Origin: Octopus sinensis
Lineage: Eukaryota
Direction of reading: 5' to 3'
Length of the DNA: 64,000 bases
NCBI RefSeq assembly: GCF_006345805.1
Contig: NC_043012.1
Span: forward strand, 28,520,001 to 28,584,000
Below the pieces are notes generated by a model, which did no database searches, had not been told where the DNA came from, and saw only the letters and a list, made by a program, of their open reading frames with translations. Below are positions 1-64,000 of this stretch, piece after piece. Position numbers and translations under genes: made by a program. How positions within the stretch are numbered: position 1 is the stretch's first letter; every line of letters begins with the position of its first letter.

Positions 1-880
1 CTTAAGGCCAAGGGAACTAAGTGTACGAAATAGGTTCTTCTTAAGCCTATCTAGGGTGTGCCCTATTGCGCCTCCAAAGCGTCATCTCAGTATACAAAAG
101 AGGACTGACGGCATCCCCTTCGTTAAGGACTGCAGTAAATATAATCCTATGAGGTCGCAGACATCTGCACTAATGAATGTTTCCATCACTAAGGAGCCTA
201 CTGGGTCAACTTGTTTGACCCAGGCCGAACCTTTGTTGAACAGCAGCGTTACCTATGCGGCATTATTACATCTATATCCCGTCACTAACGAGCATATGCT
301 CGAGCGAACAGAAGCGCAGTGACTAATCTTTTCGTTATAGATGGATAAAAATTTACGATATCAGATTGGGTGAACTTTGACATGTCTCTATCCTGATTAG
401 CTTTAAACCATGAAATAACTTCGTTGGTATTATGCCATAAGGAGAGACTGGATGCCTTCCTTATTTTGTCGTTGATCTTTCTCAGTATATGTTTGTTCGC
501 CTGCCCGATTTCAACTTTAACTGGGTTAATCAGGCTTCATTTGGGGTTGGAGGCAAAGATCGGTTTGTGGTCTATGATGCTAAATGCATTTCTTTTAGCT
601 AATATTCCCATCCTATCAGCTATCGCTAGATTACTGGCTAACATTTTGGCTTCGTTGTTTATATTATTGTGCGTGTGCAGCGAATGTTTATCTATAATGT
701 TTATCTGGTGCTATTCTCTAACATCCTATCATATGTGCCGGTGTTTACTCTAGGGCTTTTTCTTTTATCAGAAAACAGTAAAGTCCTCTCTGAATTTTAT
801 AGTTGTCGTATATTCTTTATTCGTGGATTAATAAGGCAAGCAATGTTGGAAACAATCTCCATAATTATTCAATCGAACCA
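1..880 (-). mobile_element. Penelope-like element RT remnant (pseudogenised)
   Basis: Minus-strand manual translation: FSIIDHKPIFASNPK*SLINPVKVEIG...LSLWHNTNEVISWF...SDIVNFYPSIT...ADVCDLIGLYLL...DDAL, colinear with the PLE RT at 48147-49154; stops and frameshifts. Confidence 0.85.
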
Positions 881-906
881 CATGGGAATGTTGGTTCTCC
901 TCTCCT

Positions 907-908
<2 letters not shown>

Positions 909-974
<66 letters not shown>
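909..974. repeat. (CA)n microsatellite
   Basis: Direct read. Confidence 0.98.
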
Positions 975-978
<4 letters not shown>

Positions 979-1429
979 GAAATTTATAGAAAAACAAAAG
1001 ACGAAGACAGGTGTATGAACCACAAGCATCTGTATTAGTTTGACGTACGGAAAAATGAAAAAGTCTTTTACGTTTTGAGCCTACGCTCTTCAGCAGAAAG
1101 GAATAAGAGATGATAAACAGAGAGAATGAAAAAAAGCCTGTAGATTTCGCGGTCAAGTATATATATGGTAGAATAACAAATAGAAAGTCATTGGTACAGT
1201 ATTATATATTTGAAAAATGAATAGAAAAAGCTTTTCTGATAATTTTTCCACTTTGATAATTAAATGTTTACAAAAAATGTGGCTGAGTGAGTTTCTCGCT
1301 CGAAAGTGGTTTTCAAACTAATATTGAGATCATTTTGTGCTTGATAACAAGCATATACATATACAAACATCAATACCCGCACGTACATGCTCACACGCGC
1401 GCGTGTACATATATATACAGACGTACATC

Positions 1430-1480
<51 letters not shown>

Positions 1481-1655
1481 ACACGTTGGTACACCTTTCC
1501 AGTTGGGATGAGTATACACAAAATTACGCGAGAGTACAAAATTCCGAAATACACATATGAAGGGAAGTAACTTCTGAGAATATCTTGATTGTTACCCCCC
1601 TTGCATTTGACCAGGATTTTGGGAATAATTTTTGCTAACCATAGATTCATTTCTC

Positions 1656-1686
<31 letters not shown>

Positions 1687-1697
1687 TAATAATAGTA

Positions 1698-1730
<33 letters not shown>

Positions 1731-1736
1731 GTAATA
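1656..1736. repeat. (AAT)n microsatellite upstream of R4/Dong copy A
   Basis: Direct read. Confidence 0.95.
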
Positions 1737-2541
1737 GAGACGCTCGCACTGAATAACAACATGGATGTACTAAACCGGGCTCTCCATTCAAAAACAAATC
1801 TAATCCAATAACATCAATGGAGTTAAATAAAAGAACTTGAGGAAAACTTGAAGGAAGCGACCTTTTAACGAAGACACTAAGAAAAAAAACGAAATTTTAC
1901 TGCCATAGAAAGTACAGTTTCTCCTACGCACGATGTCTCAATGAAGCATGTGCGAAACACACGCGCGATATCAACACCGGAAAGTTTACATAGAATAAAA
2001 GAAACGGACCAAAACAAAAAAACCAGTGAGTACATAAATTGAGTAATTACGCATACACTCGAATGTCGACACAATCATATATACATTTTGATACCCATAG
2101 GACTACACATACATCCCAAAGTTGTTGTACACACTAAGTGAAATTTACAAGACACACACTCATACACATGAAAACATGTGTCACAAACCAAGCAAAAACA
2201 AAATCAAAACTTTCTTTGTTTCTCTTCTTATTTTATTCTCATATTTTAGAACTACCACAGACAGAGTGAACCTTTGATAAGGGTAAAAAGTACCACAAAA
2301 AAACTATGTCCGAAGGTAAATCTATCAACAAAAAAATACAGACGAATACAGATCTGCTAGCCTTAAGAAATTAAGCTACGGGCGATGTTTAAATTCAGAG
2401 GCGACGTCGTCGCAAAAACTTAACCCTAAACTGACAGATCCGACTCCTAATGTAAGAGCTCGTCATGCCTCAGTGTCAACAAAACAAATTACAAACCTCA
2501 ATGGTCATTGATCGGTTTACAAAAGACCACAAACCCGAACA

Positions 2542-5500
2542 TTGAACCAAATTCTGACTGAAAAATCAGCCACTGGTTCAACTCTGCCCAACACACAGGA
2601 GCTGGACGTATCCCACAACCGGGATATTCCAACAGATGGCCGTCCATGCCCGTCATCAAATAACCAACAGAAAAAGAATGAAAAATGGTCTAGGGAAGAT
2701 AATAAGGAAGTTCTTACGGCCTTCTACCATGCCATATATTTCCCCACAGATAAATCTAACACTATACAAACCTACATAAACTGGAGACAGAAACACCCTG
2801 AAGTCAGACCCTACATAGACAATAACAAACTTGCCAACGTCAGAAGAAACATTATAAAAAAAAAATTACTGACTGAAGTAGAGATTGATCAAATCAAACA
2901 AGCAGTAACGGATAAAAACAACGAAGCCGCAGCTAAAGAAGATAATGCAGAGGAAATAATTATAGACCAGTCCAGGGCTGATAAAAATGCAGTAAGGATT
3001 GAAAGAGTTAGTATAACTGATAGGCAAAGTGAAATACTCACTGAACCAATCATAAACACTAAGACAAATGAACATGAAATAGAAGAAAGTCACACAAATA
3101 TTGACCCAACTGAACTACGTGAACTAAAGAATCAAATCATGATTGAATGGCTGAAACTTAAAGAAACCAGTATGGATGAACGCAATACACTCCCAAGAAT
3201 CCGCAACTCTAACCAAAACATGAAAATAATTGGTAAAATCCGCCTTGCACTTAAGGATATAATTTCAGCTAATGAAATTTAGTCCAACCCATGCTAGCAT
3301 GGAAAACGGACGCTAAACGATGATGATGATGATGATGTTAATATCACAGATCTCAACCACCTGTACTATGCATCCGCGAAAATCTCAACGATCCTATGTG
3401 GTGAAAAGATTAGAAAACGGCAACATTCCCACAAAAAGGCTTCTTGGCAAGAGCGTATCCAACATCAAATTAAGCTACTTAGGTCTGACGTTGAATGTTT
3501 GAAAAATCTTAAGGTTGACAAGACTACCAAACCTACAAAAACCCAAAAATTAAAGAGAAAATATATGAAAACTATACTTGATATTGATGCCACCATAGAA
3601 ACCATCAAGCAAAAGGTATCTGCTAAAGCCGCCCGCATAGCGAGGTATGAAAAGCGTGTTACATTCTTCAAGGACAACAACATGTTAAAAAATAACCCCA
3701 AAAATTTTTACAGGAAGATAGGGAAAACACCAGTTACTGTAAAGTCTGTACCATCAAAAGACGAAGTGCACGGTTTTTTTAAAAATAAAATTTGGGCAGA
3801 AGAAAAAACACAAAACGAAAAGGCCCCTTGGATTGATAGAATAGCTACGGACTTGTACTCCTTAGAGGAGCAAAAGAGGGAGGGTGTCAAGGTAGAAGAT
3901 GTAAGATCTACTCTCAGGAGGTCAAGCAAATGGAAGTCTCCAGGAAAGGATAAAATTCCTAACTTCTGGTTGAATGCCTTCCCAGAGAGCCATGAACTGC
4001 TAACAGAACTTTACAATGATGTTTTGCAACTCCCTAGTAGGATGCCTGCTTGGCTAGTTAAATGGTTTAACATTCTTGCTCCCAAAAAGTGAAGAAACAA
4101 ATGAACCAAAAAACTATAGACCCATAACCTGCTTAACAACCATGTATAAAACGCTAACATCTGTCCTGACGGAATATACCTATAGTTTTTTAATAGACAG
4201 CAGCATATTCCCTAATGAACAAAAAGGATGTAAACGTGGGTCCTATGGTTGTAAAGATCAGCTACTCATCAATAAGATGATCTTAGAAGATTGTCACAAA
4301 CGATACAAAAATTTGTCAATAGCCTGGATAGACTATAAAAAGGCTTTTGATAGCCTACCACAGCTGGATAAAGAAATGCCTAGAAATGTACAAAATAGCG
4401 CCTACTCTGCGAAACTTTGTCTGTAAGTATGAGATCATGGAGAACCACACTAACTTTGAACTGTGACGATGAATTTCTAAATGCTGGTGATGTAAAAATT
4501 TCATGTGGCATTTTCCAGGGCGACTCACTGTCACCACTCCTCTCTTGTTTAGCCTAAATACCTCTCTCAAAATTGCTCAATGACGCACAGTACGGATATA
4601 AAATGTTGTATAAAAATATAAATCATCTCATTTACATGGATGATTTAAAGCTCTTTGCAAAAAATGACCAACAACTCAAGGGCTTACTAACGATTGTTAA
4701 ACAATTCAGTGATGACATCAGAATGCAATTTGGCCTCGATAAATGTGCAAAAGCTACCTTTATCAAAGGAAAAATGACAGAAACATCTAACGTTTACCTC
4801 GACCAGCAGAATGTCATAAAAGAGTTAGACCCAGCAGAGAGCTACAAGTACCTAGGGGTAATTGAAGGGGACGGAATAAGGCATTCAGTGATGAAGGAAA
4901 GGATCAGGAGAGAATGTTATCGCAGAGTAAGAGCAATACTCAAGACAGAGCTGAATGCAAGAAACAGGATCGAAGCGATCATTGCTTTAGCCATACCAGT
5001 TGTGACTTACAGTTTCAATATTGTTAACTGGTCAATTACTGAAATATGTAATCTTGATAGAAAAATACGAAAACTGTTGACAATGCATAAAATGCACCAC
5101 CCTAAGGCAGATATAGATCGACTTTATCTACCAAGAAAAGAGAGAGGCCGCGGGCTTTTACAACTGGCAATAACAATGAAGATTGCTACAATTGGCCATG
5201 ACACCTACCTGAAAAACCCTGAGGACTGGATGTTAAAACTTGTCTCAAAACATGAAAACAAGAAAGCATCATACTCAGTAACAAAACAGGCAAAGGAATA
5301 TCTAAGTGAATTCCGAATACAACAAATTCCGGAATTAGACATACGAGAAACAAGCACAGAAAAAGTTAAGCGCATGAAAACCCGTGCTAAAACTGCTGCC
5401 TTAGATATTCTGAATGGTAAATGGCAAGAAAAACCTCTCAATGGCAAATACCCATAGAGAATGAATAATGCAGATGTTGACAAAGCCCTGGCCCATCAAT

Positions 5501-6060
5501 GGCTAACGGCCTCTGGCTTAAAATCTGAAACAGAAGGGTTTATCATAGCAGCTCAAGATCAATGCCTACCTACAAGGAACTACCAGGTCAACATATTAAA
5601 GAACAGCAGTAGCCCAACATGTCGTGTATGTCAACAACAAAATGAAACCATTGATCATCTTGACTCCAAGTGCAGTCTTCTTGCGTCTACAGAATATCTC
5701 AACAGGCATGATAGAGCTGCACAATATATTAACTGGGTAATTTGCAAAAGCCTGGACTTGCCCCATGATAAAAACTGGTGGGAACACAAACTACCTCCAG
5801 TGCTTGAAAATGATCACATCTCACTCCTCTGGAACTTCACCATTCAAACTGACAGAAAGATAGACGCGAATAGGCCAGACATCATAGTAAAAGACTTCAG
5901 ACAAAAAAAACATACCTCCTCATTGATATGACTGTCCCAATCGATATAAACGTATCTGTCAAGACCTACCAAAAACTGAGCAAATATAAAGATCTGGAAA
6001 TAGAAATCAGCAAAATGTGGACTAAAACAATACCTGTTGTCATAGGTGCCCTGGGAATGA
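2542..6060 (+). mobile_element. R4/Dong-like non-LTR retrotransposon (RT + restriction-like endonuclease), copy A, near full ORF, disrupted
   Basis: ORFs 2542-5931: KWSREDNKE N-terminus, YRPITCL, EQKGC, WIDYKKAFDS, GIFQGDSLSP (frameshifted), HLIYMDDLKLF, YKYLG, CRVC..ETIDH..C..RHD, RPDII, VIGALG; frameshifts, stop at 5455-5457, SINE insert at 3283. Confidence 0.92.
3283..3337 (+). mobile_element. 3' tail fragment of (GAT)n-tailed SINE inserted in the R4 ORF
   Basis: gtccaacccatgctagcatggaaaacggacgctaaac(gat)n matches the 3' end of 52174-52485; removal restores NEI-NITD. Confidence 0.85.
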
Positions 6061-6066
6061 CAGCGA

Positions 6067-7592
6067 TAATTCAATCATTTGTTATTCATGGATGACCTCA
6101 AACTTACTTTATGGTAAAGATGAAGCCCAAGTCAGTTCCCTCGTTGATACGGTGTATACCTTTAGTGCTGATATCAGAATGGAGTTCGGACTGAGAAAGT
6201 GTGGTATGTTAGTCTTGAAGAGAGGCAAAATCAAATGTATGGACGGGCTAGCGATACCGTCGGGGGAGGTTATGAAGCAGATAGAAGTATAGAGACTATA
6301 AGTACTTGGGGATTTTGGAAATGGATAAATTGATGGAGGAAAAAGTGACAGAAAAATTTAAGGTGGAGTACTTGCGCAGACTGAGACTGATCCTTAAGTC
6401 GGAATTAAACGGACGAATAAGATTGAAGCTATCAACACTTGAGCGGTTTTACTCCTTAGATATGGAGCAGGAGAAATAGTATGGACAGCAGACGAACTAA
6501 ACAACTTAGACAGAAAGACAAGGAAGTTGCTAACTAGATATGGGTCACTCCACCCGAAAAGTGACACAGACAGATTGTACGTACCAAGAAAAAGAGGAGA
6601 AGAGGACTTATTGGATGCGAACACAGAAGAAAACAACACTGCCTGGTATGTAAAAAATGCCACAGAACTGCTATTATTAGAATAAGGTCAGGGTCGTGTA
6701 GGATTAAAGATTGCAAAGATAAAGCACTATACAAGAAATTGAAAATGAATAAAACTGAAAATAGGTGGGTAAAGAAAAGAATGCATGGTCAATTTCATAG
6801 GAATGTTGAAGACAGACAGATGTGGATGACTAAAAGTGATTTAAAACCAGAAACGGAGACTCTAATCTGTGCTGCCCAAGAGCAAGCACTAAGAACAAAC
6901 CACATAAAATACAGAATAGACAAAACATTAGAAAATGATAAGTACAGAATCTGTAGACAAAATGGTGAAACCCTGTGGCATATTACCAGCCAATGCATGC
7001 CACTAGCTCAGAAGGAATATAATAGACGTCACGACAATATAGCCAGGCTTATCCATTGGACACTTTGCAACAAGTATGGACTTGACAGAGCAAAAAATTG
7101 GTACGATCACAAACCCGAAGTCAACATCGAACATAAAAATGCAAAGATCCTGTGGGATTTTATGATTCAGTGCGACCATGAGATAGAGAATAGGAAGCCA
7201 GACATAGTCTTAATCGAGAAAGAAAACAAACTATACTGGATCATAGATATAGCATTCCCAGCTGACAACGTATGCGATAAGGAAGAAAGAAAAGTGGAGA
7301 GATGTGACAGGTTAGCTTGGGAAGTTAAGAGTTGTGGCCGATGAAAAAGGTAGCAGTAGTACCAATAATTGTCGGAGCCCTGGGGACAGTGAGCAAAAAT
7401 CTCGAGAAGTACGTGAAACAAATAGGGGCTGCAATAAGGGTGAAGCACTTGCAGAAGACTGCACTGCTTGGAACCACTCGAATACTCTGGAAGGTGCTCG
7501 AAAAATAAGAGGTTTCACCTTAGTTCACTGATAGTGAACAGCTGACACCGTAGTACATCTCCAGCGTTAGAAGCTGTGCAAAGGCAATGATA

Positions 7593-7597
<5 letters not shown>
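6067..7597 (+). mobile_element. R4/Dong-like LINE copy B, 5'-truncated, different subfamily, (TAA)n tail
   Basis: Starts at NHLLFMDDLKL; EFGLRKCG, YKYLG, KSDLKPETETLICAAQEQALRTN, CRIC, RHDNIA, KPDIV, IVGALG; followed by (AAT)n. Confidence 0.9.

Positions 7598-7641
<44 letters not shown>
7598..7641. repeat. (AAT)n tail/target
   Basis: Direct read. Confidence 0.95.
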
Positions 7642-7643
<2 letters not shown>

Positions 7644-9120
7644 TTGGCCAGGTTGTCAATTACTGTCCAGGGAATATGCACTACGTGCAAAGACAACAGG
7701 GCAATTAGTAACTATGGTACCAATAGGGACAGAGGCCGTATCGGCAACGACACTAATAAAAATGAAAATAGAAATAAAAACGAAAGTTCTTCGCACAAAC
7801 CCCAAACTAATTATTGGGATAAGAAGTATAGCGTACACAAAAGTAAAAACAGGAATAAACGTGACGTAAAATGGTATAACCCCACCCCACTTCAATTACA
7901 TAAGAGATACTATTATATGTAGAAAATTATTTAGCATGCCAAAGCGCAATTTCCCTCCTTCACACAAATATTAATGTTTATTCTTCCATAGAAATGTTAA
8001 GGTCTCTCACTCAGCACTTCCCAATCTAGGTACAACTATAGCTGGCCCGAATAAGAAGCTCATATCCATGGCTGGGAGAATTAATAATAATACCTCTAAC
8101 AGCACCGCTCCTAATAAAAATTGCAGTAGGAATAACAATAATAATAATATTAATATTCCTCCTATCACAACCATCTCAACCAACATCAATACTGTACACA
8201 CCGATATGATCAGCGATCAAGTCCTGTCAGGAGATATTATAATATTGGCATCAGTCGACCTGTCACTAAAAGGGATAGCAGTTGTAACAACTCTGCCGCA
8301 ACTAATGGAAGCAGGTTACTGATTCCATTAGCTTAAGCTCACACCATACCACTCCCTACAACCCTAACACTATCTCCACTAGCAGTCAGAACCGCCCACC
8401 TACTTCCATTCATGTTGTCGATATGATCAACGCACACCGTCCCTCTTCGACCCTCTAGTGTCACTATCTGAAAACTAAATCTCTTACGACAGTGCTCAGT
8501 ACCAACATTCTCCGACCCTAGTCTCGGTAACTAATTATATTAGTATTGATCCTAGTAATATAAACCCCGGTAACAACCAGGCGAACACCAGTAACTCTTG
8601 CGAGTTTGAACTATTACGCCATAATAACGTAGGATCGCGTACCCGCAATAATAAATTTCATGTCTTGGAAAATGTTGAGTGCAATTGCTTAGGTAAAATG
8701 TCATGTCCGCTTTCTGGTCGATGTCTAGCAGTAAATGTGGTTTACAAATGTAATGTTGTGACGGAGACCAATATTTGTACTTATATCGGCTACTCCGTAA
8801 ATCTCAAGGAACGCTTACGTAACTACTATTCTTACTTTGAATTAAGACATAGAGCGCGTAGAACTTCTCTAGCCACGAAGATTTGGGAGCTCAAGATCGA
8901 CAATGTTGAATTTGATTTGTTCTGGGACATCATTAGGGCCGCTAAACTGTACTCAAACAGCAGATAAGGGTGCAGGTTTTGCTGCACGGAATTGTTTGAA
9001 ATTTTGAAAAGATCAAATTGCGAAAATCTAATAAATAATAAACTAGACGTTCGTCTTCCCTGCATACATAAGGCGACCCGCACCTTTAAATATTTTAAGA
9101 ACATTAAGCAACCTCTATAA
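7642..9120 (+). mobile_element. Penelope-like element C-terminal half (post-RT region, long N/S/T-rich linker, Cys linker, GIY-YIG)
   Basis: KNRNKRDVKWYNP, FPPSHKY, VKVSHSALPNL, CNCLGKMSCPLSGRCL, VVYKC..TYIG, TSLATKIWELK, CRFC. Confidence 0.85.
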
Positions 9121-9678
9121 AAGCTCTTAACATAGGGTCAAACTAATTTACTCCCTCTGTTGTTGACCCAAAAGTCGATTGATCTGCTTAATTGTTTGAG
9201 TCCTTCTAGTCTCGTTCTTCTTTACCGTCACTTCCTAACTATACTTGCATCGTGTGCTATATTGAAGGAACTAATCATTCTGTTTGTGGCGTCTCCAGCA
9301 TTATGCAAAAGCGATAGCAAAGATATCTAACCTAGAAGTAGCAGCCTAAACACCCTAACCAGTTCTTTTCTAATCCCACTAAGTAAGCCTTATACTAAGA
9401 TACAGTTATTTGCAATGCGCTTGTTAAATAATAACTGGAACACACAATCCAAACCTCTTACCGGCGACTATTGCCCGCAGTTGTAACACCTGATTCACAC
9501 AATGGTGATTATACTATCGAATTAAATAATATCAACGCCAGCTATATAACATTCCAAATTGTTAATCATTAGACTACTTCCTACTGCTGGCTTTTGTTTT
9601 TGATATCCTATCTGGTATTTCCTCTAACTCTGTACTAGATGTAGTTTATCCTCACGATAAGTAGTACTCTACTATTAC

Positions 9679-9823
9679 AAGTAGCTTGCTTACCAACCAC
9701 ATGATTTCGGGTTCAGTCCCACTGTGTGGCACCTTGGGAAAGTGTCTTCTACTATAGCCTTGGGCCAACTAAAGCGTTGTGAATAGATTTGGCAGACAGA
9801 AACTGGAAATAAGCTCGTTGTCG
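9679..9823 (+). mobile_element. tRNA-derived SINE, family A
   Basis: ggttcagtcccactgtgtggcaccttggg..gtgtcttctactatagcc, B-box-like GGTTCAGTCCC, ends at (TA)n; five copies in window. Confidence 0.85.
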
Positions 9824-9900
<77 letters not shown>

Positions 9901-10113
9901 TGGTAAAATAGAAAGATGAATAATCTTGTTGCAGATTAATCAAAAGTTTAACCGATACCTTGGTAGCAAAAATCACGGCAGAAGAAAGCACGGTTGGAGA
10001 TAAAACCTTTTGGTGTTGCAACCGTGCCTTGGTGCGGATAATTGAATTTTAGTATTATTAGTGAATTGAAGAAATGGAGTTGAACGAAGATTGAACAGAA
10101 TTCCTTTTATTGC

Positions 10114-10195
10114 ATTCTACACATGTTTCAAAAGCCACAATTTTCCAAATTCTGATTAAATAAGGATCCCATATTGTGGCTTTCTCTTCAGGAAT
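10114..10195 (-). ncRNA. Type I hammerhead ribozyme (family 1), minus arm
   Basis: Minus read: attc CTGAAGA gaaagccacaat..attgtggctttt GAAA catgtg TA gaat. Confidence 0.8.
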
Positions 10196-10211
10196 TCCTA
10201 TATATATTTTT

Positions 10212-10291
10212 TTCCTGAAGAGAAAGCCACAATATGGGATCCTTATTTAATCAGAATTTGGAAAATTGTAGCTTTTGAAACATGTGTAGAA
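10212..10291 (+). ncRNA. Type I hammerhead ribozyme (family 1), plus arm
   Basis: ttc CTGAAGA gaaagccacaat..attgtagctttt GAAA catgtg TA gaa. Confidence 0.75.
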
Positions 10292-10384
10292 TGCAATAAA
10301 AGGAATTCTGTTCAATCTTCGTTCGACTCCATTTCTTCAATTCACTAATAATACTATATATATATATATATACATATGTGCGTG

Positions 10385-10592
10385 TGTGTGTGTTTGTGTC
10401 TGTGTCTGTCCCCCCACCATCGCTTGACGACCGATGGTGGTGTGTTTACATCCCCGTAACTTAGCGGTTCGGCAGAAGAGACCGAAAGAATAAATACTAG
10501 ACTTACAAAGAATAAGTCTTTTGGTTGACTTGTTCGACTAAAGGTGGTGCTCCAGCATGGTCGCAGCCAAATGACTGAAACAAATAAAAGAA
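10385..10592 (-). mobile_element. SINE family B
   Basis: Reverse complement of tttcagtcatttg.ctgcg.ccatgctggagcacc..ccgaaccgctaagttacgggga..; copies at 14655 and 44930. Confidence 0.85.
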
Positions 10593-10612
10593 TATACGCA
10601 CACATATACACT

Positions 10613-10733
<121 letters not shown>

Positions 10734-12949
10734 AGTTCATCTCGGGGCGTTGCCCAGGCGCTATGACCTACAAGCAATTGCATTAGTTGCTCCTTTCTTG
10801 ATTGATAGAATCGGCACAGCTGATATATAGTTAATGGAATAGTGGAAGTTATTGTTTGTTTAAAAATGAAGGGCGAGGTTGCAATTTGCGTGGGTTTGTA
10901 TGAAAGTGCATTCTGTTCTTAAGGATCAGAAACTATGTATTGTTTCATCGTATAAAAAGAGGTTAATACGATTTTGACCTGAAATCACGTTTTCAAAATA
11001 CCAATTTCCCCCCATCCCCACCGCAATTTCTTATTTTGTAACTTTTTCAATTTTTTTTGTTGTTGTTTACGTAGAAAAATAGAGAGATTACGAATCTGGA
11101 ATATATATATTTTATAGTTTAATTTTTCTTAAAAAAAAGAACACACGATGCCCCTTCCCCCAGCTCGCTCACCCATCGCCTACCAGCTTTCAAAAAGCTA
11201 AAATCTCCCAATCTTTCACTTTTGTCTGATGTTTCCCGCATGCGTAGAATTCTACTGAAATAGTAGACTTAAAACATACCAGACTACCACCAGCAAACCC
11301 GACATGTTAGAAACAACAGTTAAATGACATTATTTCTGAAGAAACTCCCCCGCTTTCCAAAAAGCTAAAAGTGAAACATTGGGAGTGTGTAGCTTTTCGA
11401 AAGCGGTGAGGTAATGGGTAAAATTCCTAAAGATTCATACTCTGTATTTTCTCCATGGATTACCAAGAATAAAAATTCCAAAAAAGTAAAAAATGAATTT
11501 GTTGTGGAGATGGAGAAAATTAAAATATTGAGAACGTGTTTTCTGGGTGAAATCCTTGTCTCTTGTATCGCAAACACAGGTATCGGAAGAAATTTAGGAA
11601 AAAAATAAGGTGGGGATGGAGATGTTACCTCTGACATGCTAGACAGAAGAGGTAAAGGACAGAATTTCTGTGAAAACGTCCTTTTAAGTTTATATCGAAG
11701 ATTAGGTTTTTAAATACGCTAATCACAAACACAAATTACACAACAGAAAAATATTATTTCAGTTGGATTTGAGCTGTAAATTTGCGCGTGCACAACGTAA
11801 TTTACACAGAAGTTTTTCTTAGAGTGTGTGTATGTGTTAGTGCATGTGGATGTATGTGTGTGTGTGTGTGTGTGTGAAGGAAGTTATTTTATAGCATTCT
11901 TTTGTTTTTGAGGCAAAGTTGTCAACTCGACATATATGGGATCATATGATTGTTCGTTAATTTCTGTAAAACTGTTTTAATTTCTGTATGCTTTGAAGAG
12001 AGCAGAAATTGAAAGAGAGGATAAAGTGAAAAGGCGACATTTGCTTTGACGTGAGAGGAAAAAGTAAAAGAGAGGAGAAAGTGTAAGATGTAGGTATATA
12101 TGAAATGGACGACTATGAGGGAGAGAGAGTGAGCGAGAGAGAGAGTGAATGTATGAGTGAAGGTATGTGTTGTGATGTATGGATTTTTTGGCATATATGA
12201 GTAAGTGGCACTCACTAATTCTCTCTCTCTCTCTCTCTCACATATCTTTCATACACTTGTAGGCGGGAGTAAAAAATACGCACACCACCCGTTTTCAGCG
12301 TAAACACCGGGAGTGCGTATTCTTTACCTTCACTCATAATTACATATGCATACATCTTTGTGTGTGTGAGAGAGAGAGAGAGAGAGGCTGTATTTCCTCA
12401 TAACATATAGAAAAATGGATCGCTTTTAATGCCATTTTTTGGTTGTGGCTTATTTTAATAGAATTTTTATGTGTATATTTTCATAATTGTTTGTCTGAGT
12501 AGAATTCTACGCATGCATGAAACATCGGACGAAAGTGAAACGTTAGAAGAAAACCGAAATATTTTCCGAAAATGACCTCAAAATCGTGCAACCCAACATA
12601 GTTGCCGAGGTTATTTTAGTTGTAAAAGAGAGTTGTTGAGTCAAAAACAGTTTATTTGGCTGATATATAATAAGTAGTTTTCTTTATTATAATACATATG
12701 TGACTAGTATGGAGAAACATTACTTTCATTATTCACACATCGCTATTCTCATAATGCAACACTTCGTAATTTTGGTTCATATTGAAAGTGTGAAACTATT
12801 TTCATTTTCGTAAAGGAAACTGGTCGTTGTAGAGAAGTGTATTTGAAATAACTATAACTGGTTGTTGCGATAACGTAGAAAATATGTAAATGAAAATAAA
12901 GTTTATTTGGCAAGGATAATTGATTCGATTGTTCTGGTCTTTAACGTCA

Positions 12950-13240
12950 GTTTCTAAGGATAGAAGTCATTTGACGGCACCTTTTTGTTTGTGGCAGTTT
13001 CAACCCGTGGAATATTGAAATGATACCCATCTTGTCCATTCCACAGAACAAGAGTGTACTGGAGAGCATCATAAGAGGGATGAGTCTGTGAAACACGTTT
13101 AAGGTTATCTCGGACACGAATGAGAATATCATGATTTTCAAAGGGATCACCATCCATAAGGATGGCTACTTCATTAGATGTGGGCTCATTAAAACAGCGT
13201 AAACTTCCTTTACTATAGTTTACTAGAGACGTAACGAGCG
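12950..13240 (-). mobile_element. Helitron Rep/helicase N-terminal-region remnant
   Basis: FNEPTSNEVAILMDGDPFENHDILIR..LKRVSQTHPSYDALQYTLVLWNGQDGYH resembles the Helitron NEVA..SYDALQYPL..GEDG block. Confidence 0.8.
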
Positions 13241-14548
13241 CAGAAACACACACATACACACACTCATAAAATTGATAATATTGAAAACAGCAAAATGTAC
13301 ACATACGAAGTTCAAACGCGACTAAATGTAGTCAATATATGTGCAAAACATACCTTCTGTGGCATAGTTATGCTATAAAAATATGGAAAGTCACCAACTT
13401 AACAAACGTTAGTATGCGTCACCAATGTAAGAAAGTACACAAAGTCAACATTTGGAAGATGTACTAAATGGTATAAAAATTACGAATGAATGAATGTCAC
13501 GGGGAAGAAAGTGGAAGTCCAAGAAAATTCAGAAGGCATAATTCAATTTTTCATACAAAAATAATTTATTTTACAGTTTTGAAACGAACGCTAAATCAAG
13601 TGTATAGAAAGGAAGATGCAGTTGTTGTGAACGTTAATTTAAAATATTTGCTGAAGGATGTATGTAGCAAGATATAAATTAATTTGACATTACTACATAT
13701 TTTGTTTAATTGTGTAACGTTACAGGCTGTAGAATAAATACTGACTAACGCTGTAAAAAGGTTGTGTGGCGTTGATACGCACAGTAATGAAGAATTCAAG
13801 GACTGTTACAAAAACATTATCTTGAAACTGGTTAGGAGTGGAATAACGTTACTGTAACTATATGGAAAGAGCCGCTGAGGCTTTCTACTTCGCCAAGTTC
13901 CCGAATTTGTTATAAGCAGAATAACATTTTCTCAGATATATTTGCGAGTATTGTGAGTGGTGTTAATTCACTTCATGTTGGTAGTACGTGAAAGTGAACG
14001 TTGTTGTTCGTTTAAAGTCGAGGCCGCAACTAAACTTTCAATATCGGCGCGTTTCACAGTTGGGGGAGTTACATACATAAACTAAGACACACACACATAC
14101 ATTAACGCACACCTGAGGCCTATCTCTGTTCCTGTGTGTGTCTCTCTCTCTGTCTTTAGATGTGTGTGTGTCTGTGTGTGAGTTAGTCGTCACAAAATGT
14201 ATCTATACTGACAGACACATACACCGTCACACACATATACTTGTTAGTCATCTACTTGTTAGTCATCTACCTAACGTAGGTAACGAACGCGTGAACACAT
14301 TCATATAGAAAATGTGACGTCATCGTTGTTGTGGTGGTGTTGTAAAATGTCGCTTACCGTAGGTGACTAAAAGAAAAATGATAATGTTAAATTTTTGTAA
14401 TGCAAATATGGGAATGAAAATATAGTTTAGATGGTAGCCAAAAGTTTACTGAATTTTTTGATACCCCTTACGTCAAAATCGGCAACTCGGTTTTGGAATG
14501 TATAAGGAACAAGCGCGCGCGCAAACACACACGCACACACGAACTCTC

Positions 14549-14607
<59 letters not shown>

Positions 14608-14654
14608 ATGTGTATGTATATATATATATAGATATATGTTTGTATGTATTATTC

Positions 14655-14865
14655 CTCCTTTTCTTTATTTAAGTCATTTGACTGCAGCTATGCTGGGACA
14701 CCGCTTGAAGGGTTTTAATTGAAGAAACCGATTCCAGGACTTTCTTTTTAAAGCCCGGTACTTATTCTGTCGATATCTTTTGCTGAACCGCTATATTGCG
14801 GGAACGTAAACACACCAACACCGGTTGTGAAGCAGTGATGGAGGGACAAATATAAACACACACAC
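14655..14865 (+). mobile_element. SINE family B
   Basis: agtcatttgactgcagctatgctgggacaccgcttgaaggg..acaccaacaccggttgtgaagc, ends in (CA)n. Confidence 0.85.
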
Positions 14866-14889
14866 ACACACATATTGATCATACCTCGC

Positions 14890-16040
14890 ACGTAGCAATT
14901 TGGCATTTAATCTCCTTCAAAATAGTTCCTTTCGGAAGCCACACACTTAAACCAGTGCCGTTTTCATTGATGGAGGCATTCCCGGAACTCGTTTTCTGGG
15001 ATAATCAGCAGCTGCCTCGTCGCTTTCACTTTGATTTCCTCGACATCCTGAAATCTTCCTTTCAATCAGGATTTGATTTTTGGAAAGAGGGAAAAATCAC
15101 AAGGGCGAGATCTGGGGGAAAACGGTGGCTGTCAGACCTAGGGAATGCTGTGTCTATCCACAAACTGCTGCACCAGCTGCACTGAATGGGGAGATGTGTT
15201 GTCATGGTGCAATTGCCACTCACCGGACGCATGCAATTGTGGCCTTTTCCGACAAATAGCATTCCGCAAACATCACGGTAGTACTCCTTGTTTACTGCCT
15301 GACCAGGTGGAGCATACTCATGATGAACAATCTCCTTGTAGTCGAAGAAAACGGTCAATAATGTCTTATTCATTCGTGCTTTCTTCGGTCTCGGAGAGGT
15401 TGGGGTTTTTACTGCGAAAACTCTGCGTTTGTTTCGAGATCATAGCCATAGACCCATGTTTCATCACCCGTTATGACCGTTTTCAAAAAGTTTTCATCGT
15501 TCTCGACATAATCAAGATCTTGTGCAACTGAATCCCGAGTGCCGGTTTGGTCAGCTGAAAGCAGTTTTAACACAAACTTGGTAGACACTCTTCTCATAGC
15601 CAAATCTTCAGTGATAATGGACTGAATTGAACCGTAACTAATCTGCACATCCCCTGGTAACTCACGGATAGTGATTCGATGATTTCCCCTCACAGTTGCA
15701 CGCCCATCTGTGATGTAATTCTCAGTTCTGCTGGTTGGGAGTCTCCCAGAACGTTCATCAATATCGACATTTTTTCGGCCATCTTGGAATGTCTGAACCA
15801 CTCGTACTCTTGTGTGCAGCTCATACACTCATACTCTCCTCTCTATAGACTTTCTGCAACTTTGCGTAGGCGTCTGGTCAAGTATCGCCAAGCTTTTGTC
15901 AAAATTTGATGCAGATTCTATGCTCAACTTTGTCTTGGTCAATGTGACGATCACGCGTTACACGCGTTCATGCCAAGCACTGCTGTAAACAGCGGAAGTG
16001 AGCTAGAACTTTAAAGCTTAGTGCGCATGCACAGCAAAGT
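14890..16040 (-). pseudogene. Mariner (Tc1/mariner) transposase pseudogene
   Basis: KVEHRICIKF, ERSGR, ITGDETWVYGYD, LLTVFFDYK, HDNAP, PPDLA, YFEGD*; frameshifts; TIRs not identified. Confidence 0.9.
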
Positions 16041-16102
16041 TCAAGGTCAATCTGTGCCAAGTGGCTTCACTCTACGTATATATACATGTGTGTGTGTGTG
16101 TG

Positions 16103-16213
16103 TACGACAGGATTCATTCAGTTTTCGTCACTCAAATCCACTCACAAGGCTTTGGTTGGCCCGAGACTATAGTAGAAGACAATTACCCAAGGTGTGGTTG
16201 GGAAGCAAACTTC
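16103..16213 (-). mobile_element. SINE family A, 3' part (interrupted by 3.7 kb of inserts)
   Basis: aatccactcacaaggctttggttggcccgagactatagtagaagac..ccaaggtg tggttgggaagcaaacttc. Confidence 0.85.
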
Positions 16214-18239
16214 ATTATTTCATTAAATTTGCCATAAGGGTAGTACACAGACTAAGGAAGCTTGCAGGCTGGACACGGACATTAATGAGATGAATGATAA
16301 TGATACAAGGATGATAAGGATGGGAGAAGACAAAAAGTGCCCTCCGACTTTTGCTTCTCTAAAACATTGTTCTTTTTAAAATAGCATACTGAGGCAATAA
16401 ACGTCTTACATAGTTCAGTAAGACAAAACACATCAACGAGGCAATAATCCTCTTACTTTTTGCATTATAAAAGTCCTTTTGAGGCAATACACCTCTTACA
16501 CAAGAATACATTTATTTGCTTTTCTGTCCGACCGGGCTCCTCGCTTCTTCGAAGCACCTAGTCGGTTTCAAGCCGGACCACTTTGTCATAGATCTAAAGG
16601 AGTCCGCTGGGAAGGAATTCATTATCCTGCACAGATCGGTTTCCAATATTACCTCCGAGCCACCTGCGAATGCCACTCAGGGTTCTCCGTGCAGGCAGAA
16701 GCCCCTCCCACCGGCCTTTCCTTTCAAACTTCCTAACCAAGTTCTGCAATAACCCTTCCTTGTGAAAGAGGACCACAAATTGCTCCTCCAGTGCACACCC
16801 GCCGAAGGAGCATCGGGACACGCCGGCAGTGTGTCACAAACTGCCGGCAATATCCCGTTTTTCTTTTTTTCTTCTTTTTCCCTTGGCCCACGGGAGGATG
16901 GTGTTCTTCTACGTTGTCCTGCAGGTCCTCCCTTCCTCCCGCAGCCCTCGGGTCCTTCGTTTGCCCACTTTTCATTTTCTTCCTTTTTTAGAGGAGGTTT
17001 CCACCTCCTCGATTTCCTTCTTCTCTCCCTCCAATGAGCGAGCAGGGAGTGGTGCTTCTATTAACTGCTCCTGGACCCTATTTTGGTCCTTGGGGCAGTT
17101 CTTCTTGATATGGCCGGTTTCCAGGCACAGGTGACACTTGGGGGGAGGGGGCGTCCCTTGAGCATCACCGGATACCTAGACTTGGCCATCCTTAAAAAAT
17201 CTGGAAAAACCAGACTTTTGGCTGATTGGGTCCATAGGGTCAAAACTGCTTTTTACCCTTCCCAATCAGCCGCAGGCAATATTTTAACATCGAGCAGCTT
17301 GGTACTGCTACCACCCAGACCCCAGCGGATAGAATCCTCGATCCACCCGGGCTCAATTCCGAGTGGCAAACCGTAGATTCAATCCCTCGTCAACTTCTTC
17401 CCACAATAAGTGGGAAGGAACAGAATTTCACTGCCTTCCAGGGTCTGGCTTGCTAATTCCCAAGCTTCTTCGGGGGAGTCAAATAGCAACCACACCGTTG
17501 CATATTTGACCCCCCGTGAAACATATTTAATAGCTGGCATATACTCTGCCAGCTCTTTTATAATTATGGTTTTCGGGAAGACGGCTATGGTATCGAGGGA
17601 CTTGAAATAAGTCCTCAACACCACCGTCTTCCTTTCAAACTCTTCAAGCCGTGTTTTGGAAGGTGTTAATTCCCATTCAACAAATTTCTTTGCCATTTCA
17701 ACATAAGAGTCCAAATAAATTCCACAATTTTTTTTAATAATAAAGAAAGAAAAACAAAAAGAAAAACTTAACAGAAGGGAAGAAAAAATAAAAATAAACA
17801 GTTCAATACAGTTTTTTTCAAATAAATGATAGAAGAGAACGAGAGTTCTAAACACAGCAAAGAAAATTATTTTTCGGCCGTATGGTACTCCTGGCCTTCG
17901 CAGACAATCCTATGTGTAATCCTTGAAGTTATTTTTTCAAAAGACTTCCACGCAGGCACATAACAGTTCTTGAAAATAATTGAGAATTTAATTATTCTCA
18001 AAAACAATTAATTTGGAGACAACTCCACACAGTAGCTCTCACAATTATGTGAGAAAAACATACGTCTCTACCGCAGGCAAACAAAAAGCTCCGAATCCAG
18101 TGAGAACTCCTTGCTTGTACAAAAAAATAAAGCTTACAGACAACAAATCCCACTGGACTCAAAAAGCAAAAAGTCTTACCCTACAATAGAGCGTCTTTGA
18201 AATACAATTTTCGCCAGCGTGGCGACTTCAACGGTACAA
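16214..18239 (-). mobile_element. ORF1-only Tx1/L1-derived element (HAL1-like), unit 1, ORF frameshifted
   Basis: ATG near 17696 MAKKFVEWEL..VVLRTY..FDSPEEA..CHLCLETGHIKKNC knuckle; no APE/RT; 3' end TTTAATGAAATAA; flanked by target copies. Confidence 0.8.
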
Positions 18240-18253
18240 GGAAGACAAGCTTC

Positions 18254-19929
18254 TTTATTTCATTAAATTGGCCATATAGGCCTTACAAAGAGAAGCTTGT
18301 GGGCTGGACATGGACAAGATGAGATGAAATGAAACAAAATGATACGGATGAGAGGGATGTCGGCGCCCACCGACCGACAAACCCTCGAATACAAAGTTTC
18401 TTACAACAATTCTCTTTGTCAGGTCTCCCAAGCAAAGTGTCTTGCCGCCTGCAGACAACTCTGCATCGACAAGTCGGGGCCTGCAAAGAGGAAAGCAAAT
18501 TCTTCCTTGTCAAATGTCGCTGTGACCTTTGACAAAATTCTTTCCGTTACTACCTCCGCAGCCACCTGCTGCGGAGGCCATATCAGACTACTTGAGCAGA
18601 CCGAGTACACACGTTCTTGGTTACCCAAGCCGTCCCAAAATTTACTCACCGTCCCTCCCTCGTGGTAAAGGAGGACTAATACCTCCTCTTCACAGGAAGG
18701 GACCTCACACTGCTCCGTCAGTGGCACACTTCCCACTGACGGAGCCCTATCCGCAGGTGGCACACATCCCACCTGCGGCTCCGTCGGCGGCCCAGGAACA
18801 TCCGCCGACCGTCCTCTGCTCCTCTTTTTCCCCTTTCTTTTTGAGGCTGCGTCGACAGACACGGGTGGTCGCTCCAATGAGGGGACGGTGGGCACATTTT
18901 CTTTCTCATGCTCCAGGGCCTCACCACGGCCCCCTGAACAGTTCCTTTTGATATGGCCAGGCTCCAGGCACAGGTGACACTTGGGGAGGGTGCGTCCCTC
19001 AAGTATCACCGGGTACCTGTACCCGACCATTTTTTGGAAGTCCGGGAACATCATGTCTCCCACGGCCACCGGGGTCCACAGGGTCGAAGTTGCCTTTGAC
19101 ACCTCCCAGTCGACCGCGAGAGCAATCTTCACACTCAATAGCGTGGGACCGCTATCCCTCAGGCCTCGCCGGATGGTCTTCTCGATCCATCCTGCCTCCG
19201 TGTGGAGTGACTTGGAGTAGGTTCTCAACACCACTGTCCTATCTTCACGGTCTTTCAACCACTTTTTGGGCGGTATAATCTCCCACTCCAAAACTTTGTC
19301 TTTTTTCATTGCCATGTTTCTTTTTTTTTTTTTTGAAAATATATTCAAAATAAAACTTAAAAAGCGAGAAGAAAAAAGAAATCAAAAGAAAGTCACAATA
19401 AACAAAAAGGAGAAAGTCAAATAAAATTTAGAACAACACGGCAAAAAAATCTTCCGGCCATTCGGTACTCCCGGCCTAGGTTGAACCCGGAATACCACAA
19501 CTGGAACACAACTTCCACAAAAATTGATATACAAATTGTTCAATCTTCGGAGGCAAAGACACTCCCCCAAACAGCAGTTCTCACAATTATTTTAAAGTTC
19601 TTCAAAAGGCACAATACAAGCAATAATTCTCATAATTAAGTGAGAAAAATATTCACTCAACATAAACCGAAGACGAATACTCCCCCAAACAAAAATTCTC
19701 ACAATTCAGCGAGAAAAATTATTTGCCCCATGTAGGCTGAACCAGAATTCTGAATCCAGTAGGACTTCCTGCCTGTACAAAAACAATTCTCAACAAAAAT
19801 TCTCACTGGACCCAAAAAACAGAATCTTACCTTACAATGGAGCTTCAAACTTTTTCAATTCGAGACGGTTTCAAAAGCATGTCTCACCTCTTTGGTGCCG
19901 AACACCACAATTATTCGCACATGCGCAGT
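18254..19929 (-). mobile_element. ORF1-only Tx1/L1-derived element (HAL1-like), unit 2
   Basis: Shares 5' UTR blocks, ORF1 and 3' end TTTAATGAAATAAA with unit 1; no APE/RT. Confidence 0.82.
18419..19315 (-). CDS. Intact gag-like ORF1 (~298 aa from MAMKK) with CX2CX4HX4C knuckle and unassigned C-terminal domain
   Basis: Open frame in ORF track (18419-19348); YPVILEGRTLPKCHLCLEPGHIKRNC, K/R-rich linker, then EEEVLVLLYHEG.. Confidence 0.75.
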   Translation of the reverse strand: MAMKKDKVLEWEIIPPKKWLKDREDRTVVLRTYSKSLHTEAGWIEKTIRRGLRDSGPTLLSVKIALAVDWEVSKATSTLWTPVAVGDMMFPDFQKMVGYRYPVILEGRTLPKCHLCLEPGHIKRNCSGGRGEALEHEKENVPTVPSLERPPVSVDAASKRKGKKRSRGRSADVPGPPTEPQVGCVPPADRAPSVGSVPLTEQCEVPSCEEEVLVLLYHEGGTVSKFWDGLGNQERVYSVCSSSLIWPPQQVAAEVVTERILSKVTATFDKEEFAFLFAGPDLSMQSCLQAARHFAWET

Positions 19930-19960
19930 GGAAGCAAGCTTCTTACCTCACAGCCACGCT
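19930..19960 (-). mobile_element. SINE family A, 5' head
   Basis: Reverse complement gcgtggctgtgaggtaagaagcttgcttcc matches the heads at 37668, 44631, 51213. Confidence 0.85.
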
Positions 19961-20594
19961 TGTTTATGAATTTGTTTAGCAAGGTTCCTGATGTGAGATC
20001 GTGTGTTATGACAGATATTGTTATATTTCGGGGCGGTCATCTTTCCATGTTAAATAAACACACGCACTATATATTCGTTCTTCACTTGTCGTTATTGTTC
20101 ATATTCCCATTGTCTTATTTCCATTGTCTAGAAATCTTTCCTCACATATAACGACTCAGCGACGACTCTTACTAACTCCCACGTGTCCCCTCTCTTCTCT
20201 TTACTCCATTCTGGTTTTCTATAGTGTGTATCCTTATTTGCGCATGCGTTTGCATCTGTATCCGTGTCTGTGTGTGTGTGTGCACGTGCGCACACGGGTC
20301 TAAGTGCTTTGTGTCTTTGTTTTGTATGTGTATATGGGTTTGCTTACTATATTGCTTGTGACCGTGCCCTTTATATAGTTTTTTTCTTTTATTTACTTAC
20401 TTATCTCTATTACTTATATTTCATCACATGTATGTGTATGTCCGTTTTTTGTGTATGTATGTATGAGTTTATGTATTGTACTGTTTGTATCCGTACCTTT
20501 CTTTTTCTTCTGTCTTTAGTCATCGTGTTGCCTATTGTATTGATGGCTGTCATTGTTCCATGTATGAAGAACAACTGCATAGTAAGATGAACCC

Positions 20595-20602
20595 ACAGTT
20601 TA

Positions 20603-20678
<76 letters not shown>

Positions 20679-20765
20679 GTGTATTTGTATGTGTGTGTGT
20701 CTATGTATGTATATATGTATGTACGTACGTATGTATGTATGTATGTATGTATGTATGTATGTATG

Positions 20766-20797
<32 letters not shown>

Positions 20798-20822
20798 TGT
20801 ATATGTATGTATGTATATGTAC
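20595..20822. repeat. (TG)n/(TATG)n compound microsatellite
   Basis: Direct read. Confidence 0.95.
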
Positions 20823-20829
20823 ATATGTG

Positions 20830-23600
20830 TCGGACATCATGACGGCGACGCCGTCCGCTTAGACCAACATAGCCCTTCGGTATCCCAGATCGAAAAAGGT
20901 GCTTGTCAGCTCTTCCAGCTTCCGCAGTAGTTGCTCGAGATCCAGAGTTGACAGCAGGCAGCTTTGACAGACCGAGGGATACGAAACGGTTCCGATAGAT
21001 GACCGTTTACTTTGACCGCCGAACAGGTGCCGCTGTGCATTGCAGCAATCCAGCCTCTGTAAACAGGTCCGAAACCAGTCAATTTCAAGACCGCTTCCAA
21101 GTAGGTATGGTCGACCCTAATTGATCAGAGCTCCACCGAAATCAGCTTTAGTCCTAGCCCTCTCAATGATGTATCACATAATGTGGAGGTGATCGTGGAT
21201 AGATCAGTTCGGGATTGCTCATGTTTGCGTTTCCTCGACCAGACTACCAACGACACTTTAGCCAAAATCTTAAAAACACTAAGTTATTGGCCGAAAATTT
21301 CCCAGCATGTTCCCACTGTCGGCGTCTTCCTCGGCAGGATCCCCAGTTATGGTACTCATCTGCCAAGGAACCGCCAAACAAATCTGTTTTAAACACATAG
21401 AATTCATAGGGCAGACTATCCAAACCGGCCGATTATCGGCTTGTGAAATCGCTCACTGCCTTCCGTATTTCAGTGGGCGTTATCGACTTTTCATAGAACC
21501 TCGCGTCCAGCTACGAACTACTATCCGCTACTTTCGTCGACCCATTGCTCTTTCCAAACTGCCGCACGAAGTGCTGCTGGAAAGCCGCACACATTTATTC
21601 GGAACCGAGCAGCACGCGCCCATCCCGATTCGTCAAAGACCTGACCTTGATTTTGTTTCCACGTTGTGCCTCCACTGTTGTGCCTCCACTGTTGTGCCCC
21701 ATCGAACGTTTTTAGTTCCTTCAGCCTTTGTGTTTCCCTTCGAAGACATGTTTAAGGGCCGTTCTCACCGCTAGCACATCGGTCTTGAATAATCTCTTCT
21801 AATGTGTTAATGAGTTCTCCCTCTAATATATTTCTATTGCTAAAAAAACCAATAAACTTTGTTAAATGTTATCGATTCTACTCTAATCACTCTCTTCAGG
21901 CAATCCACCCCCGGTTGTTGAAGACTGCCCCCATTAACTGCCGCTTAACTAGTTCACTAATCCGGTGCCTGTCGTCTTTGCGCGCCTTCTAGTAACCGGG
22001 TCTTTGTCTACGGGAGCTATCTAAATCGATCGTGCAGGTCATAAATTTGTGGTCTGTGTAACCAACCAGTCTGAATTGCGGCAACCTATGCTATCCTTAT
22101 CCATTGACCTAGCAAATACTCTAAATATGATCTGAATGATACGTTGTTGTCGCGCCATGTCTACACTGGCGCATGAAGGAAATCCGGCCGATACCTGTCA
22201 GACAGTTGGAAGTTCCTGGGTAGGTTTTCTAGGCATTTGCACCCCGTCTGCTATTTACTAACCCCATATAGTCCTTCCGTGCATCCAAATACTATTCCAG
22301 TCCCCCATGCGTGCTAAAATGTGAGACGTTCCCAAGAATGTTACTAGACCCCTGAAGAAATCTATCCTTCCAGCCCCTACCATTCATATCTTGGACTACC
22401 AAACTGCTGCCCGGGTCGAAGAAGATTGCTTTAAGAGCCAAGTATTTTTGGAATAGGACTGCTACACCGCCGCCTGCTCCCGACAAACCACAAGATGAGA
22501 ATATCTCGTAGTCTTCGAAAATGGATGTTAGAGGAAACTTCCCCAAAATTGTTGTCTCACTAATGGTGGATTCGTCTAAATTAAGCGTGTAAGTGACCCT
22601 CCTTCCAAACCGAACTCAGGCCCAAAACATTTACACAGCTTGCTCTAAGTGTAACCAAATGGTTAGAAAGAAAAAGAAGTTATTTTCCTTCGTCTTCGTA
22701 GTTGACTGTTGAAACAACATTCTTTTTAGCTGAGAGGGAGTGGGGAAGAGTTTTTCTAGGAAACTTATTTTCGAGTACTTGCTAACCGTCCGATGAGCAG
22801 GGAGATTTAATTAAAAAAAAATTCCAGATGTGTATTCGTATCGGTTTGAATTAGCATTCTGTTTTCTGTTTGATGGAGTTTTCATAACCATCCCCAATTA
22901 TTTTTGTAGTTAATTACTTCCTCGAGAAATTCAATGTTGCTCAGAAGAATAACAGCGAAGTTGATGAAGGAAATAAGTACACGAGTGTATGATTGTTGAT
23001 CATTTTGTTTTACGGGTGTTTTTTTTTTTGTTTTCGTGAATTTTATTCGTTTGTGGTTGCGAAAGTCTTTGTAAAAGTGGGGTTTCTTTCTCTGGTGAAG
23101 ATGTTGATGTTGATGTTTTTAGTATTTGATTTTGTGACAGATTTTTCTACAGCACTGTCATGTTTTAGGGCCTTCAATTTGGACCGGCCTCTATTTATTT
23201 GAGTTTCAGTCTTCCACTTATCACACACGAAGGCCTTTTGGTACGATTTCAATGTCCTTAATTTCCTAACAATGTTTTTGCTTTTGTGAGGCATGAGACG
23301 GAGGAAAGAGGCAGATGTGAACTAGTGCTCTCACCTAATGTTTGAGGAAGGGACTTTTCTTTTGAATTTGGTAGTTACGGTGGATAATAACGAGTTTTTT
23401 TCCACAACGGGACAAAAGGTTTTAAGGTGGTTAATATTTCCATACACAAATCATTTGTGCTTTTTCCCCCTCTATAAACACCGGTATATGTTAGCATCCC
23501 CGAAACAGGAAAAATCAGGAATGCAATTTATTTCTTCTGGAGAAACTAGTATTTAGAATTCCTTAAGAATTCCAGTCCTATTGAGTTAAGACTCTTGCTG
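20830..23600 (-). mobile_element. Degenerate Tx1/L1-like LINE: ORF1 remnant, AP endonuclease, RT to the YADD region
   Basis: *FVYGNINHLKTFCP knuckle relic (~23410-23455), GGGVAVLF..FDPG (APE), DRVDHTYLEAVLKLTGFGP..VNGHLSEPF, LV*ADGV (decayed YADD). Confidence 0.8.
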
Positions 23601-23717
23601 GATCACTGTGAACCGGCACGTTCTTGACTCGAATTCGAGTCAACCTTTTAATCATACCCCCATGGGGAATCATTATAAAGGTCTGCCTTCTTGTTTGCTG
23701 TTGCATATAGCAGCTAC

Positions 23718-23955
<238 letters not shown>

Positions 23956-24046
23956 TTAAATTATTATAATTATAAACATAATTATAATTAGGGCTTGGTC
24001 GAATAAATATCTTGATTGCTAGTGCTCTGAAATTTATAATTGAAAT

Positions 24047-24115
24047 ACTATACTGATGATGGAAATAAGGTATGAGTTATTTTACATATCTTTAATTCAG
24101 AAACGCGTATATAGT
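24047..24115 (+). ncRNA. Type I hammerhead ribozyme (family 2)
   Basis: actata CTGATGA tgga.aaggtatg[loop]catatctt.ttca GAAA cgcg TA tatagt; 6-bp stem I, palindromic stem III ACGCGT. Confidence 0.85.
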
Positions 24116-24517
24116 TAATTAAAGCCGGGTGGATTCGTTATTTTTTCCTCTTTGCCTGTGTGAGTTGAGAGTATTGCTGTCTGAGAGATATCGTATGGTA
24201 GTAGAATAGTATCTAACTGCTATTTCTACATTTCGGTATGTGGTGAAGCAATTTTGAGAAGCCCTAATTATAATTATGTTTATAATTATAATACTTTTTG
24301 TAGAAGTTTACCGATAAAGGTTCTTTTAATATACCGAACTACTTGGTAAGATTATCAATTATAAATTGATTAATTAATTTTACCCTTTATTATTATTAAT
24401 ATATATATATATATATATTCATAAATGAGGGTGAAAAATTAGATATTAATTTAATAATACCATCAGTTTAACACCAAGTGGCCTAGCACATAAAAAACCA
24501 GGGAGACAATACAAATT

Positions 24518-25009
24518 TATACGTAAATATAAGAGAGTTACCGTTAAGTGGTTAACTCTAGTGCTAGAAATAGCTCCTTATTCTGGTATAGCCACCGAAG
24601 TTGTTTCCACAAAAGAAATAACATTACCTTCAACGTATGGAAAGCGAAATACAACGAAAAGATAAATTAATGCTGAACAATTGTTTCTTTATCAACATAA
24701 TATGCAATTATACTCACATATTTATCTATAAATCATCATCAGCATTTGTTTTCGATACAATGTATTAGAATAAATTGTATCGAAAACAAATGGTGCTGAT
24801 GATTTATAAATATGTGAGTATAATTGCATATTATGTTGATAAAGAAACAATTGTTCAGCATTAATTTATCTTTTCGTTGTATTTCGCTTTCCATACGTTG
24901 AAGGTAATGTTATTTCTTTTGTGGAAACAACTTTGGTGGCTATACCAGAATAAGGAGCTATTTCTAGCACTAGAGTTAACCACTTAACGGTAACTCCCTT
25001 ATATTTACG

Positions 25010-25013
<4 letters not shown>
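24518..25013. repeat. Near-perfect ~240-bp-arm foldback of a PLE-type end
   Basis: Left arm is the reverse complement of the right arm, centre ~24765. Confidence 0.9.
24789..24862 (+). ncRNA. Type I hammerhead ribozyme (family 3), GUU site
   Basis: aatggtg CTGATGA tttat.aatatgt[loop]gcatatt.ataaa GAAA caattg TT cagcatt; one stem I mismatch; mirror copy at ~24669-24748 on minus. Confidence 0.7.
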
Positions 25014-25086
<73 letters not shown>

Positions 25087-25094
25087 TATATAGC

Positions 25095-26601
25095 ACCGAG
25101 CGCCACGCATCTTGGAGGCATTTTTCTGCTTCTGCAGGAGTAGGAAATTTAAGTTTCCTCTCCTTGGGAAAAACACATTTATACATAATGGTTTTTAGTT
25201 TAGAGTTAGTTTTTTTCCTCCTCACTAAAGGACATAACACCTGGTTTTACAATATCATTTTGGCACTAGAGATCTTTATCTTTCAGCTCTTGTATCAAAT
25301 GCCCTAAAAAAAGATAGAGAGTTGTTGTGGTTCTTTGTTATTGTTGCTGTTGTTGCTTTCCACACAGGTTTTGTTGTTATTACTACTGTTGGCATTGATA
25401 ACTGCATTCTTGTTTTCGTTTTCGTTATCGCTGTTATCATTGCTGCTGCTGCTTGGATGTTTGAATCCGTGGGGCCCCGGATCACCTTGGAAATAAGGTC
25501 ACCTTTTAAACACCTGAGGTCCTCGGTGTTGGTGTCGGTAGGAGGGCCGGTTGCTCCTCTTTTCTCTCTTTAGGGCAAGAGACCCTGAGGTGACTTTGGT
25601 CACCACAAAAGTAAAAACATTTTGGGACCGTCAAGCAGGTTTATCAAGTCGGAGATGGCATTTATGCTCTCTTGTTCAATTTGCACAAGAAGCTCCATCC
25701 CCTGACCCGACCAATTTTGTTGGTGTAACCAGTGTCCCTCGAGGATTGTGGCGGTGTCCTTTACGTCTAGGAAGACCACCTCCACCAGCCAGCATTTACT
25801 GATTTGTGGTGGCAACTCCCCAATTTTTATACGTGTAAGGCACCGATTAAGATATGTCGACACGAATAAAAATTCATCTGTTTTTAGAGGCACTGTGGAA
25901 TACTGTTTTGCTTTTTCTTCTGTTGAAAATGCACTTCCACTGTGCTGAAGCGTCTTCCTCCCGTCACATAGGTCTTTTGTTTCCATATAGGCTTTGGAAT
26001 GAACTCCAGGTGTTGCTGAATTGCCTGATGGACCCATTTCTTCAAAACTTTATGAGGAGTCTTTTTGTTCGTCTCTCATATTAAATTCTGTGGGGCGTTA
26101 AGGAGAACATTGTTCCCATCGCTCCTTAACAGTTCATTTGCCTCTTTTATCGCGTCTAAAGTAATATTTATTTGTTTCTTTGTCTTGCCGCTGAGGCGAA
26201 ACTGTTGCCGCTTGGTTTGTCGTTATTCTTTTTGCTTGAGTGTTCTTGTTCGTTCGCGTTGTCAGTGTTTTTTTGTATTCTCTGTTTATGGTGGTCGTGT
26301 TGCCCTTGGTGCTAGTGCTGGTGCTGTTCAGAGTGGGGAAATCCTCGCGGTATTGGTCATCAGAACAGCCACTGCCACGCTCCTCGTCAAACAAGAAAAC
26401 AAGAAATATTTTTTAAAAAGGACTGTAAACCCGAAATCTCGCCCCTAAAAAAAGGGGGAATTCTATCAACAAGATCCTTGCCGGTGCACAACCAGAGGTT
26501 CAAAAACTCAACGATTCAAAAAAAGGCAACACTTCTAAAAAAAAAACAACAACAAAACTACCAACTCACAGAACACAAAAATCCACGTCTTTCCTCGCCG
26601 G
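25095..26601 (-). mobile_element. Tx1-like LINE 5' end and ORF1 (degenerate)
   Basis: T/N-rich N-terminus, FSTEEKA..FVSTYLNRCLTRIKIG (homologous to unit 1 at 17.4 kb), frameshifted C..CGDQSHLRVSC knuckle. Confidence 0.75.
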
Positions 26602-26619
26602 CTACAACAACAATAATTA

Positions 26620-27800
26620 ATTCTTTTATTGGCCACAAGGGCTAATATAAACAAACATAAAATGACATACAACAACATAAAAGAAAATACAAGACGATAC
26701 AAAGAGAATTATAGCGTGAAAACATTAAATAAACAATAAAATTAAACAAAGTAAAGACTCCCAATAGTGGGGTGCGCTTTAAGGCTACTCGTAGAAAACC
26801 CCACAAAAGCCACGGATGTCTGACCAACAGTGCATGAACCTTTCTCCTTTTATTTTTCACAGGATCGTTTTACACAGGCCATTGTTTCGACATTCACCTA
26901 TCTTTCAACAAATTTGCTAGAAGGCAACACTTCCCTCTCCACCTTTACTTACAACCTTGAAACTTGAAAAAGTTGATTAGGCTTTTGCAAAAGAGGAAAG
27001 TGTCCGTGTTTATCATTTCAAACGTTTCCACCATACGATCTCTCTTCCTATGGCCACCAGACAAATAAAAATTGCCTGCCCCTCCCGTCCAAAGAAGGGC
27101 GGCGGTGCAATCTTCTGATAGTCGGATCCGTCTTACACGCAACAGCATGTGTTTGACATAAACCCACTGGTCAGCAATGCTCGGCGCTGGACGAGGACGT
27201 GCAGAACGGTTTCGTTGCTCTGCGCGCTCCTTGACGGCACTAATGTTTATCCCGAATGGGAAGCGCCCCTTGGTAGCACTGCCAAGCAAGGGATTTCTGT
27301 AAATAATCCATTGGCTCAGGCCCGAAAGTACTCCGAAACAGACCAGTAAGTTGATCCTCGACGACGCCTAGAGTTTCCCCGAGAACATCGTCGCACTTCC
27401 CCCCCACTAACCCTCTATAGAACGCTGGAGTGGAACTACCACCGATCGCATTGTCCGCCTGGCGGAAGGTTGTGAGATCTTGACGGCACTCGAGGTACCA
27501 GTCTACGCCTTATCCAAGATGGCAGCTCAGTCAAAGAAACTAGCTGTGGAAGAGAGTGTCTGACAAACGGCGACCACACCTGCTCACCGTCAAGGCAACG
27601 CTGGATATGCCATAGCCTGAGCGCTTGTCTGCGCGTCAGCAACCACGGCATACCCAGCCTTGCATTCAGCAGCTGTTTACAGCTGATGGAGCGCCTGACA
27701 ACAGAAAACAGAAGAGTATGTGCACCAGCTTGGTCAACCAGCAAACGGGGCAAGGGATGACGGTCAAGCGGTAATAGATGATGGATGCGATGAATAACAA
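26620..27800 (-). mobile_element. Tx1-like LINE, 5'-truncated ORF2 C-terminus and 3' UTR
   Basis: IYYRLTVIPCP, VRRSIS..LGMPWL..RRQALRL..LDGEQVWSPFV; 3' end GCCAATAAAAGAA. Confidence 0.75.
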
Positions 27801-27874
27801 CAACAACAACAACAGCACCAGCACCACCACCAGCACCACCACCTCCAACAACAACAACAACAATAATAATCCTC

Positions 27875-28660
27875 TCTATCATAGGCACATGGAACTGCTA
27901 TCATATATTGGCAAAAGAAAGAACTGATGAACTGATACAAAGATAATAAAAATATTGACAGCGCACGAAGCCTTCTACCCTAAGAGCGATACCGAGTGAT
28001 TTGTAAAAAAATACCATGAAACCATTGTTGAAACCTGTGGAGAAGTTCGGCCTTATTAAAACTGATAATTGTGTGAAAAAAGAAAAAACTTAAGAGGAAA
28101 CGAACACACAAAAAGAAACAGCATGAAAGCAAAAAAATGTACGGTCAGTTTGCAAGAGATACGAACGCCAAGACAGATACTGAAGACCGGTGGCTCTGGA
28201 TGAAGAATAGTGACCTGAAGATAGAGACAGAAGCACTTATTTGCGCATCACAAGAACAAGCGTCAAGGACCAACTCTATGAAGTGCAGAATCGACAACAC
28301 TACCGACAGCGACAAATGCAGAATGTGTGGTGAGACGGGTGAAACGATCTGGCACATCGTTAGCGAATGCCCGAAATTAGCACAACGCGATTACAAAAGA
28401 GGACATGACAATGTGGCAAGAATTATCCATTGGGAGCTCTAAGGAAACCAAGACCTACAAAGAGCCAAGACGTGGTATGGAGTCACCGAAAATGAGAATT
28501 GCAAAATCCAATGGATGTAATAATTCAGTGCGATCATCTGACCAGACATCGGAAACCGGTCATTATTGTGGTGAATAGAAAAGAAAAAAAGTTGCATGAT
28601 AATCAACGTCGCATGTCCCGGTGACAACAGAATCAAAGAGAAAGAAGAAAAACTGAACAA
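27875..28660 (+). mobile_element. R4/Dong-like LINE copy C (3' fragment)
   Basis: HEAFYPKSD, MYGQFAR, KNSDLKIETEALICASQEQA, CRMC..ETIWHIVSECPKLAQ..HDNVA, ACPGD. Confidence 0.85.
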
Positions 28661-28959
28661 ATAATTATGGTTTCTAATTTTGCTCTCCACCTCTCTCTTG
28701 ATATGACATGTAATAGGTTGCATTTGGTTTAAAACTTCGTCGCTGTAATGTTTACTTTCATTTTGTGATCTGATGAGGTAAAAATAATCAAACTCTAAAC
28801 GTCTGTAACATTTTCCAAAATTTGTTTGGAATAACTGAATCGCAGAGACGGATTCAGCGTGAAAAATTACATCAATATACCAAAATTGAAAATTCTCACA
28901 ATTTTAAAATTTCAAAATCTCTGACAGCAACAGAAAAGCTCCTCCCTCTCTGTCTCTTT

Positions 28960-29396
28960 CTGAGTATTGAATGCATTAATTAGATGCTTAGCACACAAGA
29001 GCCTCTGCCACATAAACTCGGGAGACGAGGTCTCACTTCAGTTCAAACTCCCTCAATTTGCCAAAAGTTTTAGTTTTGCCAGGACCATCAACAAACCGCA
29101 AGAGCAAACATTTTCGGTTGCCGGTTTACACCTTAAGGACCCCTGCTTCACCCATGGTCAGCTTTACGTTGGATGTTCAAGAGTAAACAATAATAAAAAA
29201 TACCACTTTATATCTATACACCAAATAGAAAAACCAAAAACTCCGTTTATTGGTCCACTATAGATTGCACGCAAATAATGCAGAAATATGCCCTATCCCT
29301 CACGGGGAAGACACGGTCTGACATGGAATAAAAAAAATGTAATATAAAGGAATTCAAGTGTGAAAATTGTCCGGCAACGACGGGGTACTCAGCTAG
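28960..29396 (+). mobile_element. Helitron 3' fragment: PIF1 helicase C-terminus, hairpin, CTAG
   Basis: FARTINKPQEQT..GLHL..PCFTHGQLYVGCSRV; ccggcaacgacggg..ctag at 29371-29396. Confidence 0.85.
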
Positions 29397-29614
29397 TCAT
29401 CTCTATTTTTTACTTCATTAACAAATTTTATGAATTAAAAGACCGATGGCAACAAATGCTATGTAGAAAATATAAACCATTTCATATAAAACGCTGTTTT
29501 AAAGCTGTATACAAGAAATGAACAGCCAAAACCAATATGATTCTCTTAAATGCTTGCCTATAGGTTTTCCTACAAAACTGTAGCAACAGCAAAGAGAAGT
29601 TAATTTATAAAGAA

Positions 29615-30626
29615 CTAGCAGTATCGCCCGGCGTTGCTCGGGTTTGTAAGGGAAATAACTATATAAGCATTTTTAGAGAGTTACTTCCTTTATAGATGCC
29701 AATTCGGGCTTTCTTAGCCATTTCTGTTTTGGTGTCTTCAAGCCATGAAGTCGTTGTTCTAAAAGAACGCTGGTCTCCTTGACAACGCTTTACGACGTTG
29801 ATTTCCTTACACTCCCTTCCCCACAGCTTCACGAGGGAGGGAAGAAGGGGGAAAAGCAAACAGGTGCAGGTGTGACCATGGACGCCAACTCCGCCGCCAT
29901 CGACACACGAAAAATTATGCATTAAAATGGAATAAAAAATGATGTTAAATTATTTTAAAAATCGTAGACTCATCGTAGACGCGCGCTAATACTCAGACGG
30001 GCTCGATATGAATCACGACTATAAGATACCCGAATTTGGTTAAACTGCACCGCAAAATGTGGGAGTAGTTAGGAATCTAAATCGAAGGGGACAGACACTC
30101 ACACAACTACAGTTTTATATCTATATATATAAAACTGTAGTTGTGTGAGTGTCTGTCTCCTTCGATTTAGATTCCTAACTACTCCCACATTTTGCGGTGC
30201 AGTTTAACCAAATTCGGGTATCTTATAGTCGTGATTCATATCAAGCCCGTCTGGCTATTAGCGCGCGTCTACGATGAGTCTACGATTTTAAAAATAATTT
30301 AGCATAATTTTTTATTCCATTTTAATGCATAATTTTTCGTGTGTCGATGGCGGCGGAGTTGGCGTCCACGCTCAAACACCTGCACCTGTGTTTGCTTCTC
30401 CCCCTTCTTCCCTCCCTCGTGAAGCTGTGGGGAAGGAAATCAACGTCATAATGCGTTGTCAAGGAGACCAGCGTTCTTTTAGAACAACGACTTCATGGCT
30501 TGAAGACACCAAAACAGAAATGGCTAAGAAAACCCGAATTGGCATCTATAAAGGAAGTGACTCTCTAAAAATGCTTATATAGTTATTTCCCTTACAAACC
30601 CGAGCAACGCCGGGCGATACTGCTAG
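29615..30626. mobile_element. Two non-autonomous Helitrons head-to-head forming a ~1-kb imperfect palindrome
   Basis: Arms ~29615-30118 (-) and ~30120-30626 (+); TCTATATATATAAAA start at centre, cccgagcaacgccggg hairpin + CTAG at both outer ends. Confidence 0.9.
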
Positions 30627-30870
30627 TATATAGATATTGCTTATATGAATTTTAATCCTAGCGTTTAGCTCTTGACAGAGTCATAAATAGACAAGAGGGA
30701 TTTAACATGAAGAAATAAAGACGTAAGCGAAATAATGTTTTTGTTAGAGTTACCTCCCTTACATCAAAACAACTAGTTCTGCTTAATTCAAAATTTTCAA
30801 TCTCTGTCTCTCTTCTGCTCTCCGCCTCTTTCTCTCTCACGTGCGCCTTCACACGCTCTTTCACTCACGT

Positions 30871-30909
<39 letters not shown>

Positions 30910-30935
30910 CGCTCCCTCTACCTTTTACTCTCTAG

Positions 30936-32910
30936 ACTACAAGAAAGCCTTTGACTCTGTTCCCCACTCATGGATTTTAGAAGCCCTTCAACTTGCTAAA
31001 GTTCCAGTGAACATAGTCAAAGCCATAGCTGACTTGACTTCATCATGGGCCACCATCTTGAAATTAAACACACGGAGTGACTGTGTTATCATTGAGAGAA
31101 TACAGTATTGCAGAGGCATATTCTAAGGGGACAGTTTCTCTGTGATGTTTATACTTTCCGTAAACCCCTTGTCATTAATGTTAAGGAAGTCTGAAGGATA
31201 TCTCACTGGTTCACAAGGAAACAGAAATACCATAGTTACACACTGTTTTTTTGTGGATGACTTGAAACTTTATGCAAAGAATATGCATGAGATGAAAACG
31301 AGCCTTGACCTAGTTACGACACTCTCAAAGGATGTAGGGTTGGAGTTTTGTTAGGATAAATGTTGTTATATGGTAGTGAAAAGGGGGCAAACTATAAACC
31401 AGACTAGTAACATCTCCATTAATGATTTGATTGTTTCCCCTGTATCTGACGAGGAATGTTACAGGTATCTAGGGGTGGATGAAAATATATCTTACAGTGG
31501 CACGTGTAACAAAACACGTGTCACTAAAGGATATTACAGCCGAATAAAGAAAATTCAGACCTCAGAACACTCTGCATTCAATAAAATAGTGGCCCACAAT
31601 GTGTTTGCAGTGCCAGTACTCATACAAACATTTGGACTACTTGATTGGGCGCTTGATGAGATCCGAGCCATTTTCCACATAATTTCCACATAAACAGTGA
31701 TGTAAACCGCCTCAACCTAAAACGGAAACAAGGCGGCAGATGCTTAACATCGATCCAAAATGCCTTTGAATGTCACATCATATCCCTTCGGCAGCATGTT
31801 TTAACCACCAAGTGTCGAAGTGCATCCCTTGACAAAATTTGCATACATGAGGCTGATAACATCATAAGACTTGGAAGGCTGCTCCTTAAGCAACACTCGT
31901 TGTCTGATAACCTGGAATACATGCCCAAAGAAGTCGCACGACTCTACCGCAACGTATCATCAGATGAAAGGATGAGTCAATATGAGCAGAAGACTATGCA
32001 TGGATATGTTAGTAGAAAGCTCTGAGATGATAGTAACATTGAACATCAAAGCAGTCTCTCATGGACCAATAACCGGATTCCTACCTCCCACTTTCAAGGG
32101 TATGTGTTTGCAGTCCAGTAACAGGAAATATCAAGCAAATACCTGATGCACAAAAGGGATAGCGATGCAGGAAAATCAGTAAGATGTGACAACTTTGTGG
32201 AGACTTTGTGGAGTTAACATGGAAGATATCCCCTACATCATAAGCAGTTGTCCGAAAATGTCATTCACGGTATTATCTACCGATAAGACATGACGTTGTA
32301 GCTAGGACACTCTATAATGAAATCCGTCGGAAGGATAATCTCGAGAACAAAGAAATATGAACACACAATATGGTAGAAGCTATAGCCACTCATAATAAAA
32401 AGGAATACTGGTGGAATGAACCATTGAAGACCTCAATAAAATGTAAGCACAACAGACCTGTATCAATGATTTGGGATAGAGAAGAGAAACTGTGCACAGT
32501 TGTTGAAATCAGCTGCCCAGCGGATGTTAACATAAAACTGCAGATCAATGAAAAAGAGAACACTTATGCTGAACTATTGAGAAATCTGCAGTTACTCTAT
32601 CCAGATTACAAGTTCAGGTTTATATCTGTAATTATTGGGGCCATGGGATATGTAAAACACTGCCTAAATACCAATCTTGAGAAATTAGGCTTCTCAAAAC
32701 CAGAAAGGAGAAAGCTAATTCGAAGACTACAGATCCAATTCATCACTGGAACTGTAAAACTCTGTAAAACTTTCCAGACGTTTATCATTTAGATATATAT
32801 AAGACTGTGTAGATATGCAGCTACATGCGTAAAACATAGAAATCTGCACATACGTACATACCAACTCAACCACACATTTACAAACATGAAAAACATACTG
32901 TATACATATT
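30936..32910 (+). mobile_element. R4/Dong-like LINE copy D (RT to RLE, degenerate)
   Basis: DYKKAFDSVPHSWI, GIF*GDS, HCFFVDDLKLYAK, YRYLG, RHDVVA, VEISCPAD, IIGAMG. Confidence 0.88.
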
Positions 32911-32927
32911 ATGCATATGTATATGCG

Positions 32928-32959
<32 letters not shown>

Positions 32960-32984
32960 TAGTATATATATATATAATATATAT

Positions 32985-33030
<46 letters not shown>

Positions 33031-33034
<4 letters not shown>

Positions 33035-33390
33035 CAATTAAGGAACGGCCATAATAGGCCATTCACCCACTAGAAATAACAGCCAAAGCTTCTACCGCAA
33101 ATAAAGATTAATTCCGTAAACAGGAGAAAATTAAAAAAACATTTACCCTGTAATTTCTTGTACGGTATACCGTTTCATCCGCTGTTTAATGGTAAACTAA
33201 CCTGGTTAAATTAAATCAAGCCAATCTTCCATAAGCCCTCGCATTCTCAGCAAGAAATAGCTCAAGTCGGAACAGATATATACACGAGGCATACCCAATC
33301 TTGCCAAGTCAATATCTGACCTAAAATTTTCAAATCGTCGCACTCGCGCCAAATTTATCGGCAGCAAATAAATATCAGCCGTCGATTCCA
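33031..33390 (-). repeat. Inverted partial copy of the 489-bp hammerhead unit
   Basis: Reverse complement of most of the array unit; abuts (TA)n; core reads ctga-ga (1-nt deletion). Confidence 0.92.
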
Positions 33391-33400
33391 GCCGTCGATT

Positions 33401-35834
33401 TGGTTAATTCCGTAATGGAATCGACGGCTGATATTTATTTGCTGCCGATAAATTTGGCGCGAGTGCGACGATTTGAAAATTTTAGGTCAGATATTGACTT
33501 GGCAAGATTGGGTATGCCTCGTGTATATATCTGTTCCGACTGAGCTATTTCTTGCTGAAGAATCCGAGGGCTTATGGAAGATTGGCTTGATTTAATTTAA
33601 TCAGGTTAGTTTACCATTAAACAGCGGATGAAACGGTATACCGTACAAGAAATTACAAGGTAAATGTTTTTTTAATTTTCTCCGTTTACGGAATTAATCT
33701 TTATTTGCGGTAGAAGCTTTGGTTGTTATTCTAGTGGGTGAATGGCCTATTATGGCCGTTCCTTAATTGTTAATGTTGAACTTAAAAATGGTCTATGACT
33801 ATTTAATTTTTTTCCCGCTGGGCCGCTGGTGGCAATAAAATTCTACAAAATTTTCCTTGCCACCCTATATTGATTAATTATGAATTTTTTGTTAATTCCG
33901 TAATGGAATCGACGGCTGATATTATTTGCTGCCGATAAATTTGGCGCGAGTGCGACGATTTGAAAATTTTAGGTCAGATATTGACTTGGCAAGATTGGGT
34001 ATGCCTCGTGTATATATCTGTTCCGACTTGAGCTATTTCTTGCTGAAGAATCCGAGGGCTTATGGAAGATTGGCTTGATTAATTTAACCAGGTTAGTTAC
34101 CATTAAACAGCGGATGAAACGGTATACCGTACAAGAAATTACAGGGTAAATGTTTTTTTAATTTTCTCCTGTTTACGGAATTAATCTTTATTTGCGGTAG
34201 AAGCTTTGGCTGTTATTTCTAGTGGGTGAATGGCCTATTATGGCCGTTCCTTAATTGTTAATGTTGAACTTAAAAATGGTCTATGACTATTTAATTTTTT
34301 TCCGCTGGGCCGCTGGTGGCAATAAAATTCTACAAAATTTTCCTTGCCACCCTATATTGATTAATTATGAATTTTTTGGTTAATTCCGTAATGGAATCGA
34401 CGGCTGATATTTATTTGCTGCCGATAAATTTGGCGCGAGTGCGACGATTTGAAAATTTTAGGTCAGATATTGACTTGGCAAGATTGGGTATGCCTCGTGT
34501 ATATATCTGTTCCGACTTGAGCTATTTCTTGCTGAAGAATCCGAGGGCTTATGGAAGATTGGCTTGATTTAATTTAACCAGGTTAGTTTACCATTAAACA
34601 GCGGATGAAACGTATACCGTACAAGAAATTACAGGGTAAATGTTTTTTTAATTTTCTCCTGTTTACGGAATTAATCTTTATTTGCGGTAGAAGCTTTGGC
34701 TGTTATTTCTAGTGGGTGAATGGCCTATTATGGCCGTTCCTTAATTGTTAATGTTGAACTTAAAAATGGTCTATGACTATTTAATTTTTTTCCCGCTGGG
34801 CCGCTGGTGGCAATAAAATTCTACAAAATTTTCCTTGCCACCCTATATTGATTAATTATGAATTTTTTGGTTAATTCCGTAATGGAATCGACGGCTGATA
34901 TTTATTTGCTGCCGATAAATTTGGCGCGAGTGCGACGATTTGAAAATTTTAGGTCAGATATTGACTTGGCAAGATTGGGTATGCCTCGTGTATATATCTG
35001 TTCCGACTTGAGCTATTTCTTGCTGAAGAATCGAGGGCTTATGGAAGATTGGCTTGATTTAATTTAACCAGGTTAGTTTACCATTAAACAGCGGATGAAA
35101 CGGTATACCGTACAAGAAATTACAGGGTAAATGTTTTTTTAATTTTCTCCTGTTTACGGAATTAATCTTTATTTGCGGTAGAAGCTTTGGCTGTTATTTC
35201 TAGTGGGTGAATGGCCTATTATGGCCGTTCCTTAATTGTTAATGTTGAACTTAAAAATGGTCTATGACTATTTAATTTTTTTCCGCTGGGCCGCTGGTGG
35301 CAATAAAATTCTACAAAATTTTCCTTGCCACCCTATATTGATAATTATGAATTTTTTGGTTAATTCCGTAATGGAATCGACGGCTGATATTTATTTGCTG
35401 CCGATAAATTTGGCGCGAGTGCGACGATTTGAAAATTTTAGGTCAGATATGACTTGGCAAGATTGGGTATGCCTCGTGTATATATCTGTTCCGACTTGAG
35501 CTATTTCTTGCTGAAGAATCCGAGGGCTTATGGAAGATTGGCTTGATTTAATTTAACCAGGTTAGTTTACCATTAAACAGCGGATGAAACGGTATACCGT
35601 ACAAGAAATTACAGGGTAAATGTTTTTTTAATTTTCTCCTGTTTACGGAATTAATCTTTATTGCGGTAGAAGCTTTGGCTGTTATTTCTAGTGGGTGAAT
35701 GGCCTATTATGGCCGTTCCTTAATTGTTATGTTGAACTTAAAAATGGTCTATGACTATTTAATTTTTTTCCCGCTGGGCCGCTGGTGGCAATAAAATTCT
35801 ACAAAATTTTCCTTGCCACCCTATATTGATTAAT
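33401..35834 (+). repeat. Tandem array, 5 x ~488-491 bp, one hammerhead per unit (retrozyme/pLTR-like)
   Basis: gttaattccg at 33403, 33891, 34379, 34870, 35359; units differ mostly by 1-nt indels; ends in (TA)n. Confidence 0.95.
33548..33652 (+). ncRNA. Type I hammerhead ribozyme (family 4), unit 1; repeats at 34036-34138, 34525-34628, 35016-35119, 35504-35608
   Basis: tttcttg CTGAAGA atccg[~58 nt]cggat GAAA cggtataccg TA caagaaa; 7-bp stem I, 5-bp stem II, palindromic stem III; predicted cleavage after 33645. Confidence 0.88.
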
Positions 35835-36178
35835 ATATATATATATATTTATATATATATATATATAATATATATATATGAGACAAAGAAGTAAATGGAG
35901 AAATTGACATGAAGACATCAGTTTACTTAGAGATATTCAAATGCATATAATGAAATTCCATTCCTACAACCATTTCCATATCCAATTAGTTCAATTACTG
36001 AAATTAAATTAAATTAAATTAATGTAAATTTTCTTATTGAAACTGGTTAATTGGTATTTCATCAGGAGAGAATTTTCCAAATGAGAGTTACATTTCAGCG
36101 TGTTGGTTGACCTACGACAGACTAAGATATGTGCGTTGTTTTAATATATATATATACATATATATATTTATATATATT

Positions 36179-37050
36179 TGTTTTTTGTATCGTCTTCTAA
36201 ATGTTTTACGTTCTTGTCCCAGTTTGTATTTTTCTACATAAAATAATATATATAGCGGCGTCCGTACCCTCGTTGGCCTTATATGTAAGTACATATTCCT
36301 ATAAAATTTGGTACGACTCTACACACTGTCTCTCTCTCCTACATTTCTCTGCCTTTCACACTTTGCACTCTACTTTTATCTGTCCCTTTCTCTCTCTCTC
36401 TCTACTTCTCTTTTTCTCTTTCCTTGCTTCTTATTCTTTGGTCTACTCTTCCCCCCACTCTCTCACATTTCTCTGTCTTTCTCACCTTGCACTCACTAGC
36501 CCTCCTTGGCACGCACTCTTTCTTCTCCCCTCTTTAATTCCTTCTTTCTCTCTCTTCTCCCCCCTTTGTTGCCTTCGTCCCTCTTTCTCTCTCTCTTTGT
36601 TTCCGTTGACCCCTTTCTTTTCTCTTTCTTCTGTCACGTGACTGCTGGTCAAAATCAGCCTTTTGGCCTTCGACCAGCGCCGTGAGAACATCTGTTGTCT
36701 TCGTCTACCGATAAAGGCATTTTTTCAAAATACGCCAGCTAAACATCCGCTGTTTTTGTCCTGTTTTTACCATTATTGTTTTTTGTATTTTATATTCGTG
36801 TGGCATCGTCCGTTTTTCTGTCCCTGTTTCGTATACATTCGATCCTTCTTCCAAGAAATCTAATGCTCGTAGATTAGTTTTTTTCTTGGGGCTGGCTGGA
36901 TCGGAGCGATCTCAAGATTAATCAGCCGAAATTGCGAGGATGATCAGGTTCTTGACTGAAGATTGAAGGCTTCGAATGTCCCGTCTGTGTTTTTTGTATC
37001 GTCTTCTAAATGTTTTACGTTCTTGTCCCAGTTTGTATTTTTCTACATAA

Positions 37051-37063
<13 letters not shown>
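36179..37063 (+). mobile_element. ~810-bp unit bounded by a 75-bp direct repeat, in (TA)n; possibly a PLE-type terminal repeat
   Basis: 36179-36254 is identical to 36988-37063; CT-rich interior; no ORF. Confidence 0.55.
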
Positions 37064-37120
<57 letters not shown>

Positions 37121-37667
37121 CCTATAACCAAATTCGTTTGATATATTTGTGTACGTGCATATGTAACACATGTTTTTATTGGCGGTGGTGTGGTAGTTCG
37201 GGCAAAATTGATGTTATAAGGAGAGAAAGAGATTAAAGTGAGTGAAAGATAAAAATGGGTAGAGGGAGAGAGAGGGGGGGGGGGCAATAGCGCATGCGTT
37301 TGTTAAGATACTGAAGACATCAAAAAATATGACGTATCAAAACTGCTAGTAAATTACCATATAATGGTGTTGCGCCATCAATATTTGTGCGTGAATCTAC
37401 GGTCAATGTAAACTTAGTAAACAAAAGCAAAACTTAGACATTACCAGATACTACTTAAAGATAATTTATATTAGAATTAAGTACACTAAAGGTGAAATTA
37501 CTATGAAGGTAATGCTTTATCTCAAATTTAGCTTTATAAATTATTACAAGAATTTCAAAGATATATTTATGAGAAACGTGCTAAATTGAATTTATTGTAA
37601 AATACTAATTGCCACATATAGAAGACATAACGTCCTTCTACACCATTTAATTAAAATTTTATATTAT

Positions 37668-37829
37668 AGGTCCAGGCGTGACTGTGTAATAAGACTTGCT
37701 TCCCAACCACAAAGCTCCGGGTATAGTCCTACTGCATGGCACTATTGTCAAGAATCTGCTACTATATCCTCGGGCCGACCAAAGACTTGTGAGTGGATTT
37801 GGTAGGCGGAAACTGAAAGAACCCTCCGT
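37668..37829 (+). mobile_element. SINE family A
   Basis: aggcgtgactgtgt..gacttgcttcccaaccac..gggccgaccaaagacttgtgagtggatttggtag. Confidence 0.85.
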
Positions 37830-37979
37830 GTATATATGTATATATATAATCTTCGCTTGTTTATTACTGTTTTTATTTTATTATTCATGTCCACTGTCCG
37901 GTAATTTTTCGTCACACATCAGTGATCCCTTCAGTGACACTTAAGCGACACACACGAAAACGAAGAGAATTTAATATGA

Positions 37980-39432
37980 GAGATGAACTTATAGAGTTTT
38001 GAACATAAATGCTCAGTACTTAATATGCAAAGAGGGGAGAAAGCAGCCTGCAGAGGATTGCGGTTACCACCAGGAGAGACCATGGGGGAACCCGATGGAG
38101 TGCATATAGATATTTAGGGATTTTGGAGCTGGATGACATTCTACACAAAGAAATGAAAGTCAAGGTCAGCGAGATGTAGCAAAAAAGGTGAAGATGGTGT
38201 TGAAATCCAACCTGAATGCCAAAAAATTCGATTACTACAATGAATATCTGGACAGTTGCCGTGGTCAGATATAGTTTGTCCATTCTCAAATGGACTAAGG
38301 AGGAAATATCAACACCGAATAGAAGGACGAGAAAGTTGATGACGCTGCGTGGTGCGCAATACCCTAAAGCAAACATAAAAAGACTGTATATGAAAAGAAA
38401 GAATGGTGGCAGAGGACTAATTAGTATAAACTATTATAAGGAATGAAAGCGAACACTTGCCGAGTATTTGATGAATAGTGATGAAGACTTGCTGCAATAT
38501 ACCACGAAAGACATGGATGTAAATGCAGATGAAATGATTGGCAAGGAAGAATTTAACCAAAGAGCTGAGGAGAAAAGAAAAGAAGACCTTGAAATGAGAA
38601 TGCATGGATAATTTGAAAGAAATACACAGGTCGTTAAGGACAATACAGCATCGTGGGCATAGCTTGAGTGAAGTGATTTGAAGCGCACCACCGAAAGCCT
38701 GATTATTGCTGCACAAGACCAAGCTCTCGCTACCCATGCAGTGAAGTATAACATTTACAAAACCTCTGACACTCAGAAATGCATACTCTGTGGAAAGAGT
38801 GTGGAAAATGTGACACAGTTGGTAATTGGATGTGAGAGCCTTGCACAAAAGTGCCGCCACGATAAAGTGTGTGTTATTTTCATTGGATCTTATACCGTAA
38901 ATACCAATATGAAGTAACAGAAAACTGGTATGAGCATGCACGAAGAAAAGTTATGCAGGAGGATGGAAAAGTAACGATACTCTGGGACTATGATTTTCAG
39001 ACGGATCGTGTAATCGAACACCGTCGGCCGGATATTGTCATATTGAATAAGAGAGACAAATACTGTCAGATCATTGATGTAGCTATACCAAATGACATGA
39101 ATGTTGTGAGTAAAGAGGTTGAAAATATCACCAAGTACTCCAAATTGAAAGTGGAAATGGCAAGACTGTATGGAATGCGAGAGGATAATGTAAAAGTGGT
39201 ACCAGTGGTGATCGGAGCGTTAGGCTCAATCCCATTGAAACTTCAACATTTCTTAAGGCAAGTGGAAATCCCATGCAAAAAGCAGCCTTATTGGGCACAG
39301 CGTACATCATAAGAAAAGTATTATCTGTCTGAGGTCCTTGTGAATTGACAGATAAATAGAGACTCCGGTGCATTTTTACCTACACTGTGTTACGAATGAA
39401 TAATAATAATGATAATAATAATAATAATAGTA
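37980..39432 (+). mobile_element. R4/Dong-like LINE copy E, 5'-truncated, (TAA)n tail
   Basis: YRYLGILELD, YPKANIKRLY, ESLIIAAQDQAL, CILC, RHDKV, HRRPDIV, VVIGALG, then (AAT)n. Confidence 0.88.
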
Positions 39433-39433
39433 A

Positions 39434-39976
39434 GCCCTGATGCAGTACCAGGCAGTGTCTCTCATGGCTTCTGATCTAAACTGACTGGAAGTGTTATCAT
39501 ATACATTGTTTTGTCTTGGTATAAAAGATGGGCTACAGCAAATATTCTGCTCAATACCACAGATTTGCTTGTCAGTTGCTTGACCTTAACCAGTTGAGCA
39601 TGTCCCTTAGTGGCTGACGATATGTGCATCTCTGATCACGAGCAGAAGTAGTGGGGGAGCATCATGGTCGTGTGTTGAAAGGAATTCTTGGAGGTTTGGA
39701 TAATTCACCTCTGGAAACATGGTAGTTTCGTTCAACATCCTTAAACAACCATTATTCAGGGACCTTTTGAGCGGGATGGGTTACTCGACCAGAAGAAAAT
39801 TCTAACTGCAAGGTCATGTGCTGTTTATCTTGATATGAAATCACCATGTCGCGCACATATGGTTTTGATGCATGTGCCTAGTGTACCCTTATAAGACGGG
39901 TAGTCATGATGGGTATACTGGGCTTCATATATTTTACCCCAGTGTCACCTTGATGGCATGCACTGCTCTCTCACTC
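39434..39976 (+). mobile_element. ~540-bp non-coding element bracketed by (TAA)n
   Basis: gccctgatgcagtaccagg..cactgctctctcactc, with (AAT)n on both sides; no ORF; resembles an octopus repeat from memory only. Confidence 0.55.
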
Positions 39977-40022
<46 letters not shown>

Positions 40023-40067
40023 TATACATATATACATACATACATACATACATATATATATACATAC

Positions 40068-40098
<31 letters not shown>

Positions 40099-40135
40099 CA
40101 TATATATATACATATATATATATATATAATATATA

Positions 40136-40171
<36 letters not shown>

Positions 40172-40399
40172 TGTATGTATGTATGTATGTATGTATGTAT
40201 GTATGTGTGTATGTATGTATTATGAAGAGATAGATTAGATAGACAGATAAATAGATCGATATATGCATTCATGCGCTTCAACCGTTTGTCGGATCTGCCA
40301 AGATCTCAAACGACTGGGCGTCGTATTTGTGCTTCCTTTGAGGGTCCAAATTCGAAAAGAAAAATTTCATTTTATTTTGGAAAAATAAGTTTTAAAATG

Positions 40400-41008
40400 A
40401 ACATGATGATCGCTCTGCTCAGTGACTCAAAGGAGGAAGCCAGAGGTAGTGCTGGCACAATTGCAATACACCTCATTTCAACCCCAAAATGAAAGGAGAG
40501 GTGAACACTAACCATGTCGACCATGTTGTAGTATCCACATCCAGTGGACCATGCTATCAGGATCCACATCCAGTGGACCATGCTATTAGTATGACGGTCT
40601 TAGTAGCAGCAGCAGCAGCAGCAACAACAACAACAACAACAACACAGCGGTGGAATTTAATTCGAACGATGGAATTGACTTCCCCCAATGAAAGCGACAA
40701 TATTAGTTATCAAAAAAACTGCGATAACAACACGACCACGAACACCATCATCATCATTGTAACAACAAAAAATATGACAGAAGGACAGAACAAAAACAAC
40801 AGTAACCATTGCAACACAAATGAAATCAATAATTTCAACTTGAATAACAATATCATCAACAACAAGAATACATTCGCGGCTATTGTATATGGATGTCCTA
40901 CAAAAAGACATGTCTGGCTCAAGCGACTAAACTGATCTAACTCGAAAAGTCACGGGCTGACATAGCCATTTGCCTGCCCCGAAGTGTTGGCAGAAACACA
41001 CACACACA

Positions 41009-41066
<58 letters not shown>

Positions 41067-42310
41067 TATATATAAATGCGTTTCCGTAAACACAAAACGA
41101 CCGGAGTAAGCGAGTCAGACAGACGCGGAAGGAGCACTTAAAGGAACAATGCCCGATATATCTCGAGAGGCAAGTAATTTCCAAGCATTTCAGTGCTCTC
41201 CAAGAATGAAGCCTTGGCCGTCAAACTCTCCGTCGTTTCCTGTCGGAGCGATAAGTATGTTCTCTATCCATCATATTTAAAAAAAAGAAGGTCAGTGGGA
41301 GATATCAAGGATTCCACCTGAAGCGAATTGCATTCATTGTCATGGAAGTAACAGTCTCGTCAAAAAATAGTCGGAGATTAGTGTGGGAATGCTACTCCAC
41401 ATCAAACCAGGCACTATCCACAAGGTCCCAAATCTCATTCATCTTCTGGGGGTGGTGGAGGAACTGCATAATACAGTTGAGGGCAGAAGGCTACCATGCC
41501 ACCTACGTGGGGAGACTGACTACTTGAGAGCTTTTGTCTTCAACAGAAGACGGAGCCACTTCTTCATAACGTTGAAGTAAAAGTAATTTTTGCTATAAAT
41601 CAATACATAAAGAGTTATTAGTAATTAAAGCTTGAAAATTTTGGTAATTTTAGTCAATTGCAAGCCACGAACACATTCATGCTTTTCTCTTTTGAATTAA
41701 CATAAGCATTTATTAACATGCAAGAAAATTACCGGAGAACTTTCACGCTAAAAATAACAGCTAAATAAGATTTATTGACATGAAAGAAAATTACAGCAGA
41801 CATTGTTTACAAATAGTGACATATGCAAGACGGAGAAGTTGCTGTCTGCCAGTAGAGAGGGAAAGAGAAAGGAATGCACGGTGCTGACTAGAAAGAAAGA
41901 AAAGATAAAGGTGGGTCTGCTCTGATTGGCTGTAAACAAATGAGTTCATTACTGGGGTCTGGAACTCACGTGGGAAAAAATTTCACCTCCAGGTGGAGTT
42001 GCAGTATGGCTTAGGAAAGGCCTGGTACGGAAGATCTTCCTGGGCCCGGATGGTAAGTTAGTGATCCTGGATGTGAGCAGTAGCAAAGATACTGCTTTTA
42101 TATTAGTCGCTGTGTACGCCCCGACTGGGGTGGGTCAGCAGACGTTTTCTATCAGATGTCTTGCTTTTTAGTGCTAGTGACCGATTGGAATGCCATATCA
42201 GACTCACACCTGGATAGGATGCGGCTAACCAATAGAGGGTGTAAGTGTAAAAGCCTCACAAACCTGCTCATTGCTTCCAACTGGCTGATGGATTTCCCGA
42301 ATGCGCCAGT
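40400..42310 (+). mobile_element. Degenerate Tx1-like LINE 5' half (ORF1 and start of APE)
   Basis: N/T-rich N-terminus ending KNTFAAIV, YVLYPSYLKKR, EGRRLPCHLRGE knuckle relic, GGVAVWLRKG..DGKLVILD..LVAVYAP..DWNA. Confidence 0.7.
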
Positions 42311-42329
42311 ATGAACAGGGTCAACTGCA

Positions 42330-42540
42330 TTCCCATCAACGCTTCAAGAAAACTTAACCGAAAAGTATTACCTCGTGTTATGCAAAACATTCTATCTTCT
42401 TTCTGGCATATCGACAAAAGTAAAAACACTGAGTTGATTAGCTACGCATGGGATTTGAAGAACAACTCCACACCATATATAATCAAGTGGAAAATCGCAG
42501 ACACATCCATGACATATTTTCATGGACCTAAGAAATGAGT
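42330..42540 (+). mobile_element. PLE GIY-YIG C-terminal fragment
   Basis: NTELISYAWDLK..YIIKWKI. Confidence 0.6.
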
Positions 42541-43779
42541 AGGTGAAAGATCGCATTGTCTTTTTCAATCGAAGAAATCCACCGCACCTGTCAATTGCAT
42601 ATCTGAAATTTTCAGCAAGTACAAACATATGGACAAATTTATTTTGTTGAATTGCAGGACACCACCCTCTCCGGATTGAGCTGTTGTCTTGCAGATTCTG
42701 GGCTCCTTTCCGTTGAATCATTCTACAACAACTAGCTTTATGGTCAAAGGAAACATAACTAATTTTCTTTTTTCTTTTTTTTCCCCCGTTTTCACCCTTC
42801 CACTTTTGCATCTACCATTCACGTTCGATGTAAAAAAGGGGCATGGCTCTAGTGTAAATATCACGTGTATGTTTATTATCGACCCGGGCATTTAACCCAA
42901 TAAACATCACCTTTGATCAGATAATTTCCATTAAGAGGACAGGACAATGCAGATAGCAAGTATGGACTTATATCTAGAGGAAATTCTTCAGTAATTAAGG
43001 ACTTTCGAACTAATAAGAAAAATAAAATTGCACATAGTGAACAACAATTTCCAAAGTTCTCTGAAAGGAACTGTTAACTTTGTATGAAAGCTACTTTGAG
43101 GATCCTCCCTACCCCCCACCCGCACCCAAAATTTAGGTTTATAAACTTGATTAAAAACAAAATAATTTTAACTATTGAAAATATTTTAGATTCTATTTTG
43201 CAAATGTTTCCTTACTCAATTTAATACCGTGAACATTTACTCGTCAATAGAAAGATATTTTCTACTAAAAGGTTCAAAGACTTGAAGAATGACTTCATCC
43301 TGCACGTCAGGGATTCGTGCCTGCTTTTAAATGTTATACATGTGTCAAGAAAAACGATGTTACTCTCTTCGATGTGCTTGTGTGTGCGTATGGTGAAGTA
43401 GAATAATAAATGCATAGAGGAACATATATTCTTCATCGTTTAGATATAGAAGTTTCATATTTGTATGCAGATGTATACAGGAATAATAACCTTATTATTA
43501 TATACAACATGAATAGACATGAACTCGATAGGCTTAGGAAGGACTTTATTGCTGTCTTCTAGTTCATGGGTCTGAAGACACGAATCTTAGTACTGTTATC
43601 CGTACTAAGATATCATCTTAAATCTGCAATCCAACAGTTTTAGGCCTTATCGTAAGCCTAATGAAATGTTATTCTTCATTAATAAGTGTTGTAGTTATCC
43701 GCCCTGTATACGTACGAATTTAGTTGTAACATAAATAAGCCAATCGTTTTGACATTAGATGAAGCGACTTTTAACGATG

Positions 43780-43930
43780 TCTCTTCATGCTACAATGATG
43801 CACAAAGTAGTAGCAGATTCTCCAAGCAGATCTGCTATTTTGCGAGACCTCACAGAACTAAAACTAGAAAGATTTTGTGGTTTAAACCTACATTTTGTGT
43901 GAATGTCAGGAACAATGGCGAAAGAATTTA
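43780..43930 (+). mobile_element. PLE post-RT fragment
   Basis: KTRKILWFKPTFCVNVRNNG resembles PLE R.IIWFNPPFS.NV.TN. Confidence 0.5.
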
Positions 43931-44630
43931 TATTTAAGTATTTTACCAGGGACCGTTAAATATTATAGAATTTTTAACGGAATCTCGAAGCTTAGCAATT
44001 ATTGCTGCAAAGACTTTACCTTGTAAGTAGTGGTGACAAATCTAATGCATATAATGACGACCCTAAGTGCAATCCAAAGACCTCAGTAACTCCCTTCTTA
44101 ATGTTAATTTTCTGATCAAAGAAGTTAACAGGGTCGAAGAAATTAACTCTGGCGTCAGAGAAAACAGTTTCAAAACGCGATCGGTCTTTACCTCTTTCGT
44201 ACATTTAACACTACTTTTCCCATCATTTGAACGCTTTCTAATCGCTTCCATCCTTCCCTTATACTGATGATTATCCGTATTAGATACTTGCTTAGTTTTC
44301 TCTCATTTAATTTTCCTTTTTTATTATCCTAGTCTTTTTCTTTGTTTCAACCTCCTCTTCTCCCCTTTCTTCTTATCACTCACCCGTTTCTTGGTTTGTA
44401 TGTGTTTCTCATCTATTTTATGCATATCTTTTCGACTTCACCGCTTTTATTTTATTATTTATTTATTTTATTATATTTTTGCATTTAATTTTACTTGTTT
44501 TTATGAAATGCATTCGCTCAAGTATAAATCTTAAATTTTAATTTTTATCACTCACATGTGTGTGTGTGTGTATGCGTATGCATGTGTGCGTATGTGTGTG
44601 TATGTGTGTGTGTGTGCGTGTGTATGTGTT

Positions 44631-44778
44631 TGTGCGGTAAGAAACTTGCTTTCCAACTACATGATTTCGAGTTCAGTTCCACTGCGTGGCACCTTGGGCA
44701 AGTGTCTTTTACTATAGCCTGGGGCCGACTAAAGCCTTGTGGGGGGATTTGGCAACAGAAACAGGAAAGAACCCGTCA
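44631..44778 (+). mobile_element. SINE family A
   Basis: gtgcggtaagaaacttgctttcc..gttcagttccactgcgtggcaccttgggcaagtgtc. Confidence 0.85.
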
Positions 44779-44813
44779 AATATATATGTATATATATATA
44801 TGTATATATATAT

Positions 44814-44910
<97 letters not shown>

Positions 44911-44929
44911 ATGTGAGTCTTTGAGTCTG

Positions 44930-45141
44930 TGTTTGTGCCCCCACTACCGCTTGACAACCGGTTTTGGTATATTTGCGTCTCTGTAACTTATCGGTTCGGC
45001 AAAAGTGTTTAATAGAGTAAGTACCAGGCTTAGAATAAATACTAAAAAAATTCTTGATAGTACCAAGGTACTGCCAAGAATTTTTTTAGTATTTATTTCT
45101 GCATGGCTGCAGTCTAATGACTGAAACAAGTAAAAGATAAA

Positions 45142-45142
<1 letters not shown>
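44930..45142 (-). mobile_element. SINE family B
   Basis: Aligns with 10385-10592. Confidence 0.8.
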
Positions 45143-45184
<42 letters not shown>

Positions 45185-45204
45185 ATATATTATATATATA
45201 TATA

Positions 45205-45681
45205 TCTGTCTGTGTGTCTGTGTGTCTGTCAGGTTGTACCCTCACCCTGACCACGGCTTTCAACCGATTCTGATGAAACTTGACACACACATAGCCCAAT
45301 GTCATAATTCAAAACTAACGCAGCGAAAATTTTGAAAAGTTCCCCCAGTTCTGAAAAAAATTAATAAATTCGACATGGGGTCGAGAATCTAAGCTTTTTA
45401 TTTGCAACACATTTTCTGTTGTAGTTTTCGCAACTTGCAATCGATTTTGACCAAACTCATGGTGAAGCTTAATGTTACCTTAAGAAACTTAATTCTGTCG
45501 TTAGTTTTCCATGCAATACCTTACCATCAGAAAAAATCGATAAAATCATGCCATTTTGGGAAATCGCGTTCAAATTCCAGATGACATATTTTCGACAATA
45601 TCTTTTTTAAAATTCACAGCGAGCATCATGTCTGCTCCAGGGGCTCTTACATACCCGGGCAATGCCGGGCTATGCTGCTAG
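45205..45681 (+). mobile_element. Non-autonomous Helitron
   Basis: gtctgt repeats at 5' end; cccgggcaatgccggg hairpin + ctag|t at 3' end. Confidence 0.75.
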
Positions 45682-45907
45682 TATATATATATATATATAT
45701 ATAATTTTGTGAAATAGAAAGATGAATAATCTTGTAGTAGATTAATCAAAAGTTTAACCGATACCTTAGTAGCAAAAATCACAGCAGTAAACAGCACGGT
45801 TGGAGGTACAACCATCTGGCGTTGGTGCGGATAATTGAAATTAAAACATTATTGGTGAATTGAAGAAATGGAGCTGAACGCAGATTGAACAGAAATCGTT
45901 TTATTTC

Positions 45908-45989
45908 ATTCTACACGTGTTTCGAAAGGCACAAATTACCAAAATCCGATTGAATAATGGGACCATATTGTGTCTTTCTCTTCAGGAAT
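45908..45989 (-). ncRNA. Type I hammerhead ribozyme (family 1), sense to the PLE ORF
   Basis: attc CTGAAGA gaaag.cacaa..ttgtg.ctttc GAAA cacgtg TA gaat. Confidence 0.87.
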
Positions 45990-46591
45990 AAAAAAGGAAA
46001 TCCGTTGGAAAAACAAAAACAGAACAGAGGCGGAGCAAAAACAAATCGAACTATGCTCCTAAAAGCCCATGGCGAAACTGTTTATCAGTGTATGTTGAGA
46101 ACCGGTGGCTGAAGAATTCAACGGGTCAGGCATCGGTCAATCATGTGGGTGAGGGTGTATAGATGTTCTTTGTGACCGAGAATAAAGTTCTGACTATTTA
46201 AGGAATATTGGATGTTTTATAAGGGGCGAGAAAAAATCTACTTAGAGACGTGTGTGTGTGTATACTGTTCTATATATGTGTGTGTTGGCGTAGGGGTAGA
46301 AAACATTTTTTGTGTACGTGTGTGCGTTTGATCGTTCGGCTGTCAGTGGCTACTGCCGTGATAACCGTTGGGTGGCAGAAAGAAAAAAAAATATATATAT
46401 ATTATGTTTTATGTGTGTGTGTGTTCATCTAAGCCTGCCTTGTCAAGGAAACCCCCCGCTGTGAAAAAACCAAGCCCCGTTTGTCTTACAGGAGTAATTC
46501 CCCTTGCAGTGGTTAATCGTAGATATCTTAAAGGCTATTTCAGAATTTGTTACCAAGGGCTATGGGTGCCGGTATTATTTATAAACGCTAT

Positions 46592-49062
46592 TTAAAAGCC
46601 AGATAAGTGTAACGCCGACTGTAAGAGCCCGTTTACCATCCGGCCTCTGGCAAACAAAATATGGAAGAGTTCGGAGACACAAAGGTTGCACTGTCTTCTG
46701 CCCCTATCAAATGGGAGGGCCACCGACAAAATTGACCATTCCAGCCTATAGCTTAAGTTCGTATCCTTCAGTCGCCATATTAGCTTACTGAGTCCCGTGG
46801 TCTGGCGCTTGTTCACGTCCCGAAAAGTTGCGTAATGGTTGGAGACACGCAAAGACAATCTTGAGGATGATGCCCCTACATAAGCGAAGACATCTGAGTC
46901 CGTGTAAACCTTGCATTGGTAGACGGCGTTTTTGATCTTGGAGTTCGCCGACGTGAATCTTAATCTGCTAGGATTAGTTTCTGAAATTAGAACTGCGTTC
47001 CTGTCACTATATTCGTTCCGAGACCTGCAGCCGCTTACTACTCTATTTTCCACTACGTCACTATTAACTATAGGAATAACCCCTGATTCTCCACTATCTA
47101 TCAGAGTGCTGTCATTGCTACTGCCCGTGGTGCTGCTATTGCGGGAAATGATGCTGGGGATGCTATTGGGGCTCTCTACCCTACTCCCATTGTTACCGTC
47201 AACCACAACACCCCTATTTATAACTATACCCCTAGTGGGTACTCCCTGGCTGGAGCTGAGATTATGTGTCACTGTACTGGCTCTCATATCATTATTACTA
47301 CTATAATTATTCCTACTGAGCATTAAACCGGGAGCGGAAGAGGCTGTGCCTCCGGAAAAAGGTGATAGGGTCTTAGTAAGTAGCCTATTATTATGGGAGG
47401 CGATTATCTGGGCGAGGTTTTTAGTGTTGGAGAAAGCTATCCTAACTTTATGCGAGTTAACCGTGGAGTAATATTTGGAATTTCTGGGGAAGTTATTGGC
47501 GATGGCTTGTCTAAACATGAGGGGGAGGTTAGATCTAATCTGCTTACCAAAGGGGATTACAAACCATATATGCTTATTCCTATCAGTGTGATGGGTCGGG
47601 ACGCCAGCTCTCGCATTCGGGTGGGTGATTCTCGGATGAATAACGGGTCTTGGGTTAGTGTAAGACCTCCGGACCGATAATTATCCTTGTTCGCTAACTT
47701 AAATGCGGGAGCGACTACCCCGGCATCCGCCGCGCTCCCGTCCTTACTTAAAATGTTAATGTTATTATATACGGCCCTATCCTGATGACCGAATGATGGC
47801 ATCGGAAGGGCCGGATCAATATAAATTACCTTCTGCCTATAACCGGCCTTGGATAGTGCGGCGTTATAAAATTCCGCTTTCTGCATAAAAATATCGGCAC
47901 TGGCGGACAAGCCAGACAATCTTAGAGAGATGTTTTTAACCAAATTGTCTGTTACAGTTTTGGCATGATTTGAGAAGACACTGACATACTTCAAATTAGT
48001 GGAAGGCTTATGGTAAGGGCAGTATGAGTCGCTATTAAGGTTAAGTGTAACGTCTAGGAAATTAGCCTTGGTGAGTTCATTATCAAAAACTATACTCATG
48101 CCCATTCTATTAAAAAACCTAGCTAACCTGCTCTTAGTTTTCTGCACTATTCTGTTCGTGGTGTTTTGCAGGTAAAACAGACAATCGTCACGATACAGGC
48201 CGCCCGCGATTCCGGGAATTGGTCGGACAATTCGTAGAGAATATATATTCCGACCAAATCGGCTATCTGCGCACTATCCGAACTACCCATAGGCACATCA
48301 AATTCATTGGGAGTATCTTTACGGATCCACAACTTATTATCAAACTTAATAAACGATTTCCTGGCAACTAAAATGATATCTATCTCTTCTCTGGTGAGGC
48401 CAGCCTTGTTGTGAGCATGCCAGAGGGCCTTATTTAGCACACTAGGGTTAATCGAGGGGTAGAAGCTGGCGATATCAAACTGAATGAACCTAGTACGGTT
48501 CTTATTGGGGATGGAAGAGAACCACTTCACTACCTGCGAGGAGTTGGCCCAGAGGCTGAGCTTCAGCTTGTTTACTAAACTAGGGATATATTTATCTAAA
48601 ATGTACTTACTGATTATCCCGATATCAGATCTAGCAGGGCATATGAGTCTTAGCGCTGGGTTGGTGTGGAAGTTAGGTTTATGGTCCTTCACTATAAATC
48701 TGGGTTGCTTGGGGCTAAGCGGCTGAGTTCTCATTTGAATTCGGTGTTTAAATATTATTTCCTTAATTTCCAAGTTTACCTTCCTCAGGGTACTCCAATT
48801 GGTTTTTCTATAATTTTTCTTGATCTCTTTACCGAGTAAATCTAGGTACTGCTTAATGGGCATCTTGTATGTGTTCCTGGTCTTGTCGGACTGGACCAGG
48901 ACTCCGTCCGTTCTATTAATGTCCTTGGTAATTTTATCTAGGTATCTGAGGTGGGCATTTCTCCTGGGTGACTTCCTGAACTTAATCTTTCTAACTATGT
49001 CCCACAAGTCGCCCTCAAACTTCTTCAGTCTTCGGTTCGGTGGCGGCGTATCCAATGTTTTA
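46592..49062 (-). pseudogene. PLE polyprotein: RT, linker, GIY-YIG; two frameshifts (~48205, ~47600)
   Basis: KDHKPNF, FDIASFYPSI, PMGSSDSA, GGLYRDDC (after frameshift), FLDVTL, HIWFVIPF, AVYQC..YVG, GLSKLIWRLK, CNLC. Confidence 0.9.
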
Positions 49063-49532
49063 AAAGGCAGGCTTAGATGACAAGGCAGGCTTAGATGAAC
49101 ACACACACACATAAAACATAATATATATATATTTTTTTTCTTTCTGCCACCCAACGGTTATCACGGCAGTAGCCACTGACAGCCGAACGATCAAACGCAC
49201 ACACGTACACAAAAAATGTTTTCTACCCCTACGCCAACACACACATATATAGAACAGTATACACACACACACGTCTCTAAGTAGATTTTTTCTCGCCCCT
49301 TATAAAACATCCAATATTCCTTAAATAGTCAGAACTTTATTCTCGGTCACAAAGAACATCTATACACCCTCACCCACATGATTGACCGATGCCTGACCCG
49401 TTGAATTCTTCAGCCACCGGTTCTCAACATACACTGATAAACAGTTTCGCCATGGGCTTTTAGGAGCATAGTTCGATTTGTTTTTGCTCCGCCTCTGTTC
49501 TGTTTTTGTTTTTCCAACGGATTTCCTTTTTT

Positions 49533-49614
49533 ATTCCTGAAGAGAAAGACACAATATGGTCCCATTATTCAATCGGATTTTGGTAATTTGTGCCTTTCGA
49601 AACACGTGTAGAAT
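49533..49614 (+). ncRNA. Type I hammerhead ribozyme (family 1), inverted arm
   Basis: Same fold as 45908-45989. Confidence 0.87.
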
Positions 49615-49671
49615 GAAATAAAACGATTTCTGTTCAATCTGCGTTCAGCTCCATTTCTTCAATTCACCAAT

Positions 49672-49750
<79 letters not shown>

Positions 49751-49987
49751 TGTGTGTATGTGTGTGTGTGTATGTGTGTGTGTATATATACACATATTTG
49801 CAACATTACACCACCACAGCATCTCAGCTGTAGCACGCCACTACTAACGTTATGCATATCACAGCGTTACTAATACTGTGAACTTATAGATATCTCCTAC
49901 TCTGCACCTCTGTCAACATTGTCAAAATCACTTCCACTGCCATTACCACTACCAAAAACCACTACCCCCCATCCCCCCGCCTTCATC

Positions 49988-50019
<32 letters not shown>

Positions 50020-50328
50020 CACAACAACAACAACAACAATTATAGCAACAGATGCTTCACCCTTCCATCTCTACCACTGCAGCTATAACCACCTCCGACT
50101 GAGGTTCCAACTCGATGATCACCCTCGCCCTCTAGCTTCGACGTCATCACTGCACCACAGATGGCACTATCATATCGTGCAAATGTCGTAATGTCAAATC
50201 GGTTTCATTCTTTAGGGTTAAAAAAAATCGCTCCTCTTATTTGATGTCTCAAAAGGAATTAGAGCTGAATGACAATGTGATTTAGACATCTAAATATTAC
50301 AAACGTTGAAGAAGACATTGCCAAACAC

Positions 50329-50330
<2 letters not shown>

Positions 50331-50387
<57 letters not shown>
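50331..50387. repeat. (GA)n microsatellite
   Basis: Direct read. Confidence 0.97.
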
Positions 50388-50390
<3 letters not shown>

Positions 50391-51212
50391 AGGAGAAAAA
50401 ATCCTGCTTAGAAAATCAAATTGCGTGCCAAGTGCTGCAAAAGCATTCTCTTGGGATGACTGTTTGAATAACTTCGTAACTGACATCGTGAGTGAAAGAG
50501 AGAGTGAGAGGGAAATATATATATATATATGTGTGTGTGTGTGTACAATATGTATGCCTGTGCACGTCAATATGCATATATGTATGTGCGTGCATGATTA
50601 TGTATGTGGTCTTTGTGCTTTTCCTGTGTGCACGTCATTCTCAACAATGTTTAATTTCTACGTGATCCGGGTATATGTGTGTGTCTGAATAGCTACGTGT
50701 ATGTATGTGTGTGAATGATTGTTTATCTCAACGTTTTTTTCAGGTATCGTTTACATATGCGTGTATGAATGTATGTATGTGAGCGCAAGCATGCTTAACT
50801 GTATATATGCCCTAAGAATATCGGTGTGTGAGATAAATGGGTACCAATATGTGCGTCGAGAAATCACTGGTCTTGTGTAATTATGTGTGTGTTCATATAT
50901 TTGGCATTTATAAAGCAATGAGCAAAATATTTCATAGATTAACTGATCGGCTTGTGTGTGACGTAGAATTGTTGTTTGTCAATTTGTTGCCCCTATCAAT
51001 AAATTGTTGTATATCTATCAGAATATAAGAAGGGAAAACTTGGATTTATCCAGTTTGAAAAGGATGCATGTACTTTCGTCACTTGATAGATTGATAATAA
51101 GAGGCAACTCAAGATATTCAGTATAGTTAAAGAAATTTAAAGAACACAAAGATATTGGATAAATTTGAATACGCCTTTTGATATTTATAAGGAAACTATC
51201 AATGTATTAAAA

Positions 51213-51382
51213 TAGCGCAGGTAAGACGTTGTGTGGTAAGGAGCTTACTTCTTAACCACTTGGTTCCGGGTTAAGTCCCACTGCGTGGCACCTTGTGGGA
51301 GAAAATGTCTTCCACTATAGCCTCGGGCAGACTAAAACCTTGTGAGTGGATTTAGTTGACGGAAGCTGAAAGAAGCCTGTTG
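51213..51382 (+). mobile_element. SINE family A
   Basis: gtgtggtaaggagcttacttc..ccgggttaagtcccactgcgtggcacc..ttgtgagtggatttag. Confidence 0.85.
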
Positions 51383-51391
51383 TATATATAC

Positions 51392-51800
51392 ATACCCAGT
51401 CAACAAAACCATATAGGGCCGATATCAAACCGATGTTGTTACCTACATCGGCCCTACATCCGAAATTGTATCGGTTTGATTTCGGCCCGATCTCATTTTG
51501 CAACACGGGGCAACATCGGGCCGACGTATTCCCCAATGTCGAGCCGATATAAATTTGAGGTTGGGCTGATGGTAAATTTTGGTCGCTTACATCGAGTTGA
51601 CATCAGCCCAATTCACATATTCACATCAAGGTGACATCGATCCGATATGAAAATCAGGTCGGGCTGATGTAAGGTTGTTCAACTTCAGAAGTTTCAATAT
51701 CGGCCTGAAATACATTCAATATCTGGCTCCAAAATACATTCAAGGATGGGCTAATTAATGTATGATTAAACATTTATACGGGTTCGACATCGGCCGCACC
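51392..51800. repeat. Region rich in degenerate ATCGG-n-CCGAT motifs; possible MITE remnant
   Basis: About ten variants (atcggccc, ggccgat, gcccgat, atcgggccga, agccgat); starts tacccag; partner TIR not found. Confidence 0.45.
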
Positions 51801-52106
51801 TTATGTTCTCCATAGTATTGCACCAGATCCCTGGCATGAATTGCTCTGATTCCAGCCTCACCTACCCAGCGTTTGAAAATAAATGTGTAATATTGTTTCA
51901 ATTTATAGCCAATAAGGACCAGCCACTGCTAAACAAACAATATTAAATTTATTTTGAAGATGTAAGTGTATGAGCATCAGTTTACCTGGCATGTGTATGG
52001 GATTATCTAAAAAGATCATGTAGAAACCGCCAGAAAAAAATTCAGAAAATGGACAACTCATTTTTCTTTTAAAACATCATTTATTTTACCTATATATATA
52101 TATATA

Positions 52107-53167
52107 CTAGCTGAAGGTGACCCGCTCTACGCGCGGGTAAGAGTGTGGTTGTTACTTTCTGTTGCTTCCTTTCAGCACGTAAAAAGCACCATCCGAACGT
52201 GGTCGATTGCAGCGCCGCCATGACTGGCTTCTGTGCCGGTGGCACGTAAAAAGCACCAACTAACCGTGGCCGCTGCCAGCCCTCCTGGCACCTGTGCCGG
52301 CGGCACGAAAAAAGCACCCACTACACTCACAGAGTGGTTGGCGTTAGGAAGGGCATCCACCTGTAGAAACACTGCCAGATCAGACTGGAGCCTGGTGCAG
52401 CCTCCTGGCTTCCCAGACCCCGGTCAAACTGTCCAACCCGTGCTAGCACGGAAAACGGACGTTAAACGATGATGATGATGATGATTCTCCCTCTTTGTTT
52501 CTCTCTCCTTTCTCTCTCACTTTCCCCACTCTCTTACTCTTCCTTTCTCTCGGACTCTCCCTAGCTTTCTCTTACTCTCAATCTTTATCTATCTCTCTCC
52601 CATTTATAAACAACAAAAGATCTTGAGTAAGTTGAGAAATAAAATATTTAGAAAGATCAATCAAATATCAGGCAGTAACAACGGAAAGGTCTGTTTCAAG
52701 GCAGACAGCAAAACACTAACATTTAAAAGGGACAGACGAACTTGCGAGCTGAATAAAAATAATAAAATATTGGAGACCAAAGTTTGAAGGGATAGAATCT
52801 GAGGATAGTAGAATCACCATGGCTGGCATTTCTTAACGACGGACAGTAACGTATTGACAGTTTAACGGCTGGCGTAAAATTTTGAACTTGATGTAAAAGA
52901 AAATCCCTAAACACCAAGTTTTGAAGTGATTCTTTCTCACGACAGTAGACTCACCATGGCAAGCATTCAAAACTTCATCATGGACGGCAACACATTGACG
53001 ATTAAAAGGCTGGCGCAAATTTTTTAGCTTGATGTAACAGAGAATTGCTAAACACCCGCTCCTTTAAATTTTAATCCCCTTCCAGCCCCATTTAGACCCT
53101 TTTTCATATTTTGGTTAATATAACCCGATTTCATTTGGGTCTACTGGGGCCACATTTTATAAGATGA
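52107..53167 (-). mobile_element. Non-autonomous Helitron interrupted by a SINE
   Basis: Minus 3' end cccgcgcgtagagcggg..ctag; internal homology to 55289-56119. Confidence 0.75.
52174..52485 (+). mobile_element. (GAT)n-tailed SINE, family C
   Basis: cacgtaaaaagcacc repeats..ggaagggcatcca..cccgtgctagcacggaaaacggacgttaaac(gat)6. Confidence 0.85.
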
Positions 53168-53177
53168 GGACTCAGCC

Positions 53178-53345
53178 AAATTTCTCGAGTTCTGGTCATA
53201 GACCATAGAACACTCAACCAAGTTTCCCGAGTTCAGGTCATAGACCATAGAACAGTCAAGCAAGTTTCCCGAGTTCTGGTCATAGACCATAGAACAGTCA
53301 AGCAAGCTTCCCGAGTTCTGGTCATAGACCATAGAACACTTAGCT
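53178..53345 (+). repeat. 42-bp minisatellite x4
   Basis: aagtttcccgagttctggtcatagaccatagaacagtcaagc. Confidence 0.95.
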
Positions 53346-53699
53346 AAAATCTAGTTTCTACCTAGTCTGAACCAATCAATCCGCCGCAGTCTTCATCCAC
53401 ACAGAGCTTACTCAACCATGTTCCAGTTCCAGCGACAGACGACCAGACCAGCCAGTCATGTTCCTGCTCCAGTCAATGACGACGCTAACATACACCAGCA
53501 ACGCCACCGACGCCTTCATCTCAACGTCGCCTTTCTCTGCCGTCGCCATCACCATCGTCGTCCTTCACCTTCACGTCGTCTCCATCTCCGTCGCCTTCAT
53601 CTCCAGCAACACTAATATGTACAAAGCACTCATTCAGGTTTAGCTTTCACGCTGTTATGATTTTCACCGAGGTTAACAGCACAGCACTACCTGCGAGAT

Positions 53700-54490
53700 C
53701 TTCTGTACTAATGTAACCTGACACAGCATTGAAGCCACAACCGCTACACGACATGTGTTCAACCGGTATCTGCACTTGTGATCCGAACATCCTGTTACAG
53801 AACGAACTGCTATTATATACTTTACTACGAACCGGTAAATTAACTCCATCTTGTCTGAAATACCTTGAGAGACTTTTCCTATGCGCTGTATTTTGTTTTG
53901 CCCGCATACACCTTGTTTGTACTTCTGTCGCACACACGAACACACATAGTTAATACACACACAAATGCTATCTCTGTCACATTCATACGCCACACATGCA
54001 TTTCTCGCTTGTTTTCCATGCTCAATGTGCCCTTGTAAACACAACTCATCTCTGTAAGACCCTAGGTCGGTCACGCATACATAGAGAAAGTTGTTTGTCC
54101 CTTACAACGCGCCAGCATGCCACACTTTTGTTCCTGCACGACCGAGGCATATAATAGCTCAAGCACTGGCTGGCAGCCTCAGCCTTACTGCATTAATCAC
54201 TGGCATATTCAATACTGTACACTGTATTTCAGCCTAGCAAGCCCTATTGCACTCATGCACCTCTGTTCTGCACGTGTACTCCCTTGTTTTGCAACACGTC
54301 TGCGTCAGCTCAATTCTTCTCCCGACTCAAAGCACGTCGGATGTTCACATGCGCTGCGCTCATGTTTAGGCATAATTTTCCCCTGTTAGACCACTGTTGG
54401 TCACGTAATTAACAGAGAAAATTATCTGTCTCGCACCCAAGTTGCACCCAAAAAGTGTAAAGAAGCAACCAGTTCCCTTTACGTAACTAT
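53700..54490 (-). pseudogene. Possible highly decayed Ty3/Gypsy pol fragment (RNase H end to integrase Zn domain)
   Basis: KRELVA..FSLLIT*, KN*ADADVL (cf. N..ADALSR), H..H..INYVCSC..QKYK; weak, multi-frame. Confidence 0.35.
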
Positions 54491-54849
54491 CAAAAAATAT
54501 TAAAAAGTTTAATATACATAAATACAGATATATACACTTTGTATATATACATTATATATACATATTTATATATAGAACACACACACACACACATATATAT
54601 AAACGCACGTTGGTGTGTTCTGTTTGTATTTGGTCGATCGGCGCGTTGACAGGTAGACAATAGAATGCGATGGCGATGGCGATGGAATATTTGTTTCTCT
54701 CTATGAATGCAGACAGATACATAAGTGAAAATTATGGGAAGGTAAGAAATAGAGTGAGTGAAAATGTGCTGGGAAGAGAGGAAATAGCGAGAGTGAGTTG
54801 AGGAAGACAGATACATTAAATAACTGGAGTGGATTGTCAAAGTTATAAA

Positions 54850-55052
54850 TGAAGGGGAGTTAGAGGGGAATGGAGGAAACAGCGTGAGTGAGGAAGATGG
54901 CCCCTAGCAACCACACCTTTTAAGATAGGGATTTCTAAGGTAGCCCACCTCATTTTACATGTCCCTGTAAATTTTGGAGCGAATCGGATGGGATGTAGTG
55001 GCATTGAAAGCGATCCAAGCGGTAAAAACGCATTTCAGTTTTATATATAGAG
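54850..55052 (-). mobile_element. Helitron 5'-end fragment
   Basis: Minus read tctctatatataaaactg.., same start as the 30120 family. Confidence 0.55.
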
Positions 55053-55288
55053 ATAAAAGAGGCTTTGGGTCAAAATTGTGTGCACATTTCGCTACGTCAG
55101 AGATTGGCAGCCAGACCAGTGATCGGATCGAGCTGCAAATTGACATAGGCATAGAAGGCGTGATGAAGCAGAGAGTTGAGTAGGTTAAAACACGCCATCT
55201 GGAAAGATGCGGTTGCTATGGTGGGAAGAGTGATTTTTTTATCGATTCAAGGGGGGTTCTAAGCCCTTCCAGATTAGCGCGATTGGCA

Positions 55289-56119
55289 TCTAATCTAATC
55301 TATAAAATGAAGAAGGCGAACGTTGATACAAATTGGATTTTTATGTAAAAAGGGGTCTAAATGGGGGTGGAAGGAGATTAAAATTTACAGGAGGGGGTAA
55401 CTTGAGATGAGAAATTGATTGGGAGACGTTTTGGGGCGTTACAGTGGTTACTTTGCTGTGAAAACGGGGATTTTATTGATTTTTAGGGACACTTCGGGGT
55501 CTAGATTGGACACCTCTTGCCCGATTTCAATCATATTTTCAACATGGTGAAGTGGAAGCGGATTTGTAATTTAAGCGAGGAAAATGGGTTCGAAATTTTG
55601 AAAATTAAGGCAAGATTTTTGAGTTGAAAAAGTTTTTTTTATTGTTTACAGTTTTCATTTTTTCTGAAAGAAATTTACAGCTGCATGTAGCCCGTGTTTA
55701 GAGCTTTTATTTGCATGATCAATCGTCGAAAAATTCCCAAAATAAGTACTAAATTTAACAAAGAAATCCTCCCCCCCCTTATTTCTAATCGCTCAAATAG
55801 TGGTACGTACAAAAGGCAAGTTGCTTTCTGTTGTCACTGCCTGATATTTATGATTGATCTTTCAAAATATTTTCTTACTCAACTTACTTAAGATCTTTTG
55901 TTTTTTTTTATAAATGGGAGAGAGATAGATAGAGAAAGATAGAGAGTCAGATAAAGCGAGGGAGAGTCCGAGAGAAAGGAAGAGCAAGAGAGTAGGTAAG
56001 TGAGAGAGAAAGGAGAGAGAAACAAAGAGGGAGAATGTGGCGATAAGAAACAGAAAGGAAGCAACAGAAAGTAACAACCACACCCTCACCCGCTCGTAGG
56101 GTGGGTCACCTTAAGCTAG
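55289..56119 (+). mobile_element. Non-autonomous Helitron (relative of 52107-53167)
   Basis: tctaatctaatctataaaatg start; cccgctcgtagggtggg..ctag|t end. Confidence 0.75.
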
Positions 56120-56529
56120 TAAAGTATAACTTTAAAAAATGACTATTTATAACATAACAAAAGTAAATCACAACATTTAAATGTTAATAAAAATGAAGAC
56201 AAAATATATGGCCAATATACACCGTGAAACTAAGATATTTATTTAATTGGTGTTAAGGTTATTTATACAGCTGTGGCTTTTTGTGTATGGGTAGTAAATG
56301 TAAACGGTGAAAACTTATATTTAGGGAAAATTTTCACGCGTTAGTTTCTTAACTTGCGCAGGATACGCGCATATATATATGTTGTGTGCGCGCATTTGCG
56401 TGTGTGTGTCTGTGTTTGTGTGTGTGTGCGTGTGTATGTATGTATGCATGTATGTATGTATGTATGTATGTATGTATGTATGTATGTATGTATGTATGTA
56501 TGTATGTATGAATGTATGTATGTATGTAT

Positions 56530-57135
56530 GTACATTAATGTAAATTTACAGGGATATATTATCCGGGCCAATACCGTGGTGGCTCTCAGTTACGTTCCAA
56601 GTTTATGGCTAACAGCATCGATTAGTATTTAACGTCTATGACTACCTTGAATCGCCACTCACGCTGTTAATTCCTCCGATAGGTAATTCCATGCTCTCTT
56701 CTCTGGATAGAAATATTATTTGAAGTGTATATTCGTAATAATGATAACGGTATAGAATATAGAGGCTTGGTCATCCTCAAAATTTACCTACATGTTTTAG
56801 TACTCCACCTTGGTCACTCGTTGAAATTAGAAAATTAATATTTTTGCGAGTTTAGTGGAATATATTGGCCGGGAGGATACTGAGGTGGCTCTCAGTTATG
56901 TTCCGGGTTACGGCTGACACGTTAAATACTAATCGATGCTGTTAGCCGTAACCTAGAGTATAACTGAGAGCCACCGAAGTATCCAACCGGATAATATATC
57001 CTTTTAAGCTCACATTAATATGAATTCTCGAATTTCAACGAGCGACTAAGGTGGAACACCGAAATATGGAGAGAAATTTTGAGGAAGGACAAGTCTCAAT
57101 ATTCTATATCACTATAATTATAACTAATCTCTCTC
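56530..57135. repeat. Diverged foldback/triplicated segment
   Basis: ~56745-56920 inverted against ~56925-57130; third partial copy at 56530-56630. Confidence 0.7.
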
Positions 57136-57274
57136 TCTATTGATATAAATGTTAAGACAACAAAAGAATGAAAGAGACCTCAGTATTATGTAAATAGAGG
57201 AATTTATCTGTAAATGTAATATGTGACAATTCGAATAATTGTCACATATTACATTTACAGATAATCTCTCTCTC

Positions 57275-58766
57275 TCTATATATAAAATTCTTTGTCTGTC
57301 TGTCCGCCTGTATGTCTGTCTGTTCCCTATACATTCTCAAACGGCTCCACCGAATCAAATCAAATCAAATTTTACAAGGTAATAATGTCAACATGTAATT
57401 TTTATTTTTATTGGGATTAAAACAATATAACATTTTCTCGAAAATAATCTTTCTATAGTCAACTATATAGCAAAGGACATTTTATACCACGACGACGACA
57501 ACGTCGACGACTTCACATTTCGTGTGAGTATGTGTGTGTGTGTGTGTTTGCGCTTTTGTTATGTACGAAATAAGAAACGACATTTTATACCACGCCGACG
57601 ACACATTTTGTATAGGAGTATGTATGTGTCTGTCAGTGTGTGTGTGTGTGTGTGTTTGCGCTTTTGTTATGTACGAAATAAGAAACGACATTTTATACCA
57701 CGCCGACGACACATTTTGTATAGGAGTATGTATGTGTCTGTCAGTGTGTGTGTGTGTGTGTGTTCAAGCGTTCGTTACGTACGACATAGTGAAGGAGATT
57801 TTATACCACCACCACCACCAAGACATGACACATTTGTATATGAGTGTGTATGAGTCTGTGAGTGTGTGTGTTTGGGCGTTCCTTACGCTAATGTATATCT
57901 GTGTGTGTCTGTCTTAGTATATATATATGCCACTGTATGTGAGAGTGTATATGTACGTCAGTGTATGTGATAGTATATGTGTGTGTGAATGTATGTATGA
58001 TTGTCAATCACACTTATGTAATCTGGCTATTTGAAAGAGCCATGATGTTTCCAACTAATGAAATGGTTGATGAACTCAATCATGAACATCAAAAGTTAGC
58101 AGATACATCAGAAGTCATTTTCCCACTAATTCACGCGACAGTTGATCATGATCAAGCTGTTCAATACCCTGTTGAATTTCTGAACACACTTAAACCCACT
58201 GGGATGCCACCGCATAACATGACACTAAAGCTGGATGCTCCCATTATGTTGATTAGGAATTTGACCCACCTCGCCTGTGTAATGGAACTCGCTTAATTGT
58301 TACTTTCATGTAGCAACATGTCCTACAGGCAACAATCATAACAGCTAGTCACAAAGAAGACAATGTCTTTATTCCAAAATTTCCTCTCATACCTACAGAT
58401 GCTCCATTTGAATTTAAGAGGCTAGTTTTGGTATTTCAGTCAACAAATCTCAGGGTCAATCCTCAAGGTAGTTGGACTTCATCTCTCTACTACATGCTTC
58501 TGCCATGGACAATTCTATGCTGGTTGCTCACGAGTTGGAAGCAGCACAATTTATTCATTTGGACACCAACAAAAGATTACCCTGAGGTGGTTTAAGATTC
58601 CCAGATTTTCAGTTCTAAATTATATTACCATTACAATTTGGATATTTTAAAATAAAATATAGATATTTTGAAATAATTATAAGAAAAATACATATCCTCA
58701 TGTTTATTGTTTACTAATCTGAATAAGAACAGTAGTAACCCGGGTAACACCGGGTAATTCAGCTAG
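57275..58766 (+). mobile_element. Internally deleted Helitron with both ends, internal minisatellite and PIF1 C-terminal remnant
   Basis: TCTATATATAAAA start; YPVEFLNTLKPTGMPPH..IMLIRNL..CNGTRL, KSQG, CHGQFY; cccgggtaacaccggg..CTAG|T end. Confidence 0.88.
57480..57900 (+). repeat. ~105-110-bp minisatellite x3-4 containing (TG)n
   Basis: ttttataccacgccgacgacacattttgtatagg.. repeated. Confidence 0.9.
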
Positions 58767-58767
58767 T

Positions 58768-58884
<117 letters not shown>

Positions 58885-59059
58885 TATAGTCTGTTGAGGA
58901 CATAGTGTCCGCTTTACGGATTATGAAATAGAGATCAACTAGTATTATCAATAATATATTGTGAGAATTCTCCCAATATATAGGGATAAACAATCGAATA
59001 TATAATTATAACTAAAAGAAAACGAGAAAAATATTGTGGGTACTTATTTTATTTGTATC

Positions 59060-62000
59060 ACAATATGAACATAGCAAGTAGTTTAATGCAGATAAAATAT
59101 AAATGAATATACATTAACGTAAAATAAAATAAAATATGCGCAAGAGGTGCCTACATATATCTCAATCTGGTCTTATGTAAATATTGCTTCGGAATATTCG
59201 AACCTTGTTAAGAGTTTTAGATGTAAAAAATAACAACAAAGTGTCCAGATATCTTCAGGTCGATCTCGTTCAAAAGGCTAATGCTTACATATTTTTCTCA
59301 CGGGAATACACGCTTTCTTGCTAAGATGGATGAGAACAATATATTCATTTGGTTGAGTTTCTACGTAATTTAAACATTAGTTTGTTAGAAAAGCGAGAAG
59401 GAACGCCGATGTGGTAATAGTGGGCGGTATCAGTTAATCAAAACTTTCTAAAAACCTATTAGGGATTTTAAAAAAAGACTGCCAAGTGTTTAGATGAATA
59501 TTATGCAACCAATACTTGCCTGGATAAATCTATGTCTATTCTTATTATCTATTCTATGGAACTAGTTGATTGCTTCTTGTGTACTAGACCACATATCAAA
59601 TCTTAATTTATTCCTAAGTTGGACTATATATATCAAGAGATAATGAGGATAGACATAGATTTTTAAATGATTACTACTACTCAATAAATCCCACAGTACC
59701 AAACAGTGCCCTAATCTTTGCTAAGAGTCATACTAACCTATCTCCCCATGAAATTAATATACTTACAGCGCGTAAATCATTAATTAATTTCACAATAAAT
59801 ACTGCGCTAAGAATGACGCACCTATTGCTTTGACATACCCATGGGCTCGACCGACTCGGCGCAAGTCACCGATATTGTAGGAATATATTTACTGAATAAG
59901 TTTAATAGTGAATTCCCGAAAATGGTTGGGCGTGCTATACCGAGATGATGCATTATTTATTACTAAACCTACCAATAATAGAAAACGAGAAAATTATAAG
60001 AAACATTTTATAAATTCTTCAACAGGTTTGGGCTTAAAAATTCTGTCAAAAATGAGAAGAGCTCAGTAAACTCTCTAGATGTTAACCTTAACTTACTCAC
60101 AGGTATCCATGCATCATATCATAAACTCAATTCTAAACTGATATATATAGATATTGAAAGTAATCATTAGAAAGAATAACAAATTGCTTAGTTAAGAATA
60201 TTCAACGTAGAATTAACTATCTTACTTCTAGTCAAGAGATTTTTAATATAAATAAGGACTATTATAACATAGCATTGGCTAAGGTAGGGCAAGATTCAAA
60301 CAAAACATTAAAATTGACACACATAAAGATAAACCATAAACTGACTGCTAGGTAAATGAAAATTTGATAATGATAAATAAAAATGAACCAAAAACTAACA
60401 TTAATAAGCATTAAATACAAATAAAACTATTACAATTATCACGATAATGAAAAATCGAATTACATCCAACAGGAATCCAGCTACCGACTGAACAATCTAA
60501 AAACTAAAATATCATTAAAACAAAAAAGATATTCCATATATTAAACATACACAAGGAAACAACGAGGAATACCAGAACAAGAATGATAATAATAATATCT
60601 GGCTTATATTACTTTACGACCAGCAGATAAGGACTAACCTCATCCGAATAAGTCGTTCAATCATTAATAAACATTTCACTTCTAATAAATGTTGTTCTAT
60701 AATTAATAATAAAATAATACGAATTGGATTTTAGTAACTAGAAAACCCTATTCAGACATATATCCTCCTTTAATAATGTAAAACTTGACGCATACTATAC
60801 AAATAGAAATGATCTCCCCTCCAAATGTGAACAAATGATATCCAAACAAACATAAATGCCAGATATAATATATCCAGACGACACAGGAACAATAATACCA
60901 ACACAAATAACACATTTTATAACTATTTAAATGCTTTCCGTGATTGTAGGTTTAAAGAAAAATATAAATTTAAGAATTACTGTAAACGTAAAAACCTAGT
61001 ATACCAAGCAACCGTTGAAGCGGAAGGCAAATATTTCTATTATGTCGGAACAACCTCGTGTTATGTGAAATCTAGACTTGCGAACCATCAGACCTCCTTT
61101 AGAAATGCTAATAAACGAAATAGTACTGGCCTAAGTATATTTACCTGGAAACTAAAAGATAGCAATATAACTTATAAAATTAAATGGAAAATTCTAAGCA
61201 AAGCTCATGCGTACAAACCACCGGCCAAAACTTGCTCACTTTGCTGAGATGTGATGTACAACATTTTATTTTCTAAGAATAAACTTTTAAATAATAGTTC
61301 CAAAAAACCTCCCAAAGCCTTACATGTGCACAAATATATTTTTTCTAAATATAAATGATTCACCACTTCCTTTCTAGCAAATCTAATTATACATACTTTC
61401 CACCTTAATCACATATTGTAAGTTTACCTATATAAGTACATATAATTGCATAAAATTCATGTATATATATATATATATATATATCCATACCATCTACAAA
61501 CCTTATACTAATATTTTCTGCACGATCCACTTAATTACTATGCATAAATGCATTCTATATAATATATGTATCAACACTAACATTAATCACCTATTTGAAG
61601 ACTTTTCTCTTACTAACACTACACTCTACCATTAAATATATCTTTATATTGTTGATTATATAAGTATACCTAAATATCACCAATAATCTAGGCTCTACCT
61701 GACACGTAGTTTATATTCATACCTACAGTATGCTTTGCTTGCATAATAATAATAATTAATTTTCTTCTCTATAACTCCCACATATCTATTTCTAAATTTG
61801 TTTCTTATGTTTATTAATCCAAACTTATTCCCATAATTATAGCACAAATCCTCAAATTCCTCATAGAAGTAAGTGTAATATAATTTTTTTTACTTTGAAT
61901 CTAATAATTTTTAATCGAACGTATCTGTTAGTGTATTGAAATGATACTAATAGCATTAATCTTTCTTTAGAATAATTAATGAAAATTTTCTTCGTAACTG

Positions 62001-62900
62001 AACGATAATGCAGTACTCTAAATTTTAATTTAAATGTATATCCTGCACTATTAATTGATCTTAACAAGTAAAGATATACGAATACTTACGAGAGAACCTT
62101 TAATTTAATTCCTGCCTTATCGTTGCCTAAGTATACAATATAGCTTATTCTTTCTTAGTTATAACTTTTAAAATACTAAAATCTGCACACACACATTTTA
62201 TCATATATTCCTAATCATTTATTGTCATTTACAATTTCTTTCAACTAACTATAATCTTATTTCCTTATTTTCTACCAGAAAATTTATTTCTCTATATATT
62301 ATTAATATTTTATTTTTTCCACATCCCTCCCTATTTCTTATCTTTCCTCTTTAATTCAATCTTTTTAACGTCTTCACAATATCTTACCCTTATTAAATTA
62401 TGTCTCTCTCATCCATTAAACGTCTATATATTGTTAAATGGTTGCATAATGTCCATCTAAACACATAACTATCTTTCTTTTTAAAATCCCTAATAGGTTT
62501 TTAGAAAGTTTTGATTAGCTGATACCGCCCACTATTACCACATCGGCGTTCCTTCTTGCTTTTCTAACAAACTAATGTTTACAATACGTAGAAACTCAAC
62601 ATATGAATATATTGTTCTTATCCATCTTATCAAGAAAGCTCTTTACCAACATCTTGTATTCCTGTGAGAAGCATATGTAAGCATTAGCCTTTTGAACGAG
62701 ATGGCCCTGAAAATATTTGGACACTTTGTTATTATTTTTTACATATAAAACTCTTAACAAGGTTCGAATATTCTGAAGCACTGTTTACATAGTGACCAGA
62801 TTGAAACATGTGTAGGCACCTCTTATGCACATTTTATTTTATTTTACGTTCATTTACATTTTATTTGTATTAAACTACTTGCTATGTTCATATTATGATA
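59060..62900 (+). mobile_element. Degenerate Penelope-like element with inverted 5' copy of its 3' end
   Basis: FDIPMGSTDSAQVTDIVGIYLL..LYRDDAL (~59830-59960); LVYQA..YYVG..STGLSIFTWKLK..CSLC (~61000-61250); 59060-59480 inverted against 62470-62900. Confidence 0.85.
62704..62817 (+). ncRNA. Decayed type I hammerhead (family 5); mirror at 59149-59261 on minus
   Basis: gcc CTGAAAA tatttgg..ccagatt GAAA catgtg TA ggc; mirror keeps CTGAAGA but has GAGA. Confidence 0.6.
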
Positions 62901-63733
62901 CGTATCTACCTCCAGCTGCTCTCTATTGCTGGAGGTGGATTTGCACAATTGGTCAGCGACTACTGTGAAAAAGATGGTGGAACGCAAAAGGACCAGAGGA
63001 TTAGTTTCGGAGTTATGTCCCTTATTAAGGTATGCTATGAGGCCGGCAAGAGTTATCTTGAAGTGTACATCCCCATGTATGTACACGCACACCCCTATAA
63101 AGCGGACAGCCTACAAAATAGACTTCTCTCAGACCCCACCAACACATACCCCTTCACACAATTTGTACCCTCACATATACACAGACACCCCCCACACACT
63201 ACACACCGCACGCTTACATAAAAAACCCACGTCTTTATCCTTTACAGAAAGAAAACGACCTACGAACAGCCGTATATACCTACATCCCCAGAAAAATTAT
63301 ACGTATGTCACCACTTCGCATATCACGCACCCCATGCTACACCCCCACAAGAACACCAGAATAATAAAACACACTTTGCCCACTTCAAGATAACTCTTGC
63401 TAGCTTCACAGTATACCCAACCAAGGGACATAACTCTTAACTTAATCCCTTGGTACTTTTTCGTTCCACCACTTGTTTCACAGCACCCACTGACACCAGT
63501 TGTACTAATCCACCTCTGACAATAAAGAGCAGTTGGTATATTCCCTTCCATATCAGCTTACTCTGATGAGCGTAAAGTTATATAATCTGACTGTATCCTT
63601 TACGCGAAGCCGATTAGTAAGATCAACCGTGTTGGACATTTAATACTATACATTTCGGATAATATACCCACTCTACTGACAGATAAACGAGTGCATCTTT
63701 TCCCTGACTTATGGTCTCTTAAAGGATTCACGT
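62895..63733. mobile_element. Inverted pair of another PLE-type 3' end
   Basis: ~62895-63070 (-) and ~63375-63545 (+) both read HFKITLA..KGHNS..NPLVL.RST; plus arm continues into a hammerhead and (TA)n. Confidence 0.65.
63557..63621 (+). ncRNA. Type I hammerhead fold (family 6), core variant GAAG
   Basis: cttact CTGATGA gcgtaaag[loop]ctttacgc GAAG ccga TT agtaag; perfect 6-bp stem I and 8-bp stem II. Confidence 0.7.
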
Positions 63734-63740
63734 ATATATA

Positions 63741-63800
<60 letters not shown>

Positions 63801-64000
63801 CCTATCCATCCAACTCACCCCCACCCCATACATTACACCCAGTCCCACCCTTGCTTTCTTCACTCTCGCCTCTCCCACATCCCAACACCACCACTCCACA
63901 CCTTACACCAGGAAACCATACACCACCATACACGACCATACCACACAACACCACATCACATCACACCACCACGCACACGCTAGCACAGACCACTTCCCCG

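Follow-up and report, generated by a model that had tools for sequence, protein, structure and literature searches.

Two diverged ORF1-only elements inserted in tandem at one 13-bp site of an octopus SINE

On the minus strand of the analysed window, a 64-kb stretch of Octopus sinensis DNA, a SINE of ca. 165 bp is interrupted after its consensus position 31 by two co-oriented elements, B and A, which are likely to represent different sublineages of a target-specific, ORF1-only, non-autonomous family of LINE-derived octopod elements whose every insertion regenerates its own target. The structure of the locus, the reuse of one nucleotide, the lack of ORF2 and the selection on ORF1, from which this reading is drawn, are observed, and insertion is sequence-specific and accompanied by a target-site duplication (TSD).

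Read in the sense of the SINE, the locus is composed of the head, finishing in ...GCGTGGCTGTGAGGTAA plus GAAGCTTGCTTCC (19960 to 19930), element B (19929 to 18254), GAAGCTTGTCTTCC (18253 to 18240), element A (18239 to 16214), GAAGTTTGCTTCC (16213 to 16201) and the SINE body, which extends to ca. 16103 and is followed by (CA)n (Table 1). The 13-mer GAAGCTTGCTTCC corresponds to SINE positions 19-31 and recurs at 3 of 3 junctions, as determined by direct reading and by script. Both the splitting of the SINE into head and body by two co-oriented elements and the presence of the same 13-bp SINE sequence at all three junctions, which had been proposed from a sequence-only reading, were thus borne out, the middle copy carrying a 1-bp insertion. 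This copy separates B (3' end) from A (5' end) and is not accompanied by further SINE sequence, and one substitution plus that 1-bp insertion are all the differences found among the three target copies. With up to one mismatch allowed, the 13-mer is found in the 64-kb window only at the two outer junctions, 0.06 occurrences being expected by chance.

Table 1. Features of the interrupted SINE and of the two elements inserted in it (window coordinates)
Feature	Position	Strand	Details or basis
Host SINE 5' head	19930..19960	-	Consensus positions ~2-31
Target-site copy 1, GAAGCTTGCTTCC (last 13 bases of head)	19930-19942	-	
Element B, 1676 bp	18254..19929	-	5' UTR, ORF1, common 3' region
ORF1 of B, open, 298 aa + stop	18419..19315	-	ORF list, frames, alignment
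Two tandem perfect hairpins of B (10-bp and 12-bp stems) in ORF1 linker	18713..18778	-	RNAfold
Shared 3' terminal region of B	18254-18378	-	Counterpart of that of A
Target-site copy 2, GAAGCTTGTCTTCC (13-mer + 1-bp insertion)	18240..18253	-	Direct reading
Element A, 2026 bp	16214..18239	-	5' UTR (543 nt), ORF1, 3' UTR, common 3' region
Conserved hairpin of A, GGGATATTGCCGGCAGT-loop-ACTGCCGGCGTGTCCC	16815..16856	-	RNAfold, -30.9 kcal/mol, z = -5.9
Shared 3' terminal region of A, ending TATGGCAAATTTAATGAAATAAT	16214..16348	-	nhmmer profile, motif search
Target-site copy 3, GAAGTTTGCTTCC (first 13 bases of SINE body)	16201-16213	-	
Host SINE 3' body	16103..16213	-	Consensus 19 to ~159, 30-bp internal deletion; blastn, empty-site rebuild

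The SINE head is 96.7% identical to the consensus over positions 2-31 (blastn), and the body was compared, also by blastn, with the consensus and with the four other SINE copies of the window. An empty site rebuilt in silico by joining the flanks is colinear with full SINE copies of the window and of O. sinensis, the sole difference being a 30-bp internal deletion over a B-box-like region. The host sequence is a SINE, that is, short, dispersed and multicopy: in addition to the interrupted copy, the window contains four and another locus (L002, see below) three, all 84-96% identical to the consensus and with differing flanks. The tRNA origin that had been ascribed to it was not corroborated: ARAGORN detected no tRNA in the window, at gathering score Rfam gave none there either, and when a SINE copy close to the consensus (95%) was searched, no tRNA match appeared even at E<=10. 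As to the proposed insertion between the A and B boxes, the A-box-like (TGGCTGTGTGG) and B-box-like (GGTTCAGTCCC) motifs were recognised by eye and matched no model.

Two additional copies, L001 and L002, located on different O. sinensis chromosomes, each begin right after SINE position 31, and the sequences upstream of the SINEs whose heads adjoin them (L001:9459-9489 and L002:15710-15740) are unrelated. Together with A and B, this makes four independent 5' junctions at a single SINE nucleotide, which upholds the earlier suggestion that the SINE site is targeted. Because the SINE is ca. 165 bp long and SINEs make up ca. 11.6% of an octopus genome (PMC13282606), we estimate the chance of a random insertion at one given SINE position as p ~7e-4 or less. 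Both junctions are present in only two of these four copies, A and B, which share one SINE and are the two complete insertions with 13-bp duplications; L001 and L002 have truncated or degenerate 3' parts and are not followed by a SINE body. A head upstream without a body downstream is also what would be found if the 31-bp SINE head were part of the element, derived from transcripts starting in the SINE, in which case insertion could take place anywhere and there would be no targeting; indeed, target-specific LINEs and SINEU are known to be transcribed together with their target (PMC4494074). This explanation is very improbable and was rejected, since A is headless, having at its flanks only the 13/14-bp repeat and then the SINE body from position 19, and B has this repeat at either end, whatever precedes the head being absent downstream of B. 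Moreover, runs of at least five T residues ca. 110 nt into the 5' UTR would stop Pol III.

The sequence-only reading was also correct in describing each element as a 5' UTR, an ORF1 and a 3' end with neither APE nor RT: Pfam analysis of the three sense frames of 16101-19960 detected no RT and no APE or any other endonuclease (Exo_endo_phos), and rendered one weak zf-CCHC match per element. The 5' UTR of B (614 nt, 19929 to 19316) begins with ACTGCGCATGTGCG, and its ORF1 is devoid of ca. 78 codons present in other copies, which correspond to most of the first RRM-like domain; in the pairwise alignment with A, B has an internal deletion of ca. 235 bp. Its CCHC knuckle, CHLCLEPGHIKRNC, is located at 18938-18979 (zf-CCHC, E=0.013) and its conserved C-terminal block (EEEVLVLLYHEGG...) starts at 18691. 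ORF1 of A, which starts at 17696, is interrupted by stops and frameshifts and retains both RRM-like domains, with the CCHC knuckle at 17095-17136 and the C-terminal block from 16788. Repeats of ca. 35 bp are present in the 3' UTR of A (16391-16498); a tandem-repeat scan of the UTRs gave nothing of note.

The 3' ends shared by A and B comprise ca. 125-135 nt, and both finish in ...TATGGC(A/C)AATTTAATGAAATAA, a motif found nowhere else in the window (0.02 expected), with AATTTAATGAAATAA abutting the target copy directly and no poly(A) tail. This region is presumed to be the recognition site of a helper reverse transcriptase; no stable conserved fold was found in it (-4.4 kcal/mol). Stable folding was, on the other hand, predicted by RNAfold for the hairpins of B (-51.4 kcal/mol, z = -7.3), none of 200 shuffled sequences being equally stable. 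The single hairpin of A, directly after the basic tail of ORF1, is homologous to the two of B, differences between A and B in the stems are compensated, and L001 has the same hairpin as A (z = -4.6).

ORF1 is predicted to encode a type I ORF1p, made up of RRM-like domains and a CCHC knuckle. The ORF1 products of A and B are 63% (over residues 1-205) and 46% identical, respectively, to the O. sinensis protein P0001, whose AlphaFold model (pLDDT ~72 overall, good at residues 11-200) contains two RRM-like domains and has tandem-RRM proteins as its top Foldseek matches (E~2e-5); searching PDB sequences with P0001 brought no meaningful match. The zf-CCHC match, weak in A and B, was above cut-off in 3 of the 10 relatives scanned. 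The combination of RRM and CCHC defines the 'type I ORF1p' associated with plant L1 and animal Tx1 (PMC5203782), and ORF1s of the Jockey superfamily, R1 among them, are described as pairing the same modules (PMC4120745), so that this feature is not exclusive to Tx1. Homology searches of protein databases with the B ORF, P0001 and a 12-sequence profile, the latter swamped by low-complexity words, matched only P0001, P0002 and P0031 and revealed no ORF2-linked relatives. Two family members, P0001 and P0002, are present in protein databases, and exact-protein look-up gave no record for the B ORF (309-aa and 298-aa forms) or P0031. A HMMER search of representatives rendered 47 distant ORF1-like proteins (23-30% identity), of which the ten whose sources were recorded are mostly cephalopod, the remainder coming from read or metagenome assemblies.

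Aligned as a pair, A and B exhibit a mean column identity of 71%; a four-way alignment puts their identity at 58%. The 5' UTR of B is 90% identical to that of L002 and only 60% to that of A, and the nearest relative of the ORF region of A is L001 (72%). Judging from these alignments, A and B are two independent insertions that had already diverged beforehand, as the earlier statement that they are not a local duplication implied. Their common orientation and their adjacency, with only a copy of the flanking repeat between them, could suggest local tandem duplication or unequal recombination of one insertion followed by divergence in place. This was nevertheless rejected, because A and B are that different, with many indels, while their flanking 13-mers are nearly alike, and because B resembles a copy on another chromosome; such a pattern makes divergence in place impossible and effectively refutes local duplication, to which we give practically no weight.

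Whether other copies are also devoid of ORF2, a check suggested by the sequence-only reading, could be addressed with L002, in which the whole element is covered, ORF2 is absent and ORF1 carries stops and frameshifts. In the alignment of A, B and L002 (n=3) a common ORF2-less layout extends from the 5' UTR to the 3' region. It might still be argued that these copies arose independently of one another, each dead on arrival, by internal deletion or template switching from an autonomous site-specific LINE with ORF2, with no self-propagating ORF1-only lineage behind them: internal rearrangement is frequent among LINE copies, B itself bears a further deletion, and none of the copies examined qualifies as an ORF1-only master, with full-length ORF1 and the C-terminal block together in an intact gene. 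Moreover, the dN/dS of 0.15-0.31 measured for ORF1 between copies, which indicates purifying selection, could have been inherited from autonomous ancestors and not reflect selection in ORF1-only lineages. In spite of this, we consider deletion products improbable, because A, B and L002, which are 30-40% different, all pass from the C-terminal block into the 3' region with nothing ORF2-like between, and boundaries shared by three diverged copies disfavour independent deletions. In addition, since A and B each have their own target duplications, the ORF1-only form has been insertion-competent at least twice.

For the ORF1-only family that we favour, we infer a route of insertion, the details of which, including the promoter and the helper, are proposed here. 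The element would be transcribed from a 5' UTR of ca. 0.5-0.7 kb that probably contains an internal Pol II promoter, and its sole gene, ORF1, would provide a protein with two RRM-like domains, a CCHC knuckle, a basic linker and the conserved C-terminal block. Insertion would probably take place by target-primed reverse transcription into one site of an abundant SINE: the endonuclease of a helper would nick the bottom strand opposite SINE position 18/19, the helper RT would copy the element RNA from its 3' end, the top strand would be cut after position 31, 13 nt (or 12) downstream, and repair would duplicate GAAGCTTGCTTCC. As each insert would thereby be left with a rebuilt target at either flank, a later element could enter one of these two copies, which would give the observed order head-TSD-B-TSD-A-TSD-body. 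A bolder version, which we hold to be rather doubtful, is that of a self-sustaining ORF1-only lineage, long deprived of ORF2, with a selected ORF1p and a covarying hairpin and with the SINE as its exclusive landing pad. By analogy with the Gag of HeT-A, which aids targeting at fly telomeres, targeting may be aided by the element's own ORF1p, or else by pairing of read-through RNA with the target, a palindrome (GAAGC-TT-GCTTC).

By analogy, the likeliest helper is an APE-type, target-specific LINE from the L1-Tx1 group. The analogy with Tx1 draws on target-specific insertion with a TSD, the tandem 'TSD sandwich', the type I ORF1 and the activity of L1-Tx1 in octopus, families of this group having been recently active in O. 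vulgaris (PMC13282606). The claim that A and B derive from Tx1 and are mobilised by a Tx1 ORF2 went further than the data, the elements having no RT; nor did a search for an autonomous Tx1 with the same 3' end succeed, since no such partner was found in 131 kb of octopus DNA (window, L001 and L002), in which an nhmmer profile of the two 3' ends matched only A and B. A metagenome scan for the 3' end motif gave 99 matches, all due to chance, with no similarity beyond the motif. With no RT or endonuclease in the elements and no helper sharing their 3' end found, trans-mobilisation and the assignment to Tx1 are what we infer. Next to this locus, at 22615-20900, there is a degenerate LINE ORF2 with an RT remnant, which nothing ties to A or B; it was negative in Pfam because of frameshifts, its PDB search gave only a weak RT match (R2Bm, E=0.8) that does not specify the clade, and the LINE does not continue downstream of the SINE, where a Mariner remnant is found.

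The helper could alternatively be a non-Tx1 LINE, of the Dong-R4 type with a restriction-like endonuclease, R1-like or another APE-type element, which would leave the remainder of our reading unchanged. In O. vulgaris the LINE group with the highest activity is Dong-R4, to which 1129 recent insertions are ascribed versus 421 for L1-Tx1 (PMC13282606), target-specific LINEs are known in the early-branching (RLE) and R1 groups as well as in Tx1 (PMC4640811), and the RRM and CCHC pair would suit an R1-like source, as noted above. We nevertheless regard this as a minor possibility. R4-clade elements have a single ORF and are not known to possess an RRM/CCHC ORF1, which makes it unlikely that an ORF1-bearing derivative descends from them. 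R1-clade elements are missing from the list of octopus LINE groups (PMC13282606), and insertion into another transposon, a TSD of 13-16 bp and tandem TSD sandwiches constitute the pattern of Tx1-Mar and SINEU-3 (PMC4494074).

These crocodilian elements, the Tx1-Mar LINEs and SINEU-3 (Kojima 2015; PMC4494074), insert specifically into an abundant Mariner with a 16-bp TSD, and their 'tandem insertions sandwiching a TSD' were attributed to sequential insertion. The octopus elements similarly use one site of an abundant transposon, with a long TSD (13 bp) and tandem copies around it, but their host is a cephalopod and their target is a SINE instead of a DNA transposon. SINEU-3 is a non-autonomous passenger that shares the target of its helper, the octopus counterpart of which is putative; it is, however, a SINE of ca. 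170 bp headed by an snRNA sequence, whereas the octopus passengers are 1.7-2.0 kb long and carry a selected ORF1. Strict sequence targets, other transposons included, are also found in the Tx1-clade families Tx1L (inserting into the Tx1D DNA transposon of Xenopus), Keno (U2) and Kibi/Koshi (microsatellites) (PMC4640811, PMC4494074), which are APE-type LINEs and, unlike A and B, autonomous, with ORF1 and ORF2. HAL1 ('half-L1'; Smit 1999; Bao & Jurka 2010, as cited in PMC5753468) comprises ORF1-only derivatives of mammalian L1 that need a helper ORF2p; the octopus elements resemble it in being LINE-derived, in having ORF1p only and probably in keeping this layout across diverged sublineages. The ORF1 of HAL1 is, in contrast, of the coiled-coil/Transposase_22 kind (type II), and HAL1 carries a poly(A) tail and lacks target specificity; in the octopus elements ORF1 is of type I, with two RRMs plus CCHC, the 3' end is specific and not poly(A), and there is one target site. 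Since Pfam found no Transposase_22 (L1-type ORF1p) in the A and B frames and the poly(A) tail is lacking, the term 'HAL1-like' used in the earlier description holds for the ORF1-only layout and not for the ORF1 type or the tail, the octopus elements being analogues and not members of HAL1. Drosophila telomeric HeT-A, which encodes only Gag/ORF1 and has TART/TAHRE as RT donors (PMC5537684), is likewise a non-LTR, pol-less, strictly target-specific element that forms head-to-tail arrays and obtains its RT from another element. HeT-A, a member of the Jockey group with a host function, joins chromosome ends without nicking or a TSD, its Gag carrying out the targeting, whereas the octopus elements enter an internal 13-bp site and have a TSD, implying nicking by an endonuclease. 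Each part thus has precedent, in the tandem insertions of Tx1-Mar/SINEU-3, in HAL1 and in HeT-A, and this is not a new kind of element; in the literature searched we found no SINE-targeting Tx1-clade family or SINE-specific retroposon of this sort.

As natural, programmable "safe-harbour" integrators, target-specific LINEs are a subject of study, and how far a LINE can be stripped and still spread is shown by its ORF1-only derivatives. If the family is confirmed, its targeting would be provided wholly in trans, or else through the RNA or ORF1p, and either route would split the requirements of target-primed reverse transcription into separable parts. For annotation, SINEs split with a repeat of GAAGCTTGCTTCC would then have to be taken as nested insertions, and tandem arrays would not be new subfamilies. 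Should the self-sustaining lineage be true, it would be a third-order parasite, taking its RT from a LINE and its target from a LINE-dependent SINE. Confirmation of the family would also mean that a repeat that accounts for roughly one tenth of the octopus genome acts as a harmless site for such insertions, which would bear on how octopuses tolerate high LINE and SINE activity.

At the three junctions of A and B, two co-oriented minus-strand inserts that split one SINE of ~165 bp, copies of a 13-mer, GAAGCTTGCTTCC, were found that correspond to positions 19-31 of the SINE consensus. When the outer flanks were joined in silico, the product was colinear with complete SINE copies except for a 30-bp internal deletion; besides the split one, the window has four SINE copies, and three more lie in L002, one of two other O. 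sinensis loci (L001 and L002) that carry relatives of A and B. The three junction copies together with the colinear rebuilt SINE bear out the sequence-only reading that two inserts occupy a single SINE site. Within the 64-kb window, the 13-mer (with at most one mismatch) is present only at the junctions, against a chance expectation of 0.06, and the 3' end motif TATGGCNAATTTAATGAAATAA only at the A and B junctions (chance expectation 0.02). The 30 bp absent from the host SINE (16103-16213, minus strand), TGGTTCCGGGTTCAGTCCCACTGCGTGGCA, are a B-box-like segment located between CCACA and CCTTGGG, and the deletion is bordered by CA/CA microhomology. Variant target sequences, GTAGCTTGTTTACC and GAAACTTGCTTTC, are frequent in unoccupied SINE copies. 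A tRNA origin of the SINE had also been proposed, but neither ARAGORN nor the Rfam tRNA model recognized a tRNA in the head.

Coordinates of the split SINE, its inserts and related features (window positions unless a locus is named)
Feature	Position	Strand	Remarks
SINE head, ending ...GGTAA GAAGCTTGCTTCC	19960 to 19930	minus	direct reading
Element B, 1676 bp	19929 to 18254	minus	direct reading
Middle target copy, GAAGCTTGTCTTCC	18253 to 18240	minus	direct reading
Element A, 2026 bp	18239 to 16214	minus	direct reading
Third target copy, GAAGTTTGCTTCC	16213 to 16201	minus	SINE body then on to ~16103, with (CA)n tail
Other SINE copies	9679-9818, 37675-37837, 44631-44785, 51230-51389; L002:5840-6003		
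5' terminal palindrome, B	19908-19929	minus	
5' terminal palindrome, L002	L002:15741-15760		
5' terminal palindrome, L001	L001:9490-9505		
Hairpin, single, A	16815-16856	minus	
Hairpin, doubled, B	18713-18744 and 18751-18778	minus	
Hairpin, single, L001	L001:~10853-10895		

The flanking 13-mers are one substitution and one 1-bp insertion apart, whereas between A and B the divergence amounts to ~30-40% of positions. Moreover, the 5' UTR of B is 90% identical to that of the L002 copy (L002:15741-17765) and only ~60% to that of A, and the nearest relative of the coding part of A is L001 (72%). Near-identical target copies around diverged inserts with closer kin elsewhere indicate that A and B had diverged before arrival, and rule out a local duplication, as had been anticipated. 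The SINE head was also considered as a possible part of the element and rejected, since A has no head, its flanks consisting only of the 13/14-bp repeat, after which the SINE body resumes at position 19, and B is bordered on both sides by the same repeat, with no sequence upstream of the head recurring downstream of it. A and B are ordinary insertions with target-site duplications. In its ORF and 3' part B is only 57% identical to the L002 copy; this mosaic, in which an L002-like 5' UTR is joined to a very divergent ORF, suggests an exchange of modules (the 5' UTR) or recombination between sublineages.

The elements at L001 (CM016886.1), where ...ggcatggctgtgtggtaagtagcttgcttcc gives way to tgtgcatgcg, and at L002 (CM016865.1), where ...ggcgttgccgtgtggtaagaagtttgcttcc gives way to actgcgcatgtgcg, begin, like B, directly 3' of SINE position 31. 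Each SINE head has unrelated DNA upstream, so that these are different SINE copies, and four independent 5' junctions (A, B, L001 and L002) fall at one SINE nucleotide. SINEs make up ~11.6% of an octopus genome (PMC13282606), and the chance that a random insertion hits one particular position within a SINE of ~165 bp is, by a rough estimate, at most ~7e-4, so that a coincidence repeated three times is not credible. Judging from these junction sequences, A and B are members of a site-specific family, in line with the sequence specificity proposed earlier. The SINE body is absent downstream at both L001 and L002, and among the four copies complete pairs of 5' and 3' junctions are found in the window only, which is the chief weakness of the case for a site-specific family. 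No further family copies were retrieved from protein databases or a metagenome scan.

A and B can be aligned over their entire length, with a mean column identity of 71% pairwise and 58% in the four-way alignment. Each has a 5' UTR (543 nt in A, 614 nt in B), an ORF1 and a common 3' terminal region of ~125-135 nt without a poly(A) tail. The ORF1 of B is open over 298 codons (19315 to 18419) but lacks ~78 codons present in other copies, while that of A keeps its full extent and is interrupted by stops and frameshifts. The sole Pfam match in either insert is a weak CCHC knuckle; no reverse transcriptase or endonuclease was detected by Pfam in any sense frame of A or B, which agrees with the absence of APE and RT noted from the sequence. 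The AlphaFold model of P0001, an intact O. sinensis homologue, is confident over residues ~11-200; it predicts that the knuckle lies after two RRM-like domains, and tandem-RRM proteins are the best PDB matches to its fold. Among proteins, the ORF encoded by the elements has just two close relatives, both of O. sinensis. Ten distant relatives had their sources checked: four belong to read or metagenome assemblies, and most are proteins of O. sinensis, O. bimaculoides, O. vulgaris and Argonauta hians. One O. sinensis protein related to this ORF1, P0002 ('K02A2.6-like'), has a chimeric gene model (L002:10001-36638) in which the first ~45 codons of an ORF1 of this family (L002:16402-16578) are spliced to an rve (integrase) exon that lies 19 kb away, and is probably an annotation artefact built from transposon exons.

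Downstream of the knuckle, past a basic stretch, ORF1 contains a strong hairpin (z = -4.6 to -7.3 in A, B and L001), which is decayed in L002, and whose stem sequences vary by lineage through compensated changes, e.g. CCGGCAGT/ACTGCCGG versus CCGTCAGT/ACTGACGG. A role in RNA packaging, as a translation signal or in recognition by the RT can be guessed. A conserved peptide block lies 3' of the hairpin (EEEVLVLLYHEGG, EEQFVVLFHKEGL, DDLVIFFHKGGA or EDELLIFFYRSGE, then ...W(P/H)(P/S)Q...), in the frame of ORF1 in B and of the knuckle in A, so that the natural ORF1 probably stops no more than ~165 nt short of the 3' end, a distance with no space for an ORF2. L001 is truncated after the hairpin, and the L002 copy is complete in layout, with both the C-terminal block and a 3' end that has degenerated (cttatggatatttgaatg), again without ORF2. 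This layout, shared by three copies that represent three sublineages or more, and a dN/dS of 0.15-0.31 between ORF1 copies (at dS 0.5-1.6) would fit a HAL1-like lineage in whose spread its own ORF1p plays a part. It can also be the case that the copies are independent deletion derivatives of autonomous elements, since the selection on ORF1 could be inherited and none of the copies has a fully intact gene; the sharing of the ORF2-less layout across sublineages speaks against this.

An autonomous partner sharing the 3' end, which the earlier interpretation called for, was not found, as a 3'-end profile matched nothing beyond A and B in 131 kb of octopus DNA. That interpretation is otherwise supported, apart from the tRNA origin of the SINE and the Tx1 assignment, which would rest on close analogy. 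RRM plus CCHC defines the "type I" LINE ORF1p, tied to plant L1 and animal Tx1 (PMC5203782), although not exclusive to them (PMC4120745); target-specific LINEs fall in early-branching, Tx1 and R1 groups (PMC4640811), and L1-Tx1 families have been recently active in O. vulgaris (PMC13282606). Dong-R4 was even more active than L1-Tx1 in that species (PMC13282606) and could be the donor instead, but this is less likely than Tx1.

Other mobile elements surround the split SINE. Just upstream, on the same strand, lies a degenerate LINE ORF2 (~20900-22615). It retains fragments resembling APE and an RT reduced to its N-terminal half (RVDHTYLEAVLKLTGFGPVYRGWI...VKVNGHLSEPF), ends in microsatellites and is negative in Pfam because of frameshifts. 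Two degraded ORF1-like genes, at 26177-25560 (minus; 42-52% identical to O. sinensis P0003) and 41085-41553 (plus; ~40% identical to P0042), belong to the same RRM-RRM-CCHC superfamily as the ORF1 of A and B, so that several related LINE ORF1 families are present in the window. No link to A and B was found for the ORF2 at ~20900-22615 or the ORF1 at 25560-26177. Directly downstream of the SINE there is a Mariner-type transposase remnant (15065-15957, minus; Pfam Transposase_1, E=1.2e-7). Another LINE with broken ORFs (2542-7344, plus) contains RVT_1 (4573-5457) and then zf-RVT (5461-5931); it has neither the 3' end of A and B nor an RRM/CCHC-type first ORF. Three successive ORFs of 196-335 aa at 46592-49154 (minus), with RT-like motifs by eye (FDIASFYPSI) and no Pfam match, may belong to a Penelope-like or other retroelement.

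The 13-bp duplication implies staggered nicks, which would fall opposite SINE position 18/19 on the bottom strand and past position 31 on the top strand. An inverted repeat, GAAGC-TT-GCTTC, lies within the target, and both putative nicks would lie directly 3' of GCTTC(C), each on its own strand, a placement that would suit symmetric recognition. A single variable base, A in B and T in A, lies between the conserved ...GAAATAA and the duplication, and the stagger would be 12 bp if the elements begin with C. Since the duplication would restore the target on both sides of the insert, a second insertion into either copy would give the observed sandwich. Regarding expression, T-runs near the start of the 5' UTR speak against Pol III transcription reading through from the SINE. 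Full-length copies start with (C)ACTGCGCATGTGCG or TGTGCATGCG, an NRF1-like palindrome of the GCGCATGCGC type, which hints, as a lead from the sequence, at a Pol II promoter inside the element; motifs like it are found at ~16025 and ~20240 in the window and at L001:11533.

Site-specific APE LINEs that take other transposons as targets are known, such as Tx1L/Tx1D and Tx1-Mar, and the tandem sandwich of target-site duplications is also known for Utopia in U2 genes. Crocodilian Tx1-Mar and its passenger SINEU-3 have a single target site in an abundant Mariner and give a TSD of 16 bp; their tandem copies "sandwiching a TSD", like A and B, are frequent and arise by sequential insertion (PMC4494074). 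HAL1, an ORF1-only derivative (PMC5753468), resembles A and B in lacking ORF2, and HeT-A is ORF1-only, target-specific and borrows its RT (PMC5537684). Each ingredient is thus already known singly. The combination was not found described in the searchable literature, although a prior Repbase description is possible; what would be novel is a non-autonomous cephalopod element that retains ORF1, has a strict single target site inside a SINE and carries an ORF1 linker with a covarying hairpin.
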